Shown: positions 1-64,000 of the stretch, piece after piece
Layout of the letters: each line of letters opens with the position of its first letter
Numbering within the stretch: position 1 is the first letter of the stretch
Assembly: GCA_963665465.1 (NCBI GenBank)
Contig: OY762226.1
Coordinates: 4,741,177 to 4,805,176, forward strand
Direction of reading: 5' to 3'
DNA from: Vicinamibacterales bacterium
GTDB taxonomy: Bacteria; Acidobacteriota; Vicinamibacteria; Vicinamibacterales; UBA8438
Length of the DNA stretch: 64,000 nt
Position numbers and translations under genes: made by a program
Notes under the pieces: generated by a model
The model's input: the letters and a program-made list of their open reading frames with translations, nothing else
Told to the model about the DNA's origin: nothing
Databases searched by the model: none

Positions 1-2095
1 CGACCGGGTCGATCGTGCGGTGGCAGTTCGCACAGACGGGATTGCCGCGATGCGCGGCCAGGCGCTCCCGCATCGGGAGGTTGGCGGCGACGGCGTTTTC
101 CTCCAGCGCCGGCACGTTCGGCAGCGGCGGCGGCGGCGGGGCGCCGAGGATGTTCGAGAGCACCCACACCCCACGAATCACGGGCGACGTCCGCGTCGCG
201 TAGGACGTGACCGACAGGATGCTGCCATGCCGCAGCAGGCCGCCGCGCCGGCTGGCCGGGTCGAGCTCCACGCGCCGGAAGCGGGTGCCGTAGACGTTCG
301 GGATGCCGTAGTGCTTCGCCAGCCGTTCGTTGAGAAACGTGTAGTCGGCGCTCAGCAGGTCGAGCACGCCGCCGCCCTCCCGCAACACGCTGTCGAAGAA
401 GCGCTCCGTCTCCTCGCGGAACGCCTGCCGCAGGTTGTCGTCGAAGTCCGGGAAGAGGCGCGTGTTCGGGCTGAGCGAGACCAGATTCCGCAACTGCAGC
501 CATTGCCCGGCGAAGTTGCGGGCGAGATTGTACGAGCGCGGGTCGGCCAGCATCCGCCGCGTCTGCCGCTCGAGCTCGTCGGGCCGGCTCAGCTCGCCGC
601 GCTCCGCGGCCGCGAGCAGCTCGTCGTCCGGAATGCTGCTCCAGAGGAAGAACGAGAGGCGCGAGGCCAGCTCCAGGTCGCTGATGCGGTACGCGGCGCC
701 GGCAGCCGCCCGCTCGGGGTCGAGCTCCACGCGGAACAGGAACTCCGGGTTGATCAGCACCGCGGCGAGCGCGCGTTCGATGCCGTCGTCGAAGCTGCCC
801 GCGGCCCGCGCCTCGCGATAGAACGCCAGCGGCCCCTCGGTGTCGGCGGCGGAGACCGGCCGGCGGTAGGCGCGGCGCATCAGCGTCGCGAGAATCTCCT
901 CCGCGCAGGCCTCCTCCCGGTGCGGCTCGTCCGGCCGGCAGACGAAGAGGCGTCGGCGGCTCGGCGTGTCGGCCGCGCCCTGGGGCGAATAGGGGCCGGT
1001 GATGGTCACCTGGTAGACCGCAGGCGTCTGCCGCGGGTGGCGCTGCTCGTTGAAATGCGACTGGAGCGGCTGGCGCTCGGTTTCGATCAGCGAGCCGCCG
1101 TCCCTGGCGAACGTGACGCCGAGCTCGTGCGGGCCGGCGGTGACCGGCACGCGCACCTGCAGGTTGCGGTCCAGCAGCGTGTCGTCGCCGCCGGGCGGCC
1201 GGGCCACCGTGAAGCTCGCCACCACCGCGCGGTCGAGCAGCAGCTCGAGCTCGTGCGGCCGCGGGTCGCGCAGGCCCCCGATATTCCCGCTGCGATTGCG
1301 CGCCAGGCGCACCTGGATGTCGTACTCGCCGTCCTGTGCGAACGTATGCGAGACCAGCACGCCGCCGCGGGTGCCGATCGGCAGGCCGGGGACGTGCGCC
1401 TCCTGCGTCGTGTCGGGCGGGACGCGAATGACGGCGCTGTCGGCCGCCACGCGCCGCGCGCCGACCGCGAGGCGGCTGATGTTGCGCGCCGCGGAGATGT
1501 AGCGGTCGAGCAGGGCCGGGGGCAGATCGCCCACGGTGACGTTGTCGAAGCCGTGGCCGCTCTCGTCCGGCGGCAGCAGCGCCGCGGCGTCGATGTCGAG
1601 CGCCAGCAGGTCGCGGACGGCGTTCTGGTACTCGGTCCGGTTGAGGCGCCGCAGCGTCTCCGTGCGGCCCGGATTCGGATGGGCGTCCGCGGCGGCGTCG
1701 AGCGACGTCTCCAGCCACGCGAGAACCGCCCGGCGGTCCGCATCGGGCGGCTGCGGCCTGTTCGACGGCGGCATCGTGCCCGTGCGCAGCTTCTGCACCA
1801 CCTTCTCCCACACCGGGGCGTCCGCGGCGACGTGGGCGAGGTCGAGGGCTTCCAGGCTCAGGCCGGCGGTCTCGAGCCGCTGGCTGTGGCAGGTCAGGCA
1901 GTAGCGGTCCAGCAACCGGCGGCCGGCCGCCGCCGACGGGGTTGGCGCGGCAGCGACCGTCGCGGGCGACGCCTCGGCATGCGCCGCCGGCTGCTGCGCG
2001 GACGATGCGGCGGGCAGGCCGACGAGTACGGTCAGGGCCAAGCCCGCGCACACGACTCCAATCCTGAGGACGGACTCGTGCATCATCTGTTTCAT
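1..2095 (-). CDS. DUF1592/DUF1588/DUF1585-family exported protein with N-terminal c-type haem motif; the 3' end runs off the left edge
   Basis: Absent from the ORF track because it has no stop inside the window. My reverse-complement translation from the ATG at 2095 reads MKQMMHESVLRIGVVCAGLALTVLVG...RYCLTCHSQR...FLWSSIPDDELL...GNPVCANCHRTIDPV. It is collinear with the paralogs at 24866-27289 and 29340-31838. The + strand ORF 20-2689 over this region is its antisense shadow. Confidence 0.85.
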   Translation of the reverse strand, partial: MKQMMHESVLRIGVVCAGLALTVLVGLPAASSAQQPAAHAEASPATVAAAPTPSAAAGRRLLDRYCLTCHSQRLETAGLSLEALDLAHVAADAPVWEKVVQKLRTGTMPPSNRPQPPDADRRAVLAWLETSLDAAADAHPNPGRTETLRRLNRTEYQNAVRDLLALDIDAAALLPPDESGHGFDNVTVGDLPPALLDRYISAARNISRLAVGARRVAADSAVIRVPPDTTQEAHVPGLPIGTRGGVLVSHTFAQDGEYDIQVRLARNRSGNIGGLRDPRPHELELLLDRAVVASFTVARPPGGDDTLLDRNLQVRVPVTAGPHELGVTFARDGGSLIETERQPLQSHFNEQRHPRQTPAVYQVTITGPYSPQGAADTPSRRRLFVCRPDEPHREEACAEEILATLMRRAYRRPVSAADTEGPLAFYREARAAGSFDDGIERALAAVLINPEFLFRVELDPERAAAGAAYRISDLELASRLSFFLWSSIPDDELLAAAERGELSRPDELERQTRRMLADPRSYNLARNFAGQWLQLRNLVSLSPNTRLFPDFDDNLRQAFREETERFFDSVLREGGGVLDLLSADYTFLNERLAKHYGIPNVYGTRFRRVELDPASRRGGLLRHGSILSVTSYATRTSPVIRGVWVLSNILGAPPPPPLPNVPALEENAVAANLPMRERLAAHRGNPVCANCHRTIDPV

Positions 2096-2182
2096 CGGGC
2101 CATTGTAGGTTCCGGCCAGCCGGAATCCAAGACCGAAGTTGCCTATCCCGCGATCCGCTGCAGCGCTATAGTGGAGGCGGAC

Positions 2183-2689
2183 ATGTCCAGCTCCTACCAC
2201 GACTTCGAGACGCCTATCGGCATCCTGCGCCTGGTGGGCGACGAGCGACATCTCCGACGCGTCGACCTGCCCAACGCGGCGGCTCGTGCACCCGCTGCGG
2301 CGTGGCGCGAGAAACGCCGCGCGCTGCCCGGGCCGCTGGACGCGGCGAAACGCCAGCTCGCGGAGTACTTCGACGGGCTCCGCCGCGACTTCGATCTGCC
2401 GCTCGCTCCGGACGGCACGACGTTCCAGCGTCGAGTATGGGACGAGCTCCGCCGCATCTCGTACGGCGAAACCGTCTCTTACGGCGAGCTGGCGCGCCGC
2501 ATCGGCAAGCCGACGGCGTCACGGGCGGTGGGCGCGGCCAACGGCCGCAACCCGCTCGCCATCGTCGTGCCGTGCCACCGGGTGATCGGCGCCGACGGCA
2601 CCCTCACCGGCTACGGCGGCGGTCTGCCGGTCAAGCAGGCGCTCCTCGCCCTCGAACGCCGGGCGGCCCCGGCGCCAGCGTCTGCCTAG
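2183..2689 (+). CDS. ogt: methylated-DNA--protein-cysteine S-methyltransferase
   Basis: Only the last 168 aa of ORF 20-2689 look real. They start at the in-frame ATG at 2183 ([20 protein letters not shown]...). The active-site motif is [10 protein letters not shown], preceded by [25 protein letters not shown]. Confidence 0.9.
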
Positions 2690-3440
2690 ACTCGCCAGCC
2701 TGTTCGGTTCGGGACGGCTCCGTCAGGCGGGCGGCGAACCGGCGGTGTGCGTCCGCGTCGATGCCCGCCTGCAGCTCCCGGAGGGCGGCGGCGAGGTCGC
2801 CGTTCAGCAGCGCGGGGACGGTCAGGCGCAGGCCGGGGAAGACGCGGCTGTGGACGACGCCGGCGTCGTCGGCGGGCAGGGGGCGGTAGTCGCCGTCCGT
2901 CAGCTCGAACCAGTCGATGCACTGTTCCTGGGTGCGCCAGACGACGTACTCTTGCACTCCGTTGCGGCGGTAGGCGCGCAGCTTGTCGTGCAGGTCGATC
3001 GACGCGCTGCTGGCGGCGACTTCGACGACCAGCTCCGGCGCGCCTTCGAGGTAGTCGGCGGCACTCACGCGGGATCGCCCGCCCGCCTCGGGCGCGAGGC
3101 AGAGCAGCGCGTCGGGCTGCGGTTCGTTGTCGAGATCGAGGCGGAGGGTGGCGTTGTCGTAGCCGTGGACGCCGGGCGTTGACGCGGCGTACACGAGCAG
3201 CACGGTCTGAATCATCGCGTGCGGTCCCGCATGGGCCACGCTCACCGGCGACGGCATGTACACGACCCCCTCGATCAGTTGCGCCTTCTTCAGGTCGGGC
3301 CGCAGGGCGTAGCGGCGCTCGAACTCGTAGCGCGTGAGCCGGTCGCCGTTCTCCAGCGTCGGCGCGCGGAGGGCAGGGGCCCGCGGAGGCAAGAGGGTGT
3401 CGGGCGCGCCGGACCGTGACGTGACGTCGATCTCAGCCAT
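2631..3440 (-). CDS. Uma2-family (DUF820) endonuclease, copy 1
   Basis: ORF 2631-3479, trimmed to MAEIDV at 3440. Motifs: [10 protein letters not shown]...[15 protein letters not shown]...PQPDALLC...[34 protein letters not shown]. It converges on ogt with a 59-nt overlap. Confidence 0.75.
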
Positions 3441-3524
3441 GCCGGGTGATGCCTCCAGCCCGCAACTCCTAGGGTTCATGATGCCACACCCGTCGTCGCC
3501 CGCGGCTGCCGCATCCTATGCCCC

Positions 3525-5564
3525 CTATAGCGGCAGGCGGAAGGCGATGTACTCGCCCGAGTAGGTGCGTCCGCTGATGGCGAGCACGATGTACTGCCGC
3601 CCGTCCGCCAGGTAGGTCATCGGCGAGCCCGACTGCGGGGCCGGCATGAAGACCGCGCCGACCTCCCGGCCCGTCGCCTTGTCATAGGCCCGGAGCATGG
3701 CGCCCCGCCCGGCCTCCGTCCGGTGGTAGCCGCACTCGCCCATCACGACCAGCGTCCGGGTGACGAGCGGGCCGATCAGGTGGATGCACCGCTCGCCGGT
3801 GCGCGGAATCTCCAGGTCCCGCAGCGCGGGGTGATTTCGAACGCGGTCGGGCGTGTCGCCGTGCGGCGTCTGCCACAGGATGTCGCCGCGGTCGAGGTCG
3901 ATCGCGGACAGGCGCCCGTAGGGCGGCTTGACCAGCGGCAGCCCGCGCACGTTCAGGTCGCGCAGCCCGCCGTGGCCGACGCCGTACTTCGTCGTTCCCT
4001 TCACGTAGCGCATGTCCGAGACGTCCGGCCCGGGCGTCGGGATCAGCTCCCAGGAGTAGAACCCGGTCCGTGACGGGACGTACAGGATGTGGGTCTCGGG
4101 GTCGTAGCCGCCGCCGGGCCAGTTCGTGCCGCCGCTGCCGGCGCCCAGCCCGAGCGTGGCGATCGGACCGCCCTCGCGGCTGACAACCGGCGGCGTGAAG
4201 AGGGGCCCGAGCCGGTAGCGCGACACCAGCTCGACGGCCTCGGCGCGCAGCTCGGGCGTGAAGTCGATCAGGTCGTCGATGGATGCGCCCTGCCGGTCGT
4301 ACGCCGGCGGCCGGGTGGGGAACGGCTGGGTCGGGGAGTACCACTCGCCCGGCACGTCGCCCTGCGGCACCGGCCGCTCCTCGATCGGCCAGACGGGCTC
4401 GCCGGTGACCCGGTCGAAGACGTACAGGAACGCCTGCTTGCCGGGCTGCGCAACCGCCTTGATCGCCCGCCCGTCGACGGTGATGTCGGCCAGGATCGGG
4501 GGGCTGGCCATGTCGAAGCCCCAGATCGGGTGGTGCACGAGCTGGAAGTGCCACAGCCGCTCGCCGGTGAGCAGGTCGACCGCCACCAGGCTCTCGCCGA
4601 AGAGGTTGTCGCCCGGCCGGTGGCCGCCGTAGTAGTCGCCCGACGGCGTCTCGACCGGCAGATAGACGATGCCGAGGTCCGCATCGGCCGAGATCTGTGT
4701 CCAGACGCCGTTGTTGCCGTTGGTCCCCCACGAGTCGTTCAGCCAGGTGTCGGCGCCGAACTCGCCGGGGCGCGGGACGGTGTTGAAGACCCACAGGCGC
4801 CGGCCGGTGCGGATGTCGAACGCCTGCACCAGGCCCTTGGTGTTGTTGTGCGTCCGCGGCGCCGGGGCGTCGGCGAACGTGCCGCCCACGACGACGACGT
4901 CGCGCGCCACGGTGGGCGTGGCGTGCAGGCCTATCTCCCCGCTGACGAGGTCGATGGGGCGGCCGTCGCCCACGACGGCCGCCGCCTTGAGGTCGACGAT
5001 CCCGCCGTCGCCGAAGCCGGGGTCCCGCAGGCCGGTGGCGGCGTCGAGCGCCACGAGGCGGAACCCGAGCGTGACGTAGAGGATGCGGGCCTCCGTGCCG
5101 TTGGTCCAGTACGCCAGCCCGCGCCCCGACAGCAGGCGGGGCGCCTGCGCCGCCCGCTCGCCCTCGTGCTCGCTGTGCATCCACAGCAGCTCGCCGCTGG
5201 CGGCGTCCAGCGCCACGACCGCGCGCCGGGTGCCCGCGGTCGCGTAGAGCACCCCGCCGGCCATGATCGGCGTTCCCTCGAGCTTGAACTCCGGGGCCGG
5301 GCCGAGATTGTCGGTCTTGAAGCGCCAGGCGATCTCGAGCTCGCCGAAGTTCGACGCGTCGATCTGGTCCAGCGGCGAGTAGCGCGTGTGCCCGGCGTCG
5401 CCGCCGTAGCTGGGCCATTCGCCGGCCGTGGTGGTGAGCGGCCGCCACGCCTGGCCGGCCGCGTTCGCCGCCAGCAGACCGAAGCCGAGGGCGAGCACGA
5501 TCGCGCGCGGGGTCACGGGGCGCTCCCCGCAGGTCGGTAGCCAGTCTTGCATGGCCCGTATCAT
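3525..5564 (-). CDS. PQQ-dependent (quinoprotein) dehydrogenase, exported
   Basis: ORF 3525-5822, trimmed to MIRAMQDW at 5564. Signal-like AIVLALGFGLLAANAAG is followed by EWPSYGGDAGHTRYSPLDQIDASNFGELEIAWRF and repeated beta-propeller W/G motifs. Confidence 0.8.
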   Translation of the reverse strand: MIRAMQDWLPTCGERPVTPRAIVLALGFGLLAANAAGQAWRPLTTTAGEWPSYGGDAGHTRYSPLDQIDASNFGELEIAWRFKTDNLGPAPEFKLEGTPIMAGGVLYATAGTRRAVVALDAASGELLWMHSEHEGERAAQAPRLLSGRGLAYWTNGTEARILYVTLGFRLVALDAATGLRDPGFGDGGIVDLKAAAVVGDGRPIDLVSGEIGLHATPTVARDVVVVGGTFADAPAPRTHNNTKGLVQAFDIRTGRRLWVFNTVPRPGEFGADTWLNDSWGTNGNNGVWTQISADADLGIVYLPVETPSGDYYGGHRPGDNLFGESLVAVDLLTGERLWHFQLVHHPIWGFDMASPPILADITVDGRAIKAVAQPGKQAFLYVFDRVTGEPVWPIEERPVPQGDVPGEWYSPTQPFPTRPPAYDRQGASIDDLIDFTPELRAEAVELVSRYRLGPLFTPPVVSREGGPIATLGLGAGSGGTNWPGGGYDPETHILYVPSRTGFYSWELIPTPGPDVSDMRYVKGTTKYGVGHGGLRDLNVRGLPLVKPPYGRLSAIDLDRGDILWQTPHGDTPDRVRNHPALRDLEIPRTGERCIHLIGPLVTRTLVVMGECGYHRTEAGRGAMLRAYDKATGREVGAVFMPAPQSGSPMTYLADGRQYIVLAISGRTYSGEYIAFRLPL

Positions 5565-5634
5565 AGCGCCGCGCCCGCCGCGTCCGCCGCCGGGCTCGAG
5601 GGCGACGCCGGGGCTGTATACTGCCGGCAGACCG

Positions 5635-7377
5635 GTGCGAACCCTCCCCGCGGGCGTGCTGCTCGTCGCCGGATGGCTGGTGTTCGGCGTTGCGTCCGCC
5701 GCTGCCGGCGGCGGTGCGCCGCAGCCCCCGGCAGGGCTGGTCACGCCCCCCGCACAGTTCGTCCCCGACGTCACCGAGTCCGAGGCCGCTCTGGAAGCGG
5801 TGCAACGGAGCCTCGACGACACCCTGGTCGCCGGCCTGCGGACGTTCGACTGGGCGACGGCGGCCGGCGGGCTGTCCGACGGGTTCCGCGGCCGCTTTCC
5901 GGCGCCGGACGCCGGGCGCGTCGTCGCGGACGGCCGCCTCGCCGTTCGCCGCTACGCGCCGGCTGCCTCGCAGCCGCTGGACCGCGAGGCGTTCCTGGCG
6001 GTGCTGCGCCGCCACACCGCCGGCTGGACCGCCGTCGAGCGCGCCTCGTGGCACGCCTTCGAGTTCCTGCTGGAGCCGGCGCGCGACCGGGCGTTCGTCA
6101 AGGCGCACCTGCAGCTCGGCGGACCGGATCCGGCCGGCGCGCGGTCGGTGCTCGACGCCACGGTGCACGCCGGCGTGAGCGAGGTGGCCCCCGGCCGCTG
6201 GCGTCTCGAGCGGCTCGACGTCGTCGAGGCGACGGTGGTCCGCAGCCCGCATCCGCCGTTCCGGGAGATCACCGATGCCACCGGGTTCCATTTCAACCGC
6301 TCGGAGGCCAACCGCGAGCTGCGGCAGGCGATCGTGGACACGCGCTCGAGCCTCGTCGATTCCGGGCTGGCCGTGGTCGACTGGAACGGCGACGGGTTCT
6401 GGGACCTGCTGGCGACCGAGTCGATGAACCAGGGGGTGCTGTTCCTCAACGACGGCCGGGGCGGCTTCGTGCGCGCGGCGCTGCCCTACGACGACCCGCG
6501 GCTGATTCCCTCGCAGGCCCTCTTCGTCGACCTCGACGGCGACGGTCTGGAGGAACTGGTCGGCAACCGGGTGCTCTACAGCGCGGGGCGCGGCTCGATC
6601 GGCCTGCACACGCGCCGCGACGGCCGCTGGCAGTTTCTCCCCGACGCGCTCGAGTTCGACAATCCGTCGGGCGCGCAGCGCGCGGATGCCCAGCCGCTGA
6701 CCGCCGGCGACGTGAACGGCGACGGGCTGATCGACATCGTGGTGGCCGGCTACGAGACCGACCGGTCGCGCGATCCGGAACGCTTCAACCGGGTGGACGC
6801 GCGGGACGGCGCGGACACCCTGCTGTTCATCAACCGCGGCAATCTGCGGTTCACGGAGGAATCGGACGCGCGCGGCATATCCGGCACGCGCTACACCTAC
6901 GCCGCGCACCTCTTCGACTTCGACGGCGACGGCGACCTCGACCTCTTCGAGGGCAACGACTACGGCGCCAACGAGCTGTGGGACAACCAGGGCGGCGCGT
7001 TCCGCGCGCTGACGGATCATCCGCTCGCCGGCGACGCCGCCAACACGATGGGCATTGCGGTCGCCGACTGGGACAACAGCGGCCGCTGGAGCCTGCACCT
7101 CTCGAACATGTACTCGCACGCCGGGCAGCGCGTAGTTCGTCTGGCGCAGGGTCTCGCCGGCGCCATGCGGGAGCGCCTGGGACGACTCGCCGCCGGCAAC
7201 CAGCTCTTCGTCCAGGGGCCGGACGGCTGGGACGACCGGGCCGCGGCGCTGGGCGTGAGCGACGCGGGCTGGGCCTGGGCGTCGCTGTTCTACGACCTCG
7301 ACAACGACGGCGACCAGGAGCTGTTCGTCACCAACGGGAACACGAGTCACCGCGACCCCGCGGCGCCCGACTACTGA
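5635..7377 (+). CDS. FG-GAP/VCBS-repeat protein; N-terminal part of a longer frame that is interrupted by TGA 7375-7377
   Basis: ORF 5428-7377. Repeats include DWNGDGFWDLL, DLDGDGLEELV, GDVNGDGLIDIVV, FDFDGDGDLDLF and YDLDNDGDQELFV. The start is uncertain: GTG 5635 precedes the hydrophobic segment VRTLPAGVLLVAGWLVFGVASAAA, while ATG 5551 would overlap the divergent PQQ gene. Confidence 0.75.
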   Translation: MRTLPAGVLLVAGWLVFGVASAAAGGGAPQPPAGLVTPPAQFVPDVTESEAALEAVQRSLDDTLVAGLRTFDWATAAGGLSDGFRGRFPAPDAGRVVADGRLAVRRYAPAASQPLDREAFLAVLRRHTAGWTAVERASWHAFEFLLEPARDRAFVKAHLQLGGPDPAGARSVLDATVHAGVSEVAPGRWRLERLDVVEATVVRSPHPPFREITDATGFHFNRSEANRELRQAIVDTRSSLVDSGLAVVDWNGDGFWDLLATESMNQGVLFLNDGRGGFVRAALPYDDPRLIPSQALFVDLDGDGLEELVGNRVLYSAGRGSIGLHTRRDGRWQFLPDALEFDNPSGAQRADAQPLTAGDVNGDGLIDIVVAGYETDRSRDPERFNRVDARDGADTLLFINRGNLRFTEESDARGISGTRYTYAAHLFDFDGDGDLDLFEGNDYGANELWDNQGGAFRALTDHPLAGDAANTMGIAVADWDNSGRWSLHLSNMYSHAGQRVVRLAQGLAGAMRERLGRLAAGNQLFVQGPDGWDDRAAALGVSDAGWAWASLFYDLDNDGDQELFVTNGNTSHRDPAAPDY

Positions 7378-9003
7378 CCGTTCTTCTGGCGACAGGTTGT
7401 CGCCGACGCCGAAGCGATCGAACGGGCATCGCCGTTCGCGCCGGTGGCGGTCGGGGAGCGGCGTGCGTTCCGCGGCTCGTTCAGCGGCTACGAGCGCGAC
7501 CGGCTCTTCTACAACGCGGGCGGGGCGCTGGTCGGGAGCGCGTACGTCTTCGGGCTCGACGGCGACCACGACGGCCGCGCCGCCGCGCCGGTGGACGTCG
7601 ACGGCGACGGCGACCTCGATCTCGCGCTGCTGACCCTGCGCGGCCTGCGGCTGTTCGAGAACACGTCGGACGAGCACGCGCGGCCGGAGACCCGCCGCTA
7701 CGCGCGCGTGCGGCTGGCGGCCACGCGCTCGGCAGCTCCCGCCCTGGGCGCCGTGGTGACGCTGGAGGCGGGCGGCGCCACCCGCCGCGACTACGTGCGG
7801 ATCACCGAAGGTTTCCAGACGCAGGTGCCGCTCGATCTGCACTTCGGCCTGGGCGCCGCCGGGCGTGTCGAGCGCCTCACGGTCGCGTGGCCGTCGGGCG
7901 CCCGCGAGACGTGGAGCGACCTGCCCGCGGACCGGCTGCTGCGCGTGGTGGAGGGCCGCCCGGAGGTGGGGGTCGACGTGCTGCCGCGTTGGCCGGAGGG
8001 CACGCGGCCCAGGCCGGTCGGCCCGCCGTCGACCGCGGTGGACCTGCCGCGGCTGGGGGGCGGCGCCGGGCCGCTGACGTCCGGCGGACGGCCCGCGGTG
8101 GTCAACTTCTGGGCCCCCTGGTGCGCGCCGTGCAACGTGGAGCTGCCGCAGCTCGTGGCGCTGGCGGGACGCTACGGGGGCCGCGTCGACTTCGCCGGCG
8201 TCAGCGTGGAAGTGGACGATCTGGACTCGGTCCGCGGCATGGTCCGCGACCTGGGCGTGCCGTATCCGCAGTTCCTCGCCGACGCACCGGTGATGGAGCG
8301 CTTTTTCGGCGGCGCCGACGCGGCGGCGCTCCCCTCGACGTACGTGTTCGACGCCCGGGGCCGCCTGCGGCGCCAATTCCGGGGTCCGATCACCGAGGCC
8401 GACCTCGACGCGCTGCTGCAGTCGCTGCGCGACGAGGGCCTGTTCGAGGCGGACCTCGAGCTGGCGGCCCGGTCGGCGGCCCGGGCGGGCGACCTCGAGC
8501 AGGCCATCGCGCACTACCGCCGGCTCGCCGCGCGCCGGCCGGGGAGCGCGCAGCCGCTCTACCGCATCGGCGTGGCGGCGCTGGCGCTGGGCGACGTGGA
8601 GCAGGCCCGCGACGCGCTGGAGCAGGCGGTCAGCCGCGCGCCGGCCCACCCGCTGGCGCAGTTCCACCTCGGTCTGGCGCGGCTGCGCTCGGGGCAGCCG
8701 GGGCAGGGGTTCGCCAGCCTGCAGGCGTCGCTGGCGCTGGCCGGACGGGACCCGGCCGCGTTGACGAGCCTGGGCAGCGCGGCGGCGGCGGCGGGGCAGC
8801 TGTGGCTCGCGGTCGACGCGCTGTCGCTGGCGGTGGAGGCGGATCCCGCCTCGTCGTCCGCCTGGCTGGGCAAGGCGCGCGCGCACCGTGCCCGGCGGGA
8901 GCTCGACCGCGCGGCGGCCGCCTACCAGCAGGCGCTGGCGCTCGAGCCGGAGAACGCGGCGGCCCGGCGCGAGCTGAGCGGCCTGACTTCCGACCAGCGG
9001 TAG
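7378..9003 (+). CDS. Same-frame continuation: ASPIC/UnbV-like region, TlpA/ResA-like thioredoxin domain and TPR repeats
   Basis: The ORF track starts at GTG 7444, but the frame is open from 7378 and is the same frame as 5428-7377. The region right after the TGA reads PFFWRQVVADAE. Further motifs: VDVDGDGDLDLAL, VTLEAGGATRRDYV...WPSG, the redox motif VVNFWAPWCAPCNVELPQL, then TPR-like helices. Confidence 0.75.
   Translation, partial: PFFWRQVVADAEAIERASPFAPVAVGERRAFRGSFSGYERDRLFYNAGGALVGSAYVFGLDGDHDGRAAAPVDVDGDGDLDLALLTLRGLRLFENTSDEHARPETRRYARVRLAATRSAAPALGAVVTLEAGGATRRDYVRITEGFQTQVPLDLHFGLGAAGRVERLTVAWPSGARETWSDLPADRLLRVVEGRPEVGVDVLPRWPEGTRPRPVGPPSTAVDLPRLGGGAGPLTSGGRPAVVNFWAPWCAPCNVELPQLVALAGRYGGRVDFAGVSVEVDDLDSVRGMVRDLGVPYPQFLADAPVMERFFGGADAAALPSTYVFDARGRLRRQFRGPITEADLDALLQSLRDEGLFEADLELAARSAARAGDLEQAIAHYRRLAARRPGSAQPLYRIGVAALALGDVEQARDALEQAVSRAPAHPLAQFHLGLARLRSGQPGQGFASLQASLALAGRDPAALTSLGSAAAAAGQLWLAVDALSLAVEADPASSSAWLGKARAHRARRELDRAAAAYQQALALEPENAAARRELSGLTSDQR
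7388..7404 (+). promoter_or_regulatory. 17-nt hairpin 10 nt 3' of the in-frame TGA (SECIS-like candidate)
   Basis: GGCGACA-GGT-TGTCGCC forms a perfect 7-bp stem with a 3-nt loop. The context is TGA CCGTTCTTCT followed by the hairpin. Confidence 0.45.
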
Positions 9004-9017
9004 TCCGTCGCCCACGC

Positions 9018-11795
9018 ATGGACGTGCCCGCCAGACGCAATCGCGGCAGTCGCAAGCGATCCACTCCGGCGCGCGCACCGCGCGCATCCGCCCGTCGTCT
9101 GCTGGAGCGGGCGTGGGAGCTTCTCCACGCCGGAAACGGGCGCGAGGCGCTCGACCTGATCCGGCAGGCGCGGGACCGGAACGACAGCCTGGCGGGGCTG
9201 CCGCTGGTGTCGTTCTGCGCTTCCATCCAGCGCGCCCGGCATCTCACGGCCAAAGGCATGGAGAAGGAAGCGGCCACCATGCGCGCCCGGGCCGACCACT
9301 ATCGAGCGTCGATTCGCCTGCCGGCCTTGTCGGAGGACGATTGGGTGCAGTACGTCCGCTACCTGGACGGCGAGGACGCCCTGGCGACCTATGCGGGCCA
9401 CCTGGCCGGTGGGGCGCCCATGCAGCGGGTGGAGCAGGTGCTGGCGGATCGACTGGTAGTCCAGCGGTGCTGGAAGGGGCTCGACGCCTTCGACGAGAGC
9501 CACCCGCTGCGCCGGGACGTCGCGGAGGTCGGCCCCGGTCTCGAGGCGATGGACGCCGGCGACTGGGCACGGGCCGCCAGCCTGCTGCGGGGCGTGCCCC
9601 GGCGCTCGCCGTTCGCGGCCTGGCGCCTGTTCTGCAAGGCCATGGTCTGTTTCGGCGCGGGCGATGACGACGGGCTGCGCCGTACCCTCGATCTGCTGCC
9701 GGCCGACTTCGCGCTGCCCCGTAAGGTGGCCGAATGCCGGCGCCTGATAGCGCGCGACGGCGGCGGCAACGGGCACGCGCGGTCGTCGCCGGAGCCGGGA
9801 AGCGAACGGGGGTCGCTGACGGCGCTGGCCGGCGAACTGAAACGGGCGCTCCGGAACGGAAACGTGCGTGCGGTTGGGACGGTGATCGAACGTCTGGCCG
9901 ACGCCCTGTATCCGGAGGAGCCGGGTCGGGCGCGGATCGACCTGCTGCAGATCGTGGGGCTGGCAGCGGCGCGGGACCTGTTCCCCGTCGCCGCGTTCGA
10001 AGCGTTGGCGCGGCGTCTGTTGCCCGCCGAGCGGATGAGCGGCGTCCTGGCCCGCATCTTCCTCCAGGGCCAGCAGGTGTCGCCCGAGCTGTGGAACCCG
10101 ATCCCGGCCACGGTTTTCTTCAATGCGCTGCCGGGGGAGTTTCCCCGGGCGGAAGATCAGGCGCTCGCTCGGGCGTGCGTCTTCGAGGCGCTCGCGCGCA
10201 CGGGCCGCGCGGCCGTCCCTCCCGAACTGCTGCCCCCTGACAGGATGCGCGCGCTGGCCGGGCTGCTGGGCCGCCCCATCGAAGTCCCTGAACTGGTCTT
10301 CGTCGAGCTGATGACGGAGAGTCTCGAGGCCGATCCCGACAACCGCGAGGGCTACCTCTTTCTGCTCGATCTGCTGCGCGGACAGACCGCGGGCAAACGC
10401 AGGCTCCAGCGTGTCCTGCAGGACATGGCGCACCGGTTTCCCGACGATCCGACCCCGTGGCTGGAACTGGTCAGCCTGCAGCATTCGAGGAACGCGTACC
10501 GCCAGGCCGAGAGCGCGCTGGCGGAGGCCCGGCGGCGCGCTCCGCACGACGATCGGCTCCTGGATCTGCAGGCTGTCGGTTTCCTCAAGTCCGCCGATCA
10601 GAGCCGCAACAAGGGGCGGTTCGCGCTTGCCACCCGGGACTTGCAGCGCGCGGAAGACCTCGGGCGCGACGCGGTTGGGCTCGTCCTGCCGTCGAAATGG
10701 CTCCTGTTGGAGATCGTGTCCACCGGCACGGATGCGGCCGCGACGGTCACCCGTCGCCTGCAGGGACTGCCGCCTGGCGAGCAGCTTCGGACGCTGGTCC
10801 TGCTGCTGCGGGATCTGCACCGCAACAGCCACGTCAGGAACGTCCGACCGGACATGCTCGACGCCGTGTGGCGCCTGCTGGCCGACAGGGTCTCTCTCGC
10901 CGGCGAGTGTGCTCCGGACGAGATCGTCCGGCTGCTCGAGCCGCTGCCGGTCGAGCTGGGCATCCTCTACGACGACCGGCTGGTTGCCACGAGCCTCGCC
11001 GCCTGGTGGCCCATGCTTCTCGAGCGAGTGGACGGAGAACGCCTGCCGGCCGTCCTGGATATCCTGCTGGAGTGCGGCGGGTGGGCCCAGGTTCGTGCCG
11101 AGATCGAACGTCGGCTGCGGGGCGTCGGGAAGCCCCGGCGCGATCCGCTGCTGCTCTTCTATCTGGCGGTCGTGCGCTACGAGGCGGGCAGCGACCACGA
11201 TTCCCGGCGTTTCCGGGGCGTCCTGAAGGGGGCGGACATCGCCACCCGCGAGCGGTTGCGGACGGCGGCCGCCAGGCTGGCCTGCCACACGCAGGGTCCA
11301 CTGCGCCGCGCTCTGCTGACGTTCGATTTCGAACCGCTGGACGCGCCCGCCCCGGGACTGCCGCCGCTCGATGAGCTGTTGGCGTCGATCGAGGAGTACC
11401 TCGAGGCCGACGGCCCCCCGCTCGAGCGTGACGCGTTTCCGCAGTCGGCGCCACCGGATCCTGACGATCCGTCGCTGATCGAGCGGTTCCGGCTGGTGCT
11501 GACCGAGGGGCCGGCGGACGGGGGGCGCGACGCGCGGCAGGGGATGTTGTTCGATCGACGGCTATACGACGATCTGGACCGCCTGGACGAACTGATCGAC
11601 GACAACCGGTTGCGCGATGAGCCGCGGTCCGTGCTGCAGGAGCTCGGCGGCAACCTGCGGGCCGAACCGGCGGCGCGGCGGGAGCTGGAACGGCTGGCGC
11701 GCGACTGCCGGACCGCCGGTCTCCGTGACAGACTGACGCGGGAGTTGCGGGCCCTGTTGTTTCCCCGCAAGGAGAAGAAACGGCGCCGCCGGTAA
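9018..11795 (+). CDS. 925-aa hypothetical protein, apparently all-alpha/TPR-like with basic termini; first gene of the Hsp70 module
   Basis: This is the real 3' part of shadow ORF 5547-11795. The in-frame ATG at 9018 lies 15 nt after the previous stop. It starts MDVPARRNRGSRKRS and ends FPRKEKKRRRR. I recognise no family. Confidence 0.65.
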   Translation: MDVPARRNRGSRKRSTPARAPRASARRLLERAWELLHAGNGREALDLIRQARDRNDSLAGLPLVSFCASIQRARHLTAKGMEKEAATMRARADHYRASIRLPALSEDDWVQYVRYLDGEDALATYAGHLAGGAPMQRVEQVLADRLVVQRCWKGLDAFDESHPLRRDVAEVGPGLEAMDAGDWARAASLLRGVPRRSPFAAWRLFCKAMVCFGAGDDDGLRRTLDLLPADFALPRKVAECRRLIARDGGGNGHARSSPEPGSERGSLTALAGELKRALRNGNVRAVGTVIERLADALYPEEPGRARIDLLQIVGLAAARDLFPVAAFEALARRLLPAERMSGVLARIFLQGQQVSPELWNPIPATVFFNALPGEFPRAEDQALARACVFEALARTGRAAVPPELLPPDRMRALAGLLGRPIEVPELVFVELMTESLEADPDNREGYLFLLDLLRGQTAGKRRLQRVLQDMAHRFPDDPTPWLELVSLQHSRNAYRQAESALAEARRRAPHDDRLLDLQAVGFLKSADQSRNKGRFALATRDLQRAEDLGRDAVGLVLPSKWLLLEIVSTGTDAAATVTRRLQGLPPGEQLRTLVLLLRDLHRNSHVRNVRPDMLDAVWRLLADRVSLAGECAPDEIVRLLEPLPVELGILYDDRLVATSLAAWWPMLLERVDGERLPAVLDILLECGGWAQVRAEIERRLRGVGKPRRDPLLLFYLAVVRYEAGSDHDSRRFRGVLKGADIATRERLRTAAARLACHTQGPLRRALLTFDFEPLDAPAPGLPPLDELLASIEEYLEADGPPLERDAFPQSAPPDPDDPSLIERFRLVLTEGPADGGRDARQGMLFDRRLYDDLDRLDELIDDNRLRDEPRSVLQELGGNLRAEPAARRELERLARDCRTAGLRDRLTRELRALLFPRKEKKRRRR

Positions 11796-11821
11796 TCTGC
11801 GCCGTGGACGGGAGCAGGATC

Positions 11822-12127
11822 ATGCTTGCCCACTATCTGGTGCTGGGACTGCCGCCGTCGGCGACGGGAGAGGAGATCCGCCGGCGCTACCTCGAGTTGG
11901 TGCGCACGCACCGGCCTGGCCGGGATCCCCAACGCCTGCAGCAGATTAGCGCGGCGTACGAAGCGCTGAAGGACGACCGTGCGCGCGTGAAGACGGCCCT
12001 CTTCGGCATGGCCGCCTACGGCGATTTCGAGCTGGCGCTCGATGCGCTGGTGCAGGCTCGTCCGGTGCGCCGCGAGACGCCCGGCTTGCAGACCCTCCTG
12101 GCGGCGGAGGAGAAGCTGTATGAGTGA
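11822..12127 (+). CDS. Minimal J-domain protein with a non-canonical HPD loop
   Basis: ORF 11804-12127; ATG at 11822. HYLVLGLPPSATGEEIRRRYLELVRTHRPGRDPQRLQQISAAYEALKDDRAR matches the J-domain helix II-loop-helix III pattern. HRPGRD replaces HPD. Confidence 0.7.
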   Translation: MLAHYLVLGLPPSATGEEIRRRYLELVRTHRPGRDPQRLQQISAAYEALKDDRARVKTALFGMAAYGDFELALDALVQARPVRRETPGLQTLLAAEEKLYE

Positions 12128-12788
12128 ACCGGGCGGAGATTGGCGGCAGCGGGCGCTCGACGACTTCCGGCAGTGGCTCGACGCGGTGGCCGAGCAGCCC
12201 CCGGCGCATGAGGAAGCCGAGGCGGCCGACCATGACCTGCGCGATCTGTTCGCCGAGTTTGCCGCGCTGCGGCAGGAGATCCGCCTGCAGAACCGGGAAC
12301 AGGCGCGGGCGGGCCGCGAGCTGGCGGCTGCGGCGGGGCGGCTGGACACGACCGCCCGCCAGGTGGAGCGCGCCGACGAGACGTTGGCGGCGTTCGAGCG
12401 GCGCATCGCCCGAACGGCGGAGGACCGTTGTCTGCTCGAGACCCTGGAGGTGCGTGATGCCCTGGTGCGAGGCCGGCGTGCCGCGGTCCGGTTGCGGGAT
12501 CGACCGCGCCTGTTCGGACGCCCGCCGCGGGGCGTCGCGGGCGTCGTCGAAGGTTACGAGTTGGCTATCGGCCGTGTCGATCGGATGCTGTCGCGGTTGG
12601 ACGTGCGACGCGTGGAGACCGTGGGGCGACGCTTCGACGGGCGCGTCATGCAGGCGGTGGAGGCGCGCCGCGTCGAACGGGTCGGCGACGGCCTGGTGGT
12701 CGAGGAGCTGCGGAGCGGGTTCGTGCGGCACGACGACGTGCTGCGTCCGGCCGACGTCGCGGTCAACCGACGTGACGAGAAAGGGTGA
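12120..12788 (+). CDS. GrpE-like nucleotide exchange factor
   Basis: ORF 12042-12788, trimmed to MSEPGG at 12120, which overlaps the J-protein stop by 8 nt (ATGAGTGA). A coiled-coil N-terminus is followed by [14 protein letters not shown]...[17 protein letters not shown]...[20 protein letters not shown]. Confidence 0.7.
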
Positions 12789-14620
12789 TGCCGGTGGCAA
12801 CCAGGGCGGCGGACGACGACACGGTCATCGGCATCGATCTGGGCACCACGAACTCGGAGGTGGCGATCCTCTCGGACCGGCAGCCCGAGATCGTGAAGGA
12901 GCGCGGCGAAGCCATCCTGCCGTCGTGCGTGGGGCTCGACGATGCCGGCGCCGTCATCGTCGGACGCCAGGTCCGCCAGCAGGCGGTGGCCGCTCCCGAA
13001 CGGACCGTCCTTTCGGTCAAGCGCCTGATGGGCTCCGGGACGCGCGTGCGGATGGGGCAGGAAGCCTACGCCCCGCAGGAGATTTCGGCCTTCATTCTCA
13101 AGGCGCTCAAGGAGCGGGCGGACCGCGCGCTCGGCCGGGACGTGCGCAGGGCGGTCATCACCGTCCCGGCCTACTTCACCGACGCCCAGCGGCAGGCCAC
13201 ACGCGAGGCCGGCGAGACCGCCGGCCTGACGGTCGTCCGGATCATCAATGAACCGACTGCCGCCGCGCTCAGCTACGAGATCGGCGGCACGGGGCGCCGC
13301 ACCCTGCTCGTCTACGATATGGGCGGCGGCACCTTCGACGTCTCGGTGGTGCGAGTGGAAGCGGGCGTGGTCGAGGTTCTGGCCACCGCCGGCGACAACC
13401 AGCTCGGCGGCGACGATTTCGACGCGCTCATCCTCGAGCGCCTCAACACGCACATCGAAACAGGGTTGGGGGTCGAGGATGCCCGCGAGGATCCCCTTCT
13501 GCAGGCGCGCCTGCGGCGGGCGGCTGAACAGGCCAAGATCGAACTGTCGGATCAGCCCTGCGTGCGCGTCGAGGAGGACCACGTCGCCCTGGTGGCCGGC
13601 GAGGCCAGACACCTCACCTGCGAGTTGAGCCGCGCCGATTTCGAACGCGACCTCGAGCCGTTTCTCGACCGCTCCCTGCAGGCGGTGACGACGGCGCTGC
13701 AGGATGCCGGCGTGCGTCCGAGCCAGCTCGACCGGGTGCTGCTCGTGGGCGGCTCGACCCGCATTCCGCGGATCGCCGCCGTCCTCACGGAGCGCCTGGG
13801 GCAGGAGCCGCACGGCGAGGTCGATCCGGATCTGTGCGTCGCGCTGGGGGCCGGCGTGCAGGCAGGGATCGAGATGGGACGGGACATGCAGTCCGTGCTG
13901 GTCGACATCACGCCCTACACCTTCGGCACCAGCGCCTCCGGCGAGCTGTACGGCAGGCCGTACGCCCATGAGTTCGTGCCCCTCATCCGGCGCAACAGCA
14001 AGCTGCCGGCCACCCGGACCGAAGTGTTCTTCACCATGTTCGAGGATCAGCCGCAGGTGGAAGTCAAGGTCTATCAGGGGGAGGATCCGGACGCCCTCAA
14101 GAACGTGGAAATCGGCACCTTCATGTTCACCGGCCTGAACCAGCAACCCGGCGCGCGCGACCAGGGCCTGCTCTGCACCTACAGCCTCGACCTCGACGGC
14201 CTGCTCCACGTCCACGCGCGGGAACGGGCCACCGGCCGGGAGATCCGCGGCGTCGTCGAGAACGCCATCGGGCGGTCCGGCGACGAGGCGCTCGGCGCCG
14301 CCAAGGAACGTGTCTCGGCACTCTGGGGCCTGGCGGGCGTGTCGGATGCAGAGCACGCTGCGGACGCGGCGGCCGGCGACGCTGGGGCCGGTGTCGCGGA
14401 ACCGTCTGCGGCGGCGCCCGCCCTGCCCCCGGACGTGGCCCGGGCAGCCGGGGAAACCCTGGCGCGGGCCGAGCGGGCGCTCGAGGCCGCACCGGCCGCA
14501 GATCGGGAAGAGATGATCAACCTGATGGAGGATCTCCGGGACGCCCTCGAGGAGGCCCGCGCCGCGCGGGCAGCCGAGCTCAAGCGCGAGCTCGACGAGA
14601 TCCTGTTCTACCTGGAATAG
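12785..14620 (+). CDS. Hsp70-family ATPase (DnaK paralog) with an atypical Ala-rich C-terminus
   Basis: Motifs: [78 protein letters not shown]. The start is GTG 12785 or ATG 12788, overlapping the GrpE-like stop. It ends EILFYLE with no EEVD. Confidence 0.9.
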
Positions 14621-14624
14621 CTGC

Positions 14625-14936
14625 GTGGAACGCTGTCCGACCTGCGGGGCCCGGCATGCCGGCGGGCCGTCCTGCCACCGCTGCCGGACGGACCTCCGCC
14701 AGGTGCTGGAGGTCGAACGGTGCGCGGCCCGCCACCGGCGGCTGGCCCGCGCCGCGCTCGATCGCGGCAACCGCGGGGAGGCCCGCGCCCATGCCCGCCG
14801 CGCCTGCGCCCTCCACCGGGCTCGCGAATCCCTGGTTGCACTCGCGCTGGCCGCCCTGGCAGACCGCGACTTCCCGGCCGCGCTGCGACTGTGGCGGGAA
14901 ATTCGGGCCGCTTCCGTTCGGCAGCGGCCCTCGTGA
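14625..14936 (+). CDS. Small zinc-ribbon protein (C-x2-C-x9-C-x2-C) with a helical tail
   Basis: GTG start 4 nt after the Hsp70 stop. Reads MERCPTCGARHAGGPSCHRCRTDL followed by an Ala/Arg-rich helical region. Confidence 0.5.
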   Translation: MERCPTCGARHAGGPSCHRCRTDLRQVLEVERCAARHRRLARAALDRGNRGEARAHARRACALHRARESLVALALAALADRDFPAALRLWREIRAASVRQRPS

Positions 14937-15125
14937 CCGCGAGCGCGTTTCCCCGGTTCACGAACCTGTCCCGTTCCGCTCCATGAGCTCGGGCGGTCGG
15001 CCGCCGTCTTCCGCGACGTCGGCCGGGGTCGCGGCCGAGGGCGTGCGGGTGGAAAATCGCGCGCCGCGGGATTAGACTGCACGAATCGGGTTGACGGCGG
15101 GTCGGCAACCAGAGGAGACGGCACA

Positions 15126-16544
15126 ATGACGACGATGAAACACCGGCGGGCATGGCGTCCGTTCCTGGCGGCGGCGTTCGCGGCGATCATCGCACTGCCG
15201 GCGACCGCCGCGGGGCAGCCCGCGGCCGACGAGGTCACCTTCAGCAGGGACATCGCCCCCATCCTCCAGCGGAGCTGCCAGAAGTGTCACCGGCCCGACT
15301 CGCTCGCGCCGATGTCGCTGATCGACTACGACGAGGTGCGCCCCTGGGCCCGGGCCATCCGGAACCGCACGGCGCTGCGCGACAAGCCGGGCGTGATGCC
15401 GCCGTGGTACATCGAGAAGGACGTCGGCATCCAGTCGTTCAAGGAGGATCCGTCGCTGAGCGACGCGGAGATCGCCCTGATTGCGAAGTGGGTCGACAAC
15501 GGCGCCCCGGAGGGCGACCCGGCCGACCTGCCGCCGCCGGTGGCGTTCATCGACGTGAACGAGTGGGAGATCGGCCAGCCGGATCTGGTCGTGTCGTCGC
15601 CGAGCGTGGAGCTGCCCGGGGAATCGCCCGACTGGTGGGGCCACATCGGGGAGACGCCGACGGGATTGACCGAGGATCGCTACGTCGCGGCCCTCGAGTT
15701 CAAGGAAATCACCGAGTCGAGCGTCGGCGAGCGCCGCGCCACGGTCGGGGGACTGTTCATCGTCCATCACCTGGTCATGGACATCGTCGTGCCGGACGGT
15801 GAGGACGACGATTCGCCGACGTCCCGCTGGCCGGTGCACGAGGTCGGGCGCAACGCCGACTTCTTCGACCCCGCCGCCGGCAAGCTGATCGAGGCCGGGT
15901 CGACCATCCTCTTCGAGAACATCCACCTGCATGCGAACGGCGCCGACACCCGCGCCCGCGTGGACGTCGGCTTCAAGTTCCATCCGCGCGGCTACGAGCC
16001 GACGCGGCAGGTGCGGGGGATCTCGTTCGGCAACACCGTCGATCTGGACATCGAGCCGATGGATCCCGATCAGCGGATGGAGGCGTTCTTCACGCTGCCC
16101 GAGCACACGAAGCTCAGCGTCTACGAGCCCCACCTGCATGCCCCCGGCGTGCGCATGTGCCTCGACGCCATCCTCGGCACCTCGATCGAGACGCTCAACT
16201 GCGCCGGTTACGACCACAGCTGGGTCCGCGTCTACACGTACGAGGACGACGCCGCGCCGCTGCTGCCCAAGGGCACGATCCTGCGCCTGACGGGCTACTT
16301 CAACAACTCGCCGTCGAATCCGAACGTCGCCGATCCCCGCAACTGGTCGGGCGGCGGCAACCGCTCGGTCGACCAGATGTTCATCAACATCATGCGCGGC
16401 GTCTATCTGAGCGACGAGGAGTTCGCGGAGGAGATGGCGCAACGGCGCGAGGTGTTGAACCTGATGCCCGGCGAGACCGCCGTCGGCTGCCCGCTCTGCG
16501 GCGACGCCGCGGTTTCGGATCTGGCCGAGGGGCAGCAGCAGTGA
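15126..16544 (+). CDS. Exported c-type haem domain protein with a copper-monooxygenase (PHM/DBH)-like His pattern
   Basis: A signal peptide is followed by FSRDIAPILQRSCQKCHRPDSLAPMSL (CxxCH). Later motifs are IVHHLVM, NIHLHANG and EPHLHAPGVRMC. Confidence 0.65.
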   Translation: MTTMKHRRAWRPFLAAAFAAIIALPATAAGQPAADEVTFSRDIAPILQRSCQKCHRPDSLAPMSLIDYDEVRPWARAIRNRTALRDKPGVMPPWYIEKDVGIQSFKEDPSLSDAEIALIAKWVDNGAPEGDPADLPPPVAFIDVNEWEIGQPDLVVSSPSVELPGESPDWWGHIGETPTGLTEDRYVAALEFKEITESSVGERRATVGGLFIVHHLVMDIVVPDGEDDDSPTSRWPVHEVGRNADFFDPAAGKLIEAGSTILFENIHLHANGADTRARVDVGFKFHPRGYEPTRQVRGISFGNTVDLDIEPMDPDQRMEAFFTLPEHTKLSVYEPHLHAPGVRMCLDAILGTSIETLNCAGYDHSWVRVYTYEDDAAPLLPKGTILRLTGYFNNSPSNPNVADPRNWSGGGNRSVDQMFINIMRGVYLSDEEFAEEMAQRREVLNLMPGETAVGCPLCGDAAVSDLAEGQQQ

Positions 16545-17431
16545 GACGCGCCGCGATCGGCGTCGCCGTCGCCGTGCTGGCCGTCGGCGCGCTGCACCAG
16601 GCCGGTGCGGCGCAGCAGCACTACCGCCCGAGCGGACAGGAAGTGGTGCCCGCCTACGAAGGCTGGGAGCGGAATCCCGACGGATCGTTCAACCTGGTCT
16701 TCGGGACGATGAACCGGAACTGGGAGGAGGCGCACTACATCCCGATCGGTCCGGACAACCACATCGAGCCGGGCGGCCCCGACCGGGGCCAGCCGACGTA
16801 CTTCCTGCCGCGGCGCAACCGGTTCATGTTCCGCATCGCCGTGCCGGCGGACTTCGGCGACCGGGAGATCGTCTGGACGCTCAAGAGCCCGAACGGCAAG
16901 ACGTACCGGGCCTACGCCACCCTCAAGCCCGACTACTTCATCGACGACTTCGTCGTCCAGCGCAACAGCGGGCTGCGCACCCGCGACGTGGTGATTCCCA
17001 ATACGCCGCCGGTGCTGGAGGTCGAGGGTGAACGTACCCGGACCGCGCGGGTGGGAGAGACCGTCGCTCTGACGGCCTTCGCCAGCGACGACGGCGTGCC
17101 CGAGCAGCGGCCGCTGCGGGCGCTGGACCCGTCGCGGGCGGGCAACAACACCGTGCCGGTCACCGCGACGGGCCTGCGGCTGTCCTGGTTCGTGTACCGG
17201 GGGCGGGGGGGCGCCGTGACCTTCGACCCGGTGCAGACCAAGGTGTGGGAGGACACCCGGCCCAACTCGAACTCGCCCTGGGGCTACGGTTGGGAGACGC
17301 CCCCCGCGCCCCCCGGCGGCAAGTGGGTGGCCATGGCCACGTTCGACGAGCCGGGGACGTTCGTGCTCCGCTGCCGAGCGCACGACGGGGGCCTAAAGGC
17401 CCACGAGGACATCACGTTCGTCGTGGAATGA
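16541..17431 (+). CDS. Exported hypothetical protein, co-oriented and overlapping with the previous gene
   Basis: Real part of ORF 16157-17431. The GTG at 16541 overlaps the upstream stop (GTGA). VRRAAIGVAVAVLAVGALHQAGAAQ is signal-like. I recognise no family. Confidence 0.6.
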   Translation: MRRAAIGVAVAVLAVGALHQAGAAQQHYRPSGQEVVPAYEGWERNPDGSFNLVFGTMNRNWEEAHYIPIGPDNHIEPGGPDRGQPTYFLPRRNRFMFRIAVPADFGDREIVWTLKSPNGKTYRAYATLKPDYFIDDFVVQRNSGLRTRDVVIPNTPPVLEVEGERTRTARVGETVALTAFASDDGVPEQRPLRALDPSRAGNNTVPVTATGLRLSWFVYRGRGGAVTFDPVQTKVWEDTRPNSNSPWGYGWETPPAPPGGKWVAMATFDEPGTFVLRCRAHDGGLKAHEDITFVVE

Positions 17432-17440
17432 CCATCGATT

Positions 17441-17523
17441 GCGGGGGGCCCCTGCGCCCCGCGCCGCTTCCGCCGAGGCGCGCCTTGCGGAGTCTGCACC
17501 GTTTCTACGGCGCAGACTCCGAG
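17441..17523 (-). repeat. Dispersed GC-rich repeat, partial copy in inverted orientation
   Basis: ggcccctgcgccccgcgccgcttccgccgaggcgcgccttgcg is the reverse complement of the left module of the 115-bp unit at 43.5-43.9 kb. It is followed by the hairpin gagtctgc...gcagactc. Confidence 0.7.
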
Positions 17524-19076
17524 TGCTGCGGCGGCGGCGCGCAGGTGAAGCTGGCGGCGTCGCGCGGATCGCCGCTGCCGTCGTAGACGGCGACCTGCGG
17601 GTACGGGCAGGCCGGGCGCGTCATCGTGACGCGGCCGGCCTCGCCGACTTTCGCCGCCAGCAGGCGCTCCGGCGCGCGTCCTTCTTCCACCCAGGCGCGG
17701 ATCGCCTCGACCCAGTCGACACGGTCGGGACCGGGGCCGCCCGCGCAGTGGAGCACCCCCGGCAGCATGTAGAGGCGCGCGTAGTCCCGGGCAGCCGGGT
17801 CGCCCGCCGCCAGCCGCTCGTAGTAGTCGATGGTGCCGAGCGGCGCGAGGGCGAGGTCGGACCAGCCCGTCCAGTAGATGATCTTCCCGCCCGCGTCCCT
17901 GAACCGGCTCAGGTCGGTGTCCGTCGCGTCGAGGATCGCGGCCGTCTGCGCGACGTCGTCCTGCCAGGTCGAGAAGTCGTACTGCGTGTAGTCCCAGTCG
18001 GGATCGCCGAAGACGAAGTACTTGAAGAGCTCGGTCCCGAAGCCGTACTGCGCGTTGGGGATGCCAGCCGCCCGGCGTCGTTCCGAGCCGACGACCCACG
18101 AGTCCCAGCCCCCGGCCTCGTGCTCGCCGCCGTAGTTGAACCCGTGGTAGATCGGCTCGCCGTTGGAGAGCGGGCCGCCGTAGACGGTTTCGATCGCCGC
18201 GAGCTGCGCGGCGGTGACGCAGTCGTCCGCCGGCTCGTCGCCGGCGCAGCGCGGGAGGTCGGCCGGGTCGAAGCCGCACTGCCGGGGATCGGCCAGCATG
18301 CCGTCCGCGACCCCGTCGTCCGCGTCGCACGCGGCGAGGATGCTCGATCCGAGCAGCTCCAGCGTCGACGCCGTCAGCAGCGGGGCGTCGATGTCGCCGT
18401 CGGGGTAGATCGCCTGCTGGTTCTGCACGAACCCGGCCGTGATCCCGGTCCAGTGGTAGGCCGGCGCGGCCGCCACGATGCCGTCGAAGTCGTCCGGATA
18501 GCGCTGCGACTCCATCATCGCCTGGCCGCCGCCGCGCGAGCAGCCGACGAAGTAGGCGTAGTCGGCCGGCCGCGCGTAGTGGTGCGCGATGATCGACTTC
18601 GCGGTCTCGGCCGTCAGGTGCACGGCGCGGTGGCCGAAGTTCGCCTGCCGCTCGGGATTGTCGAGCGCCCAGCCGGCCTCGATGCCGTTGCCGGTGTGGC
18701 CGGTGTCGGTCCCCGCGGTCGCGTAGCCGCGCTGGAGCGGGCTCCCGCCGTGCGCGTAGAGCGAGCGGGCCTGGTTCTGCACGCTCCCGACGAAGCCGCC
18801 CCCGCCGCCCATCAGGAAGCGGCCGTTCCAGTCGTCGGGCAGCAGCAGCTCGAAGTTGATCTCGGTTTCGATGACTCCCGTCACCCGGCAGTGGGCCGGC
18901 AGGCCCTCCGCCTCCGGCAGGTGCTCGGCCGAGCCGATCCGCAGGTCGACGAGCTCGAGAGCCGTCAGCTCGCCGCACGGGTTCGCGGGAACCGCGGCGG
19001 GGGTCGCGCACGCGGCGGCGACGGTCAGACCGGCGGCGACTGCACCGTTCACGAGGCAACGCTGGCTGCAGGGCAT
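17505..19076 (-). CDS. Tannase/feruloyl-esterase-family hydrolase, probable lipoprotein
   Basis: ORF 17505-19256, trimmed to MPCSQRC at 19076 with GAGAGGAG upstream. Motifs: WNGRFLMGGGGGFVG, GYATAGTDTGH, YFVGCSRGGGQAMMESQRYPDDFDGIVAAAPA. Confidence 0.8.
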   Translation of the reverse strand: MPCSQRCLVNGAVAAGLTVAAACATPAAVPANPCGELTALELVDLRIGSAEHLPEAEGLPAHCRVTGVIETEINFELLLPDDWNGRFLMGGGGGFVGSVQNQARSLYAHGGSPLQRGYATAGTDTGHTGNGIEAGWALDNPERQANFGHRAVHLTAETAKSIIAHHYARPADYAYFVGCSRGGGQAMMESQRYPDDFDGIVAAAPAYHWTGITAGFVQNQQAIYPDGDIDAPLLTASTLELLGSSILAACDADDGVADGMLADPRQCGFDPADLPRCAGDEPADDCVTAAQLAAIETVYGGPLSNGEPIYHGFNYGGEHEAGGWDSWVVGSERRRAAGIPNAQYGFGTELFKYFVFGDPDWDYTQYDFSTWQDDVAQTAAILDATDTDLSRFRDAGGKIIYWTGWSDLALAPLGTIDYYERLAAGDPAARDYARLYMLPGVLHCAGGPGPDRVDWVEAIRAWVEEGRAPERLLAAKVGEAGRVTMTRPACPYPQVAVYDGSGDPRDAASFTCAPPPQHSESAP

Positions 19077-19120
19077 GGCTGTTCTCCTCTCGCCGGATTC
19101 TACCGCGCCGCATTCCTCCA

Positions 19121-19567
19121 TCACGGCCTGCCGGGGTCGAGCAACGGATTGACTGCCCGCACCCTGCCGTACATGCGGTCGTGCTGGAAGTCCTCCGACC
19201 ACAACTCGGCCAACCCGAAGTGTTCGGCGCACGCCCACAGATGCGCATCGAACCACGACAGTCGGTACGCCGCCGCCCCGCGCAGCGCGAGACGCAGGAC
19301 GGCTTCGTTCGGATAGATCATGGGAAACTGCGTCACAATCTGCTCCGCTTCGTACAGGGCGTCGGAGACGGACAGCAAGGGACCGCCCGCGCTCCGGGGG
19401 CGGGTCACGGCCGCCACGAACTCGATCACCACCTGATGCGGGACTCGTACGACGTCGTCGGCCAGCCCTCTGTACAATGCCGCCGTAGCCCGGCGCTGCT
19501 TGTTCGGGAAGCGCGGATCGAACCGGTAGACCAGGATGTTCGTGTCAACGAGCGCGGCCCCGGTCAT
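19121..19567 (-). CDS. vapC: PIN-domain toxin (VapC family)
   Basis: Reads MTGAALVDTNILVYRFD...WFDAHLWACAEHFGLAELWSEDFQH. It overlaps the upstream antitoxin gene by 23 nt. Confidence 0.8.
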   Translation of the reverse strand: MTGAALVDTNILVYRFDPRFPNKQRRATAALYRGLADDVVRVPHQVVIEFVAAVTRPRSAGGPLLSVSDALYEAEQIVTQFPMIYPNEAVLRLALRGAAAYRLSWFDAHLWACAEHFGLAELWSEDFQHDRMYGRVRAVNPLLDPGRP

Positions 19568-19832
19568 ACAGCTCCTCGCGCGACCATCCGCGGTCCCCGT
19601 CCGCCTGCGTCACCTGAGCATCCCGCTGGCGGCGGCACTGGCGGTCTGTCGCCTGGTGGAAGAGCCGGAGTCGCGTTTCGAGGTCGAGGACCTGACGGCG
19701 ATTCCTCGAGGGCGTCACGTGCAGGCTGTCGCCGCCGATAGTCCAGTCGACATCGTCGCCGGGCCGAATGCCGAGCTGGCTGGCGAGCGCCTTCGGCACG
19801 GTGATCTGGAGCTTGCTTGTGACCTTGGCCAT
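19545..19832 (-). CDS. AbrB/SpoVT/MazE-type antitoxin
   Basis: ORF 19545-19868, trimmed to MAKVTSKLQITVPKALASQLGIRPGDDVDW at 19832. Confidence 0.75.
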   Translation of the reverse strand: MAKVTSKLQITVPKALASQLGIRPGDDVDWTIGGDSLHVTPSRNRRQVLDLETRLRLFHQATDRQCRRQRDAQVTQADGDRGWSREELYDRGRAR

Positions 19833-19909
19833 GTCCTTACCATAGCAAGGATCATGTCCTTGTTGCACTGACGGGCTTCGCTCGGTCGCATTCTCCGGCT
19901 ACCTCGGTC

Positions 19910-21382
19910 ATGGCTGAAGCGCCGGTTCATCTCCGCAGGTTCCTCGGCCGCGGCGACGTGCTGGCCGTCGCGTTCGGCGCGATGGTCGGCTGGAGCTGGG
20001 TGGTGCTGGCCGGGGAGATGATCGTGCGGGCCGGCGCCGTCGGCTCGATCCTGGCGTTCGGTGCGGGCGCCGTCATGGTCTGGCTGGTGGGGCTCACCTA
20101 CGCGGAGCTGGCCGCCGCCCTGTCCCGCGCCGGGGGCGAGCTGAGCTTCACGTTCCTCGCGCTGGGGCCCATCGGCGCCTTCGTCTGCGGCTGGACGCTG
20201 GTGCTCGCCTACGCGGCGGTCTGCGCCTTCGAGGCGGTGGCCCTGCCCACCGTCGTCGGCTTTCTCCTGCCGCGGTTCTCGACCGGCGACCCGCTCTATA
20301 CGGTGGCGGGCTGGGACGTGCGGCCGGGCTGGGTGGCCGCCGGCGTGGCCGGCGCGCTCGTCATCGGCGCCGTGAATTACCGCGGCATCCGGTTCGCGGC
20401 GTTCGCCCAGCGGCTCGCGGTCGGCGGTGTGCTCCTGATCGGCCTGGCGTTCTTCGTGCCCGGTACGGTGCGCGGCGACCTGGCGCACCTCGCGCCGGCC
20501 GTCACGGGCTGGGAGGGCGTGCTGCGGGTCCTCGTCATGACCCCGTTCCTCTACGTCGGCTTCGACGTCGTCCCGCAGCTCGCGGAGGAGATTGCCCTGC
20601 CGCTGCGTGCCGTCGGCCGGGTCATCCTGCTCTCGATCGCGATGGCCCTCGGCTGGTACTGCCTGGTGCAGTGGACGGTGGGCGTGTCGCTGCCGCCGGA
20701 CACCCTGGCCGGGCGGGCCCTGCCCACCGCCGACGCCATGAGCGCGATCTACGGCAGCCCGTGGGGTGGGCGCGTGCTCGTCGTCGGCGGCGCCGTGGGC
20801 ATCCTGACGAGCTGGAACGCGTTCTTCCTCGGTGCGTCGCGCCTGCTGTTCGCGATGGCCCGGGGCGGGATGCTGCCGGCCGTGTTCGCGCGCCTCCACC
20901 CGCGCTACGGCTCCCCGACCGCGGTCGTGGCGGTGCTGACCGCCATCACCGCCGTCGCCCCGTTCTTCGGGCGGCCGGCGCTGGTCTGGCTGGTCGACGC
21001 GGGGTCGCTGGCGACGGTCGCGGTCTATCTCCTGGTGGCGATCTCGTTCCTCGTCATCCGGCGCCGGCATCCGGGTCTGGCCCGTCCCTACCGCGTCCCG
21101 GCCCCGACAGTCGTCGGCTGGCTCGCGGTGGCCGCCACCGTGTTCTTCATCCTGTTGTACCTGCCGGGCAGCCCGTCGGCCCTGGCGTGGCCGGAGGAGT
21201 GGCTGATCGTGCTGCTCTGGACCGGGCTGGGCGCGGTGCTGGCCGTTAGCATGCGCCGGCGCGCGGCTGCCATCGGCTCCCGCCGGCAGGCACGGCTGAT
21301 TCTCGGCGACCACGCGAGCCTGGCCGCCTCCGGAGCCGGCAGGCAGCACGGCTCGATTCCTGCACGGCGATCCCGCGGTTGA
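19910..21382 (+). CDS. APC-superfamily amino-acid permease
   Basis: 490 aa with about 12 hydrophobic segments. N-terminal motif LAVAFGAMVGWSWVVLAGE...TYAELAAAL. Confidence 0.8.
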   Translation: MAEAPVHLRRFLGRGDVLAVAFGAMVGWSWVVLAGEMIVRAGAVGSILAFGAGAVMVWLVGLTYAELAAALSRAGGELSFTFLALGPIGAFVCGWTLVLAYAAVCAFEAVALPTVVGFLLPRFSTGDPLYTVAGWDVRPGWVAAGVAGALVIGAVNYRGIRFAAFAQRLAVGGVLLIGLAFFVPGTVRGDLAHLAPAVTGWEGVLRVLVMTPFLYVGFDVVPQLAEEIALPLRAVGRVILLSIAMALGWYCLVQWTVGVSLPPDTLAGRALPTADAMSAIYGSPWGGRVLVVGGAVGILTSWNAFFLGASRLLFAMARGGMLPAVFARLHPRYGSPTAVVAVLTAITAVAPFFGRPALVWLVDAGSLATVAVYLLVAISFLVIRRRHPGLARPYRVPAPTVVGWLAVAATVFFILLYLPGSPSALAWPEEWLIVLLWTGLGAVLAVSMRRRAAAIGSRRQARLILGDHASLAASGAGRQHGSIPARRSRG

Positions 21383-21415
21383 CATGCTGTTACCATGCGA
21401 GCCTGAGATCCTGGT

Positions 21416-21982
21416 ATGGAACCTGCTGCTTCCTCCCGTGAGCCGACCCCGCCGGTAACGGGCGACGAGTTGCCGCGCACACCGGGGCTCGACCCCTGCG
21501 AGCTCGTTGCCGGCCGCATCGTGCGCATGACGCCGACCAACCCCATCCACGGACGGATCGAGGTGAATGTGGCCGCCGCGCTCAAGCAGTTCGTGCGTAC
21601 GCGGAATCCGGGCGTCGTCATGGCGGGCGAGGTTGGTATTTTCACCGGCCGGAATCCGGATACCGTGCGGGCGCCCGATGTCCTCTACCTGTCCCACGAA
21701 CGGGACGCACGTCGGAGCCGGCCGCAGGGCTTCCTCGACGTCGCACCCGAGCTGGGCGTCGAGATCCTGTCCCCGACGGATCGGCCGGACCCGGTGCGGC
21801 GCAAGCTCGGCGAGTACTTCGCGGCCGGCGTCCGCCTGGCGTGGGTGATCGACCCCGCCGCACGCACGGTGCAGGTCCATCGCGACCGCGGCGCGGTACG
21901 GACGCTGGCGCCCGGTGCGGTGGTCACCGGCGAGGACGTGCTGCCGGGGTTCGAGCTGACGGTCGACGACGTCTTCGAGTAG
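21416..21982 (+). CDS. Uma2-family (DUF820) endonuclease, copy 2
   Basis: Motifs: ELVAGRIVRMTPTNPIHG, RAPDVLYLS, APELGVEILSPTDRPDPVRRKLGEYFAAGVRLAWVIDP. Confidence 0.8.
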   Translation: MEPAASSREPTPPVTGDELPRTPGLDPCELVAGRIVRMTPTNPIHGRIEVNVAAALKQFVRTRNPGVVMAGEVGIFTGRNPDTVRAPDVLYLSHERDARRSRPQGFLDVAPELGVEILSPTDRPDPVRRKLGEYFAAGVRLAWVIDPAARTVQVHRDRGAVRTLAPGAVVTGEDVLPGFELTVDDVFE

Positions 21983-21994
21983 CAGCGGCGACGC

Positions 21995-23506
21995 CTACCG
22001 GAGACCGTCGGCGGCGCTGGTGGCGCCGAGGCTGCGCAGCAGGCGGGCGGTGTCGGGGTGCAGCGGCCGGGACAGGGTGCCGACGTCGAGCGGCATCTGG
22101 CCGCGGGCGTCGGCGATGTCCAGGCGGGCGCCGCTGGCGGCCAGCAGCTCGATCACGGCGTTCTTGGCCAGGCGGGCTGCGCCGTGCATGGCCGTGCGGC
22201 CGCGCCGGTCGGACGCGTTGACGTCGACGTCCATCCCGAGCAGCAGGGTCACCAGCTCCAGCGACTGGCCGGCGGTGGCCTGCCGGGCCTCGTTCTGCAC
22301 CATGCCGACCGCGGCCATGAGCGGTGTGGTGCCGCCGTCGGCCGGCATGCCCGGGTCGCCGCCGGCCGCCGCGAGCGCGCGCAGGATCTCGGGGTCGGGC
22401 ACCCGTGCCGCGGCCGCCAGCCACAGCGGCGTCGCGCCGACGTAGGCGTCGTACGAGAGGAAGTCTCCCTTGTAGACGAGCGGCGGCCGGGTGAGGCGGG
22501 CGTTGGGGTCGGCCCCGTGCCTCAGCAGCGCCCGCACAAGGTCGGCCTTGCCGGACTCGACCGCGGCGTGCAGGGCCGTCCGCCCGACGCTGTCCGGCAC
22601 GTTGGGGTCGGCGCCGCGGTCCAGGAGAAACAGGGCCAGCGCCTCGTGGGTGCTCGACTCGACGTCGAGGCGGTACTCCCAGCCGCTGGTGGCCACGAGG
22701 CTGGCGCTCGCCACCAGCAGCGGCGTCCGGCCGGAGGTCTGCGACTCCTCGACGTCGACGCGCGCGTCGACGGGCAGGTACGGCTCGGCCGCGTCCACGT
22801 CCGCGCCGCCGTCCAGCAGCGCCCGCGCCGTTTCGATGTCGCCGTTGCGGGCCGCGAGCAGCAGGGCGGTGGTGCCGTGCACGGATCGCGCGTGCACGTC
22901 CGCGCCGGCCCGGACCAGCAGTTGCACCACCTCGGCGTGGCCTTCCGACGCTGCCCACATCAGCGGGGTCTGGGCCCGGAAGTGGGTGGTGCCGCGCACG
23001 CGGCCGCCGGCCGCCAGCAGCAGCCGCACCAGGTCCGGATTCCCGGTGCGGGCGGCGGTCATCAGGACGGTCTCGCCGCCGGGGCGCGCCGCGTTCGGGT
23101 CCGCGCCGGCGCGCAGCAGGGCGTCCGCCAGCTCGGCGCCGGCGTTGAGGGCCGCCAGCGCCAGCGGCGTCACGCCGAGATCGTTCGCGGCGTTCGCGTC
23201 GGCGCCGGCCGCGATCAGCAGCCGGGCGGTGGCGACGTCGTTCCAGTGCGCGGCCCAGTGCAGGGCGGTCGCCCCGTCGGGCTGGGGGGCGTCGACGGCG
23301 GCCGATGCGGTCAGCAGCGCCTGCACGGCCCGCTGATCGCGCCGCTCGGCAGCGTCGGCGAGCGGCGCGTCCTCGGCGGCTCCCGCGGCGACGGGCAGGG
23401 CCGCCAGCGCCACGGCCAGCGCGATGGCCGGCGGCCGCCAGCGGGATCGTCGCGTGCCGCCACGGTGCGCCGCCCCGGCTGCCGTCGGTTGCTGCATGCG
23501 CGTCAT
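21995..23506 (-). CDS. Exported ankyrin-repeat protein (triad 1)
   Basis: ORF 21995-23665, trimmed to MTRMQQP at 23506. Many copies of G-TALHWAA...LL..GAD.NA. Confidence 0.8.
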   Translation of the reverse strand: MTRMQQPTAAGAAHRGGTRRSRWRPPAIALAVALAALPVAAGAAEDAPLADAAERRDQRAVQALLTASAAVDAPQPDGATALHWAAHWNDVATARLLIAAGADANAANDLGVTPLALAALNAGAELADALLRAGADPNAARPGGETVLMTAARTGNPDLVRLLLAAGGRVRGTTHFRAQTPLMWAASEGHAEVVQLLVRAGADVHARSVHGTTALLLAARNGDIETARALLDGGADVDAAEPYLPVDARVDVEESQTSGRTPLLVASASLVATSGWEYRLDVESSTHEALALFLLDRGADPNVPDSVGRTALHAAVESGKADLVRALLRHGADPNARLTRPPLVYKGDFLSYDAYVGATPLWLAAAARVPDPEILRALAAAGGDPGMPADGGTTPLMAAVGMVQNEARQATAGQSLELVTLLLGMDVDVNASDRRGRTAMHGAARLAKNAVIELLAASGARLDIADARGQMPLDVGTLSRPLHPDTARLLRSLGATSAADGLR

Positions 23507-23519
23507 CCTCCGCCGGCCG

Positions 23520-24869
23520 TCACACCGAGAGCATGTCCACCCGGCCGGTGCTGTCGCCCATGGCGTCGATCGGCACGCCCAGCTTGTCCAGCATCGCCAG
23601 GAACAGGTTGGTGTTCGGCGTGTCCTTCGCGGCCTGCACGTGGCGCCCGCCCGTGAGCCGCCCACCGGCGCCGCCCACCAGCATCGTCGGCAGGTCGTGG
23701 TGGTTGTGGCGGTTGCCGTCGCTGAGGCCGCTGCCGTAGAGCACCAGCGCCGAATCGAGCAGGGTGCCCTCGCCGTCCGGCGTCGACGCCAGGCGGTCGA
23801 CGTAGTAGGCGAACATCTCGGTGAGATGGCGGTCGACCTTCTTCAGCTTCTCGATGAGCGCCGCGTCGCCGCCGTGGTGCGACAGTGCGTGGTGGGCGTC
23901 GGGCACCCCGATCTCCGGATAGGCGCGATTGCTCGTCTCGTGCCCGAGCATGAACGTGATGACGCGGGTCAGGTCGGCCTGCCAGGCGAGCACCTGCAGG
24001 TCGAACATGAGCTTCGCGTGCGCCTCGAAGCTGTCGGGCACGCCGGCGGGCTGGTCCATCAGCGGCAGCTCGCGCGCCGTCTGCCGCTCCGCCATCTGGA
24101 TGCGACGCTCCACGTCGCGCACCGCGTCCAGGTACTCGTTCAGCTTCACCCGGTCGCGGGGACCGAGCTCGGCCTTCAGCCGCGCCACCTTGGCGGTCAC
24201 CATGTCGAGCAGGGAGCGGTCGTGCCGGCGGGCGGCCAGCCACGCCGCGGGGTCGGTCGTCCCGCCGCTGCCGAACAGCCGCTCGAAGACGGCCCGCGGA
24301 TCGCTCGCCATCGGCAGCGGGGTCGTCGGGCTGCTCCAGCACAGGGTGTTGGCGTAGACGCAGCTGTAGCCGGGGTCGCACGACCCGGCACGCTCCGCCG
24401 ACTCGAGCGAGAGCTCGAGCGAGGCAAGCTGCGTCTCCTGCCCCAGCACGCGGGCCGCGATCTGGTCCATCGAGATGCCGGCGCGGATGTCGTGTCCTTC
24501 CGTCTTCTTCGGATGCACGCCGGTGAGGAAGGCCCCGGCCGCGCGCGCGTGGTCGCCGGCGCCTTCGCCGGGACGGGCGATGCCCTCCTCGGCGCACAGC
24601 CCGCTGACCATGAGCAGCCGGTCTCGGTGCGCGGCCAGCGGCCGCAGCGTCTCGGTGACGGCGAGGGCGCCGCTGCCGCCGGGCGGCGTCCAGTTCGGCA
24701 TGAACATGCCGTTGGGGACGTACACGACCCCGAGGCGCCGGACGGGCTCGGCGGCGCCGGCGCGCAGGCCGAACGCGGGCACCATGCTGTCGAGCATCGG
24801 TAACGCCAGGGTCACGCCGAGGCCGCGGAGGAACGTGCGACGCGGGAGGTGCTTCCTGGTGACCATCAT
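23520..24869 (-). CDS. DUF1552-family protein with Tat-type signal (triad 1)
   Basis: Real part of ORF 23520-27344. MMVTRKHLPRRTFLRGLGVTLALPMLDSM...GSCDPGYSCVYANTLCW...LTRVITFMLGHE. Its start overlaps the upstream stop (ATGA). Confidence 0.85.
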   Translation of the reverse strand: MMVTRKHLPRRTFLRGLGVTLALPMLDSMVPAFGLRAGAAEPVRRLGVVYVPNGMFMPNWTPPGGSGALAVTETLRPLAAHRDRLLMVSGLCAEEGIARPGEGAGDHARAAGAFLTGVHPKKTEGHDIRAGISMDQIAARVLGQETQLASLELSLESAERAGSCDPGYSCVYANTLCWSSPTTPLPMASDPRAVFERLFGSGGTTDPAAWLAARRHDRSLLDMVTAKVARLKAELGPRDRVKLNEYLDAVRDVERRIQMAERQTARELPLMDQPAGVPDSFEAHAKLMFDLQVLAWQADLTRVITFMLGHETSNRAYPEIGVPDAHHALSHHGGDAALIEKLKKVDRHLTEMFAYYVDRLASTPDGEGTLLDSALVLYGSGLSDGNRHNHHDLPTMLVGGAGGRLTGGRHVQAAKDTPNTNLFLAMLDKLGVPIDAMGDSTGRVDMLSV

Positions 24870-27289
24870 GGCTCTCGCGATCTCCTCATCTGAAACGGCG
24901 TGCTCTCGACGACGCCCAGGACCATCGACGTCCAGCGGTAGTCGTTGTCGGCCGCGCCGCGGGCGACGCCGCGGACGGCCGGCGCGTCGTAGTACTCGAT
25001 CCCGCGCCCCAGCGCGTAGGTCAGGAGCTTCTCGGCCACGGTCTCGACGAAGCGCTCTTCCGCACCGAGCAGAACGTCGCGCAGCCCGTGCGGGCCGGCG
25101 AACCGGGAGCCGTCGGGCAACCTGCTCGCCACGTCGATCGGCGCCCCGTCCTCGGTCGTGCGCCAGGCCCCGATGCCGTCGTAGTTCTCCAGGGCAAAGC
25201 CCAGCGGGTCCATCAGGACGTGGCAGCTGGCGCACACGGGGCTGATGCGGTGGATCTCCATCCGCTCGCGCATCGAGAGCCGGCGGTCCTGCCGGGGATG
25301 ATCGGCGTCGGGCAGTCCGGGCACCTCCGCGGGAGGCGGCGGGGGCGCCGAGCCGAGGAGACTCTCCAGCACCCAGAGGCCGCGCTTGGTCGGCGAGGTC
25401 CGGTTCGGGTACGAGGTGGCGGTCAGCACGCTCCCCTGGCCCAGCAGCCCGCCCCGGCGCCGTCCGGCGACGTTGACCCGCCGAAAATGGTTGCCGTAGA
25501 CGTTCGCGACGCCGTAATGCCGCGCGAGCCGCTCGTTGAGAAACGTGTAGTCGGCCCGCAGCAGGTCGAGGACGCTGCGGTCCTCGCGCACCTGGCTCGC
25601 GACGAAGAGCGCCGTCTCCTGCTGCAGCGCCTCGCGCAGGTTCTCGTCGAAGTCCGGAAACGCGTCGGGGTCCGGGGCCGCCGTCCGCAGGTTGCGCAGC
25701 AGCAGCCACTGGCCGAAGAAGTTGTCGATGAAGGCGTCCGACCGCCGGTCGGCCAGCAGGCGGCCGATCTGGGCCGGCAGCACACCGGGCTCCCGCAGGC
25801 GGCCGGCGGCCGCCACGTCGAGCAGCTCGTCGTCCGGCAGGCTGCTCCACAGGAAGAACGACAGGCGCGAGGCCAGCTCCAGATCGCTGACCGGATAGGC
25901 CGTGCCGGGCGGCATCCCGTCCGGATCGCGCTCGATGCGGAACAGGAACTCGGGGTCGATCAGAAGGCCCCTCACCACGAGCTGTACGCCGCGCTCGAAG
26001 CCCCCCTCGCGCCGGCCTTCCTCGTACAGCGCCAGCAGCGGCGCGGTGTCCGCCTCGCCTACCGGGCGGCGGAACGCGCGGCGGGCCAGGGTCGACACGA
26101 CCTCCGCTGCGCAGCCGGCCTCGTCGGCCGCCGTCGCGGGGTAGCAGGAAAAGACCCGCCGGCGGCTGGGGGTGTCCGCCGGGGTGGACCCGCCGTAGGG
26201 ACCGCGGATCTCGATGCTGTCGAGGGCCATCGCCGCGTTCCGGTCGCGGGAATAGGCCAGGCTCGACACCGCCGGCCGCGGCTCGAGGACACCCTCGGCG
26301 ACCGCCACCCGGTCGATGAACGCCGCGCTGACCAGACGCGTGCCCGCGCTCACGTCGAGACGCACCTCGAGCCCCTCGTCGGCCGTCTGCTCGTAGAGCG
26401 TCGGCCGGGACACCGCGTTCCACGGCGCCCGCACCCCCTCGCCGCCGACGGTGAAGCGGCCGATACGCGCGCGGTCGAGCCGCAGCTCGATGTCGTTCGG
26501 TGCCTGGAGTCCGCGGATGTGGTTGCCGTACGCGCGCTGCAGCCTGAGGCGGATGACGTACTCGCCGTCGAGCGGAAAGTGATGGCGGACCGCGAGGCCG
26601 CCGCGCGACCCGAAGGGCAGGTCCTCGCTCATGCGGCCTTCCTGCCAGAGCGTGTACGGCACCGTGTAGGTCTCGATCGCCGATCGGATCGCGGGGTCGC
26701 CGAGGGCCAGCCGGCTGATCTTCCCGGCCGCGGCCATGTAGCGATCGAGCAGCACCGGGGAGATCGCCAGCACGTCGGCGATGTTGTCGAACCCGTACCC
26801 GGACTCGTCCGGCGGCAGCAGCGCCCGCTCGTCGACGTCCAGCGCCAGCAGGTCGCGGATCGCGTTGCGGTACTCGGCGCGGTTCAGGCGATGGATCGGC
26901 GGCCGGCCGGGATTCGGATGGTCGGCGGCGGCGCGGTCGAGAGCCGCCTCCAGCGCGGCGGCCGCCGCGTCGTAGGCGCCGGCGTCGGGCCGCGGCCGTC
27001 CCGGCGGGGGCATCGCCCGCGCCCGCAGCTTGCGCACGACCTTCTCCCAGACCTCGACTTCTCCCGGAACCCGGCCCGCGTGCTCGGCGTCGATGGACTG
27101 CAGGGTCAGGCCGGCCTCGCGGCTGCGGTCGTTGTGGCACGCCACGCAGTACCGATCGAGCAGTGCCCGGGGAGCGGAAGCCGCGTGCTGCGCAGGCGGG
27201 ACCTGCGCACGCAACTGGCCGGCGGCGCCGGCCGCAAGGGCGAGACCGAGAGCGAACCCGAACCACCCCAGCGAGCCTCTGGCCGTCAT
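24866..27289 (-). CDS. DUF1592/DUF1587/DUF1595/DUF1588/DUF1585-family protein with c-type haem motif (triad 1)
   Basis: Real part of ORF 24866-29893, starting MTARGSLGWFGFALGLALAAG at 27289. Motifs: RYCVACHNDR, LLIDPEFLFRIE, FFLWSSLPDDELL, ISPVCASCHVLMDPLGFALENYD. Confidence 0.85.
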   Translation of the reverse strand: MTARGSLGWFGFALGLALAAGAAGQLRAQVPPAQHAASAPRALLDRYCVACHNDRSREAGLTLQSIDAEHAGRVPGEVEVWEKVVRKLRARAMPPPGRPRPDAGAYDAAAAALEAALDRAAADHPNPGRPPIHRLNRAEYRNAIRDLLALDVDERALLPPDESGYGFDNIADVLAISPVLLDRYMAAAGKISRLALGDPAIRSAIETYTVPYTLWQEGRMSEDLPFGSRGGLAVRHHFPLDGEYVIRLRLQRAYGNHIRGLQAPNDIELRLDRARIGRFTVGGEGVRAPWNAVSRPTLYEQTADEGLEVRLDVSAGTRLVSAAFIDRVAVAEGVLEPRPAVSSLAYSRDRNAAMALDSIEIRGPYGGSTPADTPSRRRVFSCYPATAADEAGCAAEVVSTLARRAFRRPVGEADTAPLLALYEEGRREGGFERGVQLVVRGLLIDPEFLFRIERDPDGMPPGTAYPVSDLELASRLSFFLWSSLPDDELLDVAAAGRLREPGVLPAQIGRLLADRRSDAFIDNFFGQWLLLRNLRTAAPDPDAFPDFDENLREALQQETALFVASQVREDRSVLDLLRADYTFLNERLARHYGVANVYGNHFRRVNVAGRRRGGLLGQGSVLTATSYPNRTSPTKRGLWVLESLLGSAPPPPPAEVPGLPDADHPRQDRRLSMRERMEIHRISPVCASCHVLMDPLGFALENYDGIGAWRTTEDGAPIDVASRLPDGSRFAGPHGLRDVLLGAEERFVETVAEKLLTYALGRGIEYYDAPAVRGVARGAADNDYRWTSMVLGVVESTPFQMRRSREP

Positions 27290-27443
27290 GAGCACCCAGC
27301 CTTCCTGCACGCGCCGGCGCGCGGCGCCGGCGCAATCGGGGCACGCTCGATGGACGCCGCCCGCCAATCGTCGCCTTGCGGCTCCGCTCGGCGCCCAGCC
27401 TGTCCTGCGGCAGTCCGCGCCGTTCATGGTAACCCAGATGCCA

Positions 27444-27484
27444 AAGCGGACGCCGGGGGTTCGGGGCGCAGCCCCGTCTGATGG
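27444..27484 (+). repeat. Dispersed GC-rich repeat, right-module copy
   Basis: aagcggacgccgggggttcggggcgcagccccgtctgatgg, located 58 nt upstream of the 27542 gene. Confidence 0.7.
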
Positions 27485-27541
27485 AAGCGCCGGGATGTAG
27501 AATAGGTCAGCCGCCGAGCAGGCACGCATGAGGGGGAAACG

Positions 27542-29293
27542 ATGAGGGCACGTCACATCTCGATAGGCTGCGGCGCGTGGATTCCGGTGCTGGTTGTCGC
27601 CCTGGCAGCGATTGCCGGGCTGCCGGCGGCCGTGTCCGCCCAGGGCACCGGGACGATCTCGGGCATCGTGACCGTCGACGACGGCGAGGTCCAGGCGTTC
27701 CGGGTCAAGGCGCGCGACACCGTGGGGCGGATCGCCTACACGGTCTACACGGTCGAGGGGCGCTACCGGATCTACAACCTGCCGTCGGGGACGTACGAGG
27801 TGCAGGTGATCGAGCCGGGGTTCGAGCCGCTGGTCAGGACGGTGCAGGTGGCGGCTTTCGAGACCGCGACGGCCAACCTGGCGTTGAGGTCGACCGGGCC
27901 GCTGGCCGCGCAGGGCGCCGGCGGCGCGGAGGCGCGGGCGAACTACGGCGGGCGGCAGGTCAACGCCGACGGCGCGGAGCTGGTGGACTTCGACGAGCTG
28001 TATCCCCCGCACCCGGCGCGGGACGTCATGCTGCGGTCGTGCTTCGGGTGCCACGGGCCCGCGGCCTTTCACAACCGGGGCGTGAAGAACGAGGCGGGGT
28101 GGCGGCGGGCCGTCAACCGCATGTTCGACGTGGACGGTCGGGTGGCCAACATGGCGCCGGGCGTGCCCCAGATCACCCATGAGACGGTGTCGGAAGAGGA
28201 GATGGAGCTGATCATCAGCTACCTGACCGACAACTTCGGGCCCGACTCGGTGCAGCGCGACCTGCTGCTCGACCCGCTGGTGCGCGACGAGACGCAGCTG
28301 GCCGAGGCCGTCTACGTGCAGTACGAGCTGAACCGCGGGCCCCGCAAGGAGGTGCGCGGCCGCCCGCCGACCTGGTCGATCCACAGCGTGTTCGCGAGCC
28401 AGGTCCAGCCGGGCGTGATCTGGGTGTCGGGCAACGGGTCGAACTCGATCATCCGGGTCGACACGCGGGTGCGCGACTTCGAGGCGCGGACGACGGAGTA
28501 CTGGATCGACAACCCGGCGAACATCAACGTGACGCCGCACGGCATCATCGAGCTCGACGGCACCGTCTACTGGGTGGAGCTGACGGGCGACCACCTGGGC
28601 GAGCTGGATCCGGCGACCGGCGAGATCACACGGCACCGGATGCCGGTGAGCGGCGGCGGCCCGCACAGCTGCTGGGCCGACTCGCGGGGCTACATCTGGT
28701 ACACCTACTTCGCCTCGGCGGGGAAGATCGGCCGGTTCGACACGCGGACCAAGGAGTTCGAGGAGTGGGAGCCGCTGTCGGGCTTCAGCGGCTACGGGAT
28801 CGTGGTCGACCGGCAGGACCGGGTGTGGGCCGTGGGGCTGCACACGCCCGCGACGCTGATGTTCAACCAGGAGACCCAGGAGTGGACGGAGTACCCGATG
28901 GCGAACCCGGCGCGGCGCCCCGCCATCGACAGCAACGGCAAGATCTGGGCAGCCCACTACTACGGGAACGCCATCACGAAGATCGACCCGGTGACCGACG
29001 AGGTGACGGAGTACACGCTGCCGCTCAAGGACGGCAACCCGTACGACGTCTGGCCGGACGCGGACGACAACCTGTGGGTCGAGAACATGATCTACAACTC
29101 GCTGGTCAAGTTCGATCAGGCGACCAGCGAGTTCACCTACTTCCCGTTTCCCGAGCTGCAGGCGCACACGCCGAAGCTCGACACCGATCGGTCGGGCGTG
29201 CTGTGGTTCACGCTCGGCAACCCGTCCGGTCCGGGCATCGCCGCGCTCAAGCCGCACGGCAACGTCCGGGGCGGATTTCCGGTGGCGCAGTAG
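27542..29293 (+). CDS. Exported carboxypeptidase-regulatory-like domain + CxxCH haem motif + beta-propeller (virginiamycin-B-lyase-like repeats)
   Basis: GTISGIVTVDDGEVQAFRVKARD...GRYRIYNLPSGTYEVQV, then SCFGCHGP, then repeated W/Y-rich blades (GYIWYTY, DRVWAVG, GKIWAAHY, DNLWVEN, GVLWFT). Confidence 0.7.
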   Translation: MRARHISIGCGAWIPVLVVALAAIAGLPAAVSAQGTGTISGIVTVDDGEVQAFRVKARDTVGRIAYTVYTVEGRYRIYNLPSGTYEVQVIEPGFEPLVRTVQVAAFETATANLALRSTGPLAAQGAGGAEARANYGGRQVNADGAELVDFDELYPPHPARDVMLRSCFGCHGPAAFHNRGVKNEAGWRRAVNRMFDVDGRVANMAPGVPQITHETVSEEEMELIISYLTDNFGPDSVQRDLLLDPLVRDETQLAEAVYVQYELNRGPRKEVRGRPPTWSIHSVFASQVQPGVIWVSGNGSNSIIRVDTRVRDFEARTTEYWIDNPANINVTPHGIIELDGTVYWVELTGDHLGELDPATGEITRHRMPVSGGGPHSCWADSRGYIWYTYFASAGKIGRFDTRTKEFEEWEPLSGFSGYGIVVDRQDRVWAVGLHTPATLMFNQETQEWTEYPMANPARRPAIDSNGKIWAAHYYGNAITKIDPVTDEVTEYTLPLKDGNPYDVWPDADDNLWVENMIYNSLVKFDQATSEFTYFPFPELQAHTPKLDTDRSGVLWFTLGNPSGPGIAALKPHGNVRGGFPVAQ

Positions 29294-29339
29294 CCCTGCC
29301 GCGGGCGCCCGACGCGGCGCCTGACGGGTGCGGAAGAGC

Positions 29340-31838
29340 ATGAGCAGGGTCGTCATCGGCGGCTGCGGGCTGGTGCTGGCCGGCGTCTGGGCGCTCGGTC
29401 TGCCGGCCCCCGTTTCGGCGGCGCCGCGCGCCCCCGTCGGGCAGGGGCGCGCGGCGGCCGAGTCGTCCGCGGCCGCCCCGCAGGCCCTGCTGAACCGGTA
29501 CTGCCTCACCTGCCACAACGAGCGGCTGAACACCGGCGGGCTGGCGCTCGACCGCCTCGACCCGGCCGACGTGGGCGCGGCGCCCGCACGCTGGGAAGCG
29601 GTCGTCGAGAAGCTGCGCGCGGGCATGATGCCGCCCCCGGGGCGGCCCCGGCCCGCGCCGGCCGAGGCCGAGCGCCTCCGCCGCTGGCTGGAGGCGGCGC
29701 TCGACCGCGCGGCCGCCGCCAGCCCCGAGCCGGGCCGCGTGCCGACCCACCGCCTGAATCGCGCCGAGTACGCCAACGCCGTCCGCGATCTGCTCGCCCT
29801 CGAGGTGGACGGCGGCGCGCTCCTGCCGGCGGACGTCGCCGGCCACGGGTTCGACAACCTGGCCGGAACGCTCACGCTGTCGCCGTCGCTCATGGAGCGC
29901 TACCTGTCGGCGGCCCGCCGCATCAGCCGCCTGGCCGTCGGCGATCCCGGCATCGGGCCCGGCTTCACGTCGCGTGCCTACGCGGTGCCGATCGACATGA
30001 CCCAGAACGAGCGCATGAGCGAGGATCTGCCGTTCGGGTCGCGGGCCGGCATCGCCGTCCGGCATCGTTTTCCGCTCGACGGCGACTACGACCTCAGGAT
30101 CCGGCTCAAGCGCAGCGTCTACGAGTACATCGTCAACCTCGAGGAGGCGCACGATCTCGAGGTGCGTCTCGACGGCACGCGGGTGGCCCTCTACACGATT
30201 GGCGGCGAGGCGCCCGGCAGGCCCGCCCCGCTGACCTTCTCGGGCACGTTCATGGCGGCGGGCGGCGCCGGCTATCCCACGCAGGACTGGGACGACTACT
30301 ACACCGGGGCCGACGCGGGTCTCGAGCTGCGCGTCCCGGTGAGGGCCGGCACGCGGCTGGTCGGCGTTGCCTTCATCGGCAAGTCGTGGGAGGAGGAGGG
30401 CGTCCTCCAGCCCTCGCTGCGCGAGTACGGCGCGACGGTGACCGAGCTCACCGACACGTCCCCGCGGCCCGAGGGACCGGGGATCGAGAGCGTGTCGATC
30501 GACGGGCCGTACAACGTGACCGGTGCCGGCGACACCGCCAGCCGCGAGCGCATCTTCACCTGCCGCCCGCCGGCCGGCGACGCGGCGGCGGAGGCCGGTT
30601 GCGCGCGGACGATCTTCTCGACGCTGACGCGGCGCGCCTACCGGCGGCCGGTGACGGCGGACGACCTCGCGCCGCTGATGCCGTTCTACGACGCCGCGCA
30701 CGCGGCGGGCGGCTTCGAGGCCGGCATCCGGGCCGGGCTCGAACGCATCCTGATCGACCCCGAGTTCCTGTTCCGCATCGAGCGCGATCCCGAGGACGCG
30801 GCGTCCGGCGGCATCTATCGGCTCGGCGGCCTCGAGCTGGCCTCCCGCCTGTCGTTCTTCCTGTGGAGCAGCATTCCGGACGACGAGCTGCTGGCGCTGG
30901 CCGCGCGCGGCGCGCTCGACGATCCCGGCGTCCTCGAGCGCCAGGTGCGCCGGATGCTGGCCGACCGCCGCGCGCGGGCGCTCGTCGACAACTTCGCCGG
31001 TCAGTGGCTCGCCATCCGCAACGTGCAGGGGCTGGTGCCCGACCCCAATCTCTTCCCGCACTTCGACGAGAACCTCCGCGAGGCCTTCCGGCAGGAGACC
31101 GAGCTGTTCGTCGAGAGCCAGCTGCGCGAGGACCGCAGCGTCGTCGAGCTGTTGACGGCCGACTACACGTTCCTGAACGAGCGGCTGGCGCGGCACTACG
31201 GCATCCCCGGCGTGCACGGCAACCGCTACCGCCGGGTGCGCCTGACCGACGAGCGGCGCGGCGGGCTGCTGGGGCACGGCAGCGTCCTGTCGGTCACTTC
31301 CTACGGCAACCGCACGTCGCCGGTCCTGCGCGCCAAGTGGGTGCTCGAGAACCTGCTGGGTACGCCGCCGCCGCCGCCGCCCGCCGACGTGCCGGGTCTG
31401 CCCGACAGCGGCGAGCACGGCGAGCCGCAGACGGTCAGGGAGCGTCTGGCCCAGCACCGGCGCAACCCGGTCTGCGCGAGCTGCCATGCGCCGATGGACC
31501 CCCTCGGATTCGCGCTCGAGAACTTCGACGCGGTGGGGGGGTGGCGCACCCACGACGCGGGGCTGCCGGTCGACGCGTCCGGGGTCCTGACCGACGGCAC
31601 GCGCTTCGACGGGCCAGCGGAGCTGCGCGCGGCGTTGGCCGCGCGCCGGGAGCAGTTCGTCGAGACGCTCACCGAAAAGCTGCTGACGTACGCGCTGGGC
31701 CGGGGGCTCGAGGCGTACGACCGTCCGGTGGTGCGGGCGATCGCCCGCGAGTCCGCCGCCGACGACTACCGCTGGTCGGCCATCGTTCTGGGCATCGTCC
31801 GCAGCACGCCGTTCCAGATGCGGAGGTCCGAGTCATGA
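29340..31838 (+). CDS. DUF1592-family protein with c-type haem motif (triad 2)
   Basis: ORF 29328-31838; ATG at 29340. Motifs: RYCLTCHNER, ILIDPEFLFRIE, FFLWSSIPDDELL, RNPVCASCHAPMDPLGFALENFD. Confidence 0.85.
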   Translation: MSRVVIGGCGLVLAGVWALGLPAPVSAAPRAPVGQGRAAAESSAAAPQALLNRYCLTCHNERLNTGGLALDRLDPADVGAAPARWEAVVEKLRAGMMPPPGRPRPAPAEAERLRRWLEAALDRAAAASPEPGRVPTHRLNRAEYANAVRDLLALEVDGGALLPADVAGHGFDNLAGTLTLSPSLMERYLSAARRISRLAVGDPGIGPGFTSRAYAVPIDMTQNERMSEDLPFGSRAGIAVRHRFPLDGDYDLRIRLKRSVYEYIVNLEEAHDLEVRLDGTRVALYTIGGEAPGRPAPLTFSGTFMAAGGAGYPTQDWDDYYTGADAGLELRVPVRAGTRLVGVAFIGKSWEEEGVLQPSLREYGATVTELTDTSPRPEGPGIESVSIDGPYNVTGAGDTASRERIFTCRPPAGDAAAEAGCARTIFSTLTRRAYRRPVTADDLAPLMPFYDAAHAAGGFEAGIRAGLERILIDPEFLFRIERDPEDAASGGIYRLGGLELASRLSFFLWSSIPDDELLALAARGALDDPGVLERQVRRMLADRRARALVDNFAGQWLAIRNVQGLVPDPNLFPHFDENLREAFRQETELFVESQLREDRSVVELLTADYTFLNERLARHYGIPGVHGNRYRRVRLTDERRGGLLGHGSVLSVTSYGNRTSPVLRAKWVLENLLGTPPPPPPADVPGLPDSGEHGEPQTVRERLAQHRRNPVCASCHAPMDPLGFALENFDAVGGWRTHDAGLPVDASGVLTDGTRFDGPAELRAALAARREQFVETLTEKLLTYALGRGLEAYDRPVVRAIARESAADDYRWSAIVLGIVRSTPFQMRRSES

Positions 31839-33184
31839 TTGTCACCCGCAAGGCTCTCCCGCGGCGCACGGTGCTGCGCGGCATCGGCGCGGCGGTGGCG
31901 CTGCCGCTCCTCGACGGCATGGTGCCGGCGCTCACGGCGCTGACGCGCACGGCCGCGCGGCCCATCCAGCGGTTCGGCGTGGTCTACATCCCGAACGGCG
32001 TGGTCATCGACAACTGGACGCCGGCGGCCGACGGGGCCGGCTTCGAGTTCACGCCGACGCTCAGGCCGCTGGAGCCGTTTCGCGAGCGGCTGCTCGTCGT
32101 GAGCGGCCTGACCCAGAACAAGAACGGGCTCGCCGCCAGGAGCGGCGCGGTGCACGGCCGCTGCGCGACCAAGTACCTGACGGGAGCCATTCCCCGGCCG
32201 TTCGGCCAGGAGGGCAACGATTTCCGCGCGGACGTCTCGGTCGACCAGCTCCTGGCGAACGAGCTCGGCCGCGAGACGCAGCTCGGCTCGCTCGAGCTGT
32301 CGCTGGAGTCGGGCGACAAGGGGGCCGGGACGTGCGACGGCGGCTACAGCTGCACCTACAGCCACACGTTGTCCTGGCGCGGCCCGACCACGCCGCTGCC
32401 GATGGAGCACAATCCGCGGGTCGTCTTCGAGCGCATGTTCGGCGACGGCGGCAGCACCGATCCCGCCGCCCGGGCGGCGCGCTTCGCGAGCGACCGCAGC
32501 CTGCTCGACTCGGTCACCCGCAAGGTCGCCGATCTGCGCCGCGGCCTCGGCCCCAGCGATGCCGGCAAGCTCACCGAGTACCTGGATGCCGTGCGCGACA
32601 TAGAGCGCCGCATCCAGCTCGCCGAGCGGCAGGCGGGCCGCGAGCTGCCCGCGTTCGACCAGCCCGCCGGCGTGCCGCCCACGTTCGCCGATCACGCGCG
32701 CCTGATGTTCGACCTGCAGGTGCTCGCGTACCAGAGCGATCTGACGCGCGTCATCACCTTCATGGTCGGCCGCGAGTTCAGCAGCCGCACGTACCCGGAG
32801 ATCGGGGCGCCGGGCGGGCACCATCCGCTGTCGCACGAGCACAGCCCCGAGAGCCAGCGGCAGCTCGCCGCCATCAACCTGCACCACGCCGAGCAGGTGG
32901 CCTACTACCTCGACCGGCTGCAAGCGACGCCCGACGGCGACGGCACGCTGCTGGATCACGTGCTGCTCTACTACGGCGCGGGCATGTGCGAGGGCGACCA
33001 CCAGCCCTGGAACCTGCCCCTGGTGCTGGCGGGCGGCGGGGCCGGCCGGTTCGGGGGCGGACGGCACCTGCGCTATCCGGACGAGCCGCCGCTGGCGAAC
33101 CTGCACCTGACCATCCTCGAGAAGTTCGGCATGCGCATGGACCGGATCCATGACAGCACGGGGCGCCTCGACCTGGCCGCGTAG
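31835..33184 (+). CDS. DUF1552-family protein with Tat-type signal (triad 2)
   Basis: Real part of ORF 30386-33184. MIVTRKALPRRTVLRGIGAAVALPLLDGM...GTCDGGYSCTYSHTLSW...LTRVITFMVGRE. Its start overlaps the upstream stop (ATGA). Confidence 0.85.
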   Translation: MIVTRKALPRRTVLRGIGAAVALPLLDGMVPALTALTRTAARPIQRFGVVYIPNGVVIDNWTPAADGAGFEFTPTLRPLEPFRERLLVVSGLTQNKNGLAARSGAVHGRCATKYLTGAIPRPFGQEGNDFRADVSVDQLLANELGRETQLGSLELSLESGDKGAGTCDGGYSCTYSHTLSWRGPTTPLPMEHNPRVVFERMFGDGGSTDPAARAARFASDRSLLDSVTRKVADLRRGLGPSDAGKLTEYLDAVRDIERRIQLAERQAGRELPAFDQPAGVPPTFADHARLMFDLQVLAYQSDLTRVITFMVGREFSSRTYPEIGAPGGHHPLSHEHSPESQRQLAAINLHHAEQVAYYLDRLQATPDGDGTLLDHVLLYYGAGMCEGDHQPWNLPLVLAGGGAGRFGGGRHLRYPDEPPLANLHLTILEKFGMRMDRIHDSTGRLDLAA

Positions 33185-35117
33185 CCACGGCTGGAAGCTG
33201 TCCGGCCGCTGCCGCGTCGGGCTGCTGGCGCTCGCGATGGCGGTCGCAGCGGCAGCCGCGGCGGGCGGCCAGGCCGGGTCCCCGCAGCGGCTGGTCGACG
33301 CCGTGAAGGCGCGCGACGCGGCGGCCGTGCGCGCGCTGCTGGCCGCCGGCGCCGACGTGAACGAGCCGCAGGCCGACGGCGCGACCGCGCTCCACTGGGC
33401 GGCCCACTGGGAGGACCTCGACACCGCCCGGCTGCTGCTCGCGGCGGGGGCCGAGGCCGGTGTCGCGAACGGGCTGGGGATGACCCCGCTGCTCATGGCC
33501 GGCGCCAACGGCCAGGCCGGGCTGGTGGAGGCGCTGCTGGCCGCCGGCGCCGATCCCGATGCTGCGCTCACGAGCGGCGAGACCCCGCTCATGGCGGCCT
33601 CGCGGGCCGGCAGCGCCGCGGCGGTCGAGAGCCTGCTGCGGCGCGGCGCCGACGCGAACGCCACGGAGCACACGCGCGGGCAGTCGGCGTTGATGTGGGC
33701 CGTCGCCAACGGCCACCCCGGCGTCGCGGCGGCGCTGATCGCGCACGGGGCCGACATCCGGGCCAGGTCCGAGGTCCGCTACCGCGTCTACAACATGGGC
33801 GGCAACCGGTCCGCCGGCTCGGCCTCGGCCGGGATTCCGTTGCGGCGGATCGCCATCGGCGGCAGCACGCCGCTGCTCTTCGCGGCCCGCTCGGGCGACG
33901 TCGAGTCGGCCCGGCTGCTGCTCGACGCCGGCGCCGATCTGCACGACCCCGCGGCCGACGGCAACGTCCCGCTGGTGATTGCCGCACACAGCGGGCACGG
34001 AACGCTCGCCGCGTTCCTGCTCGAGCGCGGCGCCGACCCCGACGCCGCGCCCCTGGGCTACACCGCGCTGCACGCCGCGGTGCTGCGCGGCAACCTGCGC
34101 GACCGCCGCGTGCGCAACCCCGATCCGGGGGCCGGCCTGACGCTGGTCGAGGAGCTGCTGGCGCACGGCGCCGATCCGAACGCGAGGCTCGCGCAGCCGA
34201 CGCCGGTCAGGCGCTGGAGCCACGACTTCGCCCTGATGAACCGCTGGCTCGGGGCCACCCCGTACTGGCTGGCCGCCAAGTTCCTCGAAACCGACATGAT
34301 GCGGGCGCTGGCGGCTGCCGGCGCCGACACCCGGCTGGCCAGCGACGACGGCACGACGCCGCTGATGGCGGCCGCCGGCCTGGGCTACAGCCGCGGCGGC
34401 GGCAGCGCGTTCATCAAGGACCGGCGCGACTTCTCGTCGTACAACCCGGTCGCGTCGGCCGAGCAGGGGTCGCGCATCCCGGCGGCCGAAGAGCGGCTTG
34501 CCCGCGACGCCGTCGCGCTGGCCATCGAGCTGGGCGGCGATCCGGCCGCGGCCAACGCGGGGGGCGACACGGCGCTGCATGCCGCCGCGTCCCACGGCAT
34601 GAACAGCGTGATCGAGCTGCTGGTCGAGCACGGCGCCGACCCGCACGCCGCGAACGAGCGGGGCCGGACGCCGGTCGAGATGGCCGTCTACCGCGAGGGC
34701 ATCGCCGGCGCCGCCCTGGTCCGGGAGAGCACGGTCGGCCTGCTCCGCGAGCTGGACCCGGACCGGCATCCGGCCGGGCCGCACGAGCATCCGGATGCGC
34801 AATCGATCGCGAACCCGGTGCAGGGCACGCCGGCATCGCTGGCCGCGGGCGCCGCCGCCTACGACCGCCTGTGCGCCACCTGCCACGGACCGACGGGGCG
34901 GGGCGACGGCCGGCTGGCCAGCGCCGCGGCCGCGTACGGCGCGCGGCCGTCGAACCTGGCCGACGGCGTCTGGCAGCACGGGTCGAGCGACGGCGAGATC
35001 TTCGCCGTGATCCGCGACGGCGTCGGCCCCGATTTCGCCATGGACGCCTTCGGCGGACCGCTCGCCGACGAGGAGATCTGGCACGTCGTCAACTACGTGA
35101 AGAGCCTGGGTCGGTAG
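33150..35117 (+). CDS. Exported ankyrin-repeat protein with a C-terminal cytochrome c domain (triad 2)
   Basis: Ankyrin repeats as in 21995-23506, plus the C-terminal GAAAYDRLCATCHGPTGRGDG...EIWHVVNYVKSL. The start is uncertain: ATG 33150 overlaps DUF1552 by 35 nt, and ATG 33237 is the alternative. Confidence 0.75.
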   Translation: MTARGASTWPRSHGWKLSGRCRVGLLALAMAVAAAAAAGGQAGSPQRLVDAVKARDAAAVRALLAAGADVNEPQADGATALHWAAHWEDLDTARLLLAAGAEAGVANGLGMTPLLMAGANGQAGLVEALLAAGADPDAALTSGETPLMAASRAGSAAAVESLLRRGADANATEHTRGQSALMWAVANGHPGVAAALIAHGADIRARSEVRYRVYNMGGNRSAGSASAGIPLRRIAIGGSTPLLFAARSGDVESARLLLDAGADLHDPAADGNVPLVIAAHSGHGTLAAFLLERGADPDAAPLGYTALHAAVLRGNLRDRRVRNPDPGAGLTLVEELLAHGADPNARLAQPTPVRRWSHDFALMNRWLGATPYWLAAKFLETDMMRALAAAGADTRLASDDGTTPLMAAAGLGYSRGGGSAFIKDRRDFSSYNPVASAEQGSRIPAAEERLARDAVALAIELGGDPAAANAGGDTALHAAASHGMNSVIELLVEHGADPHAANERGRTPVEMAVYREGIAGAALVRESTVGLLRELDPDRHPAGPHEHPDAQSIANPVQGTPASLAAGAAAYDRLCATCHGPTGRGDGRLASAAAAYGARPSNLADGVWQHGSSDGEIFAVIRDGVGPDFAMDAFGGPLADEEIWHVVNYVKSLGR

Positions 35118-35134
35118 TCATCGGGAGGAGGGCC

Positions 35135-36364
35135 GTGTCTGTGATCAGCTCGCGCCGCAGTATCGGCGTCGTCGGTTTCTTCGTGATCGGAGCCATGCTC
35201 GCCGGCGGCTCGCAGCAGGCCGCCGCGCAGGTCCGCCCGGACGCGCCGGGCAGCGCGCCGCTCGTGCGGCTAAACGAGCCGCGCATTGCGCCGCTGCCCG
35301 AGGCCGAGTGGACGGCGGAGCAGCGCGCGCTGGTGGAGCGCTACGCGGCGCAGGTGCGCATCGGCAACGCGTTCCGCACGATGCTGCGCGTCCCGGAGCT
35401 CGTCGAGGCGGTGATGCCGTTCGTCCTCTTCACCTCGATGGACTCGAGCCTGTCGGCGCGCCACCGGGGGCTGCTGATCCTGCGCACGGCGTGGCTCACG
35501 CAGTCGAGCTACTTGTGGGCGGACCACGTGCCGACGGCCCGCGCGGCCGGCCTCGTGCCCGACGAGGTGCGCCGCGTCGCGCTGGGCCCGGACGCGGCCG
35601 GGTGGGATCCGTTCGAGGCCGCGCTGGTCCGCCTGGCCGACGAGCAGTACGTCAACTCGTCGGTGCGCGACGCGACGTGGGACACGCTGGCCGGGCGCTA
35701 CGACTTGTACGAGCTCTTCGACGCGGTGATGGCGGTCAACGAGACCACGCTGATCGCCATGCTCTACAACTCGTGGGGCGTGCAGCCGGACGACAACGCG
35801 CGGGCGCGCTTCCCGGCCGACGTGCCCTACCGGCTCGACGTGCCGGCGCCCGAGCCGCCGCTCGCCGCGCCGCGCGTGGCGCCGCTGGAGGGTGAAGGGA
35901 TCCGCGTGCGCCGCACGTTCGCGCGCTACCCGGCGCTGCAGGCGGCCCGCAACGGGCAGTCGGGGTACGTCAACCGCATCTCGCCCCTGACGCCGTACTT
36001 CCGCGAGTTGCTGATCCTGCGCATCGGCTGGAACTGCCAGGCGGTCTACGAGTGGGCCAAGCACGTCGGCAGCGTCGGGCGCGCGCGCGACCACGGCCTC
36101 GAGCCGGAACGGATCGCGCTGGGGCCCGCCGCCGGCTGGGACGACTTCGAGGCGGCCCACATCCACGCCGCGGACGAGATCTACCGCGACGGGATCGTCG
36201 CGCAGGACACCTGGGACGCGCTGGCCGCGCGTTACGACACGCGCGAGATGATGAGCGTCGTCATGACCGTCGCCAACTACCGGCTCGTGTCGATGTCGCT
36301 CAATGCGCTCGGGGTCCAGCCGCAGGCGACCGACGAGCTGTTTCCCGACGTGGCCGTGCCCTGA
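35135..36364 (+). CDS. Carboxymuconolactone decarboxylase (AhpD-like) family protein, two tandem domains, exported
   Basis: Real part of ORF 33695-36364. GTG at 35135 or 35141 follows GGGAGGAGGG. Two repeats of the pattern [19 protein letters not shown] / [19 protein letters not shown]. Confidence 0.65.
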
Positions 36365-36383
36365 CGGTTCGCCCCGGGCTCCC

Positions 36384-37871
36384 ATGCGCAAGCTCGAGCT
36401 GTTCATCGACGGCCGATTCGTCGAGAGCCGCGCCGGCGGCATCGACGTGACCGATCCAGCCACGCAGGAAGTGCTCTGCGAGGTGCCCTTCGCCACCCCC
36501 GACGAGGTGGACCGCGCGGTCCGGGGCGCAAGCGCGGCGTTTCGGACCTGGCGCGGCGTGCCGACGCCGGAGCGCGCCCGGCTGCTGTTCGCCTACCAGG
36601 ACATCCTGAAGAAGAACCAGGACGACATCGCCCGCCTCCTGTGCCGGGATACCGGCAAGACCCGGGAGGATGCGCGCGGCGAGGTGTGGCGCGGCATCGA
36701 GGTGGTGGAGCACGCCTGCAGCATCGCCTCGCTGATGATGGGCGAGACCGTCGAGAACGTCGCCCGGGGCATCGACACCTACAGCCTGGTCCAGCCCCTG
36801 GGCGTCTGCGTCGGAATCACGCCGTTCAACTTCCCGGCCATGATTCCCCTGTGGATGTTCCCGCTGGCCGTCGCCTGCGGCAACACGTTCGTGCTGAAGC
36901 CCTCGGAGCAGGACCCGACCGTGCCCAACCGGCTGATGGAGCTGCTGGCCGAGGCGGGTGCGCCCGACGGGCTCGTGCAGGTGGTCCACGGCGGCCGGGA
37001 GCAGGTCGACGCCCTGCTGGCGCATCCGGACGTGCGCGCCGTCAGCTTCGTGGGCTCGGTGCCCGTCGCCCGCCAGATCTACGCGAAGGCCGCGGCGCAC
37101 GGCAAGCGCGTGCAGGCCCTGGGCGGCGCCAAGAACCACCTGGTGATCCTGCCCGACGCCGACAGGGAGCAGGCCATCGCGAGCCTGGTCGGGGCGGCCT
37201 GCGGCGCCGCGGGCCAGCGCTGCATGGCGATCAGCGCCGCGGTGCTGGTCGGCGAGGCCGCCGGCTGGCTGGACGAGCTGCGGGACGCGATGGCCGCGGT
37301 GCGTCCAGGTGCCTGGGACGACCCGGGTGCAGCCTACGGACCTCAGATCACCCGCGCGGCGCGGGAGCGGATACTGGGCTGCGTCGAGCGCGGCAAGGCG
37401 GAGGGCGCGCGCTGCCTGCTCGACGGGACCGGCTGCGAGGTGGCCGGCTATCCCGACGGCAACTGGGTCGGCCCGACGCTGTTCGCCGGCGTCACGCCGG
37501 ACATGTCCATCTACACCGACGAGATCTTCGGCCCCGTGCTGGTGGCCTCCGAGGTCGCGACCCTCGACGACGCCATCGAGCTGGTCAACGCCAATCCGTA
37601 CGGCAACGGCGTGTCGCTGTTCACGTCGTCGGGCGGGGCCGCCCGACGCTTCCAGCGCGAGATCGAGGTGGGGCAGGTGGGCATCAACGTCCCGATCCCC
37701 GTGCCGCTGCCGTTCTTCTCCTTCACCGGCTGGAAGGACTCGTTCTTCGGCGACCAGCACGCCTACGGCAAGCAGGCCGTGCGCTTCTACACGGAGACCA
37801 AGACCGTGACCGCCCGCTGGTTCGACGCGGCGCCGGCCGACCGGCCCAACATGACCATCCGGCTGAGGTAG
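36384..37871 (+). CDS. mmsA: CoA-acylating methylmalonate-semialdehyde dehydrogenase
   Basis: ORF 36303-37871, trimmed to [15 protein letters not shown]. Motifs: [66 protein letters not shown]. Confidence 0.85.
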
Positions 37872-37917
37872 GAGGCGACTACCGTCGGGTAACCGGATTC
37901 CCGTCTCCCGACCCCGG

Positions 37918-39201
37918 CTACCGCCGGTCCATCGCCACGTAGTCGCGCTCGCCGGCGCCGAGGTAGATCTGGCGCGGGCGTGCGATCTTCTGCTCCTTGT
38001 CGGCGAGCATCTCCTGCCATTGCGCGATCCAGCCCGGGGTGCGGCCAATCGCGAACAGCACGGTGAACACCGACGGCTTGAAGCCCATCGCCTCGTAGAT
38101 CAGCCCCGAGTAGAAGTCGACGTTCGGATACAGGCGGCGCGAGACGAAGTAGTCGTCCTGCAGCGCGATGCGCTCGAGCTCGATGGCGACGTCGAGCAGC
38201 GGGTTGCGCCCCGTTACCTCGAAGACACGGTGCGCCTGCTCCTTGATGACGGTCGCGCGCGGGTCGTACGACTTGTACACCCGGTGCCCGAAGCCCATCA
38301 GGCGGCCCTCGCCGGCCTTCACCTTGCGGATGAAGTCGGGCACGTTGTCGACCGAGCCGATGGCGGCGAGCATGCGCAGCACGGCTTCGTTGGCGCCGCC
38401 GTGCAGCGGGCCGTACAGCGCCGCCGCCGCGCCGGCCATGGCGGCGAAGGGGTCGGCCTGGGAGCTTCCGATGCCGCGCATCGCGCTCGTGCTGCAGTTC
38501 TGCTCGTGGTCCGCATGCAGGATGAACAGGATGTCGAGCGCGCGCTCGAGCACCGGGTCCGGGGCGTACCGGACGCCCGGCTGCCCGTGCAGCATGCCGA
38601 GGAAGCGCCCGGCGAAGCCGAGCGAGCCGTCCGGGTCGACGTACGGCTGGCCGTTGGCCCGCCGTACGGTGTACGCGGCGATGGCCGGCACCTTGGCGAT
38701 CAGCCGCGCCACCTGTATGCGGCGGGTGTCGTCGTCGAAGATCTGCTTGGCTTCCGGATAGCAGGTCGACAGCGCACCGACGGTGCTGAGGAAGACGCCC
38801 ATCGGATGCGCGTCGTTGTCGAACCCCTCCATCACCTTCCGGATGCTCTCGTGGAGCGCCGAGTGCTGGCCGAGCTCCGCCTCCCACGCCGCGAGCTCCC
38901 CGCTGCCGGGCAGCTCGCCGTTGAGCAGCAGGTACGCAGTTTCTGCGAAGGTGCTGTGCTCGGCGAGCTGCTCGATCGGGTAGCCGCGGTAGCGCAGGAT
39001 GCCCTTGTCACCGTCGATGAAGGTCACCCGGCTGCGGCAGGAGGCGGTGTTCTGAAACGCCGGGTCGTACGACATCATCCCGAACTCGTCTGCGTCCACC
39101 TTGATCTGCCGCAGGTCGAGGGCGCGAATCGTGCCGTCGGTGATCGGGATCTCGTACTGCTTGCCGGTGCGGTTGTCGGTGATTGTCAGCGTGTCGGGCA
39201 T
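37918..39201 (-). CDS. gltA: Citrate synthase (type II)
   Basis: Reads MPDTLTITDNRTGKQYEIPI...ILRYRGYPIEQLA...LFILHADHEQNCSTS...GPLHGGANE...GFGHRVYK. The ORF-track start at 39222 is TTG; ATG at 39201 is preferred. Confidence 0.9.
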   Translation of the reverse strand: MPDTLTITDNRTGKQYEIPITDGTIRALDLRQIKVDADEFGMMSYDPAFQNTASCRSRVTFIDGDKGILRYRGYPIEQLAEHSTFAETAYLLLNGELPGSGELAAWEAELGQHSALHESIRKVMEGFDNDAHPMGVFLSTVGALSTCYPEAKQIFDDDTRRIQVARLIAKVPAIAAYTVRRANGQPYVDPDGSLGFAGRFLGMLHGQPGVRYAPDPVLERALDILFILHADHEQNCSTSAMRGIGSSQADPFAAMAGAAAALYGPLHGGANEAVLRMLAAIGSVDNVPDFIRKVKAGEGRLMGFGHRVYKSYDPRATVIKEQAHRVFEVTGRNPLLDVAIELERIALQDDYFVSRRLYPNVDFYSGLIYEAMGFKPSVFTVLFAIGRTPGWIAQWQEMLADKEQKIARPRQIYLGAGERDYVAMDRR

Positions 39202-39218
39202 GCTCTCTGCTTCCTCGG

Positions 39219-39407
39219 TCAAGACTCTCCGTCAGCCAGCTCGTCGTCGTGCGGCAGGGACGATTCCGGGCGGCCCGGGACGCGGTAGCGCCCGTCCATC
39301 CAGTTGCCCAGGTCCAGCAGCTTGCAACGCTCGCAGCAAAAGGGATGCCAAGCCGGATCCACCGGCCGGAGACGGCATTGGACGCATCTTGCGCCGCGTT
39401 CTCCCAT
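39219..39407 (-). CDS. yacG: DNA gyrase inhibitor YacG (zinc-binding)
   Basis: ORF 39219-39515, trimmed to MGERGARCVQCRLRPVDPAWHPFCCERCKLLDLGNWMDGRYRVPG. Confidence 0.7.
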   Translation of the reverse strand: MGERGARCVQCRLRPVDPAWHPFCCERCKLLDLGNWMDGRYRVPGRPESSLPHDDELADGES

Positions 39408-39521
39408 GACAAGCCCCTGCTTCGCCCCCGGCGCGGCGCAGCTGTCGCTCCCCGGGCGGGCGGCTCCAGATACGCTCCCTCGGCGCCCCCTGCAGTGGCT
39501 GCGGGGTATCACCACGGGCTG

Positions 39522-41174
39522 CTAGATTGTATCAGTCGGCGGGGGGGCGGGCCTGGCCCCGGCGGCGTCCCCGGGCGCGCGGCGGGGGACCGCCTCCCGG
39601 CGCCGTCGACGCCGGCTCCCGGCCGCCGGCCGGGCGTGGCTGGTCACGACCTCGAAGCGGATGATGCGCCGCAGCGCGTCGGCGAGCGGAGCCGAGTTGC
39701 GCTGCGCCGCCCACACCTCGAGCTCGGTGTCGCCGTCGGGCTCGAGCCGCAGGAGGTAGTCCTGACTGCCGGGGACGACCTTGATCGACGCGACGCTGCG
39801 CTGGTGGCTGCGGTCGAGGCTCTCGGCCACCCGCAGGATGGCCGAGAGCATTCTGACCGTCCTGCGCCGGCCCGCCGGCAGGTGCCCGTACCCGTCGTGC
39901 GAGCGCTTCGGCTGCGCGCGCCGGTGATAGCGCGCGACCAGCGCCACGACCTCCACCTCCTCGGGCTCGAAGCCGCGCAGGTCGCCGTTCTTGATGAGGT
40001 AGTAGGAGTGCTTGTGATGCCGCCCGTGGCTGATGTGCACGCCGATGTCGTGCAGCAGCGCCGCGAACTCGAGCCACTCGCGCTCGCGGGCGCCCAGGCC
40101 GTGCGCCGCCTGCAGCTGGTCGAACAGCGCCAGGGCCAGGCGGGTCACCTGCTGCGAGTGCTCCTGCCAGTAGCTGCAGCGCTCGGCGAGCTCGACGACG
40201 CTGCGCCGCCTGACGTCCGGATACTCCTCGACCTTCGCGATCTGGGCCCGGTTCCGGCGGATGTAGTCGAGCGCCAGCCCCTCGCGCAACGCCAGGTCGC
40301 ACAGCGTCAGCTCGCGCGTGCCCAGTCGCCTCAGGATCGTATCGAGCACGATCGACCCGGCCACGGCGAGGTCGGCCCGGCGCGGGTCGAAGCCCGGGAT
40401 GCGCAGCCGCTCGGCCAGCGTGAGGCTGCCGAGCTCGCGCCGCAGCCGGCGGATCTGCTTCGCCGCGATGCGGCGATTGCGGAGATCGTCGGACCCGACG
40501 GCGCGCCCGCCGCCCACGGCCAGCGCGCCGAGGCTCAGGATGGTGCCGGAGGTGCCGATGACGCGGTCGAATCCGAGCGCGACGATGCGGTCGACCACCT
40601 CGGCAATCTCGGCGCCGATGTAGCGCGTCATCCGCCGCACGTCGACTTCGGCGATCGGGTCCGTGCGCACGAACTGCTCGGTCAGGCGAATCACCCCGAT
40701 CTTCGCGCTGTGGGCGATCTGAATCTTTTCGGCGGTGCCGCGCGTCAGCTCGACGCTCCCGCCGCCGATGTCGATGACGACCGCGGAGCCGGCCCCGACG
40801 TCGACGCCGTAGACCGCGGCGCGGTGAATCAACAGCGCCTCCTGGGAGCCGGAGATCACGCGCACGCGGATACCGGTGCGCTGGTGGATCGCCGCCAGGA
40901 ACTCGGGCCCGTTGTCCGCCTCGCGCACGGCGCTGGTCGCGGCGGCCACGATCTCGTCGACGTCGTGCGAGTCGGCCAGGCGCCTGAACTTCGACAGCGC
41001 CTGCAGGGCAGCGGTGGTCGTGGCCTCGGTGAGCGCGCGGCCGCCCAGTCCGCCCGAGCCGAGCCGGACCATCTCCTTCTCGCGGTCGACCACCTCGAAC
41101 GAGCGGTCCGGCCGCACCTGGACCACGATCATGTGCAGCGAGTTGGTCCCGATGTCGATGGCGGCGATCCGCAT
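39522..41174 (-). CDS. ppx: Ppx/GppA-family exopolyphosphatase with a C-terminal HD domain
   Basis: ORF 39522-41381, trimmed to MRIAAIDIGTNSLHMIVV at 41174. Motifs: IDIGGGSVEL, ALLHDIGVHISHGRHHKHSYYLI. Confidence 0.85.
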   Translation of the reverse strand: MRIAAIDIGTNSLHMIVVQVRPDRSFEVVDREKEMVRLGSGGLGGRALTEATTTAALQALSKFRRLADSHDVDEIVAAATSAVREADNGPEFLAAIHQRTGIRVRVISGSQEALLIHRAAVYGVDVGAGSAVVIDIGGGSVELTRGTAEKIQIAHSAKIGVIRLTEQFVRTDPIAEVDVRRMTRYIGAEIAEVVDRIVALGFDRVIGTSGTILSLGALAVGGGRAVGSDDLRNRRIAAKQIRRLRRELGSLTLAERLRIPGFDPRRADLAVAGSIVLDTILRRLGTRELTLCDLALREGLALDYIRRNRAQIAKVEEYPDVRRRSVVELAERCSYWQEHSQQVTRLALALFDQLQAAHGLGAREREWLEFAALLHDIGVHISHGRHHKHSYYLIKNGDLRGFEPEEVEVVALVARYHRRAQPKRSHDGYGHLPAGRRRTVRMLSAILRVAESLDRSHQRSVASIKVVPGSQDYLLRLEPDGDTELEVWAAQRNSAPLADALRRIIRFEVVTSHARPAAGSRRRRRREAVPRRAPGDAAGARPAPPPTDTI

Positions 41175-41244
41175 GGGCGGGCGCTCGGACGGCCGAAGGC
41201 GGCGCGGAAACCGGCGCGCGGCGCCGGGCCGCGGCGGCTGACGG

Positions 41245-41250
41245 TATAAT
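41245..41250 (+). promoter_or_regulatory. Candidate -10 box (TATAAT) for the CHAD gene
   Basis: A perfect TATAAT lies 30 nt upstream of ATG 41280 in otherwise very GC-rich divergent intergenic DNA. I saw no convincing -35 element. Confidence 0.35.
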
Positions 41251-41279
41251 AACCAGTTCCGATCGACACTCATCCTAGC

Positions 41280-42284
41280 ATGGCATTCCCGCATCCGCTG
41301 GCCGCCCCGCTCGAGCGTCAGTTGCGGGCGTTCGGCGGTCACTTGCCGGCCGCGGTCGACGGCGAGGTCGAGCCGGTGCACCAGTGCCGGGTGGCCACGC
41401 GCCGCTTGCGCGAGATCCTGCCGCTATGTGCGGCGGAGATGCCGCGCGCCACGGCGGCGCGTGCTCGGCGGCGCGTGCGCCGCGTCGGGCGGGCCCTCGG
41501 CCCGGTGCGCGAGATCGATGTCTCGCTGGCCGTCGCGGAGGAGCTGACGCAGCGGCACTTCGTCCAGGGAACAGTCGCGGAGCACCTGCGGCAGCACCTG
41601 CTCGACGAGCGCGAGGAGCGCCGGGAGCAGATGCTGGAGCGGCTCAGGTCCATCAACACCCGCAAGCTGGAGCGTGATCTGGCCGAGGTCGCGCGCGCGC
41701 TCGGCCTGCGCCAGCAGACCGATGCCTGGGCGCAAACCCTCGCGGCGCGCATGTCCCGCCGGGCCCGCAACCTGCGGGACGCCATCACGGCGGCCGGTTC
41801 GCTCTACATCGCCGACCGCGTGCACGCCGTGCGGATTGCCGCCAAGCAGCTGCGCTACGCGCTCGAGTTCGCCGGCGAGACCGGCGAGGCGCGCACCAAG
41901 GGCGCCGTGCGGCAGGTGAAGACGGTGCAGGAGACGCTGGGGCGCCTGAACGATCTGGACGTGCTGGCCGGCCTCATCCAGGATTTCGTCGTGCCGGGGG
42001 ATCCGCAGCCGTGGCACGGCGAGCTCGAGGCGTTGCGGGTGCGCGTGGAAGGGGAGTGCCGCAAGCTGCACGGCCGCTACGTGGCGAAGCAGGCGGCCCT
42101 GCTCGAGACCTGCGACACGGCGGCGGCGGTTGCGCGCCGCATTCTGGCGGAGCGGGGCGGCGAAGGGTTGAGCGGCCGGCGCGCACGGTCGGCCGGGCAA
42201 ACGCCGGGCGGGCGCGCGCTGAAGATGGCGCTGGCCGATCCCCCGTCGGCGGAGCGGGAGGCCTCGGGCAGCGGGCAGGCGTAG
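41280..42284 (+). CDS. CHAD-domain protein
   Basis: Motifs: VHQCRVATRRLREIL, VREIDVSLA, VHAVRIAAKQLRYALEF, LGRLNDLDV. It is divergent from ppx. Confidence 0.75.
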   Translation: MAFPHPLAAPLERQLRAFGGHLPAAVDGEVEPVHQCRVATRRLREILPLCAAEMPRATAARARRRVRRVGRALGPVREIDVSLAVAEELTQRHFVQGTVAEHLRQHLLDEREERREQMLERLRSINTRKLERDLAEVARALGLRQQTDAWAQTLAARMSRRARNLRDAITAAGSLYIADRVHAVRIAAKQLRYALEFAGETGEARTKGAVRQVKTVQETLGRLNDLDVLAGLIQDFVVPGDPQPWHGELEALRVRVEGECRKLHGRYVAKQAALLETCDTAAAVARRILAERGGEGLSGRRARSAGQTPGGRALKMALADPPSAEREASGSGQA

Positions 42285-42323
42285 CCCCCGGTCCCGGGCG
42301 CGGCGCCGGCGCGCTGCCGCCGG

Positions 42324-43484
42324 CTACGCGCCGCCCCGCAGGAGCCAGCCGGCGGCGGCGCCGGCCGCGATGAGCCACGTCGTGTTCGGGCTCCACCGCA
42401 CGAGCGCCACCGCCGCCGCCGCCGCGATGGCGGCGGTCGGCACGTCGACGACTACCGACGGCCCGAGCTGCCAGGTCACGGCCGCCATCAGGCCGAGCGA
42501 GGCCACCACCACGCCGTCGAGCAGCCCGCTCGCCACGCGCGACGCGCGCAGCCGCGCGATCAGCGGCTGGGTGGCCAGCACGAACACGAAGCCCGGTGCG
42601 AAGATGCCGATAGTGGCGAGCACGGCGCCGGGCCACCCCTGCAGCAGGTAGCCGATGAAGGTCGCCGTCGTGAAGACCGGTCCGGGGGTGACCTGCCCGA
42701 CGGTGATGGCGTCGATGAGCTGCTGCTCCGTCAGCCAGGCCCAGCGTTCCGTCAGGTCGGCCCGCAGGAAGGCGACCAGCACGTAGCCGCTGCCGAACAG
42801 GATCGAGCCCACCTTCAGGAAGAACAGGGTCAGGCGCGTGAGCGTGACCGGGACGGCCGCGCCGGCGACCGCGGCGGCGGCGCTGGCCAGGGTCGTCGCG
42901 GCACCCAGCGTCGCGAGCAGGCCGGCGACGGCCGCTCCGCGCGCGAGATGCGCCCCCATGGCGACCAGGGCGCCGCCGCCCAGCAGCAACAGCTCGTTGA
43001 CGCCGGCCAGCGAGAACAGCGCGACCGCGCCCCCCAGCAGGAGCTGCGGCGGGCCGGTGATGGCGGCGCGGCCCAGCTTCCAGACCGCCTGCACGATGAC
43101 CGCGATGATGACCGGACCGATGCCGTACATCAGCCACGCCGCCTGGGGCGTGCTGCCGAAGCGGACGTAGGCGTAGGCGATCGCCCCGACCATCAGCGAG
43201 GCGGGCAGGATGAAGCAGACGCCGGCGGTGAGCAGTCCCCCCAGCCGGCCGCGCCGGAATCCCAGGTGGATCGCCATCTCGGTCGAGTTCGGCCCCGGAA
43301 TCAGGTGCGTGGCGGCGAGCAGGTCGAGGAACTCGGCGTCGGTCAGCCACCGCCGCCGGTCGACGACCTCGCTGCGCATCATGGCGATGTGGGCCGCCGG
43401 TCCGCCGAACGCCGTGACGCCGAGCCGGAGGAAGAGAGTTGCGAGCTGAACGAGAGTCCGTGACGCGGTCACGCGCGCGATCAT
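42324..43484 (-). CDS. chrA: Chromate transporter (CHR family)
   Basis: ORF 42324-43961, trimmed to MIARVTASRTLVQLATLFLRLGVTAFGGPAAHIAMM at 43484. A second half-domain reads FLKVGSILFGSGYVLVAFL...GQVTPGPVFTTATFIGY. Upstream ORF residues are translated repeats. Confidence 0.85.
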   Translation of the reverse strand: MIARVTASRTLVQLATLFLRLGVTAFGGPAAHIAMMRSEVVDRRRWLTDAEFLDLLAATHLIPGPNSTEMAIHLGFRRGRLGGLLTAGVCFILPASLMVGAIAYAYVRFGSTPQAAWLMYGIGPVIIAVIVQAVWKLGRAAITGPPQLLLGGAVALFSLAGVNELLLLGGGALVAMGAHLARGAAVAGLLATLGAATTLASAAAAVAGAAVPVTLTRLTLFFLKVGSILFGSGYVLVAFLRADLTERWAWLTEQQLIDAITVGQVTPGPVFTTATFIGYLLQGWPGAVLATIGIFAPGFVFVLATQPLIARLRASRVASGLLDGVVVASLGLMAAVTWQLGPSVVVDVPTAAIAAAAAVALVRWSPNTTWLIAAGAAAGWLLRGGA

Positions 43485-43494
43485 ATCCGTTGCC

Positions 43495-43910
43495 GCAAGG
43501 CGCGCACGGCGCGGGGCGAAGGGGTCCCCGCAAGCGGACGCCGGGGGTTCGGGGCGTAGCCCCATCTGATTGAGCGCCGGCGCAGCCGGCGCAAGGCGCG
43601 CACAGCGCGCCTCGGCGGGAGCGGCGCGGGGCTGTGGGGTCCCCGCAAGCGGACGCCGGGGGTTCGGGGCGTAGCCCCATTCGATTGAGCGCCGGCGCAG
43701 CCGGCGCAAGGCGCGCACGGCGCGCCTCGGCGGGAGCGGCGCGGGGCTGTGGGGTCCCCGCAAGCGGACGCCGGGGGTTCGGGGCGTAGCCCCATTCGAT
43801 TGAGCGCCGGCGCAGCCGGCGCAAGGCGCGCACGGCGCGCCTCGGCGGAAGCGGCGCGGGGCGAAGGGGTCCCCGCAAGCGGCCGCCGGGGGTTCGGGGC
43901 GTAGCCCCGT
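43495..43910 (+). repeat. Tandem array of a 115-bp GC-rich hairpin-forming unit (about 3.6 units, 4 core copies)
   Basis: The core ggggtccccgcaagcgg(a/c)cgccgggggttcggggcgtagcccc starts at 43521, 43636, 43751 and 43866, a constant 115-nt spacing. Each unit also carries aggcgcgc-ac(g/a)-gcgcgcct, an 8-bp stem. Confidence 0.9.
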
Positions 43911-43951
43911 CTTGATGCTGCTAGCATCGTGGGGGCGGAACGGACAGCGTC

Positions 43952-44590
43952 GTGGACTCAACGCTGGGGTTCGTGGTTTCGGGTGCGGTATTCGGTCTCG
44001 CGGCCGGGTTCGCGCCGGGTCCGCTGCTGGCCCTGGTGCTGGCCCGGAGCGTCCGCTACGGCGCCCGCGAAGGCGTCAAGGTCGCACTCGCGCCGCTCCT
44101 CTCGGACCCGCCGATCGTCCTGCTGGCGGTGCTCGTGTTCGCACGGGTCCCCACGACGGATCCGATCCTCGGCGCCGTGGCGCTGGCGGGGGGTGCGTTT
44201 CTGGTCCACCTGGCGGTCGAGATGGTTCGCGCGCCGGCGGAGCCGGGTCTGGAGCGGCCGGGTCGCGCCGGCTCGCTGCTGCGGGGCGTGGCCGCCAACC
44301 TGCTGAATCCGCACCCGTACCTGTTCTGGCTGACGGTCGGCGCGCCCACCGTGGTCGGCGCCTGCGCCGCCGGCGGGGCGGCGGCGGCCGGATTCCTCGC
44401 GGCCATGTACGGTTGCCTGGTCGGGGCCAAGGTGCTCGTGGCGGTCGCCGGCGGGCAGGGCCGGGTGTGGCTGGCCGGCCGATCCTACGCGTTCACGCTG
44501 CGTCTGCTGGCCGCGGCCCTGGCCGCGATCGGCCTGCTGTCGGTGTGGGACGGCCTCCGCGTTCTGGGCGGCGCGGGGCCTGCGGCATAG
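43952..44590 (+). CDS. LysE/RhtB-family amino-acid exporter
   Basis: GTG start. Motifs: GFAPGPLLALVLARS, LLNPHPYLFWLTVG. About 6 hydrophobic segments. Confidence 0.75.
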   Translation: MDSTLGFVVSGAVFGLAAGFAPGPLLALVLARSVRYGAREGVKVALAPLLSDPPIVLLAVLVFARVPTTDPILGAVALAGGAFLVHLAVEMVRAPAEPGLERPGRAGSLLRGVAANLLNPHPYLFWLTVGAPTVVGACAAGGAAAAGFLAAMYGCLVGAKVLVAVAGGQGRVWLAGRSYAFTLRLLAAALAAIGLLSVWDGLRVLGGAGPAA

Positions 44591-44635
44591 AACGGCGCGC
44601 ACTCTCCTGGCCGGGTTCGCGGGACGCGTCGTAGA

Positions 44636-45703
44636 ATGGGCGGCATGACATCCAGGTTCCTGCCGCTCGGTATCGCGCTCGGCTGCAGCGTGCTGCTGGC
44701 CGCGCAGTCTCCGCCGCCCCTGCCGGAGGTCGATCGGTTCGGGCCCCAGGCGGGCGAGGTCGTCCCCGATTTCGCGCTGGTCGATCAGACCGGACGCACG
44801 CGGGACCTCGCGTCCGTCCTGGGTCCGAACGGGGCGCTGCTCGTCTTCGCCCGCTCGGCCGTCTGGTGACCGTACTGCAAGACGCAGCTCGTGGAGCTGC
44901 AAGAACGCTACGCCGATCTCACCGCGCAGGGCATTGGTGTGGCCGCCATCTTCTACGACCCGCCGGAGGCGATCCGCGAGTTCGCCGAGGCGCGCGGGAT
45001 CGAGTTCCCGGTGCTGTCGGATCCCGGCTCGGCGGTGATTCGGCGCTACGGCATCCTGAACCGGGAAGTCGAGCCGGACGCGAAGGTGGGCGACTTCCGC
45101 CTGTTCGGCATCCCCTATCCCGGGACGTTCGTGCTCGACGGCGCGGGGCGGGTCGTGGAGCGCTTCTTCGAGCAGCGCTACCAGGAGCGGATCACGGCGG
45201 CGAGCATCGCGCTCCGGCTCGGCGACCCCCTGGAGGGGACGTCCGCCGCCGGGAACGGGATGGACAGCCGGCTGATCGCCGCGCGCGCCTACGCCAGCGA
45301 CGCGGCGGTGGCGCCCGGCAACCGGTTTGCGCTCATGGTCGACATCGAGCCCAAGCCGGGCATGCACGTGTACGCGCCCGGCGATCACATCTACCGCGTC
45401 ATCCGGCTGCGCGTGGACGAGCCCGACTTCCTGCGGGTGCACCCGCTCTCCTACCCGCCGTCGGAGCTGTATCACTACGAGCCGCTGGACGAGACCGTGC
45501 CGGTCTACCAGGAGCCGTTCCGCCTCGTTCAGGAGGTCACCGTGCCGATGAGCGAGGAGACGGCGGCGCTGTCCGCTGCGGGTGGCAAGCTGGTGGTGGA
45601 GGGCGCGCTCGAGTACCAGGTCTGCGACGACGAAGTGTGCTACATCCCCGCCTCGGCGCCGCTCCGCTGGGAGCTGGCGTGGCGGCCGCTGATCCGCGAC
45701 TAG
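44636..45703 (+). CDS. Exported AhpC/TSA-type redoxin with in-frame TGA at the first active-site Cys position (candidate Sec, U-x-x-C), fused to a DsbD-N-like domain
   Basis: ORFs 44636-44869 and 44891-45703 are in the same frame. Read-through gives LLVFARSAVW-TGA-PYCKTQLVELQERYADLTAQGIGVAAI. The C-terminus reads PGMHVYAPGD...ALEYQVCDDEVCYIP. Confidence 0.7.
44884..44900 (+). promoter_or_regulatory. 17-nt hairpin 14 nt 3' of the in-frame TGA (SECIS-like candidate)
   Basis: GCAGCTC-GTG-GAGCTGC forms a perfect 7-bp stem with a 3-nt loop. The context is TGA CCGTACTGCAAGAC followed by the hairpin. Confidence 0.55.
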
Positions 45704-45704
45704 G

Positions 45705-45741
45705 GAGTCTGCGCCGCGGGGCGCAGCCCCGTCTGATTGAG
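45705..45741 (+). repeat. Dispersed GC-rich repeat, short copy
   Basis: gagtctgcgccgcggggcgcagccccgtctgattgag, ending 2 nt before ATG 45743. Confidence 0.65.
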
Positions 45742-45742
45742 A

Positions 45743-46069
45743 ATGCCTGAGACGATCTACGTGCTCGACCGGATCACGGTGCGTCCGGGCCGCCTGCGCG
45801 ACTACCAGGCCCGGCTGCGCGAGCAGTATCTCCCCGTGGCGCGGGCGCGCGGGATGACGCTGGTGGGGCAGTGGTTCACGCCACCGGTCGAGCTGGACGA
45901 CGCGCCCAACGAGCTCGTGCTGCTGTGGTCCCTGCCCGGCCCGGCCGGCTTCTGGGCGATGCGCCGGCGGGCCGGGGATCCGGAGGTCACGGCCTGGTGG
46001 GCGGAGAGCGACGCGCTGACGCTGGGGCGCGAGCGCAAGTACATGCTGCCCGGCGAGGTGGTGGAATGA
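45743..46069 (+). CDS. NIPSNAP-like small alpha/beta protein
   Basis: Reads MPETIYVLDRITVRPGRLRDYQARLREQYLPVARARGMTLVGQWFTP...ELVLLWSL. The ORF-track start at 45737 is TTG. Confidence 0.5.
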   Translation: MPETIYVLDRITVRPGRLRDYQARLREQYLPVARARGMTLVGQWFTPPVELDDAPNELVLLWSLPGPAGFWAMRRRAGDPEVTAWWAESDALTLGRERKYMLPGEVVE

Positions 46070-46719
46070 GGGTCGTCACGATGCTCCACGTGGAGGGCGA
46101 CCTCGACGACGCGCGGGACGCTGCGATCCGGCGCGCCGTCGCCCGGGCGGCCGACGAGGTGGCCGGCGTGCGCCGCAGCCATCTCGGCCGGCACTATCCC
46201 GGCACGGTCGGGGGCGGCCAGTACACGTGGGACGTGCTGTTCGACGGCCGCGATCCGGGCGCGCTGCACCAGGCGCCCGGCCTGGATGCGCTGGCGGCGG
46301 GAGGCGCGTTGCGCCTGGACACGGTCGCCTTCGAGCCGCAGCACCTGGCCGTCCCCGAGCCCGGCATCCGCGACTGCGTCAAGCGCACGCTCTTCCTGCG
46401 CGTGCTGCCCGACGCGCCGCACGACGCCCTGGAGCGCTTCGAGCACGACATGCTCGGCATGCCCCGCTACATCGACGCGATCCGCAACTGGGCGTTCAGC
46501 CGCGCGGACCCGGAGCTGCATCCGACGCCCTGGACGCACGTCTGGGAGCAGGAGTACCGGGAGCTGAGCGGTCTCCAGGTCGACTACATGCTCAGCCCGT
46601 ACCACTGGGGCCTGGTCGACGGCTGGTACGACCCGGAGAGCCCGCAGCGCATCGTCGACACCCACCTGGCCCACGTCTACTGCCCGGCCGCGGCGACGAT
46701 CCTCGGCTGGTCTGCGTAG
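46066..46719 (+). CDS. Dabb (stress-responsive alpha/beta barrel) domain protein, two domains
   Basis: Real part of ORF 45871-46719. ATG 46066 overlaps the upstream stop (ATGA). Motifs: VKRTLFLRVLPDAPHDALERFEHDMLGMPRYIDAIRNWAFSR...SPYHW. Confidence 0.5.
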   Translation: MRVVTMLHVEGDLDDARDAAIRRAVARAADEVAGVRRSHLGRHYPGTVGGGQYTWDVLFDGRDPGALHQAPGLDALAAGGALRLDTVAFEPQHLAVPEPGIRDCVKRTLFLRVLPDAPHDALERFEHDMLGMPRYIDAIRNWAFSRADPELHPTPWTHVWEQEYRELSGLQVDYMLSPYHWGLVDGWYDPESPQRIVDTHLAHVYCPAAATILGWSA

Positions 46720-46746
46720 CCGGGCAGACGAGAACCGCTTTCCCCG

Positions 46747-48351
46747 CTACTGATCGAGCTCTTCCAGCGCGGCCAGGAACGTGCTCCAGGGCACCGGCTC
46801 GCCGTGCACCGGCGCCAGGGTCTCCACGTCGAGACTCATGCGCTCCACCTGCGTGTGCAGGGCCCGCATCGACGGCAGCTGCGCCGGCCGCGGCGGCTCG
46901 TGCGTGTCGAACAGGGCCGCCTGGAACGCGATGCGCTCGGCCGGCAGGTACGCCATCAGCATGCCGGCGACGTGCCGCAGCGGCTGCACGTAGTAGACGC
47001 GCAGGATGCGCGAGTTGTCGGTGATGACGTAGTTCTCCTGAACCGCCTCGTAGTTGTAGCCCTCGGCCAGCTCGGTGGGCGGCCACTTCGAGACGATGTC
47101 CGGCTTGATCGTGCGCGGCTCGTAGGTCAGCACGTCGTGGTTCAGGAAGTCCAGGTTCAGGAAGTGCGTGACGATGGTCGACCCGATGTGCAGATACGTG
47201 CGCAGCCCCCCGATGTGGTCGAAGTGCGGGTGCGACACGATCACCCAGCGGATCGGCTTGCCGGGGGCCAGCTCCGTGATCCGCTCGATCACCGCGAGGC
47301 TGCGCTCCTCGTCGCCAGGCGCCTCGAAGACCGTCACGAAGTCGCTGAACTCCACCATGTAGCTGCTGGCGGGGCCGCCGCCCAGCCGGTACACCCCGTC
47401 GGCGAGCTCGTCGACCGTGACCTCGACCGACCAGTCCGCTTCGGCCACCGACGCCGGCACGGGAACCGGGTCGCCGCACTCGTTGGGCCGGATGTCCGCG
47501 AACGTGCCGCCGTAGGCGTTGTGCCCGGTGCTCTGGCGGTAGAACTGCCAGTTGTCGTCCCAGCCCTGGTGCGAGTGCCAGTCGGTCGGCCACTTGACGT
47601 TGCCGATCGGGACCTGGTTCGTGGACTCGTGCTCGATGTTGAAGTCGCCCAGCGCCGGGATGTTCACCGTCGTCTTGATGCGCTGAATCTGGTTGCGGGA
47701 GTTGATCGTCGCGTCCACGCGGTACTTGCCGAACATCGTGATCGCCACCACGTGCATCTTCTCGGGCGCCACCACGTTGCCGTCGCGGCCCTTCTCGATC
47801 TGCTCCCAGCGCCAGAACGCCACCGGGTTCGCGCCGGGCAGGCGGGCGGCCTTGAGGAACCCGTGGGGGTTCAGCCACAGATCGAGCCGGTACACCTCGG
47901 CGACTTCGGGGTCCACCGCCACCGGCTCGCCGTCGCCGTCCATGTGCCACGAGTGGGCGCCGTTGGTGACGTGCGTCTGGCGCGTCCGGGTCTGCGTGGG
48001 CGTGCCGCTGCGCCAGCCGAGGCCGTACTTCCACGACGCGGGCGTGAGGCCGGGCTGACGGTCGAACGTCTCGACGCTGGTCTCGTTCTCCCAGTCGATG
48101 ACGCGGGTGTAGTTGGCCAGCGCGTCGATGCGCGGCCAGTCGACGTTGTACGAGTTGTCGAAGGTCTGGCCCACGGCGCCGGCGAAGCCGTCACCCGAGA
48201 ACGCGATGCACCGCAGGTCGGCCTCGCCGATCTCCTCGGCGACCGCCGCGAGCAGCGGCCCCGGATCGACGTAGCCCGGCGGAAAGTCCTGGGCCGCCAG
48301 CGGCCCCCCGATCAGCATCAGCAGAACGACGCCCACAAGACGCTTCTTCAT
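46747..48351 (-). CDS. Exported MBL-fold metallo-hydrolase with a large N-terminal domain
   Basis: ORF 46747-48549, trimmed to MKKRLVGVVLLMLIGGPLAAQ at 48351 with GAGGTG upstream. Metal motif VIVSHPHFDHIGGL. Confidence 0.8.
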   Translation of the reverse strand: MKKRLVGVVLLMLIGGPLAAQDFPPGYVDPGPLLAAVAEEIGEADLRCIAFSGDGFAGAVGQTFDNSYNVDWPRIDALANYTRVIDWENETSVETFDRQPGLTPASWKYGLGWRSGTPTQTRTRQTHVTNGAHSWHMDGDGEPVAVDPEVAEVYRLDLWLNPHGFLKAARLPGANPVAFWRWEQIEKGRDGNVVAPEKMHVVAITMFGKYRVDATINSRNQIQRIKTTVNIPALGDFNIEHESTNQVPIGNVKWPTDWHSHQGWDDNWQFYRQSTGHNAYGGTFADIRPNECGDPVPVPASVAEADWSVEVTVDELADGVYRLGGGPASSYMVEFSDFVTVFEAPGDEERSLAVIERITELAPGKPIRWVIVSHPHFDHIGGLRTYLHIGSTIVTHFLNLDFLNHDVLTYEPRTIKPDIVSKWPPTELAEGYNYEAVQENYVITDNSRILRVYYVQPLRHVAGMLMAYLPAERIAFQAALFDTHEPPRPAQLPSMRALHTQVERMSLDVETLAPVHGEPVPWSTFLAALEELDQ

Positions 48352-48810
48352 TTGGCTCACCTCGAAACGCGGCCATCGTAGCACGCCGGATGCGGCTGAA
48401 TCGCGCTGCTTCGCCAGAGTTCCTCGGACCTGCGCCGGGGGCGGCCGGCGCGGGTCAACCGGTGTGTCCTGCCGGTCTCTCCCGAGCAGCTCCACGTAGC
48501 GACGCACAGCATCCTCGTCCTCCTTGTCACTGCGCCGTCTCGCGTTCAACGTGCGCCGCCCTCGCAGTGCGCGTCGCCCGAAGCTGCGGGTCAGGGCTGC
48601 GGTCTACGGTCGTCTAGCGTGTCCGCTTGCTCACGCGCGGTCGTTGGTCGTCCGCGCCTCGCTGTCTCGGGCGCGGGGTCGCTTCGGAGCCGGTCTTCCC
48701 ATTTTGGCCCGGTCCCTCATGGCCTGGCTAGGCGCCCGTGCATCCGCTATCATCCAGTCCACCCTCTGCAGATCGGATTGTCCGAACCTCGTGTGTCGGG
48801 TACATTGCCC

Positions 48811-49941
48811 ATGCCGACTCAGCAGCAACTTGATCGCGTCGAGATTCGCCGCTTCCGGGGGTTATCGGACCTCCGGATCGGCGGCCTCGGCAGCTTCAAT
48901 CTTCTCCTCGGCGCCAATGATGTCGGCAAGACGTCGGTCCTGGAGGCGCTCTTTCTGTTGACCGGCGTTGAAAACCTTGGCGTCCCGTTTCACATTCAGC
49001 GCTGGCGAGGCCTCCCTATCGCCGAGTTCGTACACCTCGAGGGGCTGTTTCATCGGCTCGATCCGGATCAGCCCATCGAGCTAGCGGCAGACTCTGGTAG
49101 CCCCGTCGTTCGGCGAACGCTCCAGATTTCTGCGCCGTACACGGAGCTGGAATTGGATCCCGACGCCTCGGCGTCGGGTGGCGGCGGGGATGGCCGCGCC
49201 CGCACTTCGGCCAGTGTCGGTCCGCCCGGCGGCCAGTCTTCTTCGCTGGCCTCCGCGCGTCGGCGACTTCTACGGTACGACGGCACGCTGCAGCCTCGCG
49301 ACGGAGATACCGTGTCGTTTTCCGGCACGCTGCGTCTCCAGGCCGACGGGGTCAAGGTGAAACAGACGAGAGAACCCTCGGACGACCTGACCATTCCCGC
49401 CCGGTACATGTCGCCCTCAATCGCCTACGACGCCTCTGCCATCGGTGAACTGATCGTTCGCAAGGAAGTCGACCGGCTCCGTCGCTTTCTGAAGTTCGTC
49501 AATCCGCGCATCCGGGACATCGCTGTCAGTGGCGATCTCGCGTACTTGGACATTGGTCTTCCCCGGATGATCCCGTTGAATCTGTTCGGCAGCGGCATGG
49601 TCCGTGCTGCCAGCGTCCTCGCTCATTGCATCCTGGGGAACGAGCGCCTTCTCTTCCTCGATGAGCTGGAGAACGGCCTCCACCATGCGGCCCTCCGACC
49701 CTTGCTTGAGGCCCTCTTGGTCTTGATCGGCGAGCACGACATGCAGGCCTTCGTGACGACCCATAGCGTTGCGCTCCTCCAGGCGCTGCTGGACGTGCTC
49801 GGCACTGACCGGTTTGCTTCCCATCGTACCGTTACGAACTGCTACACGCTGCAGCGTGACCGCGAAGGGCATGTCCGCACATACCGCTACGAGTACGAGC
49901 AGTTCGAACACTGCGTGCGACACGGGATCGAGATCCGATGA
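48811..49941 (+). CDS. AAA/ABC-type ATPase (AAA_21/AAA_15-like, OLD/AbiL/PARIS-type ATPase partner)
   Basis: ORF 48619-49941, trimmed to MPTQQQLDRVEIRRFRGLSDL at 48811. Walker A is LLLGANDVGKTSVLEAL, Walker B/D-loop is LLFLDELENGLH, H-loop is FVTTHS. G+C is lower than the flanks. Confidence 0.8.
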   Translation: MPTQQQLDRVEIRRFRGLSDLRIGGLGSFNLLLGANDVGKTSVLEALFLLTGVENLGVPFHIQRWRGLPIAEFVHLEGLFHRLDPDQPIELAADSGSPVVRRTLQISAPYTELELDPDASASGGGGDGRARTSASVGPPGGQSSSLASARRRLLRYDGTLQPRDGDTVSFSGTLRLQADGVKVKQTREPSDDLTIPARYMSPSIAYDASAIGELIVRKEVDRLRRFLKFVNPRIRDIAVSGDLAYLDIGLPRMIPLNLFGSGMVRAASVLAHCILGNERLLFLDELENGLHHAALRPLLEALLVLIGEHDMQAFVTTHSVALLQALLDVLGTDRFASHRTVTNCYTLQRDREGHVRTYRYEYEQFEHCVRHGIEIR

Positions 49942-50486
49942 GCTGGGCGTTGTTCGTAGAGGGCCACTACGACGAGGCGTTTGTCCGATGGCTGTTGGAC
50001 TCTCTGGAGGTCGAAGACGTCCGACTCCACCGTATCGACGGCGGCATCACGAAGCTGCGCTCCGTTGCGAATGAGATTTTCAAGAGCCACGACGTGGGTC
50101 GGCACGTAGCGCTGCTCCTGGATGCCGACACCGATCCGGACAGCACGCGCGAGCAGTTGACGCGAGAAGTCGCTCGACTCGATCTGCCTATCGAGCGTTG
50201 GTTCTTGCTGCCCGACGACGCTGCGCCAGGCAATCTTGAGACGCTGCTGGAGCAGATGGCTCCGGCAGCGCATCGCGCCATCTACACCTGTTTTGACGAA
50301 CACGAGGAGTGTCTCAGAACGGCGGGGTACAGCACTCCGGATCCCAAGGCGCGGGTCTACGCGTACTGTCATGCTATCGGCGCCGAGACCGGGCCGAACA
50401 AAGAATACGCCGATGCACAGCATTGGGACCCTGAGGTCCGCGACCTGGGGCCGCTACGCCGCTTCTTGCGCGGTCTTGCCGGCTGA
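49938..50486 (+). CDS. DUF3226/DUF4276-like, Toprim-like small protein
   Basis: The start overlaps the ATPase stop (ATGA). Motifs: ALFVEGHYDEAFVRWLL (Glu), VALLLDADTD (DxD), WFLLPDDAAPGNLETLLEQM. Confidence 0.6.
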   Translation: MSWALFVEGHYDEAFVRWLLDSLEVEDVRLHRIDGGITKLRSVANEIFKSHDVGRHVALLLDADTDPDSTREQLTREVARLDLPIERWFLLPDDAAPGNLETLLEQMAPAAHRAIYTCFDEHEECLRTAGYSTPDPKARVYAYCHAIGAETGPNKEYADAQHWDPEVRDLGPLRRFLRGLAG

Positions 50487-50590
50487 GCACAGTCCCGTTG
50501 GCCGACTTTCAACGGTCCGCGCCCTGGCGTCTTTCTTGACGTTGCCTCTTTTCGCGGGTCTTCGTGTGTGGCCCAGGAGGCACCTGCGGG

Positions 50591-51718
50591 CTATTCGGCC
50601 GGTATCGCTTTCCGGGTTGCCTCGTACCGCCGGACCGTGGCCTTGATTCGGTCTGCGTGGCTGAAGATGTCACTGATCGACTCGATCGCGACCCGGTCTT
50701 CGACCTTCTGCTCGTTCAACAGGCCAATCTTTTTCTGCGTCTTGTTGAAGTACAGTCGACATATGGGCTGTCGGTTCGTGTTGTCCAGCAGGATTGCGCA
50801 CAGGCTCTTGCCATCGCGGATGACCACCCTGTTGGGTGAGACCTCTTCGCTGAGAATCGCGGTCACGGCGTAGAAGGCCTGCCATTCCTCCTCGGTCGTG
50901 ACGATGCCCGTCTCGGTTCCGCTGGATCCCGCGGTCTCTTCCGCGACCGTCTCGGTCGGCACCACAGGCTCCTCGTGGTCAGTGCTCGCCAGGGCGGACT
51001 TCAGCTTGTCGCTGATACGCTTCGCCACGAACTGGTGGAGCGCCTTCTTTGTAGCTCGCGTGAACTGCTCGATCACCGCCTTGGTCTTCACGCCTTCGTA
51101 GACCTGCGCCGCGAAGTGCCGGACGAACGCCTCGGACGGATCGGTCCACTCGGCGGTGAGCAGCCGCAGGACCTCGCGCGTGTACTTGAGATCCTTGGCC
51201 GTGCTCAGAATCTGGTCGAGGTTGAACGAGCTCTTAGTGAATCGCTTCAACTCGTCGACGTCGATTCCGTCGACGTCGAGCATGTTGATCTCAAGGAACG
51301 GCCGCGCGTCCATCTTGTTCTGCTCGTCGATGTCCGAGTAGAATCGGTAGATGACGCCGTCGGTGAGCACGCCGAACCGTGCCTTGGCTACGCTGAAGTA
51401 CCGGTAGAGTTGCGAGGCGGGCTCCTTGCCCAAGTCGACCCCATAGTGCTTGCACTCGAACAGCATGATCGGGTCGGCGTTGCGGAAGATCGCGTAGTCG
51501 ACCTTCTCGCCTTTCTTCGTCCCGACGTCGGCGACGAACTCCGGGACCACTTCGGCCGGATCGAACACGTTGTACCCCAGCACGTGGTTGATGAACGGCA
51601 TCACGAGGGCGGTCTTGGTCGCCTCCTCGGTCTTGACGTTTTCGATCCGCTGCCGGATCCGGCTCGACATCTCGCGTAGCCGATCGGCCAAGTCCATGCC
51701 TTCGAGCGATTGAATCAT
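50591..51718 (-). CDS. HsdR_N-type (PD-(D/E)xK-like) nuclease-domain protein with an uncharacterised C-terminal domain
   Basis: ORF 50591-52063, trimmed to MIQSLEGMDLADRL at 51718 with GGAAGGAG upstream. Motifs: EEATKTALVMPFINHVLGYNVFDP...EKVDYAIF...IMLFECK. The lines I counted are 48-53% G+C. Confidence 0.7.
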   Translation of the reverse strand: MIQSLEGMDLADRLREMSSRIRQRIENVKTEEATKTALVMPFINHVLGYNVFDPAEVVPEFVADVGTKKGEKVDYAIFRNADPIMLFECKHYGVDLGKEPASQLYRYFSVAKARFGVLTDGVIYRFYSDIDEQNKMDARPFLEINMLDVDGIDVDELKRFTKSSFNLDQILSTAKDLKYTREVLRLLTAEWTDPSEAFVRHFAAQVYEGVKTKAVIEQFTRATKKALHQFVAKRISDKLKSALASTDHEEPVVPTETVAEETAGSSGTETGIVTTEEEWQAFYAVTAILSEEVSPNRVVIRDGKSLCAILLDNTNRQPICRLYFNKTQKKIGLLNEQKVEDRVAIESISDIFSHADRIKATVRRYEATRKAIPAE

Positions 51719-51784
51719 CGGACAAGAGCTCCTTCCCGTTACCGAACCTGCGAATCGTAGACCACCGGCGTCCAGTGACGCCAG

Positions 51785-51925
51785 ATCAGCCACTGCTGCG
51801 CGAACCGCTACATCCATGTGCCGGCGGTCGAGGCGAACGCTGCCGTCCATCAGGTTGCGCAACGCGGCGTAGGTGAATGCGGCCCCGAGGCGCAGGAGGC
51901 CCGCGGCCGCGGGCCCGGGCTTGCC
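51785..51925 (-). pseudogene. Decayed duplicate of the 5' coding end of the MFS transporter gene
   Basis: cagccactgctgcgcgaaccgct(a)catcca(t)gtgccggcgg... aligns with 54242-54385 at roughly 85-90% identity by eye, with a 1-nt indel. It translates as GPAAAGLLRLGAAFTYAALRNL, versus GPAAAVLLRLGAAFTYPAFRNL in the intact gene. Confidence 0.75.
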
Positions 51926-52029
51926 TGCTGGCCGGATAGTGTGCCGAGTCAACCGCGGTTCGCTCGAGAAGGACGTGATCATCGTGCCGTCGAACCGCAG
52001 CCAGGCCTGGCACGTACACGCCGCGGCCG

Positions 52030-52548
52030 GTGCTGCGATACGGGAAACATCCGTGCCCGACACGACGACCGTTCCCCACTACCATCTGGAGCCGCACCGA
52101 GTACGAGCGCGCGGTCGAGGCCGGCGTCTTCGGCCCCGGCGCGCGGCTGGAGCTCATCGAAGGAGCGATCCTCGCCGCGGGACCGCAGGGCAGTCAGCAC
52201 TTCACCGGCATCGAGCTCGTCGTCGACGCCCTGCTGCGCACGTTTGGTGTCGGCCACCCCGTGCGGGTGCAGGGTCCCCTCGCCGCCGGCGAAGACCCGG
52301 AACCCGAACCGGATGTCGCCGTCGTTGCGGGAGACGCACGGGACTTCCGCGACGGCCATCCGACTACCGCCCTGCTCGTCATCGAGGTGTCCGACGACTC
52401 ACTCCGGCACGACCGCACCGTCAAGCAGCGCCTCTACGCGCGTTGCGGCATTCCGCCGCTCACGATTCCGTTCGACTCTCATGCCTTGGCGGCACGCGAA
52501 CGGTGCACCTGGGGCCGGCCGCGCGGCTCAGCCGGCGATCCAGCGTGA
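52030..52548 (+). pseudogene. Uma2-family endonuclease, copy 3, C-terminally truncated
   Basis: Reads WSRTEYERAVEAGVFGPGARLELIEGAIL...PEPDVAVV...ALLVIEVSDDSLRHDRTVKQRLYARCGIP, then loses the family's (E)YW-V-D continuation at about 52455, where it meets the 3' end of vapC. Confidence 0.6.
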
Positions 52549-52879
52549 CCAGCGGACAAGCGAGCGATTCGGCGAGCGCCACGTACCAGGCATCGTAGCT
52601 GGTGAGGTTGCCGCGCAGTGCCCACACGCGTTCGGCGAAGGGCGCGAACGGATACAGCTCCACGTCGAGCTGCAGCAGGCTCCGCTGCGAGGCTGAAGCT
52701 TCAAGGCCGGAGACTTCGCCGGCGCGCTCCAGTCTGCGCAGGACGTTGGTGGCCTCCGCCAGGACCAGCTCCGGGCCGGCGAGGTGGCCCGCGGCGACCG
52801 CGGACTCGGCCCACTTGCCTTCGTGACCGGAATCGACCAGCGCCGCCACGAGCACGGAGGCGTCCGCGACGACCGTCAC
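52460..52879 (-). CDS. vapC: PIN-domain toxin (VapC family)
   Basis: The GTG start overlaps the antitoxin stop (GTGA). Reads VTVVADASVLVAALVDSG...SYDAWYVALAESLACPLVTLDRRL. Confidence 0.75.
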   Translation of the reverse strand: MTVVADASVLVAALVDSGHEGKWAESAVAAGHLAGPELVLAEATNVLRRLERAGEVSGLEASASQRSLLQLDVELYPFAPFAERVWALRGNLTSYDAWYVALAESLACPLVTLDRRLSRAAGPRCTVRVPPRHESRTES

Positions 52880-53112
52880 CGTCTGTCGGCGTCTCGCTCG
52901 CGGAGGATGCTGCTGGGCGGGACGCGGGTCTCGGCCGCCGCCTTGCGTTCGCGAACCGCTTCGAGCCACTCGTCTACCGAGGGGCGGGACGCAAGGCGCA
53001 CCAATTCCGCGCGCAGAAACCCCTGCATCGACTGGTGCTGCCGCGCGGCGCGCACGGCAAGCCGGTCGCGAACCGCTTCGGGGACGTCGCGGATAGTGAT
53101 CTGCACCGGCAT
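52876..53112 (-). CDS. Ribbon-helix-helix (FitA/Arc-like) antitoxin
   Basis: Only the last 78 aa of ORF 52876-54414 look real: MPVQITIRDVPEAVRDRLAVRAARQHQSMQGFLRAELVRLASRPSVDEWL. Confidence 0.75.
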   Translation of the reverse strand: MPVQITIRDVPEAVRDRLAVRAARQHQSMQGFLRAELVRLASRPSVDEWLEAVRERKAAAETRVPPSSILRERDADRR

Positions 53113-53165
53113 GACCGCACTATACCATCGATGACAGCATAATGCAGTCACCGGCGTTGCGCCGC

Positions 53166-54395
53166 CTACAACTCGCGCACGCCGTGGCTGCGCACCAGGA
53201 AGTAGGCGGCTACCAGTACCAGCAGGCCGGCGTTGGCGGCGACGACCGTTTCGGTCGGGGCGTAGCGCGTCAGGGCGCCGCTGACCAGGCTGCCGAGCGG
53301 CAGGCCGCCCCGGAACGCCGTCAGGTAGATGCTCATCACGCGGCCGCGCAGCTCGTCGGGGACGGTGAGCTGCACGAGCGAGGCGGTGAGCGAGAAGACG
53401 ATGAGCAGCGCGTTGCCGATCAGGAACAGCAGCACGTAGCTCCAGGGGCCGACGGGCAGCGAGGCGAACGTCGCGACGAGCAGGCCGAACGAGGCCAGCA
53501 CCTGCAGCAGCGTCAGTCCCATGCGCTCGAACTTCCCCAGCCAGGCGACGACCAGCGCACCGGTGACGGCGCCGGTGCCCAGGGTGGTCATCATGCGGCT
53601 GAGCGTTTCGGGATCGCCGGCGAAGACCGGCAGGAAGGCCCGCAGTGGAAGGCCGAGCGACGTCGTGGTGACGGCCAGGACGGTGAGCGCCAGCAGCGCG
53701 CCGCCGCGTCCCACGTAGGTCAGGCCGCCCTTCAGGTCCTGGGCAACCGTCTGGTTGCGCTCCCGGTTGGCCGGCTGGGCCTGCATCAGCGCGAGCACGA
53801 CGATCACCACGAGGAAGGACACGCTGTTGAGCCCGAAGCAGGCGGCCAGCCCCAGGCTGGTGAACACGAGCCCGCCGATGGCCGGGCCGATCGACTGCGC
53901 CAGGTTGAACTGGATGGAGTTGAGCGCCACGGCGTTCGGCAGCGTGTGGCGCGGGACGAGCGCGGGGATCAGCGACTGGAACGCGGGGCCGCCGAACGCC
54001 TGCGCCAGCCCGGTGACGAACGAGAGCGTCAGGATGTAGCCGAGGTGCGCCGCGTCGAACAGCACGAGCAGCGTCAGGACGAGGGCGCACGCCATCTGCA
54101 GCACCTGCGACGCCATCAGCAGGTGGCGGCGGTCGTAGCGGTCGGCGGTGACGCCCCCGATGAGCGTGAACAGGAGCAGCGGAACGGCCCCGACGAAGGC
54201 GTCGAGTCCGAGGTAGAAGGCCGAGCCGGTCAGGTCGAAGATGAGCCACTGCTGCGCGAACCGCTGCATCCAGGTGCCGGCGGCCGAGGTGAAGGCGGCC
54301 GTCCACAGGTTGCGGAACGCCGGGTAGGTGAAGGCGGCCCCGAGGCGCAGGAGGACGGCGGCCGCAGGCCCGGGCCGGCCTAGCGGTTCGGCCAC
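53166..54395 (-). CDS. MFS transporter
   Basis: 409 aa with about 12 hydrophobic segments and a GTG start. Motif: GGVTADRYDRRHLL. Confidence 0.8.
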   Translation of the reverse strand: MAEPLGRPGPAAAVLLRLGAAFTYPAFRNLWTAAFTSAAGTWMQRFAQQWLIFDLTGSAFYLGLDAFVGAVPLLLFTLIGGVTADRYDRRHLLMASQVLQMACALVLTLLVLFDAAHLGYILTLSFVTGLAQAFGGPAFQSLIPALVPRHTLPNAVALNSIQFNLAQSIGPAIGGLVFTSLGLAACFGLNSVSFLVVIVVLALMQAQPANRERNQTVAQDLKGGLTYVGRGGALLALTVLAVTTTSLGLPLRAFLPVFAGDPETLSRMMTTLGTGAVTGALVVAWLGKFERMGLTLLQVLASFGLLVATFASLPVGPWSYVLLFLIGNALLIVFSLTASLVQLTVPDELRGRVMSIYLTAFRGGLPLGSLVSGALTRYAPTETVVAANAGLLVLVAAYFLVRSHGVREL

Positions 54396-54751
54396 GGGAT
54401 GTACAGCCCTTCACCGATGAAGATGATGCTGGTCCAGAGTCCCTTCGACGCGCGGTAGAACACGAACGGGCCGAGCCCGGCCAGCGGGGTCCAGATCGCG
54501 ATCTGCCGGGCGGTCGAGAGCGTTGTGAAGGTCTGCGTGAGCACGATGCCGACGGCGACCAGTCCGAGCGTCAGGGCTAGATTCACGTAGACGGCCCCGA
54601 GCCACTGGCCGGGCTCGCGCTCGAATCTCTCGTCGCAGAACGAACACTGATCGTGCATCCGGAACGTCGTGTCGAACAGCGGCCCGTAGCCGCAGCACGG
54701 GCAGCGCAGCCTCAATCCGCGCAGGAGACTGACGATGATCTCCCGTAGCAT
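54380..54751 (-). CDS. DUF983-type zinc-ribbon membrane protein
   Basis: LRCPCCGYGPLF...CSFCDERFEREPG is followed by two hydrophobic segments. Confidence 0.65.
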   Translation of the reverse strand: MLREIIVSLLRGLRLRCPCCGYGPLFDTTFRMHDQCSFCDERFEREPGQWLGAVYVNLALTLGLVAVGIVLTQTFTTLSTARQIAIWTPLAGLGPFVFYRASKGLWTSIIFIGEGLYIPWPNR

Positions 54752-54837
54752 GGCCGCTGCTCCAGCCGTATCTTAGCAGCCCGCCGCGGAATGTCCTCCG
54801 GCCCAGGCTCGCACGCAACCGCCTGGAAGGTTGCCCC

Positions 54838-54926
54838 AAGGCGCGCCTCGGCGGGAGCGGCGCGGGGCTGAGGGGTCCCCGCAAGCGGACGCCGGGGGTT
54901 CGGGGCGCAGCCCCGTCTGATTGAGG
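54838..54926 (+). repeat. Dispersed GC-rich repeat, near-full copy
   Basis: aaggcgcgcctcggcgggagcggcgcggggctgaggggtccccgcaagcggacgccgggggttcggggcgcagccccgtctgattgagg. Confidence 0.8.
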
Positions 54927-55610
54927 TCAGGGCCGTGCGCCGGCCAGCGGCTCGTTGAGGAAGGCGATGAACGGCGCCAGGCGCTCGAACTGGCGCAGGA
55001 GCGAGCTGTAGAAGCGGGGGCCGGTCGCGAACTCCGCGGGATGCTGCCGGCCGACCAGGAACTGCTTCAGCTTCAGGTACTCCGCGGCCGGATGGTCCTT
55101 CGGGAAGGCCAGCGGGACGCGCTTGAGGCGCTCGCCGCTGATCTCGCCGAAGCCGCGGCGGAAGGCAGGCGACTCGACGATGCCCCGCAGACGCTCGAAG
55201 TTGGCCGCCACGTGCTCGCGCAGGCGGTAGAGCTGCCTCGGCTCGGGCGCGTAGATGCCGCCGCCGACCAGCGTGTGGTCCCGGGCCACGTGGAGGTACA
55301 TGCCGGCCCCGCCGTGCTTCGTCAGCGCCCGATGGGGAAAGACGGCGGCCACGTGCGTCTTGAGCGGGCTCTTGTCGGCGGAGAAGCGCGTATCGCGGTA
55401 GACGCGGTACATCGACACCTTCGGCGCGGCGACGAGGTCCGGGGCAAACCGCGGCAGGTCCGCCGCGAGCTGATCGATGACGTCGATCATCGGCTGCCGC
55501 ACGCAGCGTTCGTAGTCCGCCTTGCGGGCGCGGAACCATTCGCGATCGTTGTTCTCCGCGAGTGCGTGCAGGAACGCCAACGTGTCGTCGGTGAAGCGCG
55601 GCGCCGGCAT
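54927..55610 (-). CDS. DUF2461 (TIGR02453) family protein
   Basis: Reads FTDDTLAFLHALAENNDREWFRARKADYE...MYRVYRDTRFSADKSPLKTH...GGGIYAPEP. Confidence 0.7.
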   Translation of the reverse strand: MPAPRFTDDTLAFLHALAENNDREWFRARKADYERCVRQPMIDVIDQLAADLPRFAPDLVAAPKVSMYRVYRDTRFSADKSPLKTHVAAVFPHRALTKHGGAGMYLHVARDHTLVGGGIYAPEPRQLYRLREHVAANFERLRGIVESPAFRRGFGEISGERLKRVPLAFPKDHPAAEYLKLKQFLVGRQHPAEFATGPRFYSSLLRQFERLAPFIAFLNEPLAGARP

Positions 55611-55676
55611 GTGGCGATGTCCTCCGAGGCGCGTGCAGTATAGCAGCGGAGCAGGATTGGCAGGCCGTGCCGGGCG

Positions 55677-56084
55677 TCACTCCGCGGCAGCCGGCGGCGC
55701 GGCGACGAGGCGCACGCGCGGAGCCAGCGCCCAGTCGAAGCGGTCGAGCCCCGTGCGGCCCAGCGCCTCCACGGCCGTGAGAACACGGGCGGCCTGGACC
55801 AGCAGGTCGGCCACGTCGACCGACTGGCAGCAGGGCGCGAAGGGCCGCAGGTACATGGTTCCCCGGCAAAGCATGTAGACGGCGCCGTGGTGGTTGCGGT
55901 TGCGGACGTGGTGCATCGCCACGCCGATCTGGAGGATGCCCTGGTACAGGCGCCGGACCTCGCGCCGCTCCGCCCGCCACAATTCCTCGAGCGTCTCGTG
56001 CTGCTCGAACCAGGCGCCGCGGTTGAATTCGTCGATTCCCTGCCGCAGCAGCCGGGGCGGGCCCTCGCGGCACTCCGGACGCAT
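55677..56084 (-). CDS. DUF309-domain protein
   Basis: Reads GIDEFNRGAWFEQHETLEELWRAERREVRRLYQGILQIGVAMHHVRNRN. Confidence 0.65.
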   Translation of the reverse strand: MRPECREGPPRLLRQGIDEFNRGAWFEQHETLEELWRAERREVRRLYQGILQIGVAMHHVRNRNHHGAVYMLCRGTMYLRPFAPCCQSVDVADLLVQAARVLTAVEALGRTGLDRFDWALAPRVRLVAAPPAAAE

Positions 56085-56106
56085 CGCCTGGGATTATAGG
56101 CAGGCC

Positions 56107-56213
56107 AGCGGACGCCGCAAGGCGCGCACGGCGCGCCTCGGCGGGAGCGGCGCGGGGCGCAGGGGTCCCCGCAAGCGGACGCCGGGGGTTCGGGGCGTAG
56201 CCCCGTCTGAATG
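56107..56213 (+). repeat. Dispersed GC-rich repeat, full unit
   Basis: Contains both modules (the aaggcgcgcacggcgcgcct hairpin and ggggtccccgcaagcggacgccgggggttcggggcgtagccccgtctgaatgaag). It ends 36 nt before ATG 56249. Confidence 0.8.
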
Positions 56214-56248
56214 AAGCCAGGCCAGCTATAATCCGATCCGGCTGCCGG

Positions 56249-56917
56249 ATGCGCCACCTCTTCTACCTGCACGGCTTCGCGTCGTCGCCGCGGTCCGGCA
56301 AGGCCCGCTACCTCGCAGGCCGACTGGCCGCGCGCGGCCTCACCCTGCACTGTCCCGACCTCAACGAGCCCGATTTCGCGCGGTTGACGACGACCCGGAT
56401 GCTGCGGCAGGTCGCCGATCGGCTGCGGCGGCTGCCGGAGGCCCCGGTTGTCCTGATCGGCTCGAGCCTGGGCGCGTTCGTGGCCCTGCACCTCGCGGAG
56501 CGGGCCGCCGCGGAGGCGCCGGCGCATCCGGTCGAGAAGCTCGTGCTGCTGGCGCCCGCCTTCGACTTCGGCAGGGCGGGCATGCCGGCGCTCGGGGCGG
56601 CGGGGCTCGCGCGCTGGCGGCAGGACGGCTGGCTGGAGATGCTGCACCATGCGTACGGCGAGCCGCGCCGGGTGCACTACGCGCTGTACGACGATGCGGG
56701 CCGCTACGATTCGTTCGCGGTCCGCACGACCGTGCCCACGCTCGTCTGCCACGGGCGGCGCGACGAGGTGGTCGACCCGGCGATGGTCCAGCGGTTCGCG
56801 GCCGGCAGGCCGCACGTGCGGCTGGTGATGCTCGACGACGACCATCAGCTCGGCGGCAGCCTCGAGCGCCTGTGGACGGAGACCGCGGCCTTTCTCGGGC
56901 TGGACGGCCGCTCATGA
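56249..56917 (+). CDS. YqiA/YcfP-like alpha/beta-hydrolase (esterase)
   Basis: Reads MRHLFYLHGFASSPRSGKA...VVLIGSSLGAF...CHGRRDEVV. Confidence 0.65.
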   Translation: MRHLFYLHGFASSPRSGKARYLAGRLAARGLTLHCPDLNEPDFARLTTTRMLRQVADRLRRLPEAPVVLIGSSLGAFVALHLAERAAAEAPAHPVEKLVLLAPAFDFGRAGMPALGAAGLARWRQDGWLEMLHHAYGEPRRVHYALYDDAGRYDSFAVRTTVPTLVCHGRRDEVVDPAMVQRFAAGRPHVRLVMLDDDHQLGGSLERLWTETAAFLGLDGRS

Positions 56918-57690
56918 GCTCCCCGTTCGTCTCCATCATCGTGCCGGTGCTGCACGACGGGCCGGAGCTCGCGCGCCTGCTCGACGCCCTGGCCGCCCAG
57001 CGCCTGGGCGGGAACGGGCGCGGCGACGCCCGCTGCGAGGTGATCGTCGTCAACGGCGACGGCGAGGATCCCGGCGTCGCGGCGCTGCGCCGGCGATCCA
57101 CGGGCGTGCGCTGGGTCACCAGCGAGCCGGGCCGCGGGCGCCAGATGAACGCGGGGGCGCGGATCGCGCGGGGCGACTGGCTGCTCTTCCTCCATGCCGA
57201 CACCTGTCCCGAGCCGGGCTGGCCGGCCGCGCTGGGACGCATCGCGCGCGATGCGGACGCCGTCGGCGGGGCGCTGCGGTTCACGTTGCGCTCCGCGGCG
57301 CGGCGGGCCCGGCTGCTGGAGCACGGCGTGGCGTGGCGGGTGCGCTGGCTGGGGCTGCCGTACGGCGATCAGGGGATCTTCGTGCGGCGCGACGTCTTCG
57401 AGCAGGTGGGCGGCTACCGCCCGCTGCCGCTCATGGAGGACGTCGATCTGGTCCGCCGCGTGGGGCGCCGGGGACGAATGGTCTATCCGCGCGCGCCGAT
57501 CCGCGTGTCGCCCCGCCGCTGGGAGCGCGACGGCTGGGTGCGCCGGACCGCGGGCAACCTGCTGATCCTCGCGCTCTATGCCCTCGGCATTGCGCCGGAG
57601 CGGCTGGCACGCGTTTACTACGGAGGCTCCGGCCGGCGTCCGGGCCGGGACGCCAGCCGTCCGGGAGCCGGCGTATCGTGCCCTGGCTGA
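56914..57690 (+). CDS. Family-2 glycosyltransferase, TIGR04283-like
   Basis: Real part of ORF 56872-57690. ATG 56914 overlaps the upstream stop (ATGA). Motifs: VSIIVPVLHD, GRGRQMNAGA, GDWLLFLHADT, LPYGDQGIFVRRDVFEQVGGYRPLPLMEDVDLVRR, SPRRWERDG. Confidence 0.7.
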   Translation: MSSPFVSIIVPVLHDGPELARLLDALAAQRLGGNGRGDARCEVIVVNGDGEDPGVAALRRRSTGVRWVTSEPGRGRQMNAGARIARGDWLLFLHADTCPEPGWPAALGRIARDADAVGGALRFTLRSAARRARLLEHGVAWRVRWLGLPYGDQGIFVRRDVFEQVGGYRPLPLMEDVDLVRRVGRRGRMVYPRAPIRVSPRRWERDGWVRRTAGNLLILALYALGIAPERLARVYYGGSGRRPGRDASRPGAGVSCPG

Positions 57691-59012
57691 TCCCGGCCTG
57701 CGGCGCGCTGCAGCTCCTGCTCCTGGTCGGCCTGTCCCGTTGCGACGCGCGCGAGGCGGCGCTGCCGCTGCTGTGGCTCATGGGCGGCGCCGCGGTCACG
57801 TACAGCGCAACGCTCGTCCTCCTCGCCCGGCGCCCGCACGGCTCGGCCGGGCAGCTCGCAGGCTGCCTCGTGCTCGCGGTCGTGTGGCGCGTGGTGCTCG
57901 CTGCCGGTCCGCCGCTGGCCTCCGACGACGTGTACCGCTACATCTGGGACGGGCGGGTCCAGCAGCACGGCTACAGTCCGTACGCCGCGGTACCCGACGA
58001 TCCCGGGCTGGCGGACCTGCACACCGGGCTGACGCGCCGCATCGATCCCGCCAGCGCGGCCCTGCCCACGGTCTACCCGCCGGCCGCGCAATGGTTCTTC
58101 CGGGCGGTCACCACGGTGGACGAGTCGGTGATGGCGCTCGTGGCCGCCGTGGTGGTCTGCGACCTGCTGACCATGCTCGTCCTGTGGCGCTGGCTCGTCG
58201 CCATGCGCAGGAGTCCGTGGTGGGTGCTGGCCTACGCCTGGCACCCGCTGGTCGCGCTGGAAGGCGCGGGAGGCGGGCACGTCGACCTGGTCGGCACGCT
58301 GTTCGTGGTGACGGCGGCGTACGCGCTCCATGCGCGGCGCACGCTGATCGCCTCGACGGCGCTGGCCGTGGCGTTCTGCGTCAAGTTCCTGCCCCTGGTT
58401 CTCGCGCCGCTGCTGTGGCGCCGCGTGCGGCCGCGCGACGCGCTGGCCGCCGCCGGGACGATTCTGCTGCTGTATCTGCCGTTCACGGACGGCGCGTGGC
58501 TGCCGCCGCTCGGCTCGCTGACCGTCTACGCGGCGCAGTGGCGCTTCAACGGGCCGCTGTTCGCGTGGCTGGAGGCCGGGCTCGGCGTGGCCGGCGCCGT
58601 GGCCGTGACCATCGGGGCCGGCCTGGGCGTGGCCGTCCTGGCGCGGTTGCGCCTCGCACGGGACGCGCCGGAGGCCTGGGCGTGGCCGCTGGCCGCGACG
58701 CTCCTGTTCATGCCAACCGTCTACCCCTGGTATCTCGTCTGGCTGGTGCCGTTCTTCACGTCGCCGCGGACGTGGCCGCTCGTGCCGTGGAGCCTGGCCG
58801 TCGTCCTGACCTACATCGTGTGGGATGCGCGCGCGGCCGGCGCCGGCTGGGTGCTGCCCGCATGGGTGGAGCCGGTCGAGTTCGGGCTGCTGATCGGCGC
58901 GGGACTGCTGGTCTGGCTCGCCGTCCGCCGCCGGCCCCCCGGTGCCGGCGGCCGTTCAGGGGCGGTGGCGCCCGCTCAGGGCGCCCAGGCGCCCGCTCGG
59001 CAGAAACTGTGA
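57678..59012 (+). CDS. Polytopic membrane glycosyltransferase (DUF2029/GT87-like)
   Basis: Real part of ORF 57333-59012. GTG at 57678. SDDVYRYIWDGRVQQHGYSPY is followed by at least 9 hydrophobic segments. Confidence 0.6.
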   Translation: MPWLIPACGALQLLLLVGLSRCDAREAALPLLWLMGGAAVTYSATLVLLARRPHGSAGQLAGCLVLAVVWRVVLAAGPPLASDDVYRYIWDGRVQQHGYSPYAAVPDDPGLADLHTGLTRRIDPASAALPTVYPPAAQWFFRAVTTVDESVMALVAAVVVCDLLTMLVLWRWLVAMRRSPWWVLAYAWHPLVALEGAGGGHVDLVGTLFVVTAAYALHARRTLIASTALAVAFCVKFLPLVLAPLLWRRVRPRDALAAAGTILLLYLPFTDGAWLPPLGSLTVYAAQWRFNGPLFAWLEAGLGVAGAVAVTIGAGLGVAVLARLRLARDAPEAWAWPLAATLLFMPTVYPWYLVWLVPFFTSPRTWPLVPWSLAVVLTYIVWDARAAGAGWVLPAWVEPVEFGLLIGAGLLVWLAVRRRPPGAGGRSGAVAPAQGAQAPARQKL

Positions 59013-59096
59013 GCGTTTGCGGCCGATCCCGACTATCCTGGCGGCCGTGAATGTCTGGCTGCGGGACGGTTGTCCCGCATGCCGCAAGGAGTCGAG

Positions 59097-61187
<2,091 letters not shown>

Positions 61188-61193
61188 CGCGAT

Positions 61194-61219
61194 CGCCCCC
61201 CGGCTCTCGCCGGGGGGCG
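61194..61219 (+). terminator. Strong GC hairpin after the radical SAM gene (terminator candidate)
   Basis: cgccccccggc-tctc-gccggggggcg forms an 11-bp stem. A ctgtttt run follows only after a 12-nt gap, so this is not a textbook intrinsic terminator. Confidence 0.45.
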
Positions 61220-61266
61220 GCCACCCCCCTGTTTTGCCTGCCGCAGGTCCGAACCCATCTCCCGCC

Positions 61267-63951
61267 GTGCGTCGAGGCGCGGCGTGGCGCCTGCTCCTGG
61301 CGCTGGCCGTCCTCGCGCCCGCATGGACCGCGCTCGAGTCCGCCGCGCTCGGCGCGCCGCAGGACGCCCCCGCGCAGCAGCAGGCCGAGCCGCAGACGGA
61401 CGCCCTGATCGAGGAGCTCGGCCACGCGCTGGGGATGACGCCGGCGGAGGTCGAGGCGCTGGGCCTGTCGCCTGCCGAGATGGAGGGCCTGCTCGCCGGG
61501 TTCACGGAGGAGACGGTGGTCGTCGGCACCCGCGCGCGGCCCCGCAGCGCGACCTCGTCGGCGGTCCCGGTGGACGTGCTGTCGGCCACGGATCTCATCA
61601 GGCAGGGGGCGGGCGACCTGAAGGAGCAGCTCCGCACGGTCGTTCCCTCGTTCAATACCAATACCCAGCCGATCCAGGGGGCCTCGACGGTGGTGCGCCC
61701 CGCCATGCTCCGCAACCTGGCGCCGGACCACACGCTGGTCCTCATCAACGGCAAGCGCCGCCACCGTTCTTCGGTCCTCGAGTGGCACGGCGGGAACGGC
61801 GTGGCCTACGGCTCGCAGGGTCCGGACATTTCCGTCATTCCGTCGATCGCCCTCCGCCAGGTGGAGGTGCTGCGGGACGGCGCGGCGGCGCAGTACGGCT
61901 CCGACGCGATCGCCGGCGTGATGAACTTCCAGCTCAAGGACGCCGCGTCGGGCGGCTCCGTCGAGCTCAACACCGGCATGTACGGGGCGGGCGACGGGGA
62001 AGGCTTCCAGGTGGCCGGCAACGTGGGCCTGCCGATCGGCGCGGCCGGGTTCGCCAACCTCAGCCTGGAGTACGGCAGCGCCAATCCGACGGACCGGACC
62101 GCACCGCGCAACGACGCCGTCGCGCTCATCGCGGCCGGCAACACGCACGTCCGCTCCGAGCATCCGCAACGCTGGGGCGACCCGGACATCGACGACGACC
62201 TGAAGGTGTTCGGCAACTTCGGCTACACGCTGCCCACCGGCGTTGAGCTCTACGCCCACACGAACTACGCCAGCAAGGCGGTGACCCAGAGCTTCTTCTT
62301 CCGGAACCCGAACACGCGGCTTGGCGTCTTCAGCATCGACAGCGGGCGCACGCTGCTCGTCGGCGACGCGCTGGCGGCGGCCGGCCGCGGCTCGGCCAGC
62401 TGCCCGACGGTGGCCGTGACCGACCACGTGCCCGACCCGGTCGCGCTGCAGCAGGTGTTCGACGACCCCAACTGCTTCTCGTTCCAGGAGGTCTTCCCGG
62501 GCGGCTTCACGCCCCAGATGGGTGGCACGGCGGCGGACGCGTCGCTCGTCGGCGGCGTCCGCGGTCTGACATCCGGCGGCTTCAACTGGGACCTGAGCGG
62601 CTCGCTCGGCATGCACTGGAGCGAGCTGTTCATCCACGACACCGTCAATGCGTCGCTCGGGCCCGCCTCGCCCACCTCGTTCGACGTCGGCACGAACCGC
62701 CAGCGGGAGCTCAACCTGCACTTCGACGTGTCGTACGCCGTCACCGACAGGGTCAACCTGGCCGCCGGCGCGGAATGGCGCGAGGAGCAGTTCCAGACCA
62801 GGCAGGGCGACCGCGAGGGGTGGCTGGTCGGTCCCTACGCGCGGCAGCTCTTCATGCCCGGCGCCAACGGCTTCTTCGCCTACGGACCGCGGCACGCGGG
62901 CACGTGGAGCCGCCAGAACGTGGCGGCCTACGGCGACCTCGAGGTGACCGACCCCGACGACGCGTGGACCGTGGGCGCGGCGGTCCGCGTCGAGAACTTC
63001 GAGGACTTCGGGACGACGGCGAACGGCAAGCTGTCCGGCCGCTTCCGCTTCGTGCGGGGCGGCGTGAGCACCGGGTTCCGCGCGCCGACGCCCGGCCAGC
63101 AGAACGGCTTCAACATCTCGAGCTGGTTCGACCCGACGGTCGGCGATCTGATCAACAACGCCGTCATTCCGTCGATCTCGGCGGCGGCGCAGCTGCGCGG
63201 CGGCCAGCCGCTGGCGCCGGAGGAATCGGTCAACTACACCGCCGGCGTGGTGTTCGACACCGGCCCGTTCACGCTAACGGCCGACTACTTTCGCATCGAC
63301 GTGTCCGACCGCATCGGGATCACGAGCAACTTCTTCCTGAGCGATGCCGAGATCGCGGGCCTGGTAGCGGGGGGATTCGAGGCCGCGGAGGCCGTGCGGA
63401 ACTTCCGGTTCTTCACGAACGCGTTCGCAACGAGGTCGCAGGGCATCGACGTCGTCTCGACCTACACGCCGCTCGCACTGCGCGGGAACACCGTCATCAG
63501 CGGCGTCTTCAACCACACCGACACCCGGGTGACCGACAACGCCAAGGGCCTGCTCGACGGCCGGCGGCTCGCGGAGTATGCGTACGCGCTGCCGCGGACC
63601 CGCTGGAACGTCGGCGTCACGCAGCGCCTCGGACCGCGGACGAGCCTGCTCGGCCGCGTCAGCTACTACAGCGGCTGGTACGATTACGACAGCGGGCACG
63701 GCGAGGTCTTCGCGCTCTCCGGTGGCCTGCCCCAGGGCTTCTTCGCCGGCCGGCCGATCGTCGACGTGGAGCTGAGCTTCGACCTCGGGCAGGGCACGAC
63801 GCTGGCCGTCGGCGGGCAGAACGTCGCCAACACGTACTCGCAGGAGTCCGTGCTCGCGAACTGGGTCGGCGAGCGCTACAGCGAGTACACGCCGTGGGGC
63901 TACAGCGGCGCGTACTACTACGTGCGGATGGGCTACGGCTGGGGCGGGTGA
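61267..63951 (+). CDS. TonB-dependent outer-membrane receptor
   Basis: ORF 61234-63951 (TTG); GTG 61267 precedes a signal peptide. Plug motifs: VVVGTRARPRS...VPVDVLSA, LINGKRR, IEVLRDGAAAQYGSDAIAGVMNF. The C-terminus is beta-barrel-like. Confidence 0.85.
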   Translation: MRRGAAWRLLLALAVLAPAWTALESAALGAPQDAPAQQQAEPQTDALIEELGHALGMTPAEVEALGLSPAEMEGLLAGFTEETVVVGTRARPRSATSSAVPVDVLSATDLIRQGAGDLKEQLRTVVPSFNTNTQPIQGASTVVRPAMLRNLAPDHTLVLINGKRRHRSSVLEWHGGNGVAYGSQGPDISVIPSIALRQVEVLRDGAAAQYGSDAIAGVMNFQLKDAASGGSVELNTGMYGAGDGEGFQVAGNVGLPIGAAGFANLSLEYGSANPTDRTAPRNDAVALIAAGNTHVRSEHPQRWGDPDIDDDLKVFGNFGYTLPTGVELYAHTNYASKAVTQSFFFRNPNTRLGVFSIDSGRTLLVGDALAAAGRGSASCPTVAVTDHVPDPVALQQVFDDPNCFSFQEVFPGGFTPQMGGTAADASLVGGVRGLTSGGFNWDLSGSLGMHWSELFIHDTVNASLGPASPTSFDVGTNRQRELNLHFDVSYAVTDRVNLAAGAEWREEQFQTRQGDREGWLVGPYARQLFMPGANGFFAYGPRHAGTWSRQNVAAYGDLEVTDPDDAWTVGAAVRVENFEDFGTTANGKLSGRFRFVRGGVSTGFRAPTPGQQNGFNISSWFDPTVGDLINNAVIPSISAAAQLRGGQPLAPEESVNYTAGVVFDTGPFTLTADYFRIDVSDRIGITSNFFLSDAEIAGLVAGGFEAAEAVRNFRFFTNAFATRSQGIDVVSTYTPLALRGNTVISGVFNHTDTRVTDNAKGLLDGRRLAEYAYALPRTRWNVGVTQRLGPRTSLLGRVSYYSGWYDYDSGHGEVFALSGGLPQGFFAGRPIVDVELSFDLGQGTTLAVGGQNVANTYSQESVLANWVGERYSEYTPWGYSGAYYYVRMGYGWGG

Positions 63952-63979
63952 CGCGCAGCGATTCGGAAGGAGACGGAAT

Positions 63980-64000
63980 ATGAAGCGGCAAGTACTCATG
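63980..64000 (+). CDS. 5' end of a further gene (only 7 codons in the window)
   Basis: GGAAGGAGA lies 7 nt upstream of ATG 63980 (MKRQVLM...). No product call is possible. Confidence 0.3.

Follow-up and report, generated by a model that had tools for sequence, protein, structure and literature searches.

The insertion of selenocysteine (Sec) by means of SelB and an mRNA hairpin is a mechanism established for E. coli and Moorella. In E. coli fdhF, the SECIS element comprises a 17-nt upper stem-loop (nt 15–31) situated 11 nt from the UGA, in which U17 bulges out of the 5' strand and G23/U24 lie in the loop, and this upper stem-loop alone constitutes the functional core (PMC8659212). A more general description is provided by the bSECISearch model of Zhang and Gladyshev, which, in the portion of PMC13188914 that is accessible, is given with a loop of 3–9 nt and an upper stem of 4–16 bp, together with a bacterial consensus in which one of the two opening loop bases is a G, as a rule with G or U after it, and the loop is separated from the UGA by 16–37 nt. 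With regard to the proteins themselves, selenoproteins have been documented in Acidobacteria (PMC1794560), and candidates combining ASPIC/UnbV and FG-GAP domains were listed, without analysis, for Planctomycetes P1 and P2 by Kim et al. 2016 (S9 Table, PMC4807772). A SECIS was predicted by bSECISearch in three of those four candidates, and the Sec machinery is documented in the Planctomycetes that carry these split genes (PMC4807772).

The window analysed here, meaning the whole 64-kb stretch of DNA, contains two in-frame TGA codons (sites A and B), each with a hairpin downstream whose 7-bp stem is perfect and whose loop measures 3 nt, exactly as an earlier note on this DNA had read them (Table 1). 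Each TGA lies in frame inside a single gene, with translation continuing through it into a protein that is homologous on both sides. That note had tentatively taken the TGAs for selenocysteine codons and the hairpins for SECIS elements, and it had correctly described the fdhF element as an upper stem-loop of ~17 nt placed ~11 nt from the UGA with G/U in the loop (PMC8659212). We consider it very likely that both TGAs are indeed Sec codons of genuine selenoprotein genes and that the 17-nt hairpins are bacterial SECIS elements, an interpretation to which the conservation of the TGA, the existence of Cys counterparts, the covariation of the stems and the fit to the consensus all point at the level of sequence.

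Table 1. Positions of the two sites, the predicted selenoprotein genes and their features in the window
Feature	Position	Strand	Details
Site A	TGA 44867–44869; stem arms 44884–44890 and 44894–44900; loop 44891–44893	+	14-nt spacer; arms GCAGCTC and GAGCTGC, loop GTG
Site B	TGA 7375–7377; stem arms 7388–7394 and 7398–7404; loop 7395–7397	+	10-nt spacer; arms GGCGACA and TGTCGCC, loop GGT
Putative selenoprotein gene A	44636..45703	+	355 codons; predicted Sec at residue 78 of the translation
In-frame UGA, gene A	44867..44869	+	Predicted selenocysteine; first residue of the U-x-x-C redox motif
Putative SECIS hairpin, gene A	44884..44900	+	Loop GUG starts 21 nt after the UGA; within codons T-Q-L-V-E-L-Q
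C-D-D-E-V-C cysteine pair, DsbD_N-like domain of gene A	45623..45640	+	C330 and C335 invariant in the alignment
Putative selenoprotein gene B	5551..9003	+	1150 codons; predicted Sec at residue 609 of the translation
In-frame UGA, gene B	7375..7377	+	Predicted selenocysteine; motif P-D-Y-U-P-F-F-W-R-Q-V-V
Putative SECIS hairpin, gene B	7388..7404	+	Loop GGU starts 17 nt after the UGA; within codons W-R-Q-V-V-A
W-C-A-P-C motif, thioredoxin-like domain of gene B	8119..8133	+	248 residues after Sec

Only these two in-frame TGAs had been noticed before, and a scan of all six frames yielded no other credible one in the window. It produced about 115 pairs of ORFs in a common frame, of which we translated the 17 whose two members had the highest GC3; all candidates other than sites A and B were discarded, either as two neighbouring genes that share a frame or as spurious ORFs, off-frame or antisense, of the kind that G+C-rich DNA generates. 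Both hairpins are recovered by RNAfold, with free energies of -10.1 and -11.4 kcal/mol when folded without flanking sequence, and the stem at site B can be extended to 8 bp by a U7387-G7405 wobble pair. The 64- and 101-nt contexts of the two sites are not more stable than shuffled sequences (z = +0.4 to -1.0), which indicates that the signal resides in the local hairpin and not in a larger structure. We rejected a more extensive SECIS, conserved and with a lower helix, as orthologues do not share the extended pairings proposed by RNAfold; at site A these pairings require an R-Y-A peptide further downstream, which is itself not conserved.

In order for the probability of such hairpins to be assessed, a background rate was determined for perfect 7-bp Watson-Crick stems with loops of 3–5 nt starting 8–16 nt downstream, and these occur at 0.875% of all positions of the window on both strands, or at 0.58% under the further condition that the first two bases of the loop include a G. 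Two pre-chosen sites would thus both carry a hairpin by chance with a probability of ~8e-5, a figure that ignores coding constraints. The chance of 2e-4 quoted in the earlier note holds for one fixed position, whereas a rate of ~0.9% is measured once all permitted spacings and loop sizes are taken into account. Given the encoded peptides and the codon usage of the window, the hairpin is expected ~7% of the time at site A (TQLVELQ), as compared with ~0.09% (about 9e-4) at site B (WRQVVA), the latter value being low because the rare codons CGA and GTT are needed there (6.6% of Arg and 6.5% of Val codons, respectively, in the genes of the window). The site A hairpin is therefore largely dictated by the peptide and comparative evidence is needed to support it; such evidence exists.

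In the predicted product of gene A, a signal-like segment at the N-terminus is followed by an AhpC/TSA-redoxin domain containing W-U-P-Y-C and by a DsbD_N-like domain (Pfam: AhpC-TSA, 1.5e-27; Redoxin, 6.6e-17; DsbD_N, 4.4e-08). Among its best 120 database homologues, 113 are truncated calls covering no more than 76% of the query, and all seven truncated homologues that were examined start at MELQ, just past the TGA. Seven full-length homologues have a Cys opposite the TGA, which aligns with the first Cys of W-C-P-Y-C (P0078, P0089, P0092, P0111, P0113, P0117 and P0118). In the corresponding column of 81 homologous loci, TGA is found in 72 and TGC or TGT in nine, so that U-P-Y-C stands opposite C-P-Y-C in seven proteins and nine loci. 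Selenoproteins of the kind encoded by gene A are already known, and the product of gene A would be an exported redoxin with U-x-x-C in place of the usual C-x-x-C, a function suggested by homology; the C-D-D-E-V-C pair of the DsbD_N-like domain is likely to serve as its internal redox partner.

The hairpin of family A is nearly identical in 71 other metagenome loci with 44–65% protein identity. Across 63 distinct TGA-form sequences, 98% of the cells are paired, and at three of the seven pairs both bases have changed in a compensatory manner (GC>AU six times, GC>UA and CG>UA), a combination of pairing and covariation reached by none of 500 shuffles. A perfect stem is present in 63/72 Sec forms vs 1/9 Cys forms (Fisher p = 6e-6), and the Sec forms without a perfect stem keep six of the seven pairs. 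The Val codon of the loop (GUN) is invariant in the Sec forms and found in only 4/16 Cys forms; synonymous sites are frozen in Sec forms, while the peptide is relaxed in Cys forms, although Q-L-x-E-L-Q is common in these too.

Gene B is considerably longer; behind a signal or membrane anchor at the N-terminus, its predicted product has a beta-propeller region (FG-GAP/VCBS), UnbV_ASPIC, a thioredoxin/redoxin-like domain and TPR repeats (Pfam: FG-GAP_3, 2.3e-28; UnbV_ASPIC, 1.4e-17; AhpC-TSA/Redoxin/Thioredoxin; TPR). Of its best 120 homologues, 117 end at ...PD[Y/F/L], exactly at the TGA, and split gene calls are found in L001 and L162–L169. Alignment places the TGA in a single column in 58 copies of the gene, drawn from about 56 genome loci; neither TAA nor TAG occurs there, and the copies belong to Acidobacteriota (Vicinamibacterales, Bryobacterales, Holophagales), Planctomycetota, Verrucomicrobiota and Latescibacterota. 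In loci with a complete downstream ORF the frame remains open for 360–850 further codons past the TGA, and in the shorter paralogues (L014 and two copies in L069) it ends after 192–230 codons. Members of the family abound among the Planctomycetota, Verrucomicrobiota and Acidobacteriota of soils and the sea.

An exhaustive search of cluster representatives identified a single Cys form of family B (P0388, C opposite U, E = 2e-31), the other sense-codon homologues having Q, D, N, S, E or A in the Sec column. A column that is usually Q, D, N, S or E, and Cys only once, is atypical for selenoproteins. Gene B nevertheless displays the features by which selenoproteins are generally recognised computationally, namely an in-frame TGA that is conserved along with its flanks, a SECIS after it and a homologue with Cys at that position (P0388 alone). 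The CxxC of the fused thioredoxin-like domain is kept in 49/52 evaluable Sec forms vs 1/6 non-Sec forms (Fisher p = 7e-5), and we propose that W-C-A-P-C is the redox partner of the Sec residue. Gene B would then probably be an exported FG-GAP/UnbV_ASPIC protein whose single Sec forms a redox couple with the fused CxxC domain. No solved structure related to gene B was found by sequence.

The hairpin of gene B is conserved in the acidobacterial orthologues L001–L006 and L162–L169, and 53 family B sequences from other phyla retain this 5' arm but pair it with a 2-nt shift in register: the acidobacterial copies have 7–8 bp and a 3-nt loop, and most planctomycete and verrucomicrobial copies have 6 bp and a 5-nt loop. 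Covariation is seen as five pair types at one position (pair 18-28 in the 53 sequences: GU 21, AU 17, GC 6, CG 5, UG 1) and as AU>GC at another. Some compensatory changes alter amino acids and yet keep the pairing (S/P/A with the third base of the Arg codon; V>L with CAG/CAA), and CGA and GTT, rare as they are, persist in genomes with a G+C content of 72%. At least six contiguous pairs are found in 58/65 Sec vs 3/6 non-Sec sequences (p = 0.03, with only six non-Sec sequences). The Asp form has no hairpin; three of the four Glu-form relatives can still form one, so the hairpin of family B is not exclusive to the TGA. The link between hairpin and TGA is strong for family A (p = 6e-6) and weaker for family B (p = 0.03). 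The stem pairing with compensatory changes in orthologues that the earlier note had asked to be checked was found in both families, and the conservation of the hairpins, their compensatory changes and their linkage to the TGA together show that they are selected RNA structures tied to that codon.

None of selA, selB, selC and selD was found in the 64-kb window using ARAGORN and Pfam searches of about 27 further ORFs, and the two genes themselves suggest that the source organism is Sec-competent. In two metagenome contigs (L109 and L160) a tRNA-SeC gene adjoins a TGA-form family A gene; the ORFs beside it in L109 have no Pfam match.

The possibility that the hairpins are roleless by-products of palindromic conserved peptides in G+C-rich DNA, with read-through driven by something else, has to be weighed against these results. 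It is in keeping with the ~7% expectation for the site A stem, with the frequency of Q-L-x-E-L-Q in Cys forms, with the stem still formed by three of the four Glu-form genes of family B and with the unexceptional stability of the 64- and 101-nt contexts. The Cys forms of family A, however, lose the stem and relax the peptide, compensatory double substitutions occur in both families, some of them changing amino acids to keep the pairing, and the stem at site B needs two rare codons, with an expectation of ~9e-4, all of which makes such an origin highly improbable. Even less credit can be given to the TGAs being real stops, whether through split genes, pseudogenes, assembly errors, re-initiation or suppression of UGA by a normal tRNA. 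Such stops would agree with the splitting of both genes at the TGA by every public gene caller, and the Q, D, N, S or E found in most sense-codon homologues of family B implies that catalysis may not require this residue. Nonetheless, about 130 independent loci from several phyla share the TGA, with neither TAA nor TAG in its place, which excludes sequencing error and decay, and the codons directly after it are conserved without a start codon (P-Y-C-K-T-Q in family A, S/P-F-F-W-R-Q-V-V in family B). In family A, moreover, the TGA takes the place of the essential first Cys of CxxC and two loci adjoin tRNA-SeC, while in family B the non-Sec forms have also lost the fused CxxC, as expected if the UGA-encoded residue is its redox partner.

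A different question is whether the hairpins, if they are SECIS elements, constitute a new lineage-specific compact class, i.e. a minimal 7-bp/3-nt element in a TGACCGT context recognised by a divergent SelB. A compact form of this kind had been suspected from the two sites, and it would be consistent with the lack in both hairpins of a conserved lower helix and of a bulged U like U17 of E. coli fdhF, as well as with the different registers of the acidobacterial (7–8 bp/3 nt) and most planctomycete and verrucomicrobial (6 bp/5 nt) copies of family B. We regard it as very unlikely. The general structural constraints of bSECIS, as far as they can be read in the accessible portion of their source, all hold for A and B; the same hairpins occur far outside the lineage, that of family A in 71 other metagenome loci and that of family B in Planctomycetota, Verrucomicrobiota and Latescibacterota; and since the 17-nt upper stem-loop of E. 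coli alone is a functional core, a mini-hairpin is not new. TGACCGT, for its part, is not conserved even among close relatives and does not hold up as a shared architecture, CCG-T being a Pro codon followed by Tyr or Phe. The codon after the TGA is Pro in family A, written as CCG, CCC, CCT or CCA, and in family B it is AGT, AGC, ACG, ACC, CAG or TCG even in close acidobacterial relatives, so that the TGACCGT common to both sites is, on this comparison, a codon coincidence.

If the hairpins are indeed SECIS elements of the general bacterial kind, their operation can be pictured by analogy. With the ribosome at the UGA, the hairpin would lie just outside the mRNA entry channel, its start being 10 nt (B) or 14 nt (A) downstream, and the conserved G-U of the loop, 18 nt (B) or 21 nt (A) past the UGA, would be bound together with the stem by the C-terminal domain of SelB. 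The complex of SelB, GTP and Sec-tRNA(Sec) would in this way be tethered at the A site, where Sec would be inserted in competition with release factor 2, after which the ribosome would melt the hairpin and read it as ordinary codons, namely TQLVELQ (A) or WRQVVA (B). SelB binding, actual Sec insertion and the functions of the proteins at A and B are what we infer from the comparisons above.

The two genes differ in the extent to which they have been described. A catalogue of 119 prokaryotic selenoprotein families (2026) contains no FG-GAP, VCBS or UnbV_ASPIC entry, NCBIfam has no match for gene B, and the only mention of family B found in the literature is the S9 Table of PMC4807772. Gene B has the same domain content as the candidates of Kim et al., which likewise appear as two gene calls split at an in-frame UGA; their nearest sense-codon relative has Gly instead of Cys (PMC4807772), in agreement with the mostly non-Cys residues found in the non-Sec homologues of family B. 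What is new here for family B is its distribution over at least four phyla (the three Acidobacteriota orders counted as one), the covariation of its SECIS, its one Cys form and the joint loss of Sec and CxxC. We lean slightly towards regarding gene B as a member of a large, essentially undescribed selenoprotein family of exported FG-GAP beta-propeller/UnbV_ASPIC proteins, in which a single Sec would be located in D-[LY]-U-[SP]-F-F-W-R-Q-V-V outside any thioredoxin fold, almost never replaced by Cys, and gained or lost along with the C-terminal CxxC domain. The family has probably been missed because searches for Sec/Cys pairs rarely see it and because gene callers cut the gene in two.

If this is true, family B would suggest an active site of a new, selenium-dependent kind, with a reductase built into the same protein to recycle it. 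Its Sec would belong to an extracytoplasmic protein of the beta-propeller type with an enigmatic function, and would thereby offer a handle on the ASPIC/UnbV (CRTAC1-like) proteins. Selenoproteome surveys that depend on Sec/Cys pairs undercount families where Cys rarely substitutes and, with so many of the best 120 relatives in the public protein collections searched truncated at the TGA (113 for A and 117 for B), hundreds of deposited gene models are very probably wrong.

Gene A can be compared with the Prx-like thiol:disulfide oxidoreductase/Redoxin selenoproteins (PF00578/PF08534, UxxC) that appear in the accessible portion of PMC13188914 (Table 1 of that source), with which it shares the AhpC-TSA/Redoxin domain, the U-x-x-C motif and the existence of Cys-form homologues. 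Unlike these, it carries a DsbD_N-like domain, with a conserved CxxxxC, at its C-terminus and has an N-terminus that resembles a signal, and none of the related NCBIfam models scores it above the cut-off (SelL_rel_redox, 45.1 vs 120 bits; ResA, 45.8 vs 170 bits; WAxxUGC_long, 21.2 vs 300 bits).

With regard to the hairpins, an Infernal search of Rfam gave no match in the whole window at the gathering threshold and no SECIS family around either site at E <= 10. The bacterial SECIS models of Rfam are generally gene-specific, and hence no match was to be expected. As far as the bSECIS consensus is readable in its source, A and B agree with every structural constraint and lie in the coding region directly 3' of the UGA: the stems have 7 bp (A) and 7–8 bp (B) with 3-nt loops, the loops are GUG (A) and GGU (B) with a G-U that is invariant in 63 family A and 53 family B sequences, and the distances from the UGA to the loop are 21 nt (14 + 7) and 17 nt (10 + 7), respectively. 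Within the ranges given there, both hairpins are at the small end and have no conserved lower helix. They differ from fdhF in their perfect stems without a bulged U and in their 3-nt loop, and they have neither sequence similarity to it nor its extended 40-nt lower stem. They resemble it in being 17-nt hairpins which, counted from the U of the UGA, occupy nt 14–30 (B) and nt 18–34 (A), in a spacing of 10 nt (B) or 14 nt (A) that approximates the ~11 nt of the fdhF type, and in a loop G-U located at nt 22–23 (B) and nt 25–26 (A) as compared with nt 23–24 in fdhF. The SECIS signal itself is not new, these being what appear to be canonical hairpins in two putative selenoprotein genes of a Vicinamibacterales-like genome.

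Each of the two in-frame TGA codons, site A in an AhpC/TSA-redoxin gene (gene A) and site B in an FG-GAP/UnbV_ASPIC gene (gene B), lies within a single continuous gene, at the U of the motifs W-U-P-Y-C and P-D-Y-U-P-F-F-W-R-Q-V-V, respectively. Both are followed by the perfect 7-bp stem with a 3-nt loop described in the earlier note, and at site B an eighth pair is possible through a U-G wobble. Both hairpins are the minimum-free-energy local structures (-10.1 kcal/mol at A and -11.4 kcal/mol at B), while folding of the 64- and 101-nt contexts of the two sites gives no advantage over shuffled sequence, which confines the feature to a small local hairpin. No other credible in-frame TGA was found in the window by a six-frame scan for same-frame ORF pairs split by TGA.

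Coordinates of the selenocysteine (Sec) sites, their genes, other window genes and nearby tRNA genes (window positions unless a homologous locus, L-number, is given)
Feature	Position	Strand	Details
Site A, TGA	44867-44869		spacer CCGTACTGCAAGAC
Site A, hairpin	44884-44900		GCAGCTC-GTG-GAGCTGC
Site B, TGA	7375-7377		spacer CCGTTCTTCT
Site B, hairpin	7388-7404		GGCGACA-GGT-TGTCGCC
Gene A	44636-45703		signal-like N-terminus, AhpC/TSA-redoxin domain, DsbD_N-like domain
Gene B	5551-9003		N-terminal hydrophobic anchor, FG-GAP/VCBS repeats, UnbV_ASPIC domain, TPR repeats
Gene B, W-C-A-P-C	8119-8133		in thioredoxin/redoxin-like domain
PQQ-dependent dehydrogenase	3528-5951	-	Pfam PQQ E = 6e-178
PSD/PSCyt gene	2-2518	-	
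PSD/PSCyt gene	24869-29899	-	
PSD/PSCyt gene	29325-31835	+	
Uma2-family gene	2634-3515	-	putative restriction endonuclease
Uma2-family gene	21407-21979	+	putative restriction endonuclease
tRNA-SeC	L109:2737-2831	-	anticodon TCA; within a few hundred bases of a TGA-form family A gene
tRNA-SeC	L160:470-566	+	anticodon TCA; within a few hundred bases of a TGA-form family A gene

Of all window positions on both strands, 0.875% are followed, after 8-16 nt, by the start of a perfect Watson-Crick stem of 7 bp with a loop of 3-5 nt, or 0.58% when a G is also required at the loop start, and the former background rate gives a joint probability of about 1e-4 for two pre-chosen sites. Coding constraints weaken this argument against chance for site A, whose exact stem is expected from the peptide TQLVELQ about 7% of the time under window-gene codon frequencies; the site B stem is expected from WRQVVA in only about 0.09% of cases, since it depends on CGA and GTT, which make up 6.6% of Arg codons and 6.5% of Val codons, respectively. 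The case is therefore decided by comparison with homologues.

In both families, nearly every gene model in the public protein collections is split or truncated at the TGA (named, for example, 'VCBS repeat-containing protein, partial'). Truncated gene calls covering at most 76% of the query make up 113 of the 120 best homologues of gene A, and all seven of those aligned start at M-E-L-Q just after the TGA position, while the seven full-length homologues carry Cys opposite the TGA, as W-C-P-Y-C. At the Sec column of 81 family A loci (80 from a metagenome scan plus the window), TGA is present in 72 and TGC or TGT in nine. The TGA forms keep GCAGCTC-GTN-GAGCTGC almost frozen, synonymous sites included, with 7/7 pairs in 63 of the 72 and 6/7 in the remaining loci, whereas a perfect stem occurs in one of the nine Cys forms, which mostly have 4-5 pairs (Fisher p = 6e-6) and a relaxed peptide (QVIELQ, QLLDLQ, QLAELQ and similar). 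Among 63 distinct TGA-form sequences pairing holds in 98% of cells, with compensatory double changes at three of the seven pairs (GC>AU six times, GC>UA and CG>UA), a covariation reached by none of 500 column shuffles. The loop G-U does not vary and opens a Val codon that is likewise invariant in Sec forms but is found in just 4 of 16 Cys forms. In family B, too, an invariant loop G-U starts a conserved Val codon (window 7396-7397, as 44891-44893 in A; alignments A3 and A4), and in both families a Val in the protein is apparently dictated by what the RNA needs.

In family B, 117 of the 120 best homologues stop at ...P-D-[Y/F/L], exactly at the TGA. Across 80 loci obtained by a scan with one genome per species, the Sec column is TGA in about 56 (58 gene copies) and never TAA or TAG, and the peptide that follows is [S/P/T]-F-[F/Y]-W-R-Q-V-V. 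Past the TGA, loci that contain the whole downstream ORF have 360-850 further open codons; the reading frame is shorter, 192-230 codons, in three paralogues (one in L014, two in L069). The carriers belong to Vicinamibacterales, Bryobacterales, Holophagales, many Planctomycetota, Verrucomicrobiota (Akkermansiaceae, Roseibacillus) and Latescibacterota; the closest relative of the window is a 6.09-Mb MAG contig with 99% protein identity, and the named relatives are Vicinamibacterales. Two loci hold tandem paralogues, L049 (224, 4012) and L069 (1482, 4096), each copy with its own in-frame TGA and hairpin. The Glu-form locus L044 (CAYUPN010000121.1), labelled 'uncultured Bifidobacteriaceae', closely resembles the Vicinamibacteraceae/Luteitalea loci L046 and L047, and its label probably reflects a mistake in the binning or taxonomy of the record.

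In all lineages the 5' arm GGCGNCA (codons W-R-Q) and the loop start G-G-U or G-U (from caG GUn) stand at a fixed distance from the family B TGA. The 3' arm register gives a 3-nt loop in acidobacterial members (window, L001-L006, L162-L169), and in most other lineages pairing lies two bases further along, with a 6-bp stem and a 5-nt loop, the stem sometimes reaching 7-8 bp through V>L or Q>H changes. In 53 shifted-register sequences one pair occurs in five forms (GU 21, AU 17, GC 6, CG 5, UG 1) and another changes from AU to GC five times; changes in the third base of the Arg codon go together with changes in the first base of the S/P/A codon after it, so that amino-acid substitutions follow the RNA pairing. 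The stem conservation with compensatory changes in orthologues that the earlier note had proposed as a check is thus present in both families. At least six contiguous pairs form in 58 of 65 distinct Sec sequences against three of six non-Sec relatives (p = 0.03), a contrast that is only suggestive, since three Glu-form genes retain the hairpin; the Asp-form gene does not have it.

When 1.84 billion representative proteins were searched exhaustively and without a profile, using the full-length Asp form as query, 28 sense-codon homologues of family B spanning the site emerged, with Q (11), D (5), N (4), S (4), E (3) and C (1) at the Sec column. The single Cys form, protein P0388 (D-L-C-S-F-F-W-R-Q-V-V), aligns with the window protein over both the Sec site and the W-C-x-P-C motif (E = 2e-31) and thereby provides the classical Sec/Cys pair, but only once. 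The thioredoxin-like CxxC, about 250 residues past Sec (window 8119-8133 and the matching column of L002-L069), is kept by 49 of 52 evaluable Sec forms and by the Cys form. The Asp form and each of the four Glu forms have lost it, and so has the entire P-D-W-[Q/D/N] clade (Fisher p = 7e-5 in the locus set). The UGA-encoded residue and the CxxC thus show the behaviour of a single functional unit, as a redox-active Sec would predict. Some members carry a Cys beside Sec, as G-D-C-U-S-F-F-W or U-S-C-L-W (L031:4033, L036:4045, L069), a possible local selenenylsulfide partner.

The PQQ-dependent dehydrogenase gene adjoins gene B, an arrangement conserved in Vicinamibacterales-type genomes (window, L001, L162, L164, L167) that may hint at a functional link. 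In L001, the 99%-identical relative, extra genes including a DDE transposase lie between the Uma2 and dehydrogenase genes, so the region differs between close strains. The same 64-kb acidobacterial window holds three large planctomycete-type PSD/PSCyt genes with DUF1585/1587/1588/1592/1595 and a cytochrome c domain.

No tRNA gene, selA, selB or selD lies within the 64-kb window, and the presumed Sec competence of the organism rests on indirect grounds: the canonical U-x-x-C gene, tRNA-SeC beside orthologues in other contigs, where the two metagenome contigs suggest occasional physical linkage of selC with the family A gene, and Sec machinery published for planctomycetes with family B candidates (PMC4807772) and selenoproteins published for Acidobacteria (PMC1794560). 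In E. coli, according to PMC8659212, PMC13188914 and general knowledge of SelB, the C-terminal domain of SelB recognises the loop G-U of a hairpin immediately 3' of the UGA. SelB brings Sec-tRNA(Sec) to the A site, where it competes with RF2, and the hairpin is afterwards unwound and translated. For both window genes the same course is inferred, as are the functions of their proteins: the SelB C-terminal domain would bind the loop G-U, Sec-tRNA(Sec) would be delivered in competition with RF2, and the hairpins would then be unwound and translated.

Comparative conservation, covariation and fit to structural criteria of the bacterial SECIS (bSECIS) consensus, as summarised in PMC13188914, bear out the reading of both hairpins as SECIS elements: loops are 3 nt (3-9 allowed) and begin G-G or G-U as in the consensus, stems are 7-8 bp (4-16 allowed) and the UGA-to-loop distances are 17 and 21 nt (16-37 allowed). 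Counted from the U of the UGA, the loop G-U lies at nt 22-23 in B and 25-26 in A against 23-24 in E. coli fdhF, from which the window hairpins differ in having neither a bulged U nor a lower helix. The SECIS reading is thus correct, but the idea that the signal is new, a compact lineage-specific form, is not supported, for the hairpins travel with their genes over distant lineages and fall inside the general model. The shared TGACCGT likewise amounts to a Pro codon with a Tyr or Phe codon after it; the Pro codon varies in family A, and in family B even the encoded residue differs among close relatives, whose codon after the TGA is CAG, ACG, ACC or CCG. Gene A belongs with the already described 'Prx-like thiol:disulfide oxidoreductase / Redoxin, UxxC' selenoproteins (PMC13188914, Table 1), from which it differs by an extra DsbD_N-like domain, and its score reaches the cut-off of none of the related NCBIfam models. 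Family B matched no NCBIfam model and has no entry among the 119 families of the 2026 catalogue (PMC13188914). It was noticed earlier by Kim et al. (PMC4807772) as four candidates, three of them with a bSECISearch match, Gly being reported for the nearest sense-codon relative, and it is the breadth and peculiar genetics of this family that are of most interest.

Follow-up and report, generated by a model that had tools for sequence, protein, structure and literature searches.

Organization of the cassette

Two co-oriented open reading frames (ORFs), both intact, lie on the forward strand of the 64,000-nucleotide stretch of DNA that was analysed (the window), and direct reading recovered them as an earlier sequence-only reading had described them: a gene for a 376-aa ATPase and a gene for a 182-aa partner, joined by an ATGA overlap (Table 1). 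The ATG start of the ATPase agrees with the lengths of the homologs and with P0125, a gene call of 376 aa that is 100% identical. A longer GTG-initiated ORF starting at 48619 was dropped, because 376 aa is the length of both P0125 and the homologs, and M1 is invariant. DNA similarity to two relatives, L001 (88%) and L022 (86%), breaks at 48364 and picks up again at 48560, where the non-coding leader begins. In this leader, the consensus scan gave no match to sigma-70 and the Rfam scan gave no family. The terminator-like hairpin downstream of the partner gene is weakly supported, with 4 sites found versus 1.5 expected in the consensus scan. The tRNA and Rfam scans of the whole window were both empty, so that neither a tRNA integration site nor a known RNA partner is present.

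Table 1. Features of the ATPase/DUF3226 cassette (window coordinates; residue numbers refer to the respective protein)
Feature	Position	Strand	Basis or remark
Non-coding leader, presumed promoter-bearing, which travels with the cassette	48560..48810	+	DNA similarity to two syntenic relatives
Gene for OLD/Rad50-type ABC ATPase, 376 aa, AbiLi-like/PDC-M38A-like	48811..49941	+	Pfam, PADLOC, Foldseek
Walker A/P-loop GANDVGKTS, aa 34-42	48910..48936	+	N36, D37, G39, K40 and T41 invariant, 55 homologs
Variable disordered insert loop, aa 109-150	49135..49260	+	Model pLDDT and column entropy
ABC signature-like motif FGSGM, aa 259-263	49585..49599	+	G260 invariant, G262 nearly invariant
Walker B and D-loop LLFLDELENGLH, aa 280-291	49648..49683	+	D284 invariant; E285, E287, N288 and H291 nearly invariant
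H-loop TTHS, aa 316-319	49756..49767	+	H318 invariant
ATGA stop/start overlap	49938..49941	+	Direct reading, cgATGAgc; translational coupling
Gene for DUF3226 protein, 182 aa	49938..50486	+	Toprim-like core, aa 1-~95, and helical C-terminal domain
FVEGHYDEAF, aa 6-15	49953..49982	+	Toprim Glu E8 after strand 1; D12 four residues further
LLLDADTD, aa 59-66	50112..50135	+	DxD (D62, D64) on strand 3
GNLETLLEQ, aa 98-106	50229..50255	+	Invariant G98 and E101 (plus E105), start of first post-core helix
H112-x5-C118-x6-C125, His/Cys pair on one helix	50271..50312	+	Environmental clade only
KARVYAYC	50346..50369	+	Nearly invariant K137, candidate catalytic lysine
Terminator-like hairpin followed by T-rich run	50525..50544	+	Consensus scan; ~40 nt past the stop codon

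The ATPase

The upstream gene encodes a complete OLD/Rad50-type ABC ATPase in which every nucleotide-binding and hydrolysis motif is kept. The protein matched the Pfam families AAA_21 (1.9e-19) and AAA_15 (2.6e-14), the PADLOC model AbiLi (PDLC02336) over its full length (1.1e-43, profile positions 4-340 of 340), and the model PDC-M38A (PDLC04608; 2.6e-30, residues 6-359 on profile positions 4-349 of 367), and it gave a partial match to the AriA model in the C-terminal half (1.5e-20). When the AF2 model (pLDDT 81.8), which has a beta-rich middle insert, was compared with the PDB by Foldseek, the retron Eco8 effector was retrieved at 3e-11, together with PtuA, GajA, Rad50 and Ts OLD (1e-9 to 3e-11). 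The motifs GANDVGKTS, LLFLDELENGLH and TTHS, from which an OLD-type AAA_21/AAA_15 ATPase had been proposed, are all present, and the Pfam, PADLOC and fold comparisons confirm that assignment.

The least conserved part of the protein is the insert loop, which has a column entropy of 2.28 bits, the maximum in the ATPase, versus ~1.0 in the core; its length of ~42 residues is conserved, and residues 113-148 have a pLDDT below 50. It has been proposed that flexible loops of AriA, the ATPase of PARIS, form the Ocr-binding site (PMC11464382). The two ATPases are alike in having flexible loops as possible sensors, and the insert loop of the window protein may be a candidate trigger-sensing surface.

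The DUF3226 partner

The downstream gene encodes a DUF3226 protein, which is predicted to be a nuclease effector. The match to Pfam DUF3226 (PF11536; 1.5e-12, 48.2 bits versus a cut-off of 27) spans residues 4-180 and profile positions 3-206 of 208, and the same family was matched by all 59 family members scanned, while no NCBIfam model matched the partner. In the AF2 model (pLDDT 95.2) the elements are ordered b1-a1-b2-a2-b3-a3-b4 (E3-7, H10-22, E28-32, H41-52, E56-62, H67-81, E87-91), followed by helices. The Toprim domain has been defined as a sheet of four parallel strands that lies between helices and in which Glu, Gly and DxD are conserved (PMC6755086). The partner has E8 after strand 1, G35/G36 after strand 2, and D62-x-D64 on strand 3, all of which are conserved. 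The three motifs FVEGHYDEAF, LLLDADTD and GNLETLLEQ, on which a Toprim-like DUF3226 assignment had been based, were all found, and the Pfam match, the conserved residues and the AF2 topology agree with that assignment.

The residues E8, G9 and D12 are invariant or nearly so in homologs down to 25% identity. D62 is invariant, and D64 is mostly D but is N in part of the DUF3226 family. In 60 sequences, again down to 25% identity, C118 and C125 do not vary; both are absent from the homolog on a Klebsiella plasmid, in which K137 is kept. Judging by position, the E101 region may be a candidate second-metal ligand like T506/E508 in helix alpha-H1 of BpOLD, and K137 may be likened to BpOLD K562 (PMC6755086).

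Searches of the Protein Data Bank gave little for the partner. With Foldseek, nothing was found at E <= 1e-3, and the matches were generic three-layer alpha/beta domains and topoisomerases with a TM of ~0.3. The PDB sequence search with the partner alone and with two family profiles gave nothing significant; PH0156 (2P62) was seen there only at E = 1.7, via the FVEG motif. In BFVD, the partner model scored best against a DnaG/twinkle TOPRIM domain (E 3e-3, probability 1.00); several primases and an RloB-like protein came next. When the partner family was aligned with P2 Old's Toprim domain by hhalign, the probability was 14% and the register was correct, with FVEG aligned to LVEG and the DxD of the partner to DCD. 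The partner thus appears to be Toprim-like by topology and motifs, and the evidence from the structure searches is weak but consistent. A Toprim-like fold with catalytic acidic residues, on which the sequence-only reading had made its case depend, is not refuted by these results.

Comparison with models of known and candidate defence effectors gave remote matches to PDC-M38B for 56 of the 59 members (best 3.5e-9), and to AbiLii for 49 (best 5.2e-8) from the DxD strand to the C-terminus. The window partner itself was marginal against both, at 0.0054 for PDC-M38B, with N-terminal residues 4-73 alone, and at 0.0043 for AbiLii. Matches to AriB (25/59, best 9.4e-5) and mad4 (21/59) were fewer and, like those to HEC-01B, were confined to the b1-b3 core; OLD-like_TOPRIM was matched by 16/59, and a weak match to DUF4435 was obtained for 16/59 relatives (best 1.4e-3). 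The window partner had no DUF4435 match even at E <= 10, and it does differ in the strict sense, as had been suggested, from AriB/DUF4435 and from the Toprim domain of GajA.

Linkage and distribution of the pair

In every intact relative the ATPase gene lies directly upstream of the partner gene. Among 24 junctions, 20 overlap by 4 bases (ATGA or GTGA), 3 overlap by 1 base, and in the remaining one the genes abut directly. Furthermore, the identities of the ATPase and of the partner co-vary across pairs (r = 0.95). The pairing of the ATPase with DUF3226 is far beyond chance, and the two genes are translationally coupled, as had been read from the overlap in the window, and co-inherited across several phyla. 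The pair was found in Vicinamibacterales and other Acidobacteriota, Gemmatimonadota, Rhodothermales, Latescibacterota, Spirochaetia and Alphaproteobacteria, and the DUF3226 partner class falls into ~2,200 clusters when grouped at 50% identity. A widespread, near-clonal 4.2-kb ColRNAI plasmid of Klebsiella has a distant homologous pair as its sole non-backbone cargo.

Foreign composition and mobility

The G+C content of the cassette is 62.8%, versus 72.1% in the rest of the window. In 400-nt windows it is 59-64% in the cassette versus 69-77% in the flanks, and the G+C content at third codon positions is 74-75% versus 94-96% in the flanking core genes. An earlier estimate of the difference was right in direction and overstated in size. 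On both measures the cassette is compositionally foreign, as had been claimed, and was apparently acquired horizontally. The low-GC patch (~48600-51800) exceeds the cassette and takes in a third, convergent gene. This gene, which encodes HSDR_N, was considered as a third component and dropped, because, among the relatives, only the two closest, both syntenic, have it along with the pair.

The insertion sites of the pair vary among loci, and its distribution across genomes is patchy. The copies in the two closest relatives carry IS-type disruptions that are independent of each other, which is typical of dispensable, costly accessory genes. In L022 the ATPase is disrupted and the partner ORF is intact, suggesting that the partner is not an obviously lethal free toxin; it is equally possible that a polar effect silences expression of the partner. 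The proposed enrichment of defence genes around such pairs received mixed support: approximately 5 of 10 sampled neighbourhoods contain toxin-antitoxin (TA), restriction-modification (RM) or transposase genes, whereas the remaining half are purely housekeeping. For instance, the TA genes Uma2 and VapBC are found in the neighbourhood of the pair in the window, HigBA at L022, and Fic, NYN and PIN at L025. By tblastn, the window partner had no match in the phage and plasmid collections, and the ATPase had none in the phage collection. The window copy itself is ordinary, a further accessory islet of the defence/TA type at a variable hotspot of the chromosome.

Proposed function and alternatives

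We propose, with a probability of roughly 0.6, that the cassette is a self-contained, horizontally transferred 'split OLD' module, composed of an ABC ATPase as sensor or regulator and a Toprim-like DUF3226 protein as effector, and that within the AbiL-like/PDC-M38 group it represents a divergent environmental member. The earlier description of the cassette as split-OLD or AbiL-like is supported to this extent. The proposal is favoured by the identity of the ATPase, by the motifs and topology of the partner and its remote matches to Toprim partners of defence systems, by the obligate, co-diverging pairing, and by the foreign composition, the variable insertion sites, the TA, RM or transposase genes at about half of the loci, the IS-type disruptions, the carriage by the Klebsiella plasmid and the BREX, DISARM or type I RM loci from which PDC-M38 was defined. 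By analogy with OLD, Gabija and PARIS, whose mechanism has been described (PMC11464382), an oligomer of the ATPase would hold the DUF3226 nuclease inactive, and a cue from the phage, perhaps sensed through the variable disordered loop, would, together with ATP binding or hydrolysis, free or activate the nuclease. The nuclease would then cut nucleic acid with Mg2+, with tRNA/RNA or DNA as candidate substrates, and infection would be aborted. Such an abortive-defence role is weakened by the behaviour of HEC-01, a related ATPase+TOPRIM candidate that gave no protection in the sole published assay, by the marginal scores of the window partner, and by the replacement of the second Asp of DxD by Asn in part of the family. 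It is further weakened because half of the neighbourhoods are housekeeping, and because the partner has neither a BLAST-level match in the phage and plasmid collections nor a fold match in the PDB at E <= 1e-3.

A more far-reaching interpretation, which we regard as tentative and rather doubtful, is that the DUF3226 partner marks out a class of its own within split OLD-family immunity, with a distinct mechanism and with a substrate or trigger unlike those of PARIS, Gabija and P2 Old. Its hallmarks may be a minimal Toprim effector of ~185 aa, a C-terminal helical domain of its own, and the His/Cys-Cys element of the environmental clade. The published ABC-ATPase/TOPRIM phylogeny does not list DUF3226 among its annotated partner domains, and the class takes in the sole non-backbone cargo of the globally spread small plasmid of K. 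pneumoniae.

Alternatively, the pair could be a TA-like addiction or stabilisation module, with the DUF3226 nuclease as toxin and the ATPase as antidote, that serves mainly its own maintenance, or that of an island or plasmid, and not anti-phage defence. This would fit a pair that is compact, tightly coupled and mobile, that lies near TA genes in the window, at L022 and at L025, and that is the only non-backbone cargo of the small Klebsiella plasmid; moreover, PARIS has been described as acting like a type II TA system (PMC13064643). However, an intact partner ORF without an intact ATPase, as in L022, is hard to square with a potent toxin unless its expression was lost. Furthermore, plasmids of the ColRNAI type are generally high-copy and therefore have little need for addiction. 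A pure TA function is unlikely in our view, and the same module could have both a TA and an abortive-infection role.

It has also to be considered whether the cassette acts in defence against, or exclusion of, mobile DNA such as plasmids and integrative elements, and not against phages, which would resemble ABC-ATPase systems such as Wadjet and Lamassu. The fold of the ATPase is nearest to Rad50/SMC/OLD heads, the collection searches were empty (phages and plasmids for the partner, phages for the ATPase), and the inactivity of HEC-01 was against phages. The ATPase, however, lacks a long coiled coil, it is not accompanied by a kleisin-like or DNA-loop-extrusion partner, and the closest sequence relatives are abortive-infection systems of the AbiL and PARIS types. 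We regard this alternative as quite improbable.

A housekeeping role in nucleic-acid metabolism, whether as mediators of repair like RecF/RecR (ABC ATPase plus Toprim protein) or as an RNA maturase of the RNase M5 kind, is most improbable: although the N-terminal part of the ATPase matched the RecF model TIGR00611 at 9.3e-8, the JGI name of homolog P0014 is '5S rRNA maturation endonuclease (ribonuclease M5)', and the OLD-type Toprim active site is common to RNase M5 (PMC6755086), the RecF match reached 31.6 bits versus a cut-off of 172 and covered the P-loop region only, the partner lacks any NCBIfam match, and the patchy distribution, foreign composition, variable insertion sites, IS-disrupted copies in close relatives and presence of a homologous pair on a small plasmid all argue against it.

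If the split OLD module proposed here is active, the ABC-ATPase + Toprim defence superfamily, which includes OLD, Gabija, PARIS, AbiL and MADS, would gain an experimentally untouched branch that is widespread among phyla of soil and sediment. In the literature, no published test of the DUF3226/PDC-M38 family was found.

Comparison with known systems

The cassette had been put forward as a possibly undescribed variant. This was not upheld, because the ATPase + DUF3226 architecture is already a PADLOC candidate, PDC-M38, and is annotated in RefSeq on ~140 Klebsiella plasmid records. The cassette probably belongs to an already catalogued candidate anti-phage group (AbiL-like/PADLOC PDC-M38); a role in defence is plausible, but the kind of system is not new. 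An example of PDC-M38 is found on the 4,167-bp ColRNAI plasmids of K. pneumoniae, such as NZ_CP076014.1 (WP_096768689.1 + WP_012579086.1). The Klebsiella pair is like the window pair in its gene order, its overlapping stop and start codons and its DUF3226 partner. Its ATPase matched AbiLi at 1e-58 and PDC-M38A at 1.2e-43 (1.1e-43 and 2.6e-30 for the window ATPase), and its partner matched PDC-M38B over the full length at 3.9e-11. When the window family profile was aligned to the Klebsiella partner by hhalign (probability 98%, E 1.2e-13), E8, D12, DxD, G98/E101 and K137 were aligned. The two pairs share an identity of just 22-25%, the environmental partner is 182 aa long versus 210 aa for that of Klebsiella, and the invariant Cys pair is found in the environmental clade alone. 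In addition, PDC-M38 was defined from cassettes inside BREX, DISARM or type I RM loci, whereas the window copy is chromosomal and lies outside any BREX, DISARM or RM locus. The Klebsiella plasmid pair is a tractable model for the family and may matter for phage therapy of K. pneumoniae.

AbiL of Lactococcus resembles the cassette in being composed of two genes, for an ABC ATPase (AbiLi) and a Toprim/OLD-like protein (AbiLii), whose products we take to be larger than the window proteins. In tblastn searches started from the window ATPase, the window partner and the Klebsiella ATPase, none of the matches was to a Lactococcus plasmid. AbiL has been grouped with PARIS as ATPase + TOPRIM/OLD systems (PMC13064643, PMC11464382). 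PARIS (AriA + AriB, class 4 OLD-like) likewise has its ABC ATPase and its Toprim effector split between two proteins. In contrast to AriB, which is a DUF4435 protein of ~35 kDa (PMC11464382), the window partner is a DUF3226 protein of ~180 aa, which places it outside the systems with a DUF4435 effector, and the window ATPase has 376 aa versus 464 aa in the AriA chain of PDB 8ux9.

OLD proteins of classes 1-3 (P2 Old, Gabija GajA and the retron Eco8 effector) were the best structural matches for the window ATPase. Neither the window nor any of the ten neighbourhoods has a UvrD-like helicase (GajB) or reverse transcriptase next to the pair, and the separate genes and the absence of a helicase set the cassette apart from Gabija and from class 1-2 OLD systems. 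In classes 1-3 the ATPase and the Toprim domain are fused in one polypeptide, whereas in the window they are encoded by two separate genes, and E8, D12, D62, D64, E101 and K137 of the partner may parallel E400, E404, D455, D457, E508 and K562 of BpOLD (PMC6755086).

Organization and composition of the cassette

The two overlapping open reading frames of the sequence-only reading were confirmed by their coordinates and by the junction as read directly, cgATGAgc, in which the stop codon TGA of the ATPase gene (49939-49941) overlaps the start codon ATG of its partner (49938-49940), and every motif that this reading had quoted was found in its place. A longer ORF starting with GTG at 48619 was rejected for the ATPase, since P0125, a public gene call with 100% identity, has 376 aa, the homologs are all of about this length and Met1 is invariant. 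The lower G+C content noticed earlier is real, but the contrast, given as 55% versus 70-80%, was too large: it is 62.8% in the cassette versus 72.1% in the remainder of the window, and at third codon positions 74-75% versus 94-96% in the flanking metallo-beta-lactamase-fold and MFS genes. The low-GC patch (approximately 48600-51800) takes in a third, convergent gene besides the pair.

Features of the cassette, its surroundings and related loci (window coordinates unless a locus is named)
Feature	Coordinates	Strand	Remarks
ATPase ORF	48811-49941	+	376 aa
DUF3226 partner ORF	49938-50486	+	182 aa
Partner H112, C118, C125 (aa 112-125)	50271-50312	+	conserved
Convergent HSDR_N gene	50591-51718 (mechanical ORF to 52063)	-	~375 aa
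Direct repeat, 144 bp	51783-51926 and 54239-54381		88% identity
Uma2-family putative endonuclease gene	52030-52548	+	7.5e-14
VapC-like PIN gene	52460-~52879	-	1e-13; adjoins Uma2 gene
78-aa ORF preceding PIN gene	52876-53112	-	putative antitoxin, read from sequence alone
Segment without counterpart in L001 and L022	52004-52874
115-bp unit, tandem array	43507-43908		3.5 repeats, 96% matches
115-bp unit, single copies	54837-54931, 56151-56213
9-bp junction overlaps of the L001/L022 ATPase insertions	49077-49085 and 49511-49519
Insertions in L001	L001 7452-9143 and 10502-12215
Insertion in L022	L022 6736-9574
ATPase + PIN pair in L025	L025 14508-16354		ATPase 453 aa

The ATPase

The ATPase matched Pfam AAA_21 (1.9e-19) and AAA_15 (2.6e-14) and, among the PADLOC models, AbiLi across the whole profile (1.1e-43) and PDC-M38A (2.6e-30), with weaker and partial matches to AriA, GajA, HEC-01/02A, mad3 and Old. 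In 55 homologs, N36, D37, G39, K40 and T41 of Walker A, G260 of the signature-like FGSGM, the Walker B D284 and the H-loop H318 are invariant, and G262 and E285 nearly so. The AF2 model (pLDDT 81.8) matched the retron Eco8 effector, PtuA, GajA, Thermus OLD and Rad50/SMC heads with E values of 3e-11 to 1e-8, and the family profile, when compared with the PDB, matched PtuA, OLD, GajA and AriA only via the P-loop and C-terminal motifs. Because of these profile matches, conserved motifs and fold matches, the protein is a complete OLD/Rad50-type ABC ATPase, with no near relative among solved structures. Disorder is predicted for residues 113-148, and residues 109-150 form the most variable stretch of the family (2.28 bits versus approximately 1.0 in the core) with a conserved length. 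It has been proposed that flexible loops of AriA in PARIS bind the trigger Ocr (PMC11464382); by analogy, loop 109-150 might sense a trigger.

The DUF3226 partner

The assignment of the partner to DUF3226 held over its full length (Pfam, 48.2 bits versus a cut-off of 27), while a literature search found no paper mentioning DUF3226 and NCBIfam contained no model for the protein. Its relatives numbered 164 in a word-indexed search and 2,202 clusters at 50% identity in an exhaustive search, 886 of them at E <= 1e-10, and almost every one is a stand-alone protein of 180-210 aa. Among sequences with identities as low as 25%, G9, D62, P92, G98, C118 and C125 do not vary, and E8, D12, G35, A63, E101, K137, Y143 and W163 are nearly invariant; position 64 is usually Asp, with Asn in a part of the family. 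C144 is conserved in closer relatives, and it is absent, together with H112, C118 and C125, from the Klebsiella homolog described below. These four residues may bind metal or have a redox role peculiar to the environmental clade.

In the very confident AF2 model (pLDDT 95.2), the order is b1(3-7), a1, b2(28-32), a2, b3(56-62), a3, b4(87-91), and helices follow. A Toprim domain is recognized by three features, a Glu after strand 1, a Gly after strand 2 and a DxD on strand 3 (PMC6755086); in the partner, these positions are occupied by E8, G35/G36 and D62-x-D64, the last of which closes strand 3. In OLD nucleases this set is extended by E404, which lies four residues past the Toprim Glu, by T506/E508 on the first post-core helix and by K562 (PMC6755086), and D12, E101 and K137 of the partner would correspond to these in place. 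When 59 members were scanned with defence models, 56 matched PDC-M38B (best 3.5e-9), 49 AbiLii (5.2e-8), 25 AriB (best 9.4e-5), 21 mad4, 20 HEC-01B, and 16 each DUF4435 and OLD-like_TOPRIM; the AriB, mad4 and HEC-01B matches span the b1-b3 core, and that of AbiLii runs from the DxD strand to the C-terminus. The apparent homology is weak for any single sequence and consistent across the family. With hhalign, the only alignment to P2 Old placed FVEG...DAD on LVEG...DCD (Old residues 393-455, probability 14%). Foldseek found nothing significant in the PDB, and among viral models its top match was the TOPRIM domain of DnaG/twinkle (E 3e-3, probability 1.00), and several primases and one RloB-like protein ranked next. 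Sequence and model thus lead us to regard the partner as Toprim-like, with incomplete support at the level of the fold and an apparently competent metal site.

Linkage and genomic neighbourhoods

Across 21 genome loci and nine further contigs, every copy with both genes intact has the ATPase gene directly upstream of the DUF3226 gene. Among the hosts are Vicinamibacterales, Bryobacterales, Rhodothermales, Latescibacterota, Longimicrobiales, Spirochaetia, Alpha- and Gammaproteobacteria and one Campylobacter. Intact junctions, counted as 24 with two loci entered twice, overlap by 4 bases (ATGA or GTGA) in 20 cases and by 1 base in three, and abut directly in one; identities of ATPase and partner to the window pair are correlated (r = 0.95). 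Because of the constant adjacency, the overlapping junctions and this correlation, we consider the pair a single co-inherited, translationally coupled unit.

Against the defence-island criterion of the sequence-only reading, the neighbourhoods inspected give a mixed picture. Toxin-antitoxin, restriction-modification or transposase genes occur at five of ten: the window (HSDR_N protein, Uma2, VapBC), L022, a syntenic relative (HigBA, Tn5-like transposase), and the relative contigs L024 (transposase), L025 (Fic, NYN, PIN + AAA_15) and L029 (transposase, type I RM, Dam). The other five (L023, L026, L027, L028 and L030) have housekeeping genes only. L027 and L028 have a common neighbourhood (ANKH, aminotransferase, PALP, EPSP synthase, 2'-5' RNA ligase) with the pair on opposite sides of the PALP gene, which suggests independent insertions or local rearrangement.

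A variable hotspot

The closest relatives, L001 (85% partner identity) and L022 (88%), have the same flanks as the window, and their ATPase genes carry independent insertions of 1.7-2.8 kb at different positions. L001 carries one more, close to the 3' end of its DUF3226 gene; the L022 insert encodes a DruA/DUF4338-domain protein and a 503-aa protein, which resemble the nearby Tn5-like transposase, and leaves the DUF3226 ORF intact beside a broken ATPase. Because the flanks are common and the insertions independent, we regard the locus as a variable hotspot and the module as dispensable. Furthermore, the segment missing from both relatives means that the toxin-antitoxin content differs between close genomes.

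The convergent gene in the low-GC patch matched HSDR_N (1.8e-12) and HSDR_N_2 (2.5e-9), the nuclease-like N-terminal domain of type I restriction HsdR, in its N-terminal half only. Because outside the window it is found with the pair in the two syntenic relatives alone, and because its L001 copy has lost 478 bp internally, it was rejected as a third component and looks like an independent neighbour. The left copy of the 144-bp repeat duplicates part of the 5' end of the MFS transporter gene, creates a spurious N-terminal extension of a 490-aa ORF, and resembles a scar left by insertion or recombination at the hotspot. The GC-rich 115-bp unit, of which single copies are dispersed over intergenic regions of the window and L022, appears to be a REP-like intergenic repeat family of the source lineage.

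A homologous pair on Klebsiella plasmids

A tblastn search of plasmids with the window ATPase matched 135 records, nearly all from Klebsiella. In NZ_CP076014.1, a 4,167-bp ColRNAI plasmid of K. pneumoniae, the gene for a 371-aa 'ATP-binding protein' overlaps that for a 210-aa protein named 'DUF3226 domain-containing protein' in RefSeq (pair at 1953-3700), and the only other annotated genes encode Rop and an HTH protein. The ATPase matched AbiLi (1e-58) and PDC-M38A (1.2e-43), and the partner DUF3226 (6.6e-27) and, over its full length, PDC-M38B (3.9e-11). In hhalign, this partner aligned with the window partner family (probability 98%, E 1.2e-13), and the residues E, D(+4), DxD, G..E and K coincide in this alignment.

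The plasmid is near-clonal and non-mobilizable, is represented by about 140 Klebsiella records from human, dog and chicken isolates of several countries, and has no cargo beyond its backbone other than the pair; in one record, the ATPase gene is interrupted by IS1. A 68%-identical ATPase is encoded on 3.8-kb plasmids of E. coli and Salmonella. Our literature search on the 4,167-bp plasmid found no report.

Proposed function and relation to known systems

By analogy with PARIS, OLD and Gabija, it is most likely that the ATPase would act as a sensor licensing the partner as a small two-metal Toprim nuclease, which would then cause abortive infection; the parts needed for such a mechanism are present and conserved. 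It is less likely that the pair is an addiction module of the toxin-antitoxin kind or excludes other mobile elements, or that it has a housekeeping function in repair or RNA processing. The pair family is worth an experiment, above all on the Klebsiella plasmid and less so on the window copy itself.

The 145 PDC systems are untested 'phage defence candidates' drawn from cassettes within BREX, DISARM or type I RM loci; PDC-M38 among them pools three cassette types, with 84, 66 and 57 occurrences. HEC-01, a related candidate of ABC ATPase and TOPRIM, protected against none of the phages tried in that work (bioRxiv 10.1101/2024.01.29.577857). Approximately 4 kb from its ATPase + DUF3226 pair, and separated from it by the Fic and NYN genes, L025 encodes another ABC ATPase (AAA_15/AAA_21), whose partner is a PIN-domain protein, the same architecture as the validated HEC-03 system (bioRxiv 10.1101/2024.01.29.577857). 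In the PARIS study, both AbiL and MADS3-4 were counted as ABC ATPase + TOPRIM systems, and DUF3226 does not occur among its partner annotations, which are TOPRIM-Old, DUF4435, RloB and DUF4276 (PMC11464382); the mechanism of AbiL is unknown according to a 2026 review (PMC13064643). Since neither the window nor the Klebsiella ATPase matched a Lactococcus plasmid by tblastn, the pair is called AbiL-like here and not AbiL proper. The sequence-only reading of a split OLD, AbiL or PARIS-like module is supported by the AbiLi and PDC-M38A matches, the Toprim-like partner and the coupled genes. Its suggestion of an undescribed variant is not supported, as ATPase + DUF3226 pairs are already annotated in RefSeq on Klebsiella plasmids and catalogued as PDC-M38. 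On its sequence, we place the window pair as a divergent environmental member of this catalogued, experimentally untested AbiL-like/PDC-M38 kind of ABC ATPase with a DUF3226 partner.
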